Positions 1-64,000 of a stretch of 64,000 bases of DNA are shown here, one piece after another. This DNA comes from Mobula hypostoma (taxonomy: Eukaryota). The notes under the pieces are model-generated. The model saw nothing but the letters and a program-made list of their open reading frames with translations, did no database searches and was not told the DNA's origin. The stretch spans positions 89,096,001 to 89,160,000 of the forward strand of contig NC_086108.1 in NCBI RefSeq assembly GCF_963921235.1, in the 5' to 3' direction. The number at the start of each line of letters is the position of its first letter. The stretch's first letter is position 1. The position numbers and the translations under genes were made by a program.

Positions 1-295
1 TGGTCCAATTCTCTCACATCTTATCCTCTTTCTCTTCACATACTTGTAGAATGCTTTAGGGTTTTCCTTAATCCTGCTCGCCAAGGCCTTCTCATGGCAC
101 CTTCTGGCTCTCCTAATTGCATTCTTAAGCTCCTTCCTGCTAGCCTTATAATTTTCTAGATCTCTGTCATTACCTGACACCTGACCAGGTCCATTTCCCA
201 ATACCAGATCAAGTACAACCTCTCCTTTTGTTGGCTTATTGTGTCAGGAAACCTTCCGGAACACACCTAACAAACTCCACCCCATTTTAACCCTT
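1..295 (-). mobile_element. CR1-type LINE ORF2 fragment
   Basis: Minus strand reads ...KENPKAFYKYVKRK..., typical of the CR1 ORF2 linker; decayed. Confidence 0.7.
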
Positions 296-589
296 TAAAG
301 TAGCATTAACGCAGAACAGCAGTTTAGCGTTGGGTTTTTTTCTGGGTGAGTCAATGAAAGGACATTAACTCTTAATTCTTCAGTGATATTCCCATGTTTG
401 CTAGCTCTTTTCTTCTAATATGGAACTCACCTAAGTAATGTCAACAGTATTGTCATACATAAAGTTGATCATCACCAAGATTTTCAACCATGCTGACCTG
501 AACAATGACATTCCTCTGCTGAAGAGAAAATCTTCAATTTAGTGAGATTGCTACACTCTGCTCTGGACACAGCTTCCACAAGAATACAA

Positions 590-1380
590 ATTGAAGCAGG
601 AGGAATCCTCTCATCTTCTCAAACATGCCCCACCATTTAATATGATCTTGGCTGATCTCTCCCAGCCCTCAAATCTTCTTCCGTGCCACTTAGCCATAGC
701 TCTCAAGTTCCTTGCCTTTCAAATGTATATGGTATACATACTTCAATAATAAATGTATTTTGAACTGAAAAATCTATCTATCTCTGCTTTAAGTGCATCC
801 ATGATACAACCTCTACAACCCTCTGGGCAGGAGAATTCAATATATTCACCACCCTTTTCGAGAAGAGGGTTCTGTGCACCTCAGCTTTAAATGACCACTT
901 CTTATTTGGTATCTATGTTGCCTTGTTTAGGACTATCTGTCTAGCAATAAGCTTTAGTAAGATCAGCCCCTCATTCTTCTAAACTTCAAAGACAGCATAT
1001 CTAATTGTTTTAGCTATTCTTGTTGGAACAGCTATCTCTTTCCAGTAGTTAGCACAGCAAATCTCTTCTGGACTGCCTTCAATGTTGGTGTACACAATAC
1101 AGAACAGGCTCAAAATGGTACACAATATTCTAGATGTAGCCTCTCATCACTCAATAAAATTGGAACAAACATCTCTACTTCTAAACTCAGAGGTCAACAT
1201 ACCATTTACTTCCTAACTAGATTGTGTTTTTTGTTTCTCAAGACAAAAACACATAAAACTCTTTGTATTCTCTCCAATATTTCTCCATTTAGATAGTGGT
1301 CGCCTTTTGTTTCCTCTTATCAAGTGCATGGCTATTTTTGCATTAAACTTTCTTTGCCAAGTATTAGTCCCATTCAATTA
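590..1380 (-). mobile_element. Old CR1 3' fragment
   Basis: Degenerate similarity to the CR1 3' ends at 13165-13977 and 39797-40610. Confidence 0.6.
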
Positions 1381-1385
1381 ACCAA

Positions 1386-2044
1386 CATTCAGTGGCCACC
1401 TTATTAGGTATACCTGTGCATCTGCTTGTCAATGCAAATATCTCACCAGCCAATCATGCTGCAGCAACTCAATAGATAAAAACATGCAGACGTGGTCAAG
1501 AGGTTCAATTTTTGTTCGGACCAAACATCAGAATGGGGAAGAAATGTGATTGAAGTGACTTTGACCATGGAATGGTTGTTGGTGCCAGACTAGGTGGTTT
1601 GAGCATTTCAGCAACTGCTGATCTCCTTGGATTGTCATGCACAACAGTCTCTAGAGCAGGACTTCCCAACCTTTTTTATTCCATGGACGTTTAACATAAC
1701 CTGAGGGGTCTGTGGCCCCCAAGTTGGATACCCCTGTTCTAGAGTTTACAGAGAATGATGGGGAAAAAGCTTTAAAAAACCTACTGAGCGGCAGTTCTGT
1801 GGGCAAAAATGCTTTGTTAATGAGAGAGGTCAGAGGAGAATGGCCAGACTGGTTCAAGCTGACAGGAAGGCGACAGTAACTCAGATAGCCACATGTTACA
1901 ACAGTGGTGTTCAGAAGAGCATCTCTGAGCACACAACACTTCAAACCTGGAAGTGGATGGGCTATAGCAGCAGAATAACACAACAAACTCTCAGTGGCCA
2001 CCTTATTAGATACCGGAGGTATCTAATAAAGTGGTCAATGAGTG
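1386..2044 (+). mobile_element. Non-autonomous Tc1/mariner element with transposase HTH remnant
   Basis: Terminal inverted repeats CAGTGGCCACCTTATTAGGTA / TATCTAATAAAGTGGTCAATG; ORF 1840-2082 MARLVQADRKATVTQIATCYNSG..ISEHT resembles a Tc1/Tc3 DNA-binding domain. Confidence 0.8.
1657..1736. mobile_element. 80-bp hAT-type MITE nested in the Tc1 element
   Basis: Ends CAGGACTTCCCAAC / GTTGGATACCCCTG; 8-bp TSD CTCTAGAG (1649-1656) / TTCTAGAG (1737-1744); related copy at 56809-56888. Confidence 0.8.
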
Positions 2045-2109
2045 TGTATCCTATTTCAGAGTCCAAATACCCTCCACACTGATCAGCACTGAAGAATGGC
2101 TCTTCATTA

Positions 2110-3050
2110 CATCTTCAAACACGTTTCTGTGGCTATAGTAGATAAGCAATGAATTCTTGTCAAAATCTATCGCTGTCCTTCATGTTTGACATTGACTTGC
2201 AACAATGATCTTCTGGACACCACAGACACCAATGGGATCTGTGCACAAGAAGAAATTAAATGGCCCAAATCTTTACTAACCCAAATTACTCTGGGAGCCA
2301 CAGTCTTCTTCATCTTTCTCAAAGAACCATTTTCTACTCAGGTTGGGCCTCCATGAGATGGTTCCACTTCAAGCATCTGACATCTTATAAAGTCTCAAGT
2401 ATAAGTTTTACATGCAGTTGGAGTTGTTTGTGACTTTCTGTTTCAAAGTCACAGTCTGAGCACCTTAGCCTCAGGGCCATTCTAGCCCACCACAACCGAT
2501 AGTTGCTGCATTCCAAAGCTTCTGCTCACTGCATTAATTTGATTGTTGACACTCTTTACTCCTCAAAGGGAGGCTTCATCTACTTCTGTAACAACCCAAA
2601 CGAGCAGGGTTATAGCTACAGGCATTTGCCACTGTATGAGAATTCCCCAAAGGGCATCCTCTTACAGGACAAGCATGGTAAATTCAGTTCTGTTTCTTAA
2701 TTACTTATTCAAAGGAAGGGACTGTATTCTCTCAGCATGCACTTAGGGGTCGACCATCAGAGGATTTTTCAAAATGTCAAATCCAGGTACACTGGTAACT
2801 TACTTGGTTAATTCATTCCTAGATAGTGGCAAGGATCTTATGCCTATCAGAATTTGCAACAGCCTTCCAGATGCTGCGGTTGGAAACACCTGCGACGATG
2901 GGGTCCAAGCCCTCAAGAGTTGAGTGCACAAACACCTACCATCTCTGGGAGGGAAGTCACATGCTTCTTCATAAGCTATCATGAAGGGAACAGGATTGCA
3001 ATGCTTGGTTGTTGGTAGGTAGGGTTAATACCTGACTTTCAAGAGCACTT
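2110..3050 (+). mobile_element. Highly decayed Ty3/Gypsy pol remnant (RT end, RNase H, integrase N-terminus)
   Basis: Frameshifted motifs in pol order: GH..DTNGI, ILAHHN, LIVDT, KGILLQD, GRDCILS..GFFKM. Confidence 0.4.
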
Positions 3051-3595
3051 GTGAGTTATGTTCTGGCTGGACTTAGTCCTCAAACTGCTGGAGAACAGTG
3101 CGGAAAGAACAGGTGCTGTTTTCTCCCGGTAAGGATTAGTTTTTAGTTCCAAGTGCTCCTGTTTTGTCACCCTGCAACCTTATCTTTCAATCTCTTTGAA
3201 TTATGGAGGACAGCATATGTATAAATGTCTCTCTCCAGAAGACGTCATCATGACCATCAAGACTTCAGTATTTCTACTATTTTTTAAATGTTTCTTAATT
3301 GTACATATGATTTTTTTGTGTTCTGTCGCTGAGCAGCAGTGAACCATCAGAGTTCTCTTTGGGAACTAGTTGACTTGATCAGCATTTCTGATCTGGCTAT
3401 TGTTCATATTGCACTTAATAAATCAAAAAAAATGAGCCACACTGCCCCAGAGATGAATTTTGGGGAAACAAATCTTATTGCCTGCTCAACTTTTAATTGT
3501 TTATTTAATGTCTGAGATCTGGGCATCACTGGCAGGTGAACATTTGTGACCCATGCTAACAACACTTAAGAGAAAGGTGGTGAGCTGTCATTTTC

Positions 3596-3860
3596 AGGGT
3601 GGCACGATAGCGTAGCAGTTAGCTCAATGCTTTACAGCTCTGGCTGTAAGATTGAGGTTTGATTCCAGCTGCTGTTTACAAGAAGTTTGCACATTCTCTG
3701 ACTGCCAGGTGTTTCCTCCTGGTGTTCTGGTTTCCTTCCAAAGGCATAAGGATTAGGGTCGGTGGGTTGTGGGCATACTATGTTGGCATCAGAAGCGTGG
3801 CGATACCTGCAGGCTGCCCACCACCATCCTCGCTCATCTTTATCTTGAATGACTGCAGTC
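3596..3860 (+). mobile_element. tRNA-derived SINE (V-SINE/HE1-like)
   Basis: Head GGTGGCACGATAGCGTAGCAGTTAGC...GGTTTGATTCC (A/B-box-like) followed by a central TTTCCTCCTGGTGTTCTGGTTTCCTTCC domain; related copies near 23820-24105(-), 30890-31145(-), 44030-44255(-), 48570-48810(+), 50840-51080(-), 59090-59365(+). Confidence 0.65.
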
Positions 3861-3949
3861 CTTCTAGTAACAATACACCCAATGTGTTGTTGGGAGTTCC
3901 AGAAATAATGATGGTCCAGCAAGATATCTCCAAATCAGGATTTTCTGTG

Positions 3950-4470
3950 ATTTGAATTGAATTGACTTTATTATTTCCATCCTTCACATTCGTGAGGAGT
4001 AAAAATCTTTATGTCCCATCTCCATTTAAATGTGCAATGTGCAATTTATAGTCATTTGCAATAAATAGTATGTACAACAGGTCAGTTAATATAGCATAGA
4101 AATACAATTGTATCAGAGTGAATTAATCAGTCTGATGGCCTGGTGGAAGAAGCTGTTCCAGAGCCTGTTGTTCCTGGCTTTTATGCTGTGGTACCATTTC
4201 CTGGATGGCAGCAGATGGAACAGTTTGTGGTTGGGGTGATTCAGGTCTCCAATGATCCTTTGGCTCTTTTTACGCACCTGTCGCTGTAAATGTCCTGAAT
4301 AGTAGGAAGTTCACATCTACAGATGCGCTGGGCTGTCTGCACCAAGACTTTGTCTGCAGAGTCTTGCAATTGAGAGAAATGCAGTTCTCATGCTAGCTCG
4401 TGATGCAGTCAGTTAGGATGCTCTCAATTGTGCCACTGTAGGAAGTCCTTAGGATTTGGGGAGTCATACA
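3950..4470 (-). mobile_element. Rex1/Babar LINE 3' fragment
   Basis: Short-repeat tail with AATAAA on the minus strand; similar to the other Rex1-like 3' ends in the window. Confidence 0.6.
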
Positions 4471-5394
4471 AAAATATGCAGGAAGTGATGTCCCCATGTA
4501 CCTTTCTTGGTGTATGAGGATTGTGGGTTTTGGAGATGCTGTCAGAGTAGCCTCATGAAGTACCCACTGTTCATTTTGAAGATGGTATACACTGCAGCCT
4601 GTTCACTTAATCAGAATTGCAGACCTGACAGCTGAACTGAATACAGCTACAATGACAGCCACTGCACAACCAAGAGCTTAATGGAGACCGCGGCAGAGGT
4701 GAGAGATCACTGTGTGCACCTTTGTAATGATCTATGATGCATTGCATAATTCAGCCATCAGGTATACTCAGCCACTGAACACTTCAGAACAACAGAGTTA
4801 TTCAATGAAGTCAGAAAGGCACTTCTGATTCTAAATCCCTTCCTGATTTAGTGTATGTCAGCTGCAAATGGGTATTGTCTCACTTTTCAGGAAATACACT
4901 CAGTAAGTCTAATGGCCTCATTTGAAACTACAACTGGATGCAAAACTCTGCAGCCCAGTTGACAAATCAGTCCGTTCCATCACAGATCCAGCTTCATACT
5001 TCAGTCATTTCCATCAGTCAGATTCCATTCTTCCCACAAACACACTGAAAAAGAAATAAGGCACTGGAGCTGTGCAATAAAGCAATTGAGGCAAATGCAT
5101 CTGTCCTTCCTCATGAGACTCTTCAAACAACCATAACTTTCCAATGACAGATGAGTTTCAAAGTCCAAGGCATGAATGATGGCCCAGTTCTCCGAAGTCT
5201 GTCATCTTGTATGCTCACAGTTCCAAACGTATCTCAAATCATTGGTAGCTGTCTCTGCCAATGGGATTAGACGCAGCTTGGCATCACATTGTATTACAGC
5301 TTTTTTAGGATAACCTGCCATCGTACGGTTCTGAATCACTGGTTTGAATCTACTAAATTGCTCATATGACCTAAAGTGAGGTTGACAACTGTAG

Positions 5395-6242
5395 TGTTAC
5401 ATACCTCAAGGAGATCTTGTGAGAATGATGTAATGGTCTTTTGGAGGTCACCTGATGTAGTTTTCCTGCCGATGTGAGGTCACGTGAGGACATGTTCACC
5501 ATGAGTATAAAGGTGAAGACCTCTGATGACGCAATTAGTTTTTTCCAGTTCGAATGCTAATGAGATACTCCGCTCCGCTGTGTATTTGCATTATGACGCA
5601 ATTTTGATTTTAAACGGAGTTTTATGTTCTAACGTAAGGTACAGAAGTACTGGGCCGGCAGTTTGACCAATCGCTGCTAGGTTTGTTAACGTATCTTTTC
5701 AGTAACATTGGAGAGTGAAGACGGGACCCTGAAGGAAACGTTCGATGGGTTTGGAAAGGATCGACCATTACTGAATTCGTTCAAAAAAGAGTGATCTGCA
5801 TGAGATAGCCTCTGCTAAAAGTGGCAGGAAGGCTGTGCAAGATTATTCTATGGAGGAAGGTCAGTGCCTTTAAAATTGTTTTATTTCCGTCGCCGTGAAT
5901 CCTGTGGAAAAGGCAGGATCCGACTGGGTGTGGCAGTGATGCTGTGTCTTCGAGGAATTCGTTACTTCATGAAAGTCTCTCCTAATTGACTATATAAATC
6001 TCTTGGACTTTAAAATTTACCATTCGAAGAACTGTGTTTGAATTTACCGCTTTACGAAATGTTTTCACATTTGTCGCTTTAAGAATCAGTACCGAGTGAT
6101 GATTTGTTGAACGGCCGCATAGCGGTTAACTTCCGGTTAAGGTTTTAATTTGTTTTTTATTGTTTATCCATGTTTAATAAATGTTTGGTTGTTTTTATAT
6201 AACCTGTCTCGATTGATATTCATTGTTGCCATTTGTGTAACA
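5395..6242 (+). mobile_element. Solo LTR (Gypsy-like), 848 bp
   Basis: TGTTACA...TGTAACA inverted termini; perfect 4-bp TSD GTAG (5391-5394, 6243-6246); TATAAA near 5506; AATAAA near 6176. Confidence 0.85.
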
Positions 6243-6756
6243 GTAGAGGCAGTAATGATTGCTGCCTGATGCTACAGTGCGCAAAGTAACATCCTAGGTT
6301 GCTCTCATATAGTTGGGTTCAATATGCTCTCTTGTGAATGTTGTGTAGGGTAAACGTTGAGAAACGGGCAAGCACTGTCTCAATGTACGCAGTCACCTAA
6401 AACATTCAATAATGCATAGGAATAAAAGCACAAACTGATTAAAGTTCAATAACTGGAAGTTTTAGCTTTGTCTCTCTCTCCACAGATGCTGCCTGACTAG
6501 CTAGCATTCAAAGCAATCCCATGTAACGTCAAATAGCGGGCAACTACTTTCAATTTAGAAGCCTCCAATTAAAATTATGTGGAGAGGGGGATCATTCTGA
6601 TGAAGGGAGAAAAGTTCAAAGTAAATTTATTCTGAAAGTATGTACCGTATATGTTTGAATATATTATTCTGACATTTACTTTCTTGTGGACTTTCACAAT
6701 AGAACAAAGAAATACAAGAGAATCAATGCAAAATTACACACAAAGACAGACAAACA

Positions 6757-7197
6757 ATGTACCAATCCATTATTACTGATAGGACAATCCTTAATAACCG
6801 TCCAGATATAATATTACAGGATAAACAAGCAAGAACAACTTACTTATTAGATATAGCCATTCCAAACATGCATAACGCACAGAAATCAATAAGTGAAAAA
6901 CATCAGAAATATGCTGAATTAAAAGAGGAAATTGAAAGACCATGAAATATGAACAGGATATATGTTGTCCCAACAGTAAGATCTACATCTGGTATCACCC
7001 CAAAGTCATTAGACAGTAGCATTAAACATTAGGCCAACACAGCAATTTTTATGTAAATCTCCAGAAAGACAGAATACTAAACACAACTTGAATAGTCTAG
7101 AAGCTCCTAGCAATTGAGAAATGAGTGTGTTTGGTTATGCCTGTACCTCAGGTTTTACCAGCTTTAGCTGAGAAAAAATAAAAAGATATTAATAATA
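6757..7197 (+). mobile_element. 3' fragment of an R4/Dong-type (restriction-like endonuclease) non-LTR retrotransposon
   Basis: ORF ...NNRPDIILQDK...TYLLDIAIP...EKHQKYAEL matches the RLE PD-(D/E)xK motif; continues through a stop as IYVVP..STSGITPK; ends in an A/TAA-rich tail. Confidence 0.75.
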
Positions 7198-7199
7198 AC

Positions 7200-8314
7200 T
7201 AAGTACTAAAGACCTGTGCTGATCAACTGGCTGCAGTGTTCACTGAGATCTTGAACCTCTTGCTTCGACAGTCTGAGGTACATATCTGCTTCAAGCAAGT
7301 TTCATTTATTCTTGTGCCTAAGGAGAACGTAGTAACCTGCCTCGATGCCTATTGTCCAGTAGCACTTACATCCAGAGTGATGAAGTGTTTTGAGAGGTTG
7401 GTGTTGAAGTATATCAAACCCTGCCTGTGAAGCAACTTGGATCTGCTCCAATTTGCCTATTGGAGCAACAGGTCCACAGCAAATGCCACCTTATTGGCTC
7501 TTCACTCATGCCTGGAATATCTGGACAGCAAAAACAGCAACAAGATGCCCTTTATTGATAATAGCTCAGCATTCAATACCATCACCCCCTCAAAACTAAT
7601 CAATAAGCTTCAAGACCTTGGAGACAATACATCCTTGTGCAATTGGGTCCTTGATTTCCTCACTTGCAGACCCCAGGCAGTACAAATTGACAACAACATT
7701 GCTTCCAGAATCTCCATCAGCACAGATACACATAAGGCTGTGTGCTTAGCCCCACGCTCTACCCTTTTTATACTTTTGGCTGTGTGGCTAAGCACAGTTC
7801 CAATGCCATATTCAAATTTGCTGATGACACCACCGTCGTAGGCCAAATCAAAGGTGGTGATGATTCAGCATATAGGAGGGAGATTGAAAATCTGGCTGAG
7901 TCATGGCATAACAACAACCTCTTACTCAATGTCAGCAAGACCAAGGAGCAGATTATTGACTCAGGAGGAGGAAACCAGAGGTCCATGAGCCAGTCTACAT
8001 CAGAGGATCGGAGATGAAGGGGTCAGCAACTTTAAATTCCTCAGTGTAATCATTTCAAAGGACCTGTCCTGGGCCCAGCACTTGAGAGCAATTATGAAGA
8101 AAGCATGGCAGTGCCTCTACTTCCTTAGGAGTTTGCAAAGATTTGGTATGACATCTAAAACTCTGACAAACTTCTATAGGTGTGTGAGTGGCTGCAACAC
8201 AGCCTGGTATGGAAACACCAGAACTCTAGTGTATATGGTCCAGTCCATCTCGAGTGAAGTCCTTCCCACCATTGACCACATCCACATGAAACATTGTCGC
8301 AGAAAAGCTGCATC
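7200..8314 (+). mobile_element. Rex1/Babar LINE RT region, decayed; 3' part resumes at about 10156-10530 after a Penelope insertion
   Basis: Motifs PVALTS.VMKCFERLV, LQFAY, SSAFNTI.P.KL, KFADDTTVVG. Confidence 0.85.
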
Positions 8315-10155
8315 CCACAAACCTGCCTGTCCTGGCCGACCTATGGTCTCAGCTTGCTCCTGCCCCACCTAACTCGTTTCTGCATACCTCGACACGGTTT
8401 TATCCCCCCTTGTTCAATCCCTTCCGACCTATGTTCATGACACTTCTCACGCTCTTAAACTTTTCGATGGTTTTAAGTTCCCTGGCCCCCACTGCTTTAT
8501 TTTCACCATGGATGTCCAGTCCTTATATACTTCCATCCCCCATCAGGAAGGTCTCAAAGCTCTACGCTTCTTTTTGGATTCCAGACCTAATCAGTTCCCC
8601 TCTACCACCACTCTGCTCCGTCTAGCAGAATTAGTCCTTACTCTTAATAATTTCTCCTTTGGCTCCTCCCACTTCCTCCAAACTAAAGGTGTAGTTATGG
8701 GCACCCGTATGGGTCCTAGCTATGCCTGCCTTTTTGTTGGCTTTGTGGAACAATCTATGTTCCGTGCCTATTCTGGTATCTGTCCCCCACTTTTCCTTCG
8801 CTACATCTACGACTGCATTGGCGCTGCTTCCTGCACGCATGCAGAGCTCGTTGGTTTTATTAACTTTGCCTCCAACTTTCACCCTGCCCTCAAGTTTACC
8901 TGGTCCATTTCCGACACCTCCCTCCCCTTTCTAGATCTTTCTGTCTCTATCTCTGGAGACAGCTTATCCACTGATGTCCACTATAAGCCTACTGACTCTC
9001 ACAGCTATCTGGACTATTCCTCTTCTCACCCTGTCTCTTGCAAAAACGCCATCCCCTTCTCACAATTCCTCCGTCTCCGCCACATCTGCTCTCAGGATGA
9101 GGCTTTTCATTCTAGGACGAGGGAGATGTCTTCCTTTTTTAAAGAAAGGGGCTTCCCTTCCTCCACTATCAACTCTGCTCTTAAACGCATCTCCCCCATT
9201 TCACGTACATCTGCTCTCACTCCATCCTCCCGCCACCCCACTAGGAATAGGGTTCCCCTAGTCCTCACCTACCACCCCACCACCCTCCGGGTCCAACATA
9301 TTATTCTCCATAACTTTCACCACCTCCAATGGGATCCCACCACTAAGCACATCTTTCCCTCCCCCCCCCTGCATTCCGCAGGGATTGCTCCCTACGCAAC
9401 TCCCTTGTCCATTCGTCCCCCCCATCCCTCCCCACTGATCTCCCTCCTGGCACTTATCCGTGTAAGCGGAACAAGTGCTACACATGCCCTTACACTTCCT
9501 CCCTTACCACCATTCATGGCCCCATACAATCCTTCCAGGTGAGGCAACATCTCCCAGTGGCCACACATTTTAATTCTACATCCCATTCCCATTCTGACAC
9601 GTCTATCCATGGCCTCCTCTACTGTAAAGATGAAGCCACACTCAGGTTGGAGGAACAACACCTTATATTCCGTCTGGGTAGCCTCCAACCTGATGGCATG
9701 AACATTGACTTCTCTAACTTCTGTTAATTCCCCACCTCCCCCTTGTACTCCATCTGTTACTTATTTTTATACACACATTCTTTCTCTCACTTTCCTTTTT
9801 CTCCCTCTGTCCCTCTGAATATACCCCTTGCCCATCCTCTGGGTCCCCCCCCACCTTGTCTTTCTTCCCGGACCTCCTGTCCCATGATCCTCCCTTATCC
9901 CTTTTGCCTATCACCTGTCCAGCTCTTGGCTCCATCCCTCCCCCTCCTGTCTTCTCCTATCATTTTGGATCTCCCCCTCCCCCTCCAACTTTCAAATCCC
10001 TTACTCACTCTTCCTTCAGTTAGTCCTGACGAAGGGTCTCGGCCTGAAACGTCGACTGCACCTCTTCCTAGAGATGCTGCCTGGCCTGCTGCGTTCACCA
10101 GCAACTTTTATGTGTGTTGCTTGAATTTCCAGCATCTGCAGAATTCCTGTTGTTT
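8315..10155 (+). mobile_element. Penelope-like element copy 1 (5'-truncated, GIY-YIG core deleted)
   Basis: ORF 8508-9542 with PLE RT motifs MDVQSLYTSIP, GVVMGTRMGPSYA, RYIYD (YIDD mutated), VHYKPTDSHSYL; pyrimidine-rich 3' UTR and hammerhead. Confidence 0.95.
10021..10058 (+). ncRNA. Minimal type I hammerhead ribozyme (PLE-associated)
   Basis: TAGTC-CTGACGA-AGG GTCTCGG CCT-GAAAC-GTC^GACTG: intact core boxes, stem I TAGTC/GACTG, palindromic ACGT stem III, GUC cleavage triplet. Confidence 0.85.
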
Positions 10156-10539
10156 TCCTTCATTAGGAGATCCCACCACCCAGTTTGTGCTCTCTTCTCA
10201 CTGCTGCCATCAGGAAGAAGGCACAGGTGCCTCAGGACTCACACCACCAGGTTCAGGCACATTTAGTGCCCATCAACCATCAGGCTCTTGAATCAAAGAG
10301 GATAACTTCACTCAACTTCACTTGCCCCATCATTGAAATGTCCCCCAACCTATTGACACACTTTTAAGGACTGTTCGTCTCATGTTCTTGATATTTATTG
10401 CTTATTTATTAATTCCGATTATTTATTTCTTTTTGTATTTGGTGAGGTCTTTCATTTATTCTATTATGGATTTGTTGAGTATGCCTGCAAGAAAATGAAT
10501 CTCAAAGTTATACATAGTGACATATATAAGAAAGCATTA

Positions 10540-11095
10540 TTCTATGGTGCACCACAACCTGGTATGGAAGTTGTCCTGTCCAAGACCGAAAGAAGCTGCA
10601 GAAGATCGTGAACATGGCGCAGCACATCACACAAACCAATCTACCCTCCGTGGACTCACTTTACACCGCACGCTGTCGGAGCAGTGCTGCCAGGATAATC
10701 AAGGACATGACCCACCCAACTAACACAGTTTTCGTCCCTCTTCCCTCCGGGAGAAGGCTCAGGAGCTTGAAGATTCATATGGCCAGATTTAGGAACAGCT
10801 TCTTTCCAACTGTGATAAGACTGCTGAACAGATCCTGACCCGGATCTGGCCCGTACCTTAAGTACCCTCCAAATATCCGGACCTGTCTCTCGGTTTTTTG
10901 GCACTACATTACTTTCCATTTTTCTACTTTCTATTTATGATTTATAATTTAAATTTTTAATATTTACTAATTTTTACTATTTTTAGTATTTAGTATTTGT
11001 AATCCAGGGAGTGGGAAGCGCAGAATCAAATATCGCTCTGATGATTGTACGTTCTGGTACCAATTGTTTGGCGGCAATAAAGTATAAAATATAAC
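10540..11095 (+). mobile_element. Rex1/Babar LINE 3' fragment
   Basis: ORF ...LPSVDSLYTARCRSSAARIIKDMTHP...LPSGRRLRS...RFRNSFFPTVIRLLN; AATAAA plus tail. Confidence 0.8.
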
Positions 11096-11749
11096 GTATA
11101 TGTACTTTGATAATAAATTTACTTTGAACTTTGAACTTTACTACTGAAAACATGTGCTGTAGAGTCCTTGAAATTGAGTCCATAGATTGTGGAATCAGTT
11201 CAGTGTCAGAGTGAGCGAGTTTATCCATGCTGGTTCAAGAGTCTGATAGTTGAAGAGTATTACCTATTCCGGAACCTGCTCGTGTGGGGTCTAAGGCTGC
11301 TGTACCTCCTTCCTGATGGCAGGAACAAGAAGAGAACACTGGCCTGGAAGGGCCCTGATCATGCATGCTGCTTTCTTGTGGCAGAACTGCATGGAAACTT
11401 AGAAACTTCACATGAAAAACTCGTGTAAAGTAACAAAATAAGTATGATAACTCAAATCTCAAATCTGTCAGCAAAGGATAGAAAATACAAAGTAAGTATA
11501 AGCCGATTCAGAATCAGGTTTAATATCACAGGCATTTAGAGGCAGAATTCATAGCATGTAAGTAAATTAATAGCTAAAGGAGAAATAAATGAACACCATC
11601 TAAAGCTATTACAGAAACATAGTTGCATAGTGATCATGCTTGGAAGCAAATATTCCAGATTGTTATTGGTTTGCAAAGCAGCAAAATGTAAGAGGAAGTG
11701 GGGTGGGTGTAACACTAATAATGAAAGACAGGATGCAGGTTGTAGAGGG

Positions 11750-13140
11750 TTCTGGGCAAATGAAAAGTGGTGATGAATCAGCATACAGGAGGGAGATTGA
11801 AAATTTGGCTGAGAGGGTGACCAGATATCCACGAGCCAGTCCTCATCAGAGGATGAGGGATGGAGAGGGTTAGCAACTTTAAATTCCTGGGTGTCACTAT
11901 TTCATAGGGATTCATTCTGGACCCAACACACTAGTGCATTTGCGAAAAAAAACACAGTAGCGCCTCTACTTCCTTAGGAGTCTGCAGAGATTTGACGTGA
12001 CATCTAAAACTTCGACAAACTTCAATACATTTGAAGTGGAGAGTGTACTGACTGGCTGGACAGTGATAATGTAAGATGCTGCAGTCCTGTTACCTTTGCC
12101 TGGTGGAGGGATGGTTGACACAGGAGCTGTGTAGCCTTAGCTGTAGTGAGAACTAGGCCACAATCCTTGGGCTTTCCTGCTGCTGCAGACCTGGTGAAAA
12201 TGCAGAAGTGCTACAGTGTGGTGAGCTCGGCCAGGGCCTTCCCTTGCCCATAGATGCTGCCCCCCCCATGTTCAAGTGGTGCAATGACAGGCTTGATTGT
12301 GTGCGCCTGTGCACTGCTGGGAGTCTGTACCACTGTACCACTGACTGCCGGACATTGTTGCTCAGGGTCTTGGACCATATATATGTTTTTTTTTTGAGTG
12401 AATATGCTTCTTTGAATTTGTTACTCGCTTTTTTGAATGTTTGCTTGCTATTTTTGAATGTCTTCCACCTTGGCCCCAGAGGAACACCGTCTCATTCAGC
12501 TGTATCAAAGTATGGCTTGAATGATAATTAAACTTGATTTGATGTGATTTTGATTCACATCACTGCCTGGTATGGAAGCACCATTGTCTTTGAATGGAAA
12601 ATCCTACAAAAGGTTGTGGATTCAGCCCAGCACATCATGGGTAAAGCCCTCCCAACCACTGAGCAAACCTACATGAAATGCTATCGAGGGAAGGAGCATC
12701 CATCATCAGAGATCACTACCACCCAAGTCAGGCTCTCTTCTCACTTCTGCCATCTGATATAAAGTACAGGAGCCTCAAGATTTGTACCACAAGGGTCAAG
12801 AACAATTACTACCCTTCAACCATCAGGCTCTTGAATAAACAGGGATAACAACAATTACTTGCTCTATCATTGAGACATTTCCCACAACCAATGGTCTCAC
12901 TTTAAGCACGTTTTATCTGATTTTCTCAAGTTCTCATTATTTATTACTATTTATTTATATTTGCATTTGCACAGTTTGTTGTCTTCTGCACTCTGATTGA
13001 TCTTTCATTGATCCTGTTCCAGTTACTGTTCTGTGGATTTGCTGAGTATGCCCACAGGAAAATGAACTCAGGGTTGTATGTGGTGACATACACTGTATGT
13101 ACTATGATAATCAAATTTACTTGGAGCTTTGAAATTTGAT
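11750..13140 (+). mobile_element. Rex1/Babar fragments (interrupted at about 12060-12545)
   Basis: DESAYRREIENLAE and ITAWYG...LQKVVDSAQHIMG motifs; same family as 7200-8314. Confidence 0.7.
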
Positions 13141-13164
13141 TAATGCTCAGAAAGTCAAGTGGTA

Positions 13165-13977
13165 CATAAGAACATAAGATCATAAGAAATAGGAGCAGGA
13201 GTAGGCTATTTGCTCCATCAAGCCTGCTCTGCCATTCAATAAGGTCATGGCCTATCTGGCCATGGACTCATCTCCACCTACCTGCCTTTTCTCCGTGACC
13301 CTTAATTCCCCTACTGTACAAAAATCTATCCAACCTTGTTTTAAATATGTTTCGCCTCCACTGCTTCATTGGGCAGAGAATTCCACAGATTCACCACTCT
13401 CTAGGAAAAGCAGTTCCTCCTCATTTCCGTCCTAAATCTACTCCACCAAATCTTGAGGCTATGTCCCCTAGTTCTAGTCTCATCTGCCAGTGGAAACAAC
13501 TTTCCTGCCCCTACCTTATCTATTCATTTCATAATTTTATATGTTTCTATGAGATCTCCTCTGATTCTTCTGAATTCCAGCGAGTACAGTCGCAGGCTAC
13601 TCAATCTCTCCTCATAGTCTAACCCCCTCATCTCTGGAATCAACCTGGTGAACTTCATCTGCACTGCCTCCAAAGCCAGTATATGCTTCTTCAAGTAAGG
13701 AAACCAGAACTGCACACAGTACTCCAGGTGCAGCCTCACCAGTATCCTGTACAGTTGCAGCATAATCTCCTTGCTCTTAAATTCAATCCCTCTAGCAATG
13801 AAGGCCAACATCCCATTTGCCTTCTTGAGAGCTTGGTGCACTTGCAAACCAACCTTTTGTGATTTACACACAAGCACTCCCAAATCCCTCTGCATAGCAG
13901 CATGCTGCAGTTTTTTTTAACCATTTAAATAATAATCTGCTCTTTCATTTTTCCTTCCAAAGTAGATGACCTCACAT
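13165..13977 (-). mobile_element. CR1 LINE 3' part (continues at 16444-16580 beyond the Penelope insertion)
   Basis: ORF 13524-13895 QRDLGVLV...KKANGMLAFIARG..LEYCVQFW..RGDLIETYK; CTTATGTT-type tail repeats. Confidence 0.9.
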
Positions 13978-16443
13978 CAGTGGGGGTGGAAGGACTCTCC
14001 CACCTCCACCGATGACCCCTTCTCCCGTCTTCAACCCTCCTCCTCTTCATGGACAACCCCGCTCTGGTTTTCTGCTTTCTCTGGATCTCTTTATTGCTAA
14101 CTGCCGACGGAACATCAACCGTCTCGACTTCACCGCATCTTGTTCCCATTCCAACCTCACTCCTTCCGAACGCTGGGCTCTCCACTCCCTCCGCACTAAT
14201 CCTAACCTTACTATAAAACCCACCAATAAGGGGAGTGTTGTTGTAGTCTGGCGTACTAACCTCTACCTTGCTGAGGCACAGCGACAAATAGTGGATACCT
14301 CCTCTTATTTACCCCTCGATTTTGACCCCACTGAGGAGCACCAGGCCATTGTCTCCCACACCATCACCAACTTTATCCGCTCAGGGGATCTCCCATCCAC
14401 TGCTACCAACCTTATAGTTCCCACACCTCACACTTCCCGTTTCTACCTCCTACCCAAGATCCACAAACCTGCCTGTCCTGGCAGACCTATTGTCTCAGCT
14501 TGCTCCTGCCCCACTGAACTCGTTTCTGCATACCTCGACACGGTTTTATCCCCCCTTGTTCAATCCCTTCCTACCTATGTTTGTGGCACTTCTCACGCTC
14601 TTAAACTTTTCGATGATTCTAAGTTCCCTGGCCCCCACCGTTTTATTTTCACCATGGATTTCCAGTCCCTATATACTTCCATTCCCCCTCAGGAAGGTCT
14701 CAAAGCTCTACGCTTCTTTTTGGATTCCAGACCTAATCAGTTCCCCTCTACCACCACTCTGCTCCGTCTAACGGAATTAGTCCTTACTCTTAATAATTTC
14801 TCCTTTGGCTACTCCACTTCCTCCAAACTAAAGGTGTAGCTATGGGCACCCGTATGGGTCCTAGCTATGCCTGCCTTTCTGTTGGTTTTGTGGAACAATC
14901 TATGTTCTGTACCTATTCTGGTATCTGTCCCCCACTTTTCCTTCGCTACATTGACGACTGCATTGGCGCTGCTTCCTGCATGCATGCTGAGCTCGTTGAC
15001 TTTGTTAACTTTGCCTCCAACTTTCACCCTGCCTCAAGTTTACTTGGTCCATTTCCGACACCTCCCTCCCCTTTCTAGATCTTTCTGTCTCTATCTCTGG
15101 AGACAGCTTATCCACTGATGTCTACTATAAGCCTACTGACTCTCACAGCTATCTGGACTATTCCTCTTCTCACCCTGTCTCTTGCAAAAATGCCATCCCC
15201 TTCTTGCAATTCCTCCGTCTCTGCCGCATCTGCTCTCAGGATGAGGCTTTTCATTCCAGGACAAGGGAGATGTCCTCCTTTTTTAAAGAAAGGGGCTTCC
15301 CTTCTTCCACCATCAAATCTGCTCTCAAACACATCTCCCCCATTTCACGCACATCTGTTGTCACTCCATCCTCCCGCCACCCCACTAGGAATAGGGTTCT
15401 CCTGGTCCTCACCTACCACCCCACCAGCCTCCGGGTCCAACATATTATTCTCTGTAACTTCCACCACCTCCAACGGGATCCCACCACTAAGCACATCTTT
15501 CCCTCCCCCCCCCCGCTTTCCGCAGGGATCGCTCCCTTTGCGACTCCCTTGTCCATTCGTCCCCCCCATCCTTCCCCACTGATCTCCCTCCTGGCACTTA
15601 TCCTTGTAAGCGGAACAAGTGCTACACATGCCCTTACACTTTCTCCCTTACCACCATTCAGGGCCCCAGACAGTCCTTCCTGGTGAGGCGACACTTCACC
15701 TGTGAGTCGGCTGGGGTGATATACTACATCCGGTGCTCCCGATGTGGTCTTCTATATATTGGCGAGACCCGACGCAGACTGGGAGATCGTTTTGCTGAAC
15801 ACCTACGCTCTGTCCACCAGAGAAAGCAGGATCTCCCAGTGGCCACACATTTTAGTTCCACAACCCATTCCTATTCTGACATGTCTATGCACAGCCTCCT
15901 CTGCTGTAAAGATGTAGCCACACTCAGGTTGGAGGACCAACACCTTATATTCCGTCTGGGTAGCCTCCAACCTGATGGCATGAACATTGACTTCTCCAAC
16001 TTCCGCTAATGCCCCACCTCCCCCTCGTACCCCATCCATTATTTATTTTTATACACACATTCTTTCTCTCACTCTCCTTTTTCTCCCTCTGTCCCTCTCA
16101 CTATACCCCTTGCTCATCCTCTGGGTTCTCCCCCCCCCCCCACTTGTCTTTCTTCCTGGGCCTCCTGTCCCATGATCCTCTCATATCCCCTTTGCCAATC
16201 ACCTGTCCAGCTCTTGACTCCATCCCTCCCCCTCCTGTCTTCTGCTATCATTTTGGATCTCCCTCTCCCCCTCCCACTTTCAAATCTCTTACTAACTTTT
16301 CCTTCAGCTAGTCCTGACGAAGGGTCTCGGCCTGAAACGTCAACTGTACCTCTTCCTAGAGGTGCTGCCTGGTCTGCTGCGTTCACCAGCAACTTTGATG
16401 TGTGTTGCTTGAATTTCCAGCATCTGCAGAATTCCTGTTGTTT
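13978..16443 (+). mobile_element. Penelope-like element copy 2 (longest; frameshifted RT + GIY-YIG)
   Basis: ORFs 14012-14839, 14842-15078 (RYIDD), 15204-15686, 15683-16009 (VIYYIRC..CGLLYIGETRR); TSD GACCTCACAT at 13968-13977 and 16444-16453. Confidence 0.95.
16309..16346 (+). ncRNA. Minimal hammerhead ribozyme (one stem I mismatch)
   Basis: TAGTC-CTGACGA-AGGGTCTCGGCCT-GAAAC-GTC^AACTG. Confidence 0.75.
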
Positions 16444-16619
16444 GACCTCACATTTACTGACATTGTACTCCATCTGCTAGACCCTTGCCCACTCAGTTAA
16501 CCTATATATATCTCTCTGCAGACTTGCTGTATCTTCTGCACAGTTTGCTTTTCCACTCAATTTAGCATCATCAGCTAAAATCAGTTTAGAGAAAAAACAA
16601 AGGACATGTGCAGCCCCAA

Positions 16620-19480
16620 CTATAGCGTAATGTCGGTAAAATATAAATTAGGATGCATGAGAGAACTTTAATCTTCTGGGCAGACCAAATTAACAGTGGT
16701 AATGTAGAAGTCAAGTTCATAGAATGAATAACAGATCATTTCCTGGAACAATGTGTTGGGAAGACATTGAAGGAAGAGATACTTCAAGATCTAATATTAT
16801 GCAGTGTGAGTATTAATTCATAATCTAGCTGTTAAAAACACTTAGGGTAGACTGATCATGATATAATCAGCATATAAAATCTGAAGCTATGTTTGCCATG
16901 AAGGTATAAGGCACAAGCTGTCCATGGGATACTGTCATTATGTTAAAAGATATGACAGCGTACAATTAGTTGCTACCATTAAAATAGTTAATAATTTACA
17001 ATCCACATCTCTTTAAGGCAGCCAATAGGAAAAGCAGTTCAACCTTGGCTAAGGAGAGAAATTTAAAAGTATTAAAAAATCAAAGGAAAGTTTTTATATT
17101 GTTGCTAAAAAGCATTATAAACGTGGGGATTGGGAAAATTCAAATATGCACCAAAACATTGATAAGGAAAGTGAAAATATAATATGGAAATAATCTTGCA
17201 AGAATATTAAAAAAGATTGTAAAAGCTTCTTTGGATATACAGTATAATGGGGAAAAAAGTTAATGTTTGTGTTTCATAGTATGAGAGAGGAAAAGTTAGA
17301 TTATGGAATAAGGAAATGGCAGAAGTTCTAACTAAATATTTTATTTCTCTTTTCATGGAATAAGGCACAGACAACCTTTCAGAAATATTGGAAAACAAGT
17401 GCTTTGAGATGGAATGAGGAAACAAAAGCAATTAGCATTAACAAAAAATGGAGAAATTAATTGGTAAATTATTAGGATTTGACGAGCTTTATTCCAAGGG
17501 TTAAAGGTTCATATCGAGATGGTAGTTGAGCTAGGTTCAAAGGGTCAAAGATTCATTTATTATCGAAGTACACAACTCTAAAATTTTTCAATTCTCCAGT
17601 AGTTGTGAAACCAAGAAATAAAAGAAAAGCAGTATGATCATCAAACCGGAAACCCCACCTCCAATCAAAAAGAAGAAGAAAAATGGAACAGGTACTTCAG
17701 CCCCCAAATCCCTCCTCCCACTCAAAAAAACAAACAAACTGGATCAGGCACATTGCCCCCAAATCTGTCTTCCTGTACAAAAAAATGAACAAAACAGATC
17801 AGGCACATCAACCTCAAATCCCCTCCCCGCACAAAAAAAACGAGAAGATTGGGCGAGAAAACACAAAATATAAAAACTATGAGACTGAAAAAAAAAAGAG
17901 TCTATAGTCCAAGTCTGCATCCAAAATGCAGAAAACTCCTGGGCACCAGTTGCCAGGCAGTGTGACAGGCTCTCCCCTCTCCAGTACACAGCAACCAATC
18001 AAAAGGCAAGCAGCCTGTGCTCACCCTCTGCACTTGCTTTGATGATTCATTCTCCCTTGAATCTTTAATTGGCGAACAATGGAAGCTTTAATCAGCAAAA
18101 TGGAGCCAGACATCGTCTGGCACCCTATCTTGCAGCCTGCCTGCCATTAGGCTCGCATACACTGCCTCTGCCTCTGGGAATCCTCTTTGAGACTGCCGAG
18201 CACTGAAGTACCCAAACTTTCTCTAAACAGCAAAACAGAAACTCCAACAGTTCCAGAATCACATTCAAGATGAGAAACAAACGTAAAAAACATTTAAAAA
18301 GTGAGGAAGACGGTTTCATGATCTATCCAGAAGATGCCAACTAAAGGAGAGCTATATGCAGGTGTCATCTTGAACTCAGCTCTATCTTCCAAATTGTCAT
18401 ATATTTTAGAACTGCCCCCACAGATTAGAAGGTAGCCACTGAAAGAATATAGGAAGTTATATACCAGTTAGTTTGGTATCAACTGGAGGGGAAAGGCTAT
18501 AATCTATTTATCAGTAAATGATAGCTTGGCTCTTAAAGATAATAATAATAAGACTGAATCAACATGAATTATGAAAAGAAATTCTAGATATACAGATAAA
18601 GAGGAATGTACTTTTCACAATCTGTTTCAATGATTCGGATGCATAAATTAAATTTAATATATCCAAGTTTGGTGATACCATGAAGACGAGTTGCTGTATG
18701 GGTTGTAAGGAGGACATTGACTGGATTTAGAAGGACATTAACATGAGAATGGATAAGAGAAGGCAGATAAATTGTGAAGTAGAAAAATGTGGGATCATCC
18801 TTTTTGGTGCAAAAAAGTAGAAAAACAGTTCCTTTCTGTAAATATTGGGACGTTAAAAGTTGCTGGTGTTCAGAAAATCTGAGTGACTCATATACAAAAC
18901 ACAAGAAGTTAGCATGCTAGTAGAGTATTCAACTAGAAAGGCAAATGGTATTATGGACTTCAATGTAATGAGATGTGGGGAAAGGATTCTTACTGCATTT
19001 ATATAGATACTTCAGGGACTGCACTAGAATAGAGTGCTTTCTGTACCAAATGAAGCACACGATTGCAATAGTTGGGAAACTCAAGGTTAACTAGAATGAA
19101 GGTTGTCCGATAAGGAGAGATTAAGCTCTGGTGATTAAATGAATGAGAGGTGATCTCAGCAAACATGCAAAAATCCTATGGTCTTTAATGAGGTAAATGC
19201 AGAGAAGATATGTCTAAGGTGTCTAAGCTGAAGATGAAGGCCCTTTCGCTAAGCATAGTCAAGAGAGGAGAGATTTGATACATTACCTGCTCAAAGGTTA
19301 TTGCACAAAATATAGGCTCATAGTATTGGAAGTAACAATTGTTGTAGACAGAAGATTAGCTGGTCCATAGGAAAAAGGAAGGATACATAAAAAAGATCTT
19401 TCTCTGGTTGGGAAGACATAACTAGATGATTCACAGGGATCAGTGTTGCGGCGCAGTATTTTACAGGTTCTGTCTGTGAC
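16620..19480 (+). mobile_element. Very old AT-rich CR1 ORF2 remnants, interrupted by a minus-strand element at about 17540-18375
   Basis: Degenerate similarity to CR1 ORF2 at 61100-64000 and to CR1 3' regions. Confidence 0.5.
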
Positions 19481-19899
19481 TTAGATGAAACTTCAAAAGA
19501 TTATTTAAAATTAGCTTTATTTGTCACATGTATCCTATGACCATTAGACATAGAAGCAAAATTAGGCCATTTGGGCCATTGAGTCTGCTCGCCATTCCAT
19601 CATGGCTGATTTATTCTCTTTCTCAAACCCATTCTCCTGCCTTCTCCCCATAACCTTTGACATCCTGACCAATCAAGAACCAATCAAAACTTTGCTTAAA
19701 ATATACCCAATGACCTGGCTTCCATAGTTGCCTGTACATCGAAGTGTCAATACATACAGTGAAATGCATCGTTTTACATCAGTGACCAACACAGTTTGAG
19801 GATGTGCTGGGGTCAAGTGTCAGCATACTTCTGGCACCAACGTAGCATGCCCACAACTTACTAACTCCAACCCGTATGTCTTTGGAATGTGGAAGGAAA

Positions 19900-20235
19900 C
19901 TGATCCTGTGGATAGCCTGAGGCTTTTTCCCAGGGCTGAAATGGCAAACACAAAGGAGCGTATTTTTAAGGTGCTTGGAAGTAGGTACAAGGGGGATTTC
20001 GGAGGTAAGTTTTTCACACAGAGAGTGGTGGGTGCGTGGAATGCACTGCCAGTGATGGTGGGGATACAGTAGGGACTTTTAAGAGCCTCTTTGATAGGTA
20101 CATGGAGTTTAGAAAAACAGGGGGGTATGCAGTAGGGAAATTCTAGACAGTTTCTAGAGTAGGTTACATGGTCTTCACAACAACATGGGCTGAGGGGCTG
20201 TAATGTGCTGTAGATCTCTATGTTCCATGTTCTAT
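19900..20235 (+). mobile_element. CR1 3' end
   Basis: LFPRAEMANT...FFTQRVVGAWNALP motif; TATGTTC tail. Confidence 0.8.
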
Positions 20236-20406
20236 GAAGAATTTGGCAGAAACCCAATGGTTACGGGGACGGAATTGTTGCTAAATTTACAGAAGGGAGG
20301 AGATTAAGTTGTGAAGAAGACACAAGGAGAACATGTTGAAGGTGCGGGCAAAGGTTTAGCGAAACCTGAAGCTGCAAGGAAGACTAAAAAAGGAACATAT
20401 TATGAA

Positions 20407-20960
20407 TGTAATGGCTTCTTTGTAATGTTCACTGCTGGGGTAATGGTTTCTCTGTGGCAGCAATGTTTGGGTTATGGCTAGAGGTAACAGGGCTTTGGAA
20501 TGCAGGGGTTAGCCAATGAGGAAATGTTGTTCTTTCTTCTGTGTCTTGGAGCCGGGCTTTTCGCAGTCTTTTGTCGAGGAGAGATGAAGAGGGAAGACAC
20601 ATGTGGAGAGAGCTGGTGGACCACCGGACGGAGTGGACTGGGATCTGAGGGTCCGAAGGTCGGCGACGTTCAGAGGAGACCGATGGTGGAAGAATGACTA
20701 TGTGAGATCCAACGTGATTCTCACTTGACTTGGGTCCTTTCTGCTTTTGTTTATTTTCATTACTAACTCTATATTCAGATTAAGATTCATAAAGTTCTGT
20801 CATTTAATTGCATATGGTGTACTGTCTGATATTTTGTGTTGTGGGTTTGTAACTGGGGGTACATTATACAGCATCGACACAAATGTGATTACCCAGTCTG
20901 GCGAGGCCGAAAGCTGATACTCCTAGATGAACACAAGCTGGGCGAGCCTGAGGGTTTACA
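20407..20960 (+). mobile_element. Probable solo LTR, about 554 bp
   Basis: TGTAA...TTACA termini; near-TSD TGAA/TAAA; interrupts an old CR1 fragment. Confidence 0.6.
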
Positions 20961-21140
20961 TAAAGAAAGCGTGATTGCATAACTGTGAAATGCAGAAGGA
21001 TATAGATATCTTAGTTCATCATCACCAAATTCTAGTGTCAAGGAAGGCCAAGGAATTAAGAAAGTTAAAAGAATTCTATTTATTATTGCCAGAGGATCTG
21101 AATACAAAAATAGGGAGCTCAGTTCATACTTCACTGGCGC

Positions 21141-21507
21141 TCATAGAAACATAGAAACGTAGAAAACCTACAGCACAATACAGGCCCTTCGGCCCACAAT
21201 ACTGTGCCAAACATGTACTCACTTACAAATTACCTAAGGTTACCTATAGCCCTCTATTTTACTAAGCTCCATGTACCTATCCAGGAGTCTCTTAAAAGAC
21301 CCTATCGTATCCACCCCCACCACTGTCGCTGGCAGCCCATTCCATGCACTCACCACCCTCTGCGTAAAAAAATTACCCTGACATCTCCTCTGTACCTACT
21401 TCCAAGCACCTTAAAACTGTGCCCTCTCATGTTAGCCATTTCAGCCCTGGGAAAAAGCCTCTGACTATCCACATGATCAATGCCTCTCATCATCTTATAC
21501 TCCTCTA
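21141..21507 (-). mobile_element. CR1 3' end
   Basis: (ATAGAAAC)n tail; antisense to the same family as 19900-20235. Confidence 0.8.
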
Positions 21508-22431
21508 TCAGTGGCCACTTTATTAGGAGGTCCCGAATAAAATGGCCACTGAGTATTTATAGGGTATTGGTGAGACCTAATTTAGAGTTCTGGTAAGTAG
21601 GATACTCTCCAGTGTGCACTTATAGAAGTTTTTCAAAGATTTTGTGACATGCTAAATTCAACATAAAATTCTAAGAGAGTGCGGGGGGGGGGGGGGGTTG
21701 ACATGCTTCATTTGTGATAACACTTAAGTTCTGGTCCCAGATGCCTCCAGATCTCTATGTTAATATTTCAGGTTACAGTAACACCTTCATTTAGATGTCC
21801 TGTGGTTATTTGTGATTAATGCATCCCTCTAAATTTAGCTTTACAAACAATAAAAGCAGCTCATTACTGTCTGATAACTATTCACCTAAAGCCTAGTTCC
21901 ACCCTCAGAAAGTACAGGGAGATCTCCATTCTTCTATGCAGACCAGATCAAGCTGAACCTCAATTAAATTAAGCTGCACAGTGAGAGTATCTTCAAGGAC
22001 ATTGCTGGCATATATTTTAACAAGATAAGACACAAGATATTTGCAGTCCTTCTCCACAATTGGTGAAGAATATGCAAACAACATTCAGCTGTGATATAGA
22101 AGATATACACCCTAGTCATCACTAAAATCACTTTGCAATACTCTTAAAGTCACATTCTGATAAAGAGAGGGCTCCAGGATTTTGACCCAAAAATAGTGAA
22201 ATAATGCAATATATTTCCAAATCAGGATGGTGGGTGATTTTGAAAGTACTTCTCTTTTGCTTGTTGCCTTTATCCTTTTAGGTTACAGATATTATAGGTT
22301 TATGAATGAAAGTTGATACAGAAGTATATACTAATCATAGATCATTAGACATAATTGAATGAATTATCGTGTCTTGCACTAACTTTTCATTGTAAGAGTA
22401 AACAGTTCAAACTTGACAACACTGAATGAAC

Positions 22432-22760
22432 ACGAGAAAGTCTGCAGATGCTGGAAATCCAAAGCAACACACACAAGATGCTGGAGGAACTCAGCAGGTC
22501 AGGCAGCATCCATGGAAATGAGTAAACAGCCAACGTTTCATGCTGAGACCCTTCATCAGGACGGGAAAAGAAGTGGGAAAGTCAGAATAAGAAGGTGGGG
22601 GGAGGGGAAGAGGAAGTACAAGGTGGCGAGTGTTAGGTGAGACCGAGAGAGGGAGAGTGGGTGAAGAGAAGAGCTGGGAAGTTGGTTGGTGAAAGAAATA
22701 AAGGGCTGGAGTAGGGGAAATCTGATAGGAGAGGACAGAAGACCATGAAGGGGGAGGAGA
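22432..22760 (-). mobile_element. Penelope-like 3' tail (older subfamily) with decayed hammerhead at 22527-22564
   Basis: Minus strand CCGTC-CTGATGA-AGGGTCTCAGCAT-GAAAC-GTT-GGCTG then GATGCTGCCTGACCTGCTGAGTTCCTCCAGCA. Confidence 0.8.
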
Positions 22761-24209
22761 CGGAATAAAACAACACAACTGACTTGGAACACAGATCAAA
22801 GTTGCTTGAATTTCCAGCAGCTGCAGAATTCCTCATGTTTACAACTGACTTGGGACAGTCAGACCTTTGGGTAATGCTTTATGATCATTATGCATCACAA
22901 AGACATGGCTAGATAGATAATGTGTTTTACTGTGATTTGAAATAGTAATTGCTAATGTAGGTTTAAAAATGCCATGAAGTGACAGTGATGAACAGTCAGC
23001 TCCAATAAATGATCTCTTCACTCTATCCTCTGAAAAAAATGAATTGGTTCAGATCTTGTGTTAACTTATAAGCAATGAAATGCTGACAGCCAGTATAACA
23101 CATCATTCTGAGAAATTTATAGAAAACAGATTTCACTAGAAACTATCTTCACCCAGAAAATGCCTGAACGTTTTGTTTTTTTCCCTGTGCACATCATAGG
23201 GAGCAGTAAACTGTTCGGAAAACAGCACTGTGGAACAACACAGCTGGCAGTAGGACAGAGCCCTACAATTTATGTGCTTGCCTCTGTGTCGCTGGAACAG
23301 ACTTTCAGTGAAGGCTGCAATTTTGCTGCCAGTCTTAAAGGACATGAACTGGTGGTGGTAACATTATCTGAGGAACTCATTCGATTCAAAATGCAGCAAT
23401 GTCCATGTCACATTTTTCTTTTTACGAATGGAGAAAGGGAGACCCTGAACCATCTAGGTGCCAACAAGTAGCTGGAAGCTTGATGAAACCACAATGCAAC
23501 CTCTAAACTTGGTAATTTGCTTGGCCAAGCAATTATGTTGTAGCACTTGAAAGACTGAGAATTGCAGACAAACAAGGAGGAGAGCATATTTGTTTTTCTG
23601 TAGCAAACAAAGCAGCCACAGAATCCCCATTCCTTTGGCTGTGATACTCTCCAGGCAGTGGCCAGTGAATGGCACCACTGTGCACCCTGGAAACCAATGC
23701 AGCAAGATTAACAGACACCACATTATTTATAGCAGGCTGTAAGGCGTTTCATAACTTAGTTGTTTAAATAATGAAAACAATTAAAAAGAGATGCAACAGA
23801 GCATTTGTAAATTTATTTGTTTATTGAGATACATCGCAGAACAGGCTCTTCCGGCCCTTCAAGCTGAGCCGTCCGGCAACCCCCCACTTAACCCTAGCCT
23901 AATCACAGGATAATTTGCAATGACTAATTAACCTACCAACCAGTACTCCTTTGGACTACAAGAGGAAACCGGAGCACCTGGAGAAAATCAACACTTTCCA
24001 CGGGGAGGACGCACAGACTCATTACAAATGACGTCAAAATTGAACTCTGACGTCTGACGCCCTGATCTGTAATAGCGTTGTGCTAACCGCTACGCTACCG
24101 TGAAGCCCCAAAATGGATGAACGTCAGAAACGAAATTCCTTTGCAATCTGCAACAAAAACAGAGAATACCAGATTGTAATTAATCTATGCCTGCCTTTTT
24201 GTTGGGTTT

Positions 24210-25334
24210 GTGGAACAATCTATGTTCCGTGCCTATTCTGGTATCTGTCCCCCACTTTTCCTTCGCTACATCGACGACTGCATTGGCGCTGCTTCCTGCA
24301 CGCATGCAGAACTCGTTGAATTTATTAACTTTGCCTCCAACTTTAACCCTGCCCTCAAGTTTACCTGGTCCATTTCCGACACCTCCCTCCCCTTTCTAGA
24401 TCTTTCTGTCTCTGTCTCTGGAGACAGCTTATCCACTGATGTCCACTATAAGCCTACTGACTCTCACAGCTATCTGGACTATTCCTCTTCTCACCCTGTC
24501 TCTTGCAAAAACGCCATCCCCTTCTCGCAATTCCTCCGTCTCCGCCGCATCTGCTCTCAGGATGAGGCTTTTCACTTTAGGACAAGGGAGATGTCTTCCT
24601 TTTTTAAAGAAAGGGGCTTCCCTTCCTCCACTATCAACTCTGCTCTTAAACGCATCTCCCCCATTTCACGTACATCTGCTCTCACTCCATCCTCCCGCCA
24701 CCCCACTAGGAATAGGGATCCTCTGGTCCTCACCTACCACCCCACCAGCCTCCGGGTCCAACATATTATTCTCCGTAACTTCCACCACCTCCAACGGGAT
24801 CCCACCACTAAGCACATCTTTCCCTCCCCCCCTCTCTCTGCATTCCGCAGGGATCGCTCCCTACGCAACTCCCTTGTCCATTTGTCCCCCCCATCCCTCC
24901 CCACTGATCTCCCCACTGGCACTTATCCATGTAAGCGGAACAAGTGCTACACATGCCCTTACACTTCCTCCCTTACCACCATTCAGGGCCCCAAACAGTC
25001 CTTCCAGGTGAGGCAACACTTCACCTGTGAGTCAACTGGGGTGATATACTGCGTCCGGTGCTCCCGATATGGCCTTTTATATATTGGCGCGACCCGACGC
25101 AGACTGGGAGACCGCTTTGCTGAACATCTACGCTCTGTCCGCCAGAGAAAGCAGGATCTCCCAGTGGCCACACATTTTAATTCCACATCCCATTCCCATT
25201 CTGACATGTCTATCCACGGCCTCCTCTACTGTAAAGATGAAGCCACACTCAGGTTGGAGGAACAACACCTTATATTCCGTCTGGGTAGCCTCCAACCTGA
25301 TGGCATGAACATCGACTTCTCTAACTTCCGCTAA
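24210..25334 (+). CDS. Penelope-like RT C-terminal half plus GIY-YIG endonuclease (374 aa, 5'-truncated transposon ORF)
   Basis: RYIDD, LPFLD, YKPTDSHSYL, CxxxxCxxC linker, VIYCVRC..YGLLYIG.TRRRLGDRFAEH, VATHFN, EEQHLI..LGSLQPDGMN. Confidence 0.9.
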   Translation: MEQSMFRAYSGICPPLFLRYIDDCIGAASCTHAELVEFINFASNFNPALKFTWSISDTSLPFLDLSVSVSGDSLSTDVHYKPTDSHSYLDYSSSHPVSCKNAIPFSQFLRLRRICSQDEAFHFRTREMSSFFKERGFPSSTINSALKRISPISRTSALTPSSRHPTRNRDPLVLTYHPTSLRVQHIILRNFHHLQRDPTTKHIFPSPPLSAFRRDRSLRNSLVHLSPPSLPTDLPTGTYPCKRNKCYTCPYTSSLTTIQGPKQSFQVRQHFTCESTGVIYCVRCSRYGLLYIGATRRRLGDRFAEHLRSVRQRKQDLPVATHFNSTSHSHSDMSIHGLLYCKDEATLRLEEQHLIFRLGSLQPDGMNIDFSNFR

Positions 25335-25629
25335 GGCCCCACCTCCCCCTCGTACCCCATCTGTTACTTATTTTTATGCACACATTCTTTCTCTCACTCT
25401 CCTTTTTCTCCCTCTGTCCCTCTGAATATACCTCTTGCCCAACCTCTGGGTCCCCCCCCCCACTTGTCTTTCTTCCCGGACCTCCTGTCCCATGATCCTC
25501 TCGTATCCCCTTTTGCCTATCACCTGTCCAGCTCTTGGCTCTATCCCTCCCCTTCCTGTCTTCTCCTATCATTTTGGATCTCCCCCTCCCCCTCCAACTT
25601 TCAAATCCCTTACTCACTCTTCCTTCAGT

Positions 25630-25667
25630 TAGTCCTGACGAAGGGTCTCGGCCTGAAACGTCGACCG
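25630..25667 (+). ncRNA. Minimal hammerhead ribozyme
   Basis: TAGTC-CTGACGA-AGGGTCTCGGCCT-GAAAC-GTC^GACCG. Confidence 0.8.
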
Positions 25668-27466
25668 CACCTCTTCCTACAGATGCTGCCTGGCCTGCTG
25701 CGTTCACCAGCAACTTTGATGTGTGTTGCTTGAATTTCCAGTATCTGCAGATTTCCTGTTGTTTGTAATTAATCTGCTGATTTAACTTGATTTTTCTGTT
25801 AAAGTTGACATTTGTCGAACTGCAGAAGAATTTTGCACATCTGGAAATATCTGTGGGGGAATAATCAACGTATTGGGTTAATACTCTGCGACAGAACTGG
25901 GAGTGTAAAGGGCAGAGAGCTGGTATGAAGGGATGAGCAGGAAAAGTGAGTCAGGAGTTGGAAAATGATACCGAGATCAAAGAGCTGATGGGCAAATGGA
26001 GCCAAATGGGAGAGGAAGAGTTGAGATAGCGACAGAGGGTGATTAGTGGAGAAAACAAAAGGGTTACAGACTATGGAATCTGATAAGAATGAAAAAGAAA
26101 AGGAAAAAGAGGAGTTAGGGATCTTATTTGGTTCCCTGACTCCCTGATTGTCTCCAATAGCTTGTTTTTTGATCCAGATCCCAACATTTGCAGTCACTTG
26201 CATATTGATTTTCGTAACCAATGTTTGTAGCTGAGTCTATCTAGACCTACCAAATGAGGATCCTACCTTTAACCTAACTACAAGTCTCCGCTTCATCTGG
26301 AAAGTGGTGCACATGCTGAGTTGAATCGGGAAGGATATCCCACACCACCAGGTTCAGGGACAGATATTACCCTACAAACATCAGATTCCTGAACTGGTGT
26401 GGATAACTTCACTCACCACAACTAGGAGCTGAATCCACAACCTACACTTTCAAGGCCTCTACAACTCATGTTCTCAGTATTATTTATTTTTGTTTGCATT
26501 ATTTGTCTTCCTTTGTACATTGGCTGTTTGTCAGTCTATATTTATGTATAGTTTTTCATAAATTCTAATATACATCTGTACTTAAATTCCCTCAAGACAA
26601 TGAATCTCTAGGTAATATATGGCAACATAAATGTATGTACTTTGTTAATAAATTTATTTTGACTTTGACTTTTGACTTGAATGTGATCCGTGTAGGTGTG
26701 GAAATGGACAGCATTCAGGATGTAGTTTATCTGAGAAAAGCAGTTGATTAACAAGAAAAGATAGCTGATAATAGATCCATGGAGGAATTAAGAGACAGTG
26801 AGACAATGAGGCATTATTGAGATGCTCTGATGTAAATACAAATTAAATCTTCCAAAGTTCATAGTCACTATCTCTACCTTCTTGAATAAGGAGGGGATGT
26901 TGTAGTGTGCCGTTATCGTGTTAAAATGAGGAATTCCAGAATAGTTATTACGCAAGGCAATGTCAAAATAAATTTATTATCAAGGTGTACATGTGACCAC
27001 ATATTACCTTGAGATTCATTTTCTTGCAGGCATTTACAGGAAAATGAAGGAATACAACAGAATTTATGCAATCAATATACAAGTAAAGACTGACAAAGAA
27101 CAAATGTGCAAAAGAAGACAAATTGTTCAAAAAATAATACTGAGAACATGAGTCCTTGTAGGTTGTGGAATCAAGTCAGGGTTAAGGTTAGTGATGTTAT
27201 CCATGCTGATTCAGGAGTCTGACAGTTGAAGGGTAATAACTATTCCTGAACTTGGAGGTGTGGGTCCTATACCATACCATACAGGATCTATGTCCTGTAC
27301 GTCCTGCCTGATAGTGGTAGCAGAAAAGTGCAAGGGATGGATGATGGATGTTGCTTTTTTGTGGCAGTGCTCCTTGTTGATGTGATCAATTGTGGGAAGG
27401 GCTCTGCCTCTGATAAACTACGCTGTATCATCACTTTCTGCTGACTTTTCCATTCCATATTCTGTC

Positions 27467-27915
27467 TAGGTAGCCCCCAAAATAATGGCATGTACATCAA
27501 TTTTTCTAACTTCTGTTAATTTCTCCACCCCCTCTTTCTCGCTCTTTCCGCTCCCTATTCTGGCTCCCTGCTTACACCTTCTCTTTTCCTCACCTGCTTT
27601 AATATCAGTCTGGTGCCCCCCCCCTTCCCTTTCTCCCACAGTCCACTCTCCTCTCTTATCAGATTCCTCCTTCTTCAGCCCTTTACCTTTTCCACCTATC
27701 ATCACCCCCTCCTCCATCTACCTACCTTCCCCCTCACCTGGTTTCACCTATCAACTACCAGCTCATATTTCTTTCCTTCCCCCAAATTTCTTACTCTGGC
27801 TTTTTTTCTTCCCTTTCCAGTCCTGATGAATGGTCTTGCCCCAAACCATTGAATGATTATTCTGCTCCATAGATGCTGCCTGACCTGATGAGTTTGTCAG
27901 CTTTTTTGCATGTTA
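27467..27915 (+). mobile_element. Old Penelope-like 3' end with decayed hammerhead (about 27818-27855)
   Basis: LGSPQ..GMYINFSNF end of ORF, pyrimidine tract, CAGTCCTGATGAA, GATGCTGCCTGACCTG. Confidence 0.75.
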
Positions 27916-28170
27916 CTCCAAACATCATATGATTGATGCTTTTAAAGTAAGAATTGTATGAGATAGTTAGTAAGGCTTTATTTATGAACAAAACATAAAC
28001 TATAATTCTATAACCAAATTCATCATTATTGTTATTCTCCATGTGAAATGCTGTGAACTTCATTTTCTGAAAAATATAAGTGTCCTGTGTTGTGAAATTC
28101 TCTTCCAGTAAACCAGATATTTGGATAGAACCTTCTCCATTTCTATAACAAAAAATCAATTTACATAAAA

Positions 28171-28887
28171 TCATGAGGTGGTCAGGTGCCCACTCTTGCC
28201 TCTCTTTCACACTTTATATATAATCATGGTCCCGTCTGGCAATTCCCCATCTTGCTATCACCTCCTTAATTGGGCCTTAATCCCCTCGTCTGATTTCCAA
28301 TCATTTGCAGTTCCACTAATTACAGCACACCTGATTCCCATTAGCAAACATAGGATAAAACCTGGGCAGCAGAGCCATGCTTTGCCAGTTTGTTGGTTGA
28401 CTTTATTGTGAGTAAACCTTGTTTCTTGATTCCTTGGGACTGTTAGTTTTGAGCTCTGCATCATTTCCTGGATACTCTATATAAACCTTGTCTCTGTGTA
28501 AAGACTCTCCTGGATACTGGTTCCCCGTTAGCGGTGGTGCTAATGTCTTGTGACTCTGCCTCTGTGCCTGTGTTCTGCACTTGGATTCATCCTTAGCCTT
28601 GTCCTTACAACAGAACAAACTGGCCAAGAATGAACCCAGTGGACATGGACCCTGTGCAACAGGCCCTTGCCAGCCAGGGCTACCTACTGGGCATCCATGA
28701 CCAGCTGCTCAGAGAGGTCACAGAAAATCTTTGCGTGCTGTCCATGAATGTGAGGAAGGTCAGTGAGCAGGTTGACTGGGTATCTGTTTCCTTTACTATG
28801 TCCCTTCCAAAAACCCTGACTGACCAAACCGCACAGCCTGGGATGGCTACGCCCCTTGGATTGACAACATGCATTAGCGGAAGTTAG
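28171..28887 (+). mobile_element. Sushi-like Ty3/Gypsy 5' LTR (about 28171-28612) plus start of gag (28630-28887)
   Basis: LTR-like segment ending ...CTGCACTTGGATTC...AACA, short leader GAACAAACTGGCCAAGA, then MNPVDMDPVQQALASQGYLLGIHDQLLREVTENL resembling the gag N-terminus of fish Sushi-type elements. Confidence 0.65.
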
Positions 28888-28892
28888 AGAGG

Positions 28893-29635
28893 TCACTTCA
28901 CCTGTGAGTGGGCTGGGGTGATATAATGCGTCTGGTGCTCCCGATGTGGCCTTCTATATATTGGCGAGACCTGATGCAGACTGGGAGACCGCTTTGCTGA
29001 ACACCTATGCTCTGTCCGCCAGAGAAAGCAGGATCTCCCAGTGGCCACACATTTTAATTCCACATCCTATTCCCATTCTGACATGTCTATCTGTGGCCTC
29101 CTCTACTGTAGAGATGTAGCCACACTCAGGTTGGAGGAACAACACCCTGTATTCTGTCTGGGTAGCCTCCAACCTGATGGCATAAACATCGACTTCTCTA
29201 ACTTCTGCTAATGCCCCACTTCCCCCTTGTACCCCATCTGTTATTTATTTTTATACACACATTCTTTCTCTCACTCTCCTTTTTCTCCCTCTGTCCCTCT
29301 CCCTCTGTCCTTGCCCATCCTCTGGTTCCCCCCCCACCTTGTCTTTCTCCCTAGGCCTCCTGTCCCATGATCCCCTCATATCTCTTTTGCCTATCACCTG
29401 TCCAGCTCTTGGCTCTATCCCTCCCCCTCCTGTCTTCTCCTATCATTTTGGATCTCCCCCTCCCCCTCCCACTTTCAAATCTTACTAACTCTTCCTTCAG
29501 TTAGTCCTGACGAAGGGTCTTGGCCTGAAACGTCGACTGTACCTCTTCCTAGAGATGCTGCCTGGCCTGCTGCGTTCACCAGCAACTTTGATGTGTGTTG
29601 CTTGAATTTCCAGCATCTACAGAATCCTCGTGTGT
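28893..29635 (+). mobile_element. Penelope-like element copy 4 (GIY-YIG region plus 3' end)
   Basis: Near-identical to 25015-25764. Confidence 0.9.
29502..29539 (+). ncRNA. Minimal hammerhead ribozyme
   Basis: TAGTC-CTGACGA-AGGGTCTTGGCCT-GAAAC-GTC^GACTG. Confidence 0.82.
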
Positions 29636-31149
29636 GTCCTACTGCAGAAGTGTTTTGGCTTTGTCTAAAGATGAGAAGTAATTTTGTCCAACTTAGGAAA
29701 GTTGTGTCAGCCAATTGTAACTTTCTGCCCAGTGGAAGATTTGGGAGAGCTGGGCAGGATCAGGTTTCTGAAGGAGAGTATTCTAGTTTGGGGTCTTTTG
29801 GCAGGAGCTGCGGTACAGGGCACAAATGGAGATGCAGCAGAATGTCTTTGGAAGGTGAGTCCCTGTTGCAAGAAGTGCTTTGTGCTGATGAATGGCTCCA
29901 AGGAGGAAGGGCCAATACTCCTGAGAAATCCAATTCATTTGAGGTGGTCTTTGAGGGACGTTCGCGCAGACCATGGGTCCAGCCTGTGAGTGAAGCAATA
30001 CAGCCCCAACAACTCCAAAACTGAGCTGCAAATTTCAGTGCACATTCAGGCTGGATTAACTGTAATGGGCCCTTTTACCTTTTTCTTTCTCTGTTAAATG
30101 TTTGATAAAGTTGGAAATTGGTAAATATACTTTCTTTATAATTTCATGCTGGTGCACAATCTGTCATTTCTGGGCTATGGAGAACTGTGTATGTCAGTAT
30201 TTACACCGCATTCACTTAAATCAAGGTTTTGTTGAATCGGAACATCCTGATGTTTCTATCTGGTTGAACCCCAAATCATACCGACCCTGGGCGTTCATTG
30301 CTTATGAAAGGTGGCTTTCTCACAGCTGAGTCACGTGGCTGTTGGCAGAGTTGGCTAATGAGGTAAGTTGGTGCATGAGCAACTCACAACTTGGTGTATG
30401 AGCCCCAGTGAGAGGATTGCTCTCCCAGCAGGGAATTTTTACCCTTGCATTTCAACTCTACCCACAAGGTTTTAATATCTTCTTATCATATCTTATTTCT
30501 TTCTAAGGCTTTGATTTCATTTTCAACAACAAATCAACCCCGCACCTTCTGTCCATTCAATATGATGATCATCTTTGGGTGTTAAGCTCCCAGCTGTGAA
30601 CATTTTTCAAAACATTACACTGTGATGCCAGAATGTCATATCTGCCACCTTCTACAAGATTATTTACCTTTTATCATATGCTGTGTGCATTCAAATATGA
30701 CACTACCTGTCCTGTATTCACCACCGTTCTTTTCAATTCTGTCTCCATGCTGCCTGAAATTAAATTCTCATTCTTGTCTTATTCTTTATTCTGGAGATTT
30801 CAGTAACCTCTCTTGCACTCTTTTCTTTCTATTAGTCCATACTTAATATCAACTCCTGGCTTCGGCTTCTATTTTCAAAGATAAAGATCTTTAAAGATTA
30901 GCTTTATTTGTCATGTGTATATTGAAACATATAATGAAATGTATCATTTGTTTCTCATCAAGTCCATAAGGATTATTCTGAATGTCGCTACATTTCTGGA
31001 GCTAATATAGCATGCCTATATCTTATTAACCCTAAACGTAAGTCTTTAGAATGTGGGAGAAAACTGGAGCACCTGGAACAAACTCACATGGTCACAAGGA
31101 GAATATACAGACTCCTTACAGACAGCAACAGGATTCGAACCCAGAGTTG

Positions 31150-31935
31150 TAAAAGCGCGCCTGAAGGCTTTGTGTGTCAATGCAAGGAGCATTCGTAATA
31201 AGGTGGATGAATTCAAAGTGCAGATTGTTATTAATGATTATGATATAGTTGGGATCACAGAGACATGGCTCCAGGGTGACCAAGGATGGGAGCTCAACGT
31301 TCAGGGATATTCAATATTCAGGAGGGATAGACATGAAGGAAGGGGAGGTGGGGTGGCATTGCTGGTTAAAGAAGAGATTAACGCAATAGAAAGGAAGGAC
31401 ATATGCCGGGAAGATGTGGAATCGATATGGGTAGAGCTGCGTAACACTAAGGGGCAGAAGACGCTGGTGGACGTTGTGTACAGGCCACCTAACAGTAGTA
31501 GTGAGGTTGGAGATGGTATTAAACAGGAATTTAGAAGATTGGGGGGGGGATCTGATTGAAACGTATAAAATCCTAAAGGGATTGGACAGGCTAGATGCAG
31601 GAAGATTGTTCCCGATGTTGGGGAAGTCCAGAACAAGGGGCCACAGTTTGAGGATAAAGGGGAAGCCTTTTAGGACCGAGATTAGGAAAAACTTCTTCAC
31701 ACAGAGTGGTGAATCTGTGGAATTCTCTGCCACAGGAAACAGTTGAGGCCAGTTCATTGGCTATATTTAAGAGGGAGTTAGATATGGCCCTTGTGGCTAC
31801 AGGGATCAGGGGGTATGGAGGGAAGGCTGGGGCAGGGTTCTGAGTTGGATGATCAGCCATGATCATAATAAATGGCGGTGCAGACTCAAAGGGCCGAATG
31901 GCCTACTCCACCTATTTTCTATGTTTCTATGTTTT
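31150..31935 (+). mobile_element. Internally deleted CR1: APE endonuclease N-terminus fused to the 3' end
   Basis: NARSIRNK..GITETWL..GGGVALLVK..VVYRPP joined at about 31530 to GDLIETYKILKGLD; TTTCTATG tail. Confidence 0.9.
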
Positions 31936-33787
31936 TCACTGCTGGCGCCATAAAGTGTGGAACTAACCATTGTGTTGATTCTTGTCTACTTTGATGTTGC
32001 TGAATCTAAGGGGCTTTTTGGAATTCAAATCACTATCAAATAAGAAAGCTATGGATTGTACTTACAAACAACCAAACAATCTAACTGCTAGCTAGTAGAT
32101 TCCATTTCCAGGAGCTCATCATTTAGTTATGCCCCTCAGTACTATTTGTCTTTTCCCCCTCTCAAGGTTCGTATGTTTGTTTCTTTCCAGATTGTTGCCA
32201 TTCATTCTTACTTCATTCAGCGATCTTAACAGAAAGTACAATTCTGTGATAGGAATTAACTAATTATCATTCATTTGAATTTGAATATGGTCCTTGCTAA
32301 AGAGTTTGCAGTCATGTAGATCAAAGAACTGAATAGACTGATGGTCACTGGGCAAAAGGATAAAATTTATTATCTTGATTAGTTGCAATCATACAAGATA
32401 GAACTAATTTTCAGTTATTATGGACTCCTGTGCTTGTGCATTGCACAAATAAAACAACACAATTTTGCATGTTCAAAGAAAAACAGAAAAATTTCTCTCG
32501 AGAAAACTAATGCCACTTGTTCATTGAAATTTATTTTTCTTGTATTACACTTGATCTATTTTTTTAACTATCTCAAGTTATATGACAACTAGCTTCCAAA
32601 CAGCATTTATCCCAAGCATGCATAAAGTTTACAGCTTTACAAAACCCTTTGTCAAAGTCTGACAGCACTCCCACACATAAAGTAATTTCAGCACTTTTAT
32701 AAGAAATTCTTTTCAGAAGTAAAATTGTGCTTTTATTAATCCTTCATGCAGTGGATATTCTTTTAAAATCCACATTCTGTAAAATATTTGCAGTACTGCA
32801 ATATAAAATATGACATTGCAAAGTGAGTGGAATGTTTGCAAGAACAATGAACACTATAACAGTTGAATATTATGGAGCACGGATGACTTCCCGTCAATAT
32901 GGCACCAGTGAACAATGGTTCCTTGGGCACCATCTTTCAGATAGCCAATCCCTTCAATAATTTACATATTACTATTTAACTATGGTTTTATTACTATTTA
33001 TTATTTATGGTGCAACTGTAACAAAAACCAATTTCCCCCGGGATCAATAAAGTATGACTATGACTATTTCACTTTTGCTATGTCTTCTGCTTGTTCTTGA
33101 TTGTACTTTGGAAACTGTTGGAGCATGTGATGTGCAGTCTGTAATTTGATCGAATGATCTAGCACTCTGCTGTGTCCGGAGAGCAGCCTCGAGGAGAAGG
33201 ATGGGGTCCCAAAGAGGACCGAGAACATGAGTTGACTCATGAAAAAGACCAGAGATGGGGTGCAAGGTTGCGAATGACTCCATTTCGAAGTGTCAAGGAA
33301 GATTGAAGCATCAAGGCGATTGGAGAGGAAGTCAGCGGTTGGTCGCTCTCAACGGAGGCCACGGGGGCAACAATAGTCGGTGATCCGGTCACCGATGTTT
33401 AGACCCGGCGTGCTGGTTGTTCTTCACAGAAGGATTGAGTTCATGTGGCCGCTATCCTTGAATGCTGACAGGAAGATGTTTTTAACATTCTGATCTTTGT
33501 GATTATTGGATGGCATGTTTATATTGGTTTCCTTCAGTTTTTCAGTGTTTTCTTTCTTGTTGCCAGTTGGCAGGTGGGGATCTGTTAGTTTTTGTGAGAA
33601 TGAGGGCCTTGAGGAATGGGGTCTGATCTCTTATTGGTGCTTCTCTGTCTGGCTGATCTGTTAGTTTTTTGTCAGAGGGGGTTGGGGGTTTTGATGCTAT
33701 TGTCACTGTTCTTCTCTGCTGGTGAGGGGGTTAGGAATTTGATGCTATTGTTGCTTTTTTTTTCTGTGGGTGAGGGTTTGGGGATTT

Positions 33788-34152
33788 AGTCATAGTCATA
33801 CTTTATTGATCCCAGGGGAAATTGGTTTTCATTACAGTTGCACCATAAATAATAAATAGTAGTAGAACCATAAATAGTAAAATAGTAATATGTAAATTAC
33901 ACCAGTAAGTTATGAAATAAGTCCAGGACCAGCCTATTGGCTCAGGGTGTCTGACTCTCCAAGGGAGGAGTTGTAAAGTTTGATGGCCACAGGCAGGAAT
34001 GACTTCCTGTGACGCTCTGTGTTGCATCTCGGTGGAATGAGTCTCTGGCTGAATGTACTCCTGTGCCCACCCAGTACATTATGTAGTGGATGGGAGACAT
34101 TGACCAAGATGACATGCAACTTAGACAGCATCCTCTTTTCAGACACCACCAT
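33788..34152 (-). mobile_element. Rex1/Babar 3' end, young subfamily with (TATGAC)n tail; related pieces at 32962-33066(+) and 45591-45765(-)
   Basis: ORF ...HPLH...RLIPPRCNTERHRKSFLPVAIKLYN; shared tail GGGATCAATAAAGTATGACTATGACT. Confidence 0.8.
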
Positions 34153-34849
34153 TTAATGCTATTATTACTGGTTTTTTTTCTGCAAGGGAGGAAGTGGGGT
34201 GGTTTTGGGTCTGAAAATTTTTTTCTATTCCTTTTTCATGGCGGGGTGATGGTGGTAGGTGGGGGGGTTAGCTGTTGTCTTTCAACAACTCCCATGGTTT
34301 TTCTAATATTTCATGGCTATCTGGGGAAGATGAAGATCAATTGTTTTGTACATACTTGGACAATAAAATGAACCTTTGAACATATACTCTGCTGTATATG
34401 TTCAGTGTCCAGAAACCATTACAATTTCCTTTTTATTCCTCCTTTAGACTCTGCATCAAACAAAATAATAACATGATTGAACGTTATAACCACATTTTCT
34501 TCCCCTCAATGTTGGAGGAAATTTAGCTTGCTCACATTGCGCTGACTCCAAGTCAAGTGCATCAGGGAGTTCCTTCATCTTGTAGATTCAAGAAGGCAGT
34601 TCATTGCCACTTTCTCAAACGGCAATTAGATGTGGGCAGAGAATGCTGGTTTTGCCACCTGCACTAATGAATAAAATCAACTTTGGCAGATGATCGGGAA
34701 AAAAAATCTCCTTCCCCTCAATCCCTCCACTTGCTGATCTCTGCTCTGGTTGTCTCCCTCCTGTCTAGTTTCAATAATCCTGGGTAGCACTTGCAAGCCT
34801 CCACACAAGGATACAAGTATTCTTCTTGTGAGGTCCCATTTGCTCAAAA

Positions 34850-35370
34850 ACTTCTAAAGTTGTACAGTGGAGAGCATTCTGACAAGCTGCACCTCTGTCT
34901 AGTATGGAGGGGCTACTGCACAGGACCAAACCTTGCAGAAGGTTGTAAATCTAGTCAGCTCCATCTTGGGCACTAGTCTACAAAGTATCCAGGATACCTT
35001 TAAGGAACGGTGTCTCAGAAAGGCAGCATCCATTATTAAGAACCTCTAGCACCCAGGGCATGCCCCATTCTCACTGTTACCATCAGGTAGGAGATACAGA
35101 AGCCTGAAGGCGCACACAGTGATTCAGGAACAGCTTCTTCCCTTCTGCCATCTGATTCCTAAATGGACACTACCTCACTTTTTTTTTTACTATACAGTAT
35201 TTCTGTTTTTGCATATTTAAAAAAAATCTATTTGATACACTTAATTGATTTGTTTGTTTATTATTTTATTTATTATTTTTTCTCCCTGTTAGATTATGTA
35301 TTGCATTGAACTGCTGCTGCTAAGTTAACAAATTTCACGTCACATGCTAGTGATAATAAACCTGATTCTC
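34850..35370 (+). mobile_element. Rex1/Babar 3' fragment
   Basis: LQKVV..., CLRKAASIIK..HPGH motif; AATAAACCTGATTCT tail. Confidence 0.7.
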
Positions 35371-36229
35371 TAGAAGACAGCCAGTGGATCCATGCAACTG
35401 GCGCCCTCCTGCTGTACCAGCTTCATAGCCTGGTGAGACACTTCATTCTCACAGCAAATAGCATTAAAGAATTTGCCTGTGTAAATTATAAGAGTGGAAA
35501 GACTATTTCATGCCAACAGAGCTTTTCTGATAGAACTAAGCTAATGATGCTTCTATACCAGATCTTTGGGGGTGGCAGTAACAGGAGAAAGCAGGAAGCT
35601 GGATTTTCACTTCAGAGTGTTTGTTTCAGGTCGAGCTAAATGTTCTGGAGTCAACTTGTGCATCAAACAGTTAGTAGCCCTTTTGCAGGTCGTTCCTCTC
35701 ACAGGTGCCACACAATCCAGAGTTAATCCAGCAGAATGCTTGTACAAACTACTCAAAAACCTCTGTTTTTAATGGATATCTAGACACGAAGGTGGCACTT
35801 GGTCTTGGACTATTCGGACAACAGCAGTACCTATGTCAGGCTGCTGTTTATTGATTGCAGCTCAACGATTGACGCAATCATCCTCTCAGTACTAATTAAC
35901 GAGCTTCAAAACCTGGGCCTCGCAGTCGAGCTACAGGTATTGCAGCTGCTTCAGGTTTCTTGCAATCAACAGAATGTTAAAATAGTGTCATTAGGGGGTG
36001 ACTATTTGTGTTGAGCTCTCATGAGGATCATCAATTATTCCCATTTAGGGCCACTGCAGCTGAAATCAATTCATTGTCATGTGTACTTCAGTAAGCAGCA
36101 TCGTTTAAAGACATTTTTAAAAATCTATCTATACTCAAAATCGACAAACCTCGGACAGCAGATTCAGGTTGAGTGCAGTTCCCCTTTAAGAAAATGGAAG
36201 TGGGAATGGCAGGCTGATCTTTAAGTATA

Positions 36230-36560
36230 ATTGAAATGCAAAGAGTTTAGACACCTGCTTCCAACTATCCCGTTGCTGAATATACAGTCTTTGGAAAATA
36301 TAATTGAAAATCTCAGAGCAAGATTGCTAAACCAAAGGGACATCAGGGACTGCTGTGCAATTTGCTTCACAAAACCATTTTGGATGCAGCACTGCAGCTT
36401 GATAACTTCACAATTCTCTGCAAAAACAGGACAGCTGAGTTTTGTTAAAGGTAGAGGAGGTGGAGTATACTTTATGATTAACTTGTACTCAGTTCAACTC
36501 GCTCGACCTGGAAAATCTAGTAGTCAAATGTTGGCATTTTATCTGCCCAAGGAGTGATGG
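36230..36560 (+). mobile_element. Rex1/Babar APE endonuclease N-terminal fragment
   Basis: LPTIPLLNIQSLEN..LRARLLNQRDIRDCCAICFT...GRGGGVYFMIN. Confidence 0.7.
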
Positions 36561-37535
36561 GTTTGCAAAAGGGAACACAGTTCCTCTTATTTATCTTTCT
36601 AATACTACCCCTACTGAGCTGATTTTGGTCAATGACATCTTTAGTTTTTTAACAGGTCATGGGGGGGGGGGGGTCATCGTGATAAAGAAATCTTTAATTT
36701 ACTGCCGATAGCAGCTTAATAGGCCCAGAATCCTTCTCAGTTCTCCCACTGTACTTGGCCTCTTCCCTTTCAGCACTGTTACTGCCAATGTGTCTGCAGG
36801 ATCCTTTACTTGCATTCTTGGAAACAGCTCTAGTTCTATCTTTGTATCCTTTTTTTCCCTTTTGAAGATCCTGACCTGTAGTTACGCTCTGACTTTGGTT
36901 CTTTGCGGAAATGTGTCCCGCTCTTGGGGCCTCACAACCGGCTATTTTTTTAATATCGAGGATGTGGCCTGGAAGATTAGCATGCCTTCAGGGTGCCAGA
37001 TTTTCATGGCTTTGGAGGCGGGTGGATCCAAGGCCGGTGCCGCCATCACCTGATGCATTGTGGGAGATGGAAGATTGTAAGCAGCGAGCTGGCTGTGTGC
37101 CCAGAGACCCGCGTTCTTTGGGCACAGAGCTCGGAAGAAACGATGCAACAGAGGTTTAACACCAGAAATCAGCGAGTTGCTTTGTTATGTCTCTCTTCTT
37201 GCTGTGACACGGGAACACCTCTTTTTCCCTTGTTAAGGAAAGGGAGAGACTCTGGTATGTCAAATTACCGGGTGAACGAGTAGTCTTTGAAATACTGCAA
37301 TTCTGTCTTTACTGATGCTTTGCTGCACGCTTGAATGCTCAGTGAGGGTTGCTGTTGCTTTTTTGCTGGTGGGGGAGGGGGGAACTGAGGGGGCTTTGGT
37401 GTCCTAACATTTAACTGTCATTCATTCTTTGGGGCATTCCTCTGTTTTCATGGATGTTTGGGAAGAATTATTTCAGGATGTACTGCATATTGTATACATT
37501 TCTCCAACATTAAATGTACCCATTGAAACCTATTG

Positions 37536-38730
37536 AGGAAGAGGCTTTTCATTCTAGAACAAAGGAGATGTCCTCCTTTTTCAAAGAAAGAGGCATCCCC
37601 TCCTCTACCATCAACACTGCCCTCAACTGCATCTCTTCCATTTCACACACATCTGATCTGTTCTTACGCCATCTTCCTGCCACCCTACCGGGGTAGGATT
37701 CCTCTTGTCCTCGCCTACCACGCCACCAGCCTCCGCTCCAGCACATAATTCTCTGAAACTTCTGCCACCTCCAACTGGATCCTACCACCAAACACAACAT
37801 CCTCACCAACCTCCCCCCACCCCCCCAAGACTTCCTGCTTTCGGCAGGGATCACTCCCTACGTGTCTCCCTTGTCCATTCCTCCCTCCCCACTGATCTCC
37901 CTCCTGGCTCTTATCCTTGCAAGCGGAACAAGTGCTTCACCTCCCCATACACCTCCTCCCTCGCTACAGTTCAGGGCCCCAAACAGTCCTTCCAGGTGAG
38001 GCAACACTTCACCTCTGAGTCTGTTGGGGTCATATACTGTGTTCAGTGCTCCCAGTGTGGCCTCCTGTATATCGGTGAGAACGACGTAGATTGGGAGACT
38101 GCTTCACCAAGCATCTATGCTCCATCTGCCAGAACAACCAGGACCTCCCAATGGTCTCCCATTTTAATTCCACTTCCCATTCCGATATGTCAATCCATGG
38201 CCTCCTTCACTGCTGGGATAAGGCCACACTTAGCCTGGAGGAAGAACACTTTATATTCCATTTGGGTAGCCTCCAACCTAATGGTATGAATATCAATTTT
38301 TCAAATTTCCAGTAATGCCTCTACCAACCTTCCCCCCCCCCCACTTCACCATTAACGGTCCCCTTGTCCCTCTCTCATGTTATCTCCTTGCCCACCAATT
38401 GCCTCCCTTTAGTGCTCTTCACCACACCTCTCCCTTCTTTCTTCCAAGGCCTTCTGTTTCTTTCAACAATCAACTTCCTAGCTCTTTGCTTCATCCCTCC
38501 CCCTCCAAGTTTCACCTATCATTTGGCATTTCTCTCTCCCCTCCCCCCACCCCGCCCCCCCCCCCCACCTTTCAAAGCTATTCCTCATCTTTTTTCCCTC
38601 CACTCTTGCCAAAGGGTTTTGGCCTGAAATATTGACTGTACCTTCTTCCTTAGATGCTTCCTGAGTTCCTTCAGCATCTTGTGTGTGTGTTGCCTGGATT
38701 TCCAGCATTTGCAGACTTTCTTTTGTTTGT
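37536..38730 (+). mobile_element. Penelope-like element, older subfamily (C-terminal region plus tail, decayed hammerhead at about 38600-38640)
   Basis: EEAFHSRTKEMSSFFKERG; VIYCVQCSQCGLLYIGE; GSLQPNGMNINFSNF. Confidence 0.9.
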
Positions 38731-39176
38731 AGTGCCTGAGAATGATCAGTTGTTGAGCTTGTCTGCATATGAACCAGTACCAGTTCCAGTCATCTGAACC
38801 AAGTCGCCTGGGTGATTTTCCTGCATCTCAACCAATACCAGTTCCTGTACTTACTCCGGCAAATGATAAACCAGGCAACTAGATGGAGCAAAGACAAGGG
38901 AGCTCAAAGATTCCTCAGAGAGAGTGACGTTCCATGGGGTCGCTCTCCAACCTTTGATCTCCCAGCCTCGACAGTGCCTGTCTTCCAGGCCGTTCCTGAA
39001 GATAGCTAAGCGTTAGGCTACACAGTCAGTCAGAAAGTCTATCGCTTGTATAGAACAGTAGTTTGAACTGCAGATCACAGACTCTGATAGAGCCACAACT
39101 ACCTTGAAAATAAAAGAAAGACATAAGAGATGAGAAATAGGCTGTTTTGTGGACAAACTGGAAGAAGTCACCTGGG

Positions 39177-40917
39177 TCTGAGGAATTTGCTTGCTCCACC
39201 TTTACTTCACTAAGAACCTCTTCAATCTCTGCTATTCCAGGTACACTTTTCTCCATATTGAAGAACTCAGTGAAGTCAAAGTCATCCAATCAGTTCATGC
39301 AGGACTGCTTCCTGGGGCAGCTTCCTTGGTCAGCTTCTGATGCAGAAACAGTAGGTACCTCTGGTTGGGCTCTACCATTACATTCTACACCTTCTTTAAG
39401 AGTTTCTGATTGGGTGCTTCACCTCTTTGCCCATCTTGGACCCTCCTATAGCACAATATCATCAACTATCATCTGCATTGTTTCTGATCGACTAGTGGGC
39501 CAACAAAAAACTATTCTGCTTCCTCTTCAGTATAGGAATCACATCTCGTCCGCTCACCAAAAATGTGTTTGCTATTACCCACTCTCTCCTAAAGCACTAT
39601 TCTTTGTAGTCTCCTTCCCTTCCTTTTACAGCATCTGTCATGCAAATCTTTGTCTCTGCCATCCAGATCAAAGGTTCTTGATGTTATTATACACCCTGTT
39701 CCAATTCTCAGGCAACCCAACCCACAAATATTTTCATTCTCTTTATTTTCCAGTGGGGTTCCAGATCATTAACTATTGAAAGTATTGGTCACATGAGAAC
39801 ATAAGTAGTAGGAGCAGGAGTAGGCCATCTGGCCTGTTGAGCTCTGCTCATTCAGTAAGATCATTGCTGATCTGGCCATGGACTCTTCTCCGCCTACCTG
39901 CCTTTTCCCCACAATGCTTAATGGAAAAATTAAGGGTTTTGCAAAAATATAGTCAGCCTTGTCTTGAATATATCTACTGAGGTAGCCTCCACTGTTGCAT
40001 TGGGCAGAGAATTCCACAAATTCGCCACGTTCGGGGAAAAGCAGTTCCTCCTCATCTCCATCCTAAATCTACTTCCCTCTGAATCTTCAGGCTATATCCC
40101 CTAGTTCTAGTCTCATCTATTAGTGGAAACAACTTTCCTGCCTCTTTCTTATGGATCCATTTCATAATTTTATATGTTTCTACAAGATCTCCTCTCATTC
40201 TTCTGAATTCCAGTGAGTACAGTCCCAGGCGACTTAATTTCTCCTCATAGCCTAAACCCCTCATTTCTGGAATCAACCTGGTGAACCTCCTCTACACCAC
40301 CTCCAAAGCCAGTATATCCTTCCTCAAGTAAGGAGATGAGAACTGCACACAGTACTCCAGGTGTGGCCTCACCAGTACCCTGTACAGTTGCAGTGTAACC
40401 TCCCTGCCCTTAAATTCAATCCCTCTAGCAATGAAGGCCAACATTCCATTTGCCTTGATAGCCTGCTGCACCTGCAAACCAACCTTTTGTGATTCATGCA
40501 CAAGCCCTCCCAAGTCCCTCTGCACAGCAGCATGTTGGAATTTTTTTACCATTTATATAATTGCTCTTCCACTTTTACTTCCAAAGTTAATGACCTCACA
40601 TTTACCAACTATGACAGACAGCATCAAAGCTTCAGCATTGAGGACAGAGTACAACATCAGGATCTTCTGCCTTTTTTCTCTCTGGTGGGCCTGCAATTCC
40701 TTGCTTGAAAACTATTCACTCCAAATTTGAAGAATAGTCCTTAATCCAGTGGTGAACTTCTGCCAGAACTGGGATACAAGGATTCATGCTATTTTTCAGG
40801 GTTCCAGATGCCTTCATGGTCATACTTTTCCAAAAGACATGCCGGTCTCTATCTTACACATGGGTATTCTTTGATTTCTAGCAGCTTTTCCTTGGAATAT
40901 CTATATGGTTTCTTCAT
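39177..40917 (-). pseudogene. EIF4ENIF1: Processed (intronless) pseudogene fragment of eIF4E transporter 4E-T, N-terminal third; split by a CR1 insertion
   Basis: Manual minus-strand translation: KKPYRYSKEKLLEIKEYP..RPACLLEKYDHEGIWNPEK*HESLYPSSGRSSP; EDPDVVLCPQC*SFDAVCH|VTN..SGTPLE..RIGTGCIITSRTF; FGERTRCDSYTEEEAE*FFVGPTSRSET; KEGVECNG; DFDFTEFFNMEK..IEEVLSE. Collinear with vertebrate 4E-T as recalled (YTKEELL, GVWDPEKWH, LSPQRRSFGGGCH, EEPEWFSAGPTSQSETI, DFDFNEFFNLDK); many stops and frameshifts. Confidence 0.92.
39797..40610 (-). mobile_element. CR1 3' fragment inserted in the 4E-T pseudogene
   Basis: ORFs 40052-40276 and 40292-40552 (KANGMLAFIARG, RPHLEYCVQF, RGDLVETYK); ATGA duplicated at 39793-39796 and 40611-40614. 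Confidence 0.9.
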
Positions 40918-41029
40918 GCCGTATATTTATTGCATCAATTAAATGATTTTTTTCTTCAATTCATTTTTTTTTTTTTTTTTACCTATACCACCACTAAGGC
41001 CCAGCAGCCACTTCCATCGCTCTGCTAAG

Positions 41030-41735
41030 AGCCTGGCTTAACAGTGATTCTTTTCATACTGCCTGGTCCTCTGTTGGATACTTCTGCGTGTTTCTTTAAA
41101 ACCTCTTGTATACCAGTGCTGCCACCAATCAAGTGCATTTCTTAAGTTTGATCTGTTGCAACCATGAATGGCCTAGAAATGCTGGACAGCTATCTTTAAC
41201 AGTGTACAGTGGAATTTTCTTTCCTCTTTCATTAACCTCTAGGGTAACATTTTCTACTCCCCTCACTGGAGTAACCTCTCCAGTGTTTAAAATCAACCTT
41301 GCCCCTACTGAGAAGATGCTGGAATTTCTCCTTGTAAACTATCTCTGACATCAGTGGTACTGCAGTATCCATGTCCATCTGCATCCTTACTGTTGCCCTA
41401 TTCCACCAAGAGATCACTCAATAGCCACCTTTGTGTCCTGAAACAGATAAAACATTCAGAGCTTCTTCAACTAAAGAGTGAGAGTCACTCAGTCCATCCT
41501 CTGTCTGTCCCATCTGGTTCATATGTTTCTTTTGTTTTTTCAAAGGATATTTTCCTTTTTTTTCCCACCCCCAAAAGTCTGTATTATGGTGGTTTTTGTT
41601 TGATAGTGTCTTTACTTTTACAGTCACTATCAATGTGTTTATTTTGCCACAGCTTCAGCAATCTAAATCCTTATGCCAGCATTCTTCTGCTGAATGCCCA
41701 GTTGTGCCACAATGGTAACACTGATTGCCAATAGG
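41030..41735 (-). mobile_element. Ty3/Gypsy gag zinc knuckles plus aspartic protease remnant
   Basis: CYHCGTTGHSAEEC (41679-41720) and a decayed second knuckle C*SCGK; VRMQMDMDTAVPLMSE (DTG-like site decayed); KIPLYTVKDSCPAFLGHSWLQQIKL; EVLKKHAEV. Confidence 0.8.
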
Positions 41736-42134
41736 TGTCTTATTCTTAGTCAGTAGTAACTTGATGAACTTGAGAAGATGTGCGTAATAGGGGTATATTG
41801 CAGACTGGTATCATCAAGTAAATGTACAATATTAATACATTAAGATTCACTAAATCGTGCTATCTGAATGTCAAGATGAATACTCAAAAGTTAGGAAATA
41901 GCTGCAAGTTAAATTGTGAAGTCACAGCTTCTTCACTGTTTCATGCTAAACCCAGTTTACCATGATTTATCTAACAATGTTAAAAGGGCTGATCATCTAA
42001 GTGAGCTATCCTACTTCAAACAAGTCAGTCAGTCTACTAGTAATCTTCAAGCTCTTGCAGCTTAATTGAGTTGTGAACAATGGAGAAATAAGGAAAAAGA
42101 GCAGACACAACAGTAAATGATATTTTTATAGGTT

Positions 42135-43515
42135 TCAAGGTGATCCCCCTGCATTCTTCTAAATTCCAGTGAGTACAGGACCAAAGCTGCCAAATGCTCC
42201 TCATATGTTAACCCCTTCATTCCCTGGTATCATCCTAGTGAACCTCCTCTGGACTCTCTCCAATGACAACACATCCTTTCTGAGATATGGGCCCAAAACT
42301 GTTGACAATAATCTAAGTGCGTCCTGATTAGTGTCTTATACAGGCTCAGCATTATCTCCTTGCTTTTATGTTCTATTACTCTTGAAATAAATGTCAATAT
42401 TGCATTTGATTTTTTTTACCACAAACTCAACCTTCTGGGAATCTTGCATGAGGGCTCCCAAGTCCCTCTGCACCTCTGATGTTTGAACCTTCTCCCCATT
42501 TAGATAATAGTCCACGGTATTGCTCATTTCACCAAAATACTTTATCATACATTTCCCAACACTTTTCACCTGGCACGTTTTTGCCCATTCTTCCAATTTG
42601 TCGAAGTCCTGCTGCAATCATGTTGCTTCCTCAGCACTACCTACCCCTCCACCTATCCTCATATCATCTACAAACTTTGCCACAATGCCATCAATTCCAT
42701 TATTTAAATTATGGACAAACAATATGAAAAGCAGTGGTCCCAATATTGACCCCTGAGGAACACCACTAGTCAGTGGCAGCCAACTAGAAAAGGTCCCTTT
42801 TATTTCCACTCACTGTCTCCTGCCTGTCAGCCATTCCGCTACCCATACCAGTATCTTTCCTGTAACGCCATAGGATTTTATCTTGCTAAGAACCTCATGT
42901 GAAAATCCAAGTAAATGACATCCACTGCCTCTTCTTTGTCCACCCTGCTTGTTACTTCCTTGAAGAACTCTAACAGATTTTTCACGCAAGTTTTCCCTTT
43001 ACAGAAACCATGCTAACTTTGACTTATTTTATCATTAGTCTCCAAGTACCTTGAAACCTCATCCTTAATAATAGACTCCAACACTTTCCCAACCACTGAA
43101 GTTAGGCTAACTGGCCTATAATTTCCCTCCTTTTGCCTTCCTCCCTTCTTAAAGAGTGAAGTAACATTTGCAATCTTCCAGTCCTCCAGCACCATGCCAG
43201 AATCAAGTGATTCATGAAAGATCATTACTAATGCCTCCATGATTCTCTTCAGTCACCTCTTTCAGAAACATGGGATGTATAACATCTCGTTCAAGTAACA
43301 TTCATCTTAAGACCTTTGAACTTGCCTAGCACTTTCTCTTTTGTAATAACAATGGCACTCACTCCTGCTCCCTGACACTCACAGACCTCTGGCACACTGC
43401 TAGTGTCTTCCACTGTGAAGCCAGATGCAAAGTACCCATTAAGTTTATTTGTCATTTCTTTGTCCCCCATTACTACTTCACCAGCATCATTTTCCAGTGG
43501 TCCAAAATCAACTCT
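42135..43515 (-). mobile_element. CR1 ORF2 RT region, decayed
   Basis: DWKIANVT.LFKKG..GNYRPVSLTSVVGK; SGVPQGSILGPLLF; AKFVDD. Confidence 0.9.
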
Positions 43516-44429
43516 GAAGGACTGGGTCCATAACATTGTCTGTATTCTTTTTTATAGATGCTGCCTGGTCTGCTGATCTTCTTCAGCATTTTGTGTGTGT
43601 TGCTTGGAAAGCATTCTGTCTGATGCATGAGGACTTGATATGTCAACTGCTCTGCACGTGACTGCAATGAACTGCAGAGAATTGTGGCCACCACTGAGTA
43701 AATCACGGGAACCGGCCTCTCCTCCATTGACTTGATCTAAATCTCTTGCTGCCTCCGTAAAGCAGCCAGCATAAATCAAATTCATCACCTATCTGGCCAT
43801 TCTCTCTAATCCCCTTTGCCATCAGGCAGAAGATAGGAAAGCATGTACCATCAGTCTTAAGGGTAGCTTCTATCCCATTATTATCAGACTCCTGAATGGA
43901 CACCTTATACTATAAGGTGGACTCTTGGCCTCACAATCTACCCCATTAAGACCTGCACTTTTTTGGTACCTTTTCCACTTTATTCCACATTATTTATCTA
44001 CCTATATATTTATTTATATTTTGAGATATAACATTGTAACAGGCTCTGTTGGCCCAAAGAACCTACCACTCCAAATTATACCCCTATAAACCTATAGGTG
44101 TACCCCTATACCCAATTAACCTACTAACCTGTATGTCTTTGGAATGTGGAAGGCAGCTGAAGCACCCGGAAGAAACCCACATGCTCAGGGGTTGAATTGA
44201 ACTTAGGTCACAGTCGCTGTAACAGCTTTATGCTAAATGCTATGCTCTGCAACTGCACCATATTGTTTTACCGTAATGCACTGTGTGATCTGTACCTCAG
44301 CATCCTTCATCACTTTACGCTTACACGCCACACCTCAAACCCACACTTACACTGTCACAGACCTACTGCGACTCCATATGCATCCAGCTGCAGATTCTTA
44401 CAGGCTGTGTAAGAACATCGTGTCATTTG

Positions 44430-45590
44430 GGAGGCTGAGGGGTTGTTTGATAGGATATATAGGAAGGTGGGGGCACCCAAGTTGCAGGAGGCAGGTAACT
44501 GGCTGACTATCTGGAGAGGGAAAGGACATGGGCATTCAGTGCAGAGTATCCCTTTGGTTGTTCCCCTCAATAACAAGTGTACCGCTTTGAACACTGGTGA
44601 GGCTGGGGGGTGGTGTGGGGTGACATTTGAGAGGAAAGCCACAGAGGTCAGGTCTCTGGCAGTGACTCTGGCTCTGTGGCTCAGAAGGGAAGGGGGAAGA
44701 CAGCGGAATAGTGGTGATGGGGGAATCAATGATTAAGGGAATGGACAGTTGGCTTTGGAGGCAAGAGATTCCAGGATGATGTGTTGCCTCCGAGTGCCAG
44801 GGTTAGGGACATCTTGGATCGATTCCACATTATTCTTAAGTGGGAGAGTAAGCAGTCAGATGTTGCGGTTCATTTTGGCCCAAAATGTTGACTGTACTTT
44901 TTTCCATAGATACTGCCTGGCCTGCTGAGTTCCTCCAGCATTTTGTGTGTGTTGCTCGGATTTCCTGCATCTGCAGATTTTCTCTTGTTCAGGGAACTTC
45001 GCTTTTCAAGACATATTGAGGTCCTAGTTAAGAAGAAGGTGGTATAGGCAGGAAGGAACAAATGAGGTACTTGAGGAGTATAAGAAATGCAGAGAACACT
45101 TAAAAAGGAAATCAGGATAGCTAAAAGAAGGCATAAGATTTCTTTTGTGAATAGAAAAAAGGAACAGTCAAGGTGAAGGAAAGTCGCAAGAGCTTCTACA
45201 GATATATTCAGATCAAAAGGATTGCAAGGGACAAAACTGGTCCTCTGGAAAATCACAGTAGTCATCTATGCATGGACCCAAGTGAGATGGGTGAGATCTT
45301 AAACGAAATGCTTGCATCTGTATTTACTCATGAGACAGACACAGAGTCTATATATGTGAGGCAACATGGCAGTGAGGTCATGTGCCCTAGACAGATTACA
45401 GATAAGGAAATGTTTGCTGTTTCAGCAAATTACGGTGAATAAATCCCCCAGGTCTGACATGATGCTCCATCAGACCCTATAGGAGGCTAGTGCTGAAATT
45501 GCAGGGGTTCTAGCATAGACACCTAAAATGTCTTTAGCAACAGGTGAGATATCAGAGGATTGGTGGATAGATAAAATTGTTCTGTTGTTT
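44430..45590 (+). mobile_element. CR1 fragments (ORF1 esterase and ORF2 linker) with a Penelope tail insert at about 44873-44990
   Basis: WLTIWRGKG..VQSIPLVVPLNNK; KSFYRYIQIKRIARDKTGPL..EMGEILNE. Confidence 0.75.
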
Positions 45591-48500
45591 AGTCATAGTC
45601 ATACTTTATTGATCCCGAGGGAAATTGGTTTTTGTTACAGTTGCACCATAAATAATTAAATAGTGATAAAAACATAAATAATTAAATAGTAATATGTAAA
45701 TTATGCCAGGAAATAAGTCCAGGACTGGCCTATTGGCTCAGGGTGTCTGACCCTCCAAGGGAGGGTCAAAATCACAATGATAAGACAGTTGCTTCAGTGC
45801 CACTGCAAACCAGTGGTGTAGTGGCATCCATACTGAAATTTGGGGTGAGTAGTCCCCGGTTCTTTGCACGCTGGGTTGAGCATTGAGCAAGGTTGCTGCC
45901 CAAAGCACCACTGGCCATAGAGAAGAACAACAACCACTACAAACAGTTAATCACTTTTTCGAAATCTAAACCTCTCAGCTGTAATCAAAGGTTTAAATGA
46001 ATTCTGGTCTTTAAAACTTTATCTATGTTCCTCATAGGGCTCATCACCAGGCTTAGCAGGTTGTACTAGACTGTGTAATAAATTAAACATTTTTGCACCA
46101 TCACAGTCAGAAAAGTTGGAACATGAATATCATCTGATATTTGATTTGCTAGTCCAAAATATTCAAATCTTTCAGTTTATGAACTCCATTGCTCTTATTT
46201 TGTCATACTTCCAAACATTGACACCACCGTCAACCCCAATCACATTCCAGAAAGGTTACCTAGTCTTATCCATACTCTCTAATTTGTTGTATTTAACTGA
46301 ACTGTTCTCTGCCCTCAGATTTTTCACCCACCATGCTTCCTGCGACCATTTTTTTTACGTGCGCCATCTTCTTTTCACTCACCCACACTATACAGCAGTA
46401 CACCATCAGAGTTGCACACAAACATTTTTTTTTGTGCTGAAAGGAACAAAACCATAAGTACCATGTGAGGCCTTGTCATCTTGTCACCTGCTTGTTATGC
46501 TTGTGCTGCTGGGAAGCTGGGTGGCCCTGAATAACACATGAGAGACAGAGGAGTGAGGAACAATGAGCTGTTTAGTTTAATTGTAGCTCACCTACCCAGA
46601 AGGCCCTCTCACATTACATTCAGATTTACCAAATACTCCTCATAAGTTAAACTTTTCATTCCCAGGATCATTGTCATAAACCTCTTCTGGACTCAGTACA
46701 TTCTTTGTCAGATATGTGGGGTTCCTTAAAGTGGTTATAGCTGGGGGTGGTAGTGGGGATAAGATCCCACAATCTATTAAATGCTCCCAATGGTGTGCAT
46801 CTCAAATAGCTTCTGACAGCCAAATCCAGCTCCTGGCCTTCACATGTGGCTTAGCTACGAAGCCTGTCACAACCGTTTCTATTGACAGAAGGGGCAAAGA
46901 TATATATTGTTGCCTTCAATCCAGTCGCTTCTGGCAGATGGGGCTCATTAGCTATGGTTGGCATCTCATTGAGAAGGGAAACTCTGATCTCAAACCTCTG
47001 TTGCCCTGTGGCTATATCCCCTCACGGGGAGCGCTTCAGGAGAAAATTCTTTAACGTTGTCCAACGTTGAGTTGAATGTTGACTGCTAATTCCTGCCACA
47101 CCGCAGGTGCTAAGCTCTATCTGTCTCTACCATTCCTTTGGATTCATCAGATGCTTGGAGAGGGGGAGCCTGCTACATGGTCAATAGCTTGCTCTCCATA
47201 CCGTACTACTTTGGCTTGCATATGGCAGAGAGAGTTGGGAGGCAGCTTTCGTGGTCAACCCTGAAAGCCTCCGATATTGGTTCAGAAATATAAGCGCTCA
47301 GAGCTGCTATCATGATGACTGAGAGATTTCTCAGTAGCTTTCACATTCAGTAACATTCTTATATTGCTAGATGATGAACTTTAATATCTGCTAAGTCTTC
47401 AAGCAAGGCAAAATTATTCCTGACTGAATTAGCATGGGGGCAGATTGCACATCAGCATGTGGCCAACTAAAGCTAATGCGAGTTTGAAAATCAATGTCTG
47501 TATAAATTACACCCACTTACCCAAATGATTACTATGTTGGTTGTACTTAGCCACAGAGAAAATTGCAGTTCTTATTCTAAAGTGAATTAACCAAACCTTC
47601 TTAACAAAGCACTTTGCCCATGTCATTACATTGGATTAGTTGAGCTCCTGACAAACAAGACTGCTTAAAGCACTCCATAAAAAGCTTATGAGTTAGGCAC
47701 ATCTTCCTGGGGGTTAGAATGTTGCCTTACCATGCTACAGGTTAACTGGAAATACACAATTCTAAATTTCCAGATGTCTACAGGAAGATATTCTTGATCC
47801 TGAGCAAACCTGACATAAGCATGGGGTCAGGAGTGGTGTCATTGCTGGTTCAAATAGATTGCAGTGGGATAGAGTCAAAGGCATTCACTTCAAGAGCATA
47901 TTTCAGTTGAAAGAGTTCCTTCCAACAGGTGTTGACTCACTCTTTGTCCTTCAGGAATTCACCCCCTTTCCTGGTTCTCTGTGGGGTGCCTTGGGTGCCC
48001 AGGACATAGACTCAAGAGTAACAAGGCCGTTAGAAGCTTTTAACATTATAGGAGGCATTGATAGACAGCTGGTGTCTTTTTCATAGGGTGAAAATGTCTA
48101 ATACTATAGAGCATGCATTTAAGGTGAAAGGGGATTCAAAGGAAGTGCATGAGGCAAGTTTTTAACACAGAAATTGGCAGGTGCCTGAAATGTGGTAGTG
48201 GAAGCAGATATGATACAGACATTTAAGGAGTTCTGAGAGAGGCCCATGAATGTGCAGAGAATGGAGGGATATGGACATATTGTAGGCAGAAGGGATCAGT
48301 TTAGTTAAGGGCTTAATTAGTTTATCACAACATCATGGGCCAAACAGCCTATTCATGTGTTGTACTATTCTATGTTCTCAGGCCTTGGGAGAAGACATTT
48401 TCCTGCTGAAATCCACATCTACAAAAAGGGGATGCCATAACGATGATTACTTTCAAGAAAGAAGACAAATCCAGTTATGGTAACTAAATAGAAATCGCTC

Positions 48501-49129
48501 TGCTGTCAAATTAACAAATTTCTTTATCCTCCTGTAGAAGTTGGATAATGTGTCTTTTACTTCATACAGTAGTGAGGCAGTTAGTGTGAATTTATTACAG
48601 CACCAATCACTTGAGTTTCATTCCACCATTCTCTGTCTGTAAGGAGTTTGTATGTTCTTCCCATGACTGTGTAGGCTTCCTCTGGGTGCTATAGTTTCTT
48701 CTCACATTCCAAAAACATAGTTTAGTAGATTAATACAAAGGTAGCATGGGTGTAATAGGGTGGTGTGGGCTCATTGGTTACTGTGCTGTATCTCTAAACA
48801 GAAAATAAAAATTTAATTTTTTAATCATATGTCAGCTTCATTTATTTCTCATGCTTTATCAATTAAACTTTCAAACTGCTTCAGAAGCTGCAATTTACAA
48901 TTTGTTGTAAATTGGATGTGTGGAATAAAAGCAAAGAACTTCAGAAATAGTCAGCAACTCATCGACCTAATACATAAATTGCATTTCTCTGTTCACGGGT
49001 TCTGCCTGATCCACTGAGTGTTCCAGTATTTTCCCTTTTCTTTTTACAGCCGAATGCTTCTGCAAACTTCTGATGCTTAAAAAATTAAACAGATTTATGT
49101 TAAGAAGTAATTGGAGGAATGAGGAGATG

Positions 49130-50110
49130 GCTGAGGACCACAAACTGCTGGAGGTAATCAATAAGTCAAGCACCATCTGTGGTGATAGTTGACATTTCGG
49201 GGTGAGGCCCTGCATCAGGTCTGAGTGTGTAGAGGGGTGATAGCCAGCACAAAGAGATAAGAGAGAGGAGTGAAGAAACAGCTGGCAGGTGATTGGTGGA
49301 ACCAGAAGAGTAATGGGCTGATGGAACCACTTGAAAGAGAGCACAGGGAACCCAAAGTGTGTGTGCAGGCAGATGGAACGACTTGAGGAAGAGAAACAAA
49401 ACCAGGTGATAGGGACACTGATGAAAGGGATTTGGAAGAAACTATGTGGATCTGAAGAAGAGAGGAAGGAGCACAGGGAGTGTGGTTCACTTGTAATTCA
49501 ATGTTCATACTATTAGACTGTGGGCTACCCAGATGGAATATGATGAGCTGTTCTTCGAGTTTGCACTTGAACTCATCCTGACGGTGCAGAAGATTGAGAA
49601 TAGAGAGGTTGGTATGGGACTTGGAAGGAAAATTGGAATGACATACAACCAGGTCCTCAAAGTGGCTTGTGAACAGAGTGCAGGTGTTTTGCAAAATGAT
49701 CCTCATCTTCGCTTGGTTTCACGGACATAGGAGAAACCACGTCAAGAACACCATGCATTAGACGAGGTTGGAAGAGGTGTAAGAGGATATTTCCCTCAAG
49801 TTTGTCTCCACTTCTTCCCTTCCAGCCTCTGTCTGTATCACCATATTCTCCTTCCCCTACCTGGCTCCAACATCACACTCCTCACTCATAATCCACCAGC
49901 CCCTGCCTCACCTTTCCCTCTCACCTTCTTTATACTACCTCCTCGGGCTAGGAGAAAGGCTGTCTCCTTTCTACACCCTGAGTCCTGAGGCAGGGTCTCA
50001 ATCCAAAATGTTGACTAACCATTCCTTTTCCCTCATGGATCTTGTTCAGTTCCTTCATCAGTTTTTCTGCCCCCTCCTCAGCTGCTTGTAGTATCTGCAG
50101 TCTCCTCTAT
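49130..50110. mobile_element. Back-to-back old Penelope-like 3' fragments (minus about 49130-49790, plus about 49790-50110)
   Basis: Minus ORF ..KLEEQLIIFHLGSPQSNSMNI; hammerhead-like AGAC-CTGATGC-AGGGCCTCACCCC-GAAAT-GTC (minus, about 49187-49225) and AGTC-CTGAGGC...AAAATGTTGACT (plus, about 49981-50016). Confidence 0.7.
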
Positions 50111-51786
50111 CTCTGATTAAGGTGACTGTTGTTAGATAGAAAGTTGATGAGGAAGTGACGGTTAATTATATAACTGCAGAACTGGCTGAAAATTGATCTG
50201 ACATGCTGAAGCTCAAATGCTGTGTGTTGTTATTCTCGTCACTTCTATCTCTGCTTTTTAATAAACACAGCACATCAGTGCTGAAGGCAAGATAAAGCTT
50301 GTGCTGAAACTAATCAATTTCTGTCCGACAATTGCTGCCCTTCCTTTTAAAATCCATTATTAATTGATTCTCCTTTCACTTTGAAATTGTCATTCTATTT
50401 TATTCCCAGTGCTTCCTCCTTTAATCTTTCTTTGCTAAGGCACGAATTGTGTTATTGGCTTCCTTCATTGGAGAGTAGGACAGGGTACTTATATTGGTGA
50501 TCGCAATGCTGTGCAGAGTGTCAGTCATCTAGAAGGAAAGAAATGCATTAATAGAGCAGATTTTATGACTTTGGCATGTCCCCTAAGTTGGTTAGCAGTC
50601 AATGAAGTACGTATAGTAATCACTAATGTTTTGGAAAAAACACAGCATTCAATTTTGCACACATTAATTCTGTTGCCTCTCACTAACAGCATTGACATAA
50701 TGACCAGACCACCTGCCCATTAATGAAACTAGCTAGATAATGAACATCTGATTAAGTGCCGCATAGAGGTGATGAAACTCTTTTGATATTACACTCTTGC
50801 TGAGAAACCTCAGCACTGGAGGTTCACTTCATAGATTCACTTTGTCACGTGTACATTGAAACATCGAAACATACAGTGAAATGCATTGTTTACACCAACA
50901 ACCAACACAGTCTGAGGATAAGCCGGGGGCAGCCCACAAGTGTCAAAATGCGTCCAGAGCCTACATGCATTGCCTACTCTTCCTAACCCTAACCTGTACA
51001 CAGAGGAAACCCATGCAGTTATGGGAAGAACATACAAACTCGCTTGCTTTGTAATAGCATTACGCTAACCACTATCTACCATTAGTAATTTGGTCACATA
51101 GTATTTTCTAGCTACTAAAACTGATACGAACAACCATTTTTTTCATGCTGTTATCAAAGGACAGAGCCTTTGTGTTGACATAAGAATATCACAAATCTAT
51201 ATCAAAACACTACTCTAAAAATTAAAAATACAAAAATACTTGAATTTATATATTGCTATTCTTGACAGCACAAATCAAAATACTTTGCAGATATTGGAAT
51301 CATTTCTTGTGTTGGTGTTATTATAACAGAAAGAAGTTTAACATATGAGGATGTTTAATGGCTCTAGGCTTGCATTCACTGGAGTTTAGAACAATTAGGA
51401 GGGAGGATCACATTGAAACCTATTGAATATTGAAAGGCCTGGATAGAGTGAAGGTAGAGAGGATGTTTCCAATCATGATAGAGTCTAGAACAAGAAGGCA
51501 CAGCCTCAGTATACAAGGATGTCCCTTTAGAGCAGAGGTGAGGAGGACAGTTCTTTAGCCAGAGGGTGCTGAATCTGTGGAATTCAGTGCCATAGACGGC
51601 CATGGAGTCATCAGAGTCTTACAGGATAGTCACAGGCCTTTCAGCCCAACTTGTCCATGCTGACTGTGTTGTCCAGCGAGCTAGGCCCCTCTGCCAGATT
51701 TGGTGCATAGCATTTGAAACCTCTCCTAACTGTGCAGTTATTTAGATGATTTTTAAATGTTGCTAATGTGCACTCACATCAGCATA

Positions 51787-53180
51787 CAGGGCCTTGAAAA
51801 AGTATTCCGACCCCACAACTATTTTCACGTTTTACTGTTTCATTTTCTAAATTTAAAATATATTGAAGTAAAATTTTTTGAGCTAATCTACAACGCAAGA
51901 GAAAAATTCCAAAACCTGTCAACAATTTACTAAAAATCAAAAAACAAAATTTTGAGGCTGAAAAAGTATTCATCCCCTTTGTAATTGCTAGCCTCATTTT
52001 CCTCAGGTGCGATACTGTTTATTAGAATCAGAATCACGTTTATTATCACCAGCATGTGTTGTGAAATTTGTTAACTTAGTAGCAGCAGTTCAATGCAATA
52101 CATAATATAAAAGAAAAAAAAACAATAAAATAATAAATAAATCAATTACAGTATACATATATTGAATAGATTAAAAATCAGGCAAAAATACAGAAATTTT
52201 ATATATTAAAAAAGTGAGGTAGTGTCCAAGGATTCAATGTCCATATAGGAATCAGATGGCAGAGAGGAAGAAGCTGTTCCTGAATCGCTGAGTGTGTGCC
52301 TCCAGGCTTCTGTATCTCCTTCCTGATGGTAACAGTGAGAAAAGGGCATTACCTTACCAACTCACCCAATTTATTGATGTACAAAATTGGAGGATCACCT
52401 GCTTTCAACGAACTCATAAGAATAAATACCCCCTCTCTCTGTAAGGTCCAATAGTAAGATTTTCAACAGACTAACCCAAAGTGAAAGCAAAAGAGCAGTC
52501 AAGACAAGCTAGGGAACTGATAATAGAGAAGCACAAACTTTGGGAAGAGCACAAAACCATCTCGAAGGGACTGAACATACCTCGGAGCTCAGTGAAGTCC
52601 ATCATGAAAAGGTAGAACAACATGAAACCACAGCCATGATGCCTCGGTCAGGACGCCCTTCTAAGTTTAGTCACTGAGAGAGAATGATACTTGTGTGAGA
52701 CACTACTGTGACATCAATAGTCACTAGTGGTTGCAACTGGAGATCAAGTTCATGGCATCACAATCTCTAAGTTCTTGCACAAAAAGGGTAATTATGGAAG
52801 AAGCCTGGCTAAAATCAAAGAACATAACCTTGCCTGTAAGGAATTTGCAAAGTGTCACTTAGGAGATAATGTAAAGATGTGGAAGAAGGTCTTGTGGTCG
52901 GATGAGACTAAAGTGGAACATTTTGGCCTCAACACTAAGCAGTACTTGTGTAAATCTAATACTGCCCATCAGCCAAGTAACACCATCTCTGCTCTATAGT
53001 ATAGTATAGCATAATAGTATATCCCTGCATCTTGTTACAGGGATGCTTTTCAGCAGCACAGAAACCTGGTCAGGATTGCTGCGAAGATGAATGTGGCTAA
53101 ATACAGAGAAATCCTGGATTAAAAACCTGCTAGCCTCTGCCAGAAAGCTTAAAATGGAGAGGTTCATCTTTTAGCAGGAC
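51787..53180 (+). mobile_element. Tc1-like DNA transposon, decayed and 3'-truncated; Rex1 fragment inserted at about 52022-52350
   Basis: TA then CAGGGCCTTGAAAAAGTATTC terminus with internal repeat at about 51960; transposase remnants KTISKGLNIPRSSVKSI and MWKKVLWSDETKVEHFG. Confidence 0.85.
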
Positions 53181-55287
53181 TGCTGGGTAACATAACTGGG
53201 GGAAATATACTGTACCTAATTCACAATCACTGACACTGAGCCAAGGCCCCACCCCCAAGAGGTCGGTGCAACCTAATGACGCCACTACGCAGAACCCCCC
53301 AGCAAGTCATTGGGTATATTTCATCCAGAAGTTGATAGGTTCTTGATTCGTGAAGATGGCAAAGGTTATGGGAGAAGGTAGAATAATGGGGTTGAGAGGG
53401 ATAATAAATCAGCCATAATCGAATAGCAGAGCAGACCTGATGGGTTGAATGGCCTATTTCTGCTCCTAGAGCCTTATGGATTGCTTTTACACAGCAAACT
53501 ATCCATCAACACCGAAGAAATAAATGACTAGACTATCTGCTTCTGGGATGGTTGAAGAAGTAGGCCAGAGGATTGAGAGAATTTTTCTGATCTTCAGATG
53601 GTTCCATGGTATCAGGGGAGGGAGACATGGGCATGATTTAATGCAAGGGAGTAACCAACAATGGAGCTCTCCTTCAGTTCACTGCAGATGTATCAGCTTC
53701 AAACATGTGCTCAAGGAGATGTATTCTGACTGAATATATACAATGTTTTAGCTCAAAAAACAGAAAATTAAGCTTTAAACAGGAACCTCAGCTTATCTTG
53801 AACCCACAAATGCTACCTCACTACTATTTTAAATTTCTAAATTTTCCACTATTTATTTAAATATATATATAATATGTACATATTTACAGTAATTCTGTTT
53901 TCTTTTTCTCTCTGTTATCATGTATTGCATTGCACAAACTTCATGAAATATGCCAATGATATTAAGCCTGATTCTGATTTTCCAACTTCACAGTCTACTT
54001 TGTTGAGATCTTACACAAATTGTCTTCCTGTGCTTCACTTTCTCTAGAGCTGTTGCACTTTATTCTGCATTCTGTTATCATTTTACCTTGTAACTACCTC
54101 AATTCACTGTGTAATGAAATGATCTGTATGAACAGTATGCAAAAGGAGATTATCACTGTACTTCAGTGTATGTGACAATAACGAGCCAATTCCAATTCCA
54201 CTTCCAATTTCAATACTCTTTGATGTTTCAGGTAATTATTCTGCCCTTAAGCCTCTTCCAAATATCTGTTACTTTACAGCGTTACTCCTCTCCTTTCTTT
54301 CTACCCTGTCATTGTTCTTTTCTTCTCTTTTTTTGGATCTAATAACTTGTTATTTCTCTAGGTTTTCCTAATTAACCTGTATCTTTTATTTTGTTTCTCC
54401 ACAGATGCTGATTGACATTCGGAGCATTTTCAGCAATTTCTGTTTCCATTTCTTCAGGATTAATCTGAAGGCACTTTGTACCATTCAATCCCTTCATGTC
54501 CTGCTGAGACCCCAACAGAAAAATATTGGGAATTCAAGAACTTCTTTCCTTGGTCCTCAGTGGTAAGGAGGAGCAATGTCTGAAGCCTGTCTGAAGCTGA
54601 ACGCTTCCCAGCAATGTGGGATACATCCTGCTGCAATGGAATTTGAGAATATTCCTGAGTTAGCTAAAGGAGGAAACAGCAGATGAAACACTGAGTGTGA
54701 CTGAGGAGAGGCAAATGAAGTTGGCAAAACAGGTAGTCCGGATCTTTAGATACAACTTAGGGCTTTCTGAGTTTGTTCAGGACATGGATTTGGGCTCACA
54801 TGGAGCACAGCTCAAACACAGCATTTCATCCTGCTATTTGTAATCTTGGTAAAATGCCTATCCAGTTTGAGGTATTTATATCTGACTTGATTGTAACCAG
54901 AACAAAAACATGCAAGTACTCTACAGATATTATATTCTCCAGCACGTCCTAATTAGACATAATATACTCTGATTCAGTTCTAATCATTGTGCACTCCAAT
55001 TTATTCTGATTTGTTTTATCTTGATTTTCTGGTGACATTATATTGAGAGATCCAGGGAAGGGATTTTTCATTTTAGATAGCGACTTGAACACATGAACAG
55101 ATAAATATTTCATGTGACATGGCAGAGGGATCCATTAAAATAGTAAATCTCTTATTAGATTCTTGCTAAATGAACAGTTTGTCAGACATTTTTTCTGAGT
55201 TTCTTCCCCTAATGATTGAGCCCCTCCCCAAAGGCAATATCTGCAGTGCATAAGAAATTCTGCTGGTGCTGTAAATCTTGAGTGCGT

Positions 55288-55288
<1 letters not shown>

Positions 55289-55338
<50 letters not shown>
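55289..55338 (+). repeat. (CA)25 microsatellite
   Basis: Direct reading. Confidence 0.98.
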
Positions 55339-55345
<7 letters not shown>

Positions 55346-56439
55346 GGAAGAACTCAGCAAATCAAGCAACGTTTATGGAGAAGAATAAACAGTTGGTGTT
55401 TTGGTCTGGGACTCTCCATCAAGTCCTAAGGAAGGATCACAGCCCGAAGTGCCCACTGCTTATTCCTCCCCATAGACGCTGCTTGACCTGCTGAGTTCCT
55501 CTATCATTTTGTGTATGTTGTATAATGCACAGCAGGCCACAACAAAAAAACTTTGAAATACTCAGCAGGTCAGGGAGCGGCTGTGGAAATAACAAAAGCA
55601 GTGTTTCAGGTGAATGACCTTTCAGCAGAACCCAGGAAGCAGGCAACTAGATGCTGCAGAATAGCGAAGAAGCAGAGAGGACAGAGAAAGAAAGGTGTGA
55701 TAAGATGGAGAAAAGGAAAGTTTATATGGCAGAGTGGTGGGGAGCCAAGTGAAAGTGGGTGGTGAAGACATTGAGTGAATGACAGAAAGTAAATCTAGAG
55801 ATGTTATAATTAGGAAGATGCAAAATATTATATATTATAAACAGGTGGCAGATCAACTGATGATCCCACTGGTGATAGCACAGGACAGTTAACATCTTAG
55901 TCCACGTGTATTTTTAACTCTATGGGAAATTATGGAAGTCATCGAATCATAGAGCTATACAGCATGGAAACAGGCCCTTCGGCCCAACTCATCCATGCTA
56001 ACCAAGATGTCAATGGGAGCTAGTCCCATTTGCTTGTACTTGGTCTATATCCATCTAAACCTGTTCTATCCATAAATGTTTCCCATGTGTCCACCTCTAC
56101 AGCTTCATCTGGCAAGTGTGGGTGGAAAATAAAACCAATGAATGCTGGAAATATGAGATAGGAGTCTAAAACTGCCAATTATGTGAAAGTGTTGATTGTA
56201 CTGAGCCAGAATAGGTGTAACTCACCCCTCTGGGAGAAGAGATGTTGTTCTAATAACCTTAGCTATTTTAACCATCCTAGATTCCTGAGGGGTAACTGAT
56301 AAACATTTTTTCTTTGACAGTGGGATGGTCTGCTCCAAGTGACATGGTAGGCTGCCTTCAGATCCTGTTCATTCCTGTCAAAATGGTTATGATTCGCCCT
56401 GCCTCTCACGCTAACAACTAGGGCTGTATCTTGCTGCAA

Positions 56440-57490
56440 CTACAGTTGGAGGTCTGTCATTAGTAGTGTTCTGCAGGGTTCTGTACTGGGACCTCTGCTG
56501 TTTGTGATGCATGAAAATGACCTAGATGAAAATGTGGACGAGTGGGTTCATAAGTTAGCAGATGATATGAAGATTGGTGGTGTTGTGGATAGCATAGAAG
56601 ATTTGCAAAAAATACAGTGGGATATAGATCATTTGCAGATATACTGTAAGTGAAGAAATGGCAGATGGAGTTTAACCTGGCCAACAGTGAGGTGTTGTAC
56701 CTTACAAGGTCAAATTTAACGAGGCAGTACACTGTTAAGGGCAAGACCCTTAACAATGTTGATGAGCAGAGGGATCTTAGGGTTCAAGTTTCTTAGCTCC
56801 TTATAAGTCAGGGGATCCCACCCTGGGTTCTGCTGACCCCTTGGTTAATGGTAGGGGTCTGTGGCATAGAAAAGGTTGGGAACCCCTGCTATGTTGATAC
56901 ACAGGTTGATTAAGAAGGCATATGGCATGCTTCCTTTATTGCTTGAAGCACTGAATTCAAAAGTCAGGAAGTTATGTTGCAGTTTTCTAAAAGTCTAGTT
57001 AGACTGCATCTGGAGTATTGCATACAGTTCTGGTTGCGCCTTATAGGAACAATGTGGAAGCTTTGAAGAAGGTGCAGAAAAGGAATACTAGGATGCTGCC
57101 TGGATTAGAGGGCATGTGCTATAACAAAAGGCTGGACAACTTGGCTGTTTCCTCTGGAGCGGCAGACGTGAGGAAAGATCTGACAGAGGTTTATAATATG
57201 TTGAGAGGCATAAATAGAGGCATAAATATTTTTTCCCACGGTTGAAATATTTTCACATGGAGAATGGTGGATGCCTCTAATGCATTACCTGAGGTGGTGG
57301 CAGAGGCAGATACATTAGAGATTGTTAAGAGCTTTAGATTGGCACATGAATGAGAGGGAAGTGGAAGGAAAGGGACATTGTGTAGGCAGAAGGGATGAAT
57401 TTAGTTGGCCATTTGATTATGGATTTAATTGCTTCTGCACAAAATGCGGGTTGAAGGGCCTTTTACTGTGCTGTACTGTTCTCTGTTCTA
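56440..57490 (+). mobile_element. CR1 RT and 3' end, decayed, with hAT MITE at 56809-56888
   Basis: SSVLQGSVLGPLLF, KLADD, LKKVQKRNTRMLPGLE; MITE ends CAGGGGATCCCA / TTGGGAACCCCTG. Confidence 0.8.
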
Positions 57491-58359
57491 TATATAAATC
57501 AGCAAGGGTCTCATCTATCATGCAGGTAGACTGATGTAGACTTTTATATTCTTGGCACTCTTGTGAAGGTCTAAGAAGGCATGATTTTACCAATGCTTTC
57601 AGTAAGACATGACACTATAATTACTTCCCTCACTGTAGTTATTTTCCTTGTCTATACATCTTATTATGTTTTCTTTCTTTGCTGAGTCCTAAGATTTTGA
57701 AAATGACTCACATCGAAATTTTCTTCTAAGATCAGTCCCACAGACTTTGCAATAGAAATAGTGTGATAATTTAAGAGAAATAGTTGTTCATCATTTTGTA
57801 TATTCAGACTTGAAAATACTCCTGCTGTGTTTTTATTTTGACCTCAGGTTCAAAGAATTGGAGCACATTAAATCACTGTCTTCAGGGAAAGCATATTTCA
57901 TGAAACATTGGAACTCTTACACTGTCACATGTCAACTCAATTTTCATTTAACAATGTAAACTAGACAGCCCACAAAGCCTAGTTTCAGGCCTGAAGGTAG
58001 AATTTAATCATCCTGAAAAATATTTGCCAAAAATTAGTTTTATGTACAAGTAGCTGTTAGAAGCCATTTGTTAGATTGTGCCAATGATCATTTCATGCTA
58101 AATTTGTGATCTTTAGGAACCTGGTCCTTGAAGTCGCAGGTACAATGTACCTTAGCACAGTTAGTGTTTGCTTGGAATAAGTTGCGGAGCTAATGGCACA
58201 ACACACCTCGGCTTTCCTCTGTTGGTGGAAGGAACTGGAGTTTTTGAGAGAAACTTACTATATTCTGTGCTAACATCCTAAAAAAGTAGCACACTGAAAA
58301 GTAGAGGATGTGACATATTCTGCACACAAAATATTTCAGTCTCACTTTCAATGGCCAGC

Positions 58360-58900
58360 AGTCCATTACAGGAAAAGCCCTCCACACCACTGTGCACATC
58401 GAACGCTGACATAAGAAAGCAGCATCCATCATCAATGACCCCCTCCATGCAGGCCATGCTCTCTTCTCGCTGATGCAATTGAGAAGAAGGTTCTGGAGCC
58501 TTAGGTCCCACACCACCAGGTACAGAAACAGTTACTACCCTTCAACCTTCAGTTATTACCCTCCTTGACTAGCGTGGATAACTTCACTAACCTCAACACT
58601 GAACTGATTCCACATCCAAATGAATGACTTCCAAGGACTCTAAAACTTATATTCTCAGTATTATTAACTATTTATTTAATTAATCAATCATTTTTTTTTG
58701 CTTGTATGTTTGTTTGTTTTATTTGGGCACAGTTTTGCACATCAGTTGTTTGTCAGTCTTTGTATAGTTTTTTTTTATTATTTCTATTGTATTTCTTTGT
58801 CCTACTGCCTGCAAGAAAATTAATCTCAAGGTAGTATATGGTGACATATACGCACTTTGATAAAAATTTATTTTGAACTTAGAAATGTTGAACTTTGAGC
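58360..58900 (+). mobile_element. Rex1/Babar 3' fragment
   Basis: Same family as 8230-8314 and 10156-10530. Confidence 0.7.
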
Positions 58901-59989
58901 ATTGTGTTAGCTCATTCGCTAGAGCTCCCTCCCTTCCCTGATCAAGGTTCTTTCATTGCCATCATTTGCATTCTGCATCACTGGCAGCTCAAAGTAGCTT
59001 GGGGGACACTCATGTCATTAAATTAGATTGGGTCAGATTGTCCTGCATGGGTGAACATAGTTTCAGTGCTGTGTTCTTCTCTCCCTACATTCGCAAGTGT
59101 GACAGAGCTGCTATCTCATAACTCCAGTAATCTGGGTTCTACCCTGACCTCTAGCGCTGCCTGTAAGGAAATTGAATGTTGTCCCAATGACCTTATGGGT
59201 TTCTTCCAGTTGCTTTGGTTTCCTCCCACAGACCAAAGATGACCTGATTAGTGGGTTAATTAGTCATTGTAAATTGTCCCGTGTTTGGGCTAGGACTAAA
59301 TCAAATTGTTCCACTTCTAGGGCCATAAGGATCTGTTCCACACTGTATCTCAGTAAATAAATAATCACCAGGGATATAATGGCCAAGAGAGAGTGAATAG
59401 GTTATTAGGGAAGGGGCTTCAGAGAATTTCTCTGAGTGGTGGATGAATGGGCTCTTTTTTAAACATGGAAGAAGATTGTTAGCGAGAGAGTTCTTTAAAC
59501 TAGCAAGTGAGAGGACAACATCTTGCAAACAGCAGATATTGTCAGGAGTAAATTTTATTTGAGACAATAAAAAAGAAGTGAAGTGTTAGTGGAGCAATTG
59601 TTTTGGAAGTGGCCATTGTTGGTGTGGGCCAGTGTTAGAATGGATTGGCTTGAACTCAATAGACTTCAGTGAGAGCAGGGGCAGGCTAAGGGTGCAACAT
59701 CATTTGTTTTTGATTATGAAACTTGGGCTTGAGTAATTAGAGCCAAAGGGAAATGGATCAGCAGTGATGAAATGGTGAAGCAGACTCAATAGGCCAAATG
59801 ACCTAACCCTGCTCCTATATCTTATTGTCTTATGATGCATTAATATCTGCCTTAAATATACCAAAATATGGCCACTAACCCTAGACTCATCCACAATAGG
59901 AAACATTTTCTCCCCATTGTCTCCATCAAAACCTTTTAATACTTGATAGGTTTCAATGAGATCCCCCTTCAAGTGGCCCTTGAAGGTTC

Positions 59990-60813
59990 CCCTTGGCAAA
60001 TGGAATACAATGTTGGAAAGTGTATGGTTATGCACTTTGGCAGAAGAAATAAACAGGCAGACTATTATTTAAACGGGAAGAGAATTCAAAGTTCTGAGAT
60101 GCAACAGGACTTAGGAGTCCTCATGCAGGATACCCTTAAGGTTAACCTCTAGGTTGAGTCAGTGGTGAAGAAGGCGAATACAATGTTGGCATTCATTTCT
60201 AGAGGAATAGAGTATAGGAGCAGGGATGTGATGTTGAGGCTCTATAAGGCACTGGTAAGACCTCGCTTGGGGTACCGTGTGCAGTTTTGGGCTCCTTATT
60301 TAAGAAAGGATGTGCTGACGTTGGAGAGGGGTCAGAGAAGATTCACTAGGATGATTCCAGGAATGAGAGGGTTAACATTTGACCGCTCTTGAACTGTACT
60401 CCTTGGAGTTTAGAAGAATGAGGGGAGACCTCATAGAAACATTTCGTATGTTGAAAGGCATGGACAGAGTGAATGTGGCAAAGTTGTTTCCCATGGTGGG
60501 GGAGTCTAGCACGAGAGGGCATGACTTAAGGATTGAAGGGTGCCCATTCAGAACAGAGACGCGAAGAAATTTGGTGGTGAATCTGTGGAATTTGTTGCCA
60601 CGGGCAGCAGTGGAGGTCAAGTCATTGGGTATATTTAAGGCAGAGATTGATAGGTATCCGAGTAGCCAGGGCATCAATGTTTGTGGTGAGAAGGCAGGGG
60701 AGTGGGACTAAATGGGAGAATGGATCAGCTCATGATAAAATGGTGGAGCAGACTCGATGGGCTGAATGACTAACTTCTACTCCTTTGTCTTATGGTCTTA
60801 CGGTCTTATGGTC
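59990..60813 (+). mobile_element. CR1 3' part inserted into an opposite-strand CR1 (about 59840-59970 and 60813-61095)
   Basis: WQMEYNVGKC.VMHFG, KKANTMLAFISRG, RGDLIETF; (TCTTATGG)n tail. Confidence 0.9.
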
Positions 60814-61099
60814 TTCATTCTTCTAAACTCCAGCAAGTATAGGCCCAGAGCCATCAAATGCTCCTCGTATGTTAAACCTTTCATTTCCGGGATAATTCTT
60901 GTGAACCTCCTCTGGACTTTCTCCAGTATCCTTCCTTAGATAAGGTTTCCAAAACTGCTTACAATACTCCAAGTATGGACCACCTAAAGCCTTAAAAAGC
61001 CTCAGCAGTGCATTGTTGCTTTTCTATTCCAGTACTTTCAAAATTAATATTAACATCGCATTTGCCTTCCTTACTACGGACTCAACCTGCAACCAATAG

Positions 61100-64000
61100 A
61101 GTCAGAGTGGTGATTTTGAGGCTTCAGTGAAGGGAGACTTCACTCAGAGAAACACAAGAAAGACAAGAAAAACCCAAGGTTAAGCTTTTTTTTCACCTTC
61201 ACTTTTTTATATCAGCTCAGCTAGGACTGAGAGATACCAGGCAGGATAGTGGAATGCTCCTCCTGTGGTTGGTGGGAAGGCAGGGAGACCTGCAGTGTCC
61301 CTGACGACTACAACAACGAGAAGTCCATCCAGCTACAGCTTCAAACAATCCTCATTATGGAATTGTAGCTGGAACTGGATGAACATCAAATCATTCGGGA
61401 GACTGAGGTGGTGACAGATGGGACATATAAAGAGGTAGTTACAGCCAAGGTGCAGGAATGCAGGAATACAGAAAACTGGGTAACAGTCAGGAAGGTGAAA
61501 GGGGTTAAGGAGCCAGTGCAGAGTACTCCTGTGGCCATTCCCTTCGACAACAGGTGTATCACTTTGGATACTAATGGGGGGGGGGGGTTGGGGTGACCTA
61601 ACAGAGAAAAGTCACAGTGGTTGGGTCTTGGCACCGAGTCTGGCTCTGGAACTCAGAAGGGAAGAGGGGAGAAGAGGCACGCTGTGGTGATAGGGGATTT
61701 GTTAGTCAGGGGAATGGGCAGATTGTTCTGTGGGTGAGAATAAGATTCCCAGATGGTATGTTGCCTCCCGGGTATCAGGGTCCAGGATATTTCGGAATGA
61801 ATCCTCAGCATTCTAAAGTGGGAGGGTGAACAGCCAGGAGTTGTGGACCATGACATACGCAGGACAAATGATGAAGTTCTGCACAGGGGGTTCAGGTACT
61901 AAGTTAAAGGGCAGGACCTCCAGGGTTGTGATCTCAGGATTCCTGCCCATGCCACGTGCTAGCGGGGTCAGAATTAGGAAGACTACACAGTTTAATACGT
62001 GGCTAAGGACTTGGTGTAGGAGGGAGGGCATAAAATTTTTGGATCATTGGGCTCTCAACCAGGGAAGGTAGGACCTGTACAGAAGGGTCATTTTGTATCT
62101 GAACTAGAGAGGGTCTAATATCCTCGAGGGCAGGTTTGTTAATGCTGCATAGTGCATTTTAAACTAGAGTTGCAGGGGGATGGGGACCAGAATGCCAGAA
62201 CAGTTAGAGGGGATTTTGTGGAGGCAGATGTTGTTAAGACCTCAGAGAGAGTCAGGAATCAAAAGGTTGAGCAGGGTGCAACTAATGTCCTGAGCTGTGT
62301 ATATTTCAATGCAAGAAGTTTTGCAGGAGAGGACGATGCTAGTGCTGAAGAAGAGGTAGGTGGTTTACAAACAGAGGCAATCTGAAATGTGGAGAGGTTG
62401 ATGATAGGGTAAAATTGCGGTGAACGGGATGAGTTGTAACCCAAAAGCTGGTCAAAATCAAAAAGGGTGAATGTGCTACCTATTTGAATGTGTGCATATA
62501 CAAAATAACTTGCAGCACATTTGCAGATTGGCAGGTATGATGTTGTAGGCATCGCTGAATCATGGCTCAAAGAAGATTATAGCTGGGAGCTCAGTGTCCA
62601 AGGATATACATCGTATCAAAGGGACAGGCAGGAATGCAGAGGGGCTGGTGCTGTTCTGTTGGCAAAAATGAAATTAATTCATTAGAAAAACGTGACATAG
62701 GGTCGAAAGCTGTTAAATCACTGTGGATAGAGCTAAGGAACTGCAAGGGTAAAAAGACCCTGATGGGAGTTGTATACAGACTCCCAAAAAGTAAGAAGGG
62801 TGTGGTTTACAAATTACAGTGAGAGACCGAAAATGCATGCCAGAAGGACAAAGTTACAATAGTCATTGGGGATTTCAATATGAAGGTAGACTGGGAAAAT
62901 TATGGTACTGGATTCCAGGAAGGGAAATTTATAGATTGCCCATTGAATGGCTGTTTAGAGCAGCTAGTCGTTCAGCCCACTAGGGGATTGGCAATTCTGG
63001 ATTGGGTGTGGTGCAATGAACTGGTATTGATTAGAGAGCTTAAGGTAAAAGCACCTTTAGGGATCATAATATGATCAAATTCACACTGAAATTTGAGAAG
63101 AAGAAGCTAAAGTCAGATGTATCTGTATTATCAGTGGAGTAAAGGGAATTACAGAGCCATGAGAGAGGAGTTGGCCAGAACTGACTGGAAAAGAACACTG
63201 GCAGGGATGATGGCAGAGGTGTAATGGCTGGAATTTCTGGAAGCAATTTGGAAGGCACAAAATATATACATCCCGAAGAGGAAAAGTATTCTAAAGGAAA
63301 GATGACACAACCATGGTTAACAACAGAAGTCAAAGCCAACATAAAAACCAAAGGGAGGACATATAAGAGAGCAAAAATTAATGGGAATTCAGAGGACTGG
63401 GACACTTTTAAAAACCAACAGCAGCAAATGAAACACTTATTAAGAAGGTAAAGATGAAATATGAAAGTAAGTTCGCCAATAATACTAAAGAGGATACCAA
63501 AAGTTTCTTCAGATACATAAAGAGGCAAGCATGAATATCAGACCGCTAGAAAATAAAGTTCCAGGTGCCAGGGGGCATGAGGTGTGTGAAGTTACCATAA
63601 CTAGAGAAGGTTCTTGGAATACTGAGAGATCTGAAGGTAGATAGGTCACTTGGACCAGATGGTTCTGAAGATTGTGGAGGCATTAGTAACGATTTTTCAA
63701 GGATCACAAGATTCTGGAATGGTTTCAGCAGACCGGAAAATTGAAAATGTCACTCCACTTTCAAGAAGGGAGAGAGGCAGAAGTAAAGAAACTGTAGGCC
63801 AGTTAGTCTGACATCAGTGGTTGGGAAGTTCATTAATAAGGATGAGCTCTCAGGGTACTTGGAGGGGCATGATAAAATAGCCCTTAGTCAGCATGGTTTC
63901 CTCAAGGGAAAACCTTGCCTAACAAATCTTCTGGAATTCTTTGTAGAAGTAACAAGCAGAATAGACAAAAGAAAATCTGTTGGTGTTGTGAACTTGGATT
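61100..64000 (+). mobile_element. Long decayed CR1: ORF1 (zinc finger plus SGNH esterase), ORF2 APE endonuclease and RT start; runs off the window
   Basis: ECSSCGWWE, VVIGDLLVRG, RTSRVVISGFLP..FNTWLRTWCRREG.KFLDHW, IAESWL, VVYRLP, GDFN, RPVSLTSVVGK. Confidence 0.9.

Follow-up and report, generated by a model that had tools for sequence, protein, structure and literature searches.

Minimal hammerhead ribozymes (min-HHRs) in the pseudo-LTRs of metazoan Penelope-like elements (PLEs) were described by Cervera and de la Peña (2014; PMC4209133), and the original prediction for the locus studied here had already assigned its motif to this known class. Among the 56 rows of the alignment in that paper, none comes from a cartilaginous fish. 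In the Poseidon element of Anolis carolinensis (PAc; Frangieh et al. 2024, PMC11167929), cleavage is reported to need protein, uncut RNA to be the main template, and ribozyme mutants to leave insertion unaffected, while RNA-seq gave no reads with an end at the cut. The tail was traced to a pair of internal RT start sites that follow the hammerhead. Non-LTR retrozymes also carry PLE-derived type I hammerheads, and they are reported in one chondrichthyan among 31 vertebrates (bioRxiv 10.64898/2026.07.22.740005). These retrozymes consist of non-coding units in tandem, each with its own hammerhead, whereas the young copies described here are dispersed and retain remnants of an RT/GIY-YIG ORF.

The window analysed in this study is a stretch of 64,000 nt from Mobula hypostoma (contig NC_086108.1, positions 89,096,001 to 89,160,000, forward strand), and its features are listed in Table 1. 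Four young copies (A to D), with pieces 92-96% identical, belong to one Penelope-like family; their start points lie near residues 230 (copy B), 375, 511 and 785 of an 889-aa relative. All four are 5'-truncated and have a single 3' motif; no full-length master with two repeats was found within the window, nor a 5' repeat upstream of the longest copy, B (12000-14600 examined). Copy A has an internal deletion of ~138 nt at 9549, in the endonuclease region kept in B and C, and interrupts an older LINE fragment whose two parts lie at about 7430-8314 and 10156-10413. No TSD of at least 7 bp was found for copy D, and none fitting the ends of A or D. The family is abundant, as 9585 and 5371 contigs aligned to 501 nt of it in two sequencing runs; the four runs used in this study consist of contigs of guessed or unknown type, which carry no information on molecule ends, strand or level, and among the positions listed there was none at which many molecules start or stop.

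Table 1 Features of the window (positions counted from its first nucleotide; ages are given as young, older or old)
Feature	Position	Strand	Remarks
Copy A, 5'-truncated Neptune-type PLE	8315..10155	+	C-terminal part of RT, GIY-YIG, 3' repeat
Min-HHR of copy A	10021..10058	+	core pattern scan, descriptor, folding, covariation
Stem I, copy A	10021-25 with 10054-58	+	
First box, copy A	10026-32	+	unpaired A at 10033
Stem II, copy A	10034-37 with 10042-45	+	G·U at 10.1-11.1
GAAA, copy A	10046-49	+	
Palindromic stem III ACGU, copy A	10049-52	+	no loop
C17, copy A	10053	+	predicted cut 10053/10054
Post-cut segment, copy A	10054..10155	+	conserved block 10073-10121
First 3' end, copy A	10120/10121	+	optional tail of 35 nt to 10155
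Copy B, longest, 5'-truncated, frameshifted	13978..16443	+	starts near residue 230 of 889-aa relative
TSD of copy B, 11 bp	13967-13977/16443-16453		
Min-HHR of copy B	16309..16346	+	core intact; stem I pair adjoining cut broken
Older-family 3' end	22429..22584	-	decayed hammerhead, stem II broken
Mini-insertion of young family, 53 nt, no ribozyme	22788..22840	+	inverted 19 nt (22788-22806) plus tail
TSD of mini-insertion, 13 bp	22775-22787/22841-22853		
Copy C, 5'-truncated, 382-aa open frame	24185..25765	+	RT motif, CX4CX2C linker, GIY-YIG
TSD of copy C, 13 bp	24174-24186/25763-25775		
Min-HHR of copy C	25630..25667	+	core intact; one stem I pair lost via apparently private change at 25666
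Older decayed 3' end	27807..27925	+	homology ends near first (tail-less) 3' end
Copy D, short, 5'-truncated	28894..29636	+	
Min-HHR of copy D	29502..29539	+	core and stems intact; change in loop II only
Older PLE copy E	37536..38728	+	decayed hammerhead
Older decayed 3' end	43516..43612	+	truncated within ribozyme, tail-less
Older 3' end	44875..44989	+	truncated within stem II, with tail
Old decayed 3' end with hammerhead	49139..49227	-	downstream of PLE ORF remnant near 49495-49556
Old decayed hammerhead	49979..50040	+	
Divergent old 3' ends	55251..55525	55438-55251 minus, 55407-55525 plus	overlap at ribozyme start
Old decayed 3' end with hammerhead	55539..55632	-	

The protein remnants place the carrier among the PLEs with an endonuclease. 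Pfam matches to RVT_1 (E 0.0016) and GIY-YIG (E 0.0002-0.0003) were both below the curated cut-offs, and the frames of copies B and C showed 45-57% identity to relatives of 889-924 aa along their length, with lower identity in the frameshifted C-terminal pieces of copy A. Among 3158 candidates, 93 long protein relatives were found at E<=0.001. The IDD motif of the RT and a CX4CX2C linker (C249, C254, C257) were invariant in 16 aligned sequences, and a CX2-5CxxC linker between RT and EN marks the Neptune and Nematis clades according to PMC8557442. Judged from these sequence features, the carrier is probably a Neptune-type PLE, with RT followed by GIY-YIG in a single ORF.

Hammerheads had been predicted at 10021, 16309, 25630 and 29502, about 100 nt before the 3' end of the element. 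The core pattern was recovered 5 nt further on at all four sites (10026, 16314, 25635 and 29507, plus strand), ~300 nt past the stop codon, and each of the four copies ends 102 nt beyond its predicted cut. Six core matches were found in the window against 1.21 expected, a number reached in none of 100 shuffles. The strict min-HHR descriptor, which requires stems I and II and a palindromic stem III besides the core, found three sites in the window, in copies A, C and D, whereas 100 shuffles gave no site; copy B fails because its first stem I pair is broken. The motifs had been called intact, and this holds for the core, as all 12 positions of the CUGANGA, GAAA and UH boxes are kept in the four young copies, but only in part for stem I, which is whole (5 bp) in A and D and has one mismatch each in B and C. 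The change in copy C looks private, since ~97% of the contig depth at 25666 in runs X1 and X5 has the pairing base. Two registers of stem II had been offered. When copy A was folded alone, the pairs of GGGU/GCCU had probabilities of 0.87-0.97 and those of AGG/CCU only 0.02, so that the latter was rejected; the accepted register makes the 10.1-11.1 pair a G·U. Stem III (the 15.1-16.1 stretch) is the loopless palindrome ACGU in all four copies, as predicted, and therefore it can form only between two molecules or copies.

The 38 nt of the motif do not fold more stably than shuffled sequences (z -1.24), and exact DNA patterns had no match in metagenome or viral contigs. The Rfam search of the window returned no hammerhead family at the gathering threshold or at E<=10, which is not counted against the motif because the Rfam models appear to need a real stem III.

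The closest row in the alignment of PMC4209133 is the Neptune element of Acropora digitifera. The min-HHRs of that paper and the copies in the window share the type I topology, CUGANGA followed by one unpaired base, GAAA, a 4-bp stem II with a 4-nt loop, a palindromic stem III with zero loop, a short stem I, a pyrimidine-rich upstream flank and a single 3' motif on 5'-truncated copies. They differ at one pair, which is G10.1·U11.1 here and G-C in the published consensus, although 8 of the 56 rows share the G·U.

The intact cores of the four young copies are uninformative on selection, because with private differences of only 4.1% four untouched cores are expected at P about 0.13. Selection on the inserted copies was considered as an explanation and not adopted, as neutral drift gives the same result at that probability. 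More information came from the older copies of the window. The ribozyme block was identical to copy A at 27, 30, 26 and 26 of 36 positions in copies E, F, H and I, respectively; the corresponding values were 25, 19, 15 and 4 of 40 upstream, where the interval of copy I is covered only in part, and 8, 7, 8 and 5 of 15 in the spacer behind the ribozyme. Copies G and J, truncated inside the ribozyme, kept 20 and 18 of 36. The downstream block of these older copies was conserved about as well as the ribozyme (27-38 of 49), as would be expected if the pseudo-LTR kept the region mainly for protein binding or as a promoter element and the likeness to a hammerhead were incidental.

The related elements speak against such an incidental likeness. 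With the strict descriptor, 80 loci encoding protein relatives gave 16 motifs in sense downstream of the ORF match, none in antisense downstream, none in sense upstream and 4 in antisense upstream, although a motif lay within 800 nt in only 13 of the 41 related loci with enough downstream DNA. The four antisense motifs upstream (loci L005, L024, L047 and L051) correspond to an inverted pseudo-LTR arrangement. When the same loci were scanned for the core only, with no pairing imposed, 18 sense rows were found within 400 nt past the ORF; they represent 17 distinct cores, one row being a second, longer reading of locus L038. Each of three stem I pairs was formed in 15 of the 18 rows, against 8-11 of 24 control cores, the stem II pairs in 16-18 rows against 9-11 controls, and the palindromic stem III in 15 rows against 4 controls. 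In the 17 relatives and the four window copies together, 85.7% of cells pair (97.6% in stem II), and 9 of the 11 pairs vary on both sides, including all 5 of stem I, while the core is invariant in these 21 sequences. The covariation score was 0.549, compared with 0.220 after shuffling (reached in 0 of 500 shuffles) and at most 0.132 when the structure was slid; the shuffle test is inflated by the kinship of the sequences, and the slide and position controls agree with it.

Two further observations concern the ribozyme in other families. Contigs of other families join the alignment at 25631 (55, 23 and 8 contigs in three runs, among the matches listed) and leave it at 25665 (50, 10 and 1 contigs, likewise among those listed); these positions are the two edges of the ribozyme. 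Locus L024, with 42% protein identity, bears the exact motif published for the Acropora Neptune element (PMC4209133). The prediction could have failed in the comparison of core with flank; the motif held up in it both among the older copies of the window and among the related elements. The minimal type I hammerhead proposed for the PLE is borne out; it belongs to the terminal repeat of the element, and its fold is conserved across families. The substitution pattern indicates that the hammerhead fold is selected at the family level. Stem I pairs that all vary on both sides around an invariant core form a hammerhead pattern, and rescue of C3G by G8C in PAc showed real catalysis within the class (PMC11167929). 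An incidental likeness in a protein-binding or promoter element is therefore extremely improbable.

About a dozen intact or decayed motifs had been expected in the window. An nhmmer profile was built from 10 window copies, which match it by construction. Of its 21 hits at E<=1, 16 were at E<=0.01, and 14 of these 16 overlap the ribozyme block wholly or in part; a single hit (E 0.67) came from the reversed window. The estimate of the number was close in this sense, but only four motifs in the window keep all 12 core bases. The copy at 55539-55632 faces the divergent pair at 55251-55525, and one of these copies has an expanded GT run in a GU-rich stretch. Apart from the PLE copies, two short inverted repeats that are related to each other, MITE-like hairpins in form, were seen at 1983-2049 and 21500-21560; they match Rfam miRNA models below the threshold. 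A young short repeat (87-92% identity) occurs at 32957-33066, 33785-33968 and 45588-45764, two of its copies forming an inverted pair ~0.7 kb apart.

The elements of this family end at two points. Among the matches listed, heterogeneous flanks begin at 25765 in 30 contigs of run X1 and 37 of X5, and also at 25729 and 25730 in 23 and 31 contigs of X1 (agreement 0.40-0.43). The inner end thus lies 67-68 nt and the outer end 102-103 nt past the cut, ~35 nt apart, and the older copies H, I and J lose homology near the inner end. Inverted pieces were found at 22788-22806 and 55251-55525. In the mini-insertion the orientation switches at the inner 3' end, within a short inverted repeat. In PAc the hammerhead is likewise followed by two RT starts, which bound a tail of 30-40 nt, and inserted copies are likewise continuous across the cut site (PMC11167929). 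By analogy with PAc, the two ends seen here delimit an optional PLE tail, and the post-cut segment may be taken to hold the RT start sites. The two elements also differ. PAc belongs to the Poseidon clade; stem II marks the beginning of its ORF, and counted from there the cut is 26 nt and the RT start 111-118 nt in. The element in the window is Neptune-type; as all its copies are incomplete, its ORF start was not located. Inserted copies read through the cut site, so that the template RNA would have been uncut or re-ligated. The 102 nt behind the cut showed no consensus fold over 10 copies and no two-sided change in 23 pairs over 6 copies, and their stability z ranged from -1.70 to +0.22. Isolated contigs of low depth in runs X1 and X5 return from 25682-25729 to 25631-25643 and could be short retrozyme-like tandem hammerhead units; tandem retrozymes were not called from these joints, as single contigs are too thin.

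Based on these results, the motif is very probably the min-HHR of the pseudo-LTR of a young Neptune-type PLE, which would act by dimer cleavage in a master element and most likely cuts nothing in the single copies. The present analysis shows the anatomy, the two 3' ends and the covariation between families; the mechanism follows publications on the class. A transcript of a full-length or tandem master would carry two copies of the motif, the four-base palindromes of which could pair into stem III while the stem I arms swap partners. Cleavage would follow C17, slowly or weakly and probably only with the protein of the element bound, and may serve to trim or circularise the precursor RNA. Reverse transcription would then begin at either of the two points downstream of the cut, on RNA continuous across the site. 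Starts downstream of the motif mean that each new copy carries the ribozyme ~100 nt from its end. The four window copies, all 5'-truncated, are dead-on-arrival single motifs that decay neutrally and most likely cut nothing.

The original prediction went further and proposed a dispersed self-cleaving system that could cut host read-through transcripts. Pairing between dispersed sense copies, in trans or along one long host transcript, might lead to genome-wide cleavage of host RNA; the very high abundance of the family (the 9585 and 5371 contigs mentioned above) would suit this, as would the position of all four young copies on the same strand, 6.3, 9.3 and 3.9 kb apart. However, four copies on one strand are expected in 1 of 8 cases by chance. 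The motifs are single, on 5'-truncated copies 3.9-9.3 kb from each other, with no tandem partner and no 5' repeat found upstream of the longest; two of the four have lesions in stem I, the decay fits neutral drift, and the core is buried in the folds predicted. Pfam revealed no host exon in the 343 of 438 frames of at least 55 aa that remain after the frames of PLE copies are left out, a scan that short exons would escape. The five hits in these frames were two RVT_1, one endonuclease, ALKBH8_N and Spc7; ALKBH8_N lies inside a LINE fragment, and the weak Spc7 hit (E 0.0008) reads LINE-like by eye. Moreover, earlier studies report that published motifs cut weakly as adjacent dimers (PMC4209133), that one of 9 Xenopus retrozyme dimers cut (bioRxiv 10.64898/2026.07.22.740005) and that PAc needs the protein of its element (PMC11167929). 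Cleavage of host RNA by these copies is thus highly improbable, and this part of the prediction was not upheld.

A different question is whether the ribozyme of the young subfamily still works well. In a context of 157 nt, the probability of the hammerhead stems was near zero in copies A, C and D, where upstream hairpins or alternative pairings prevail. At 10007-10037 and 25616-25646 the folding model pairs the pyrimidine tract in front of the motif with the first core box and with the 5' half of stem II, a possible off-state hairpin. The modelled active dimer was 18.8-24.2 kcal/mol above the best dimer fold, compared with 7.4-28.6 in the 17 relatives, every one of which also has such a gap; these nearest-neighbour energies ignore the tertiary core. 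The 10.1-11.1 pair was G·U in all four window copies and G-C in 16 of the 17 relatives. At 25654 the C form made up 19%, 18%, 41% and 6% of the contig depth in the four runs, and this minority indicates that U at 11.1 is a trait of the subfamily, not the decay of a single copy. In PMC4209133, G10.1-C11.1 is the consensus of >80% of min-HHRs and is non-universal; the G·U of the 8 rows was counted by eye, and these include S. mansoni (1), whose family gave low dimer cleavage. The available sections of PMC2837043 and PMC544870 hold no rate data on the effect of the 10.1-11.1 pair.

These data raise the possibility that the ribozyme of the young subfamily is attenuated or dead, and that the subfamily spread regardless or by cutting less, with the motif as a passenger. 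The lesions would be the G·U at 10.1-11.1 and a C at position 7, which lets the core pair with the cleavage triplet. Both the contrast between the window copies and the relatives at this pair and the low share of the C form in the runs agree with attenuation, as do the predicted folds that hide the core. In the same direction point the unaffected insertion of PAc with mutated ribozymes and the PLE clades that thrive without the motif (PMC8557442). Nevertheless, G·U is tolerated in 8 of the 56 published motifs, S. mansoni (1) among them, all 12 core bases are kept in the four copies, and each relative too has a competing fold more stable than its active dimer. On balance a dead or attenuated ribozyme is unlikely, and min-HHR cleavage in a master remains the preferred account. 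A more specific version is decidedly doubtful, namely that an abundant young subfamily fixed a weakened ribozyme, with G10.1·U11.1 and the core in a competing hairpin, and outgrew its G-C sisters. In its bolder form, ribozyme strength would have been lowered in this lineage, since pairs of strong dispersed copies would cleave host pre-mRNA. If the weakened ribozyme were true, it would provide a natural experiment on whether PLE hammerheads help or parasitise the element.

In the literature searched on Penelope in shark, Chondrichthyes and elasmobranch, no description of the ribozyme of this Mobula PLE family was found. The motif adds one more host lineage and one more family to a hammerhead class known since 2014. 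The tail with two start sites, defined biochemically in a Poseidon element, is here visible as a genomic signature in a Neptune-type family. Proof that dispersed copies cleave host RNAs would raise the import of the motif. With the role of PLE hammerheads still unsettled, a difference in cleavage and in age between the natural G·U and G-C subfamilies would raise it as well.
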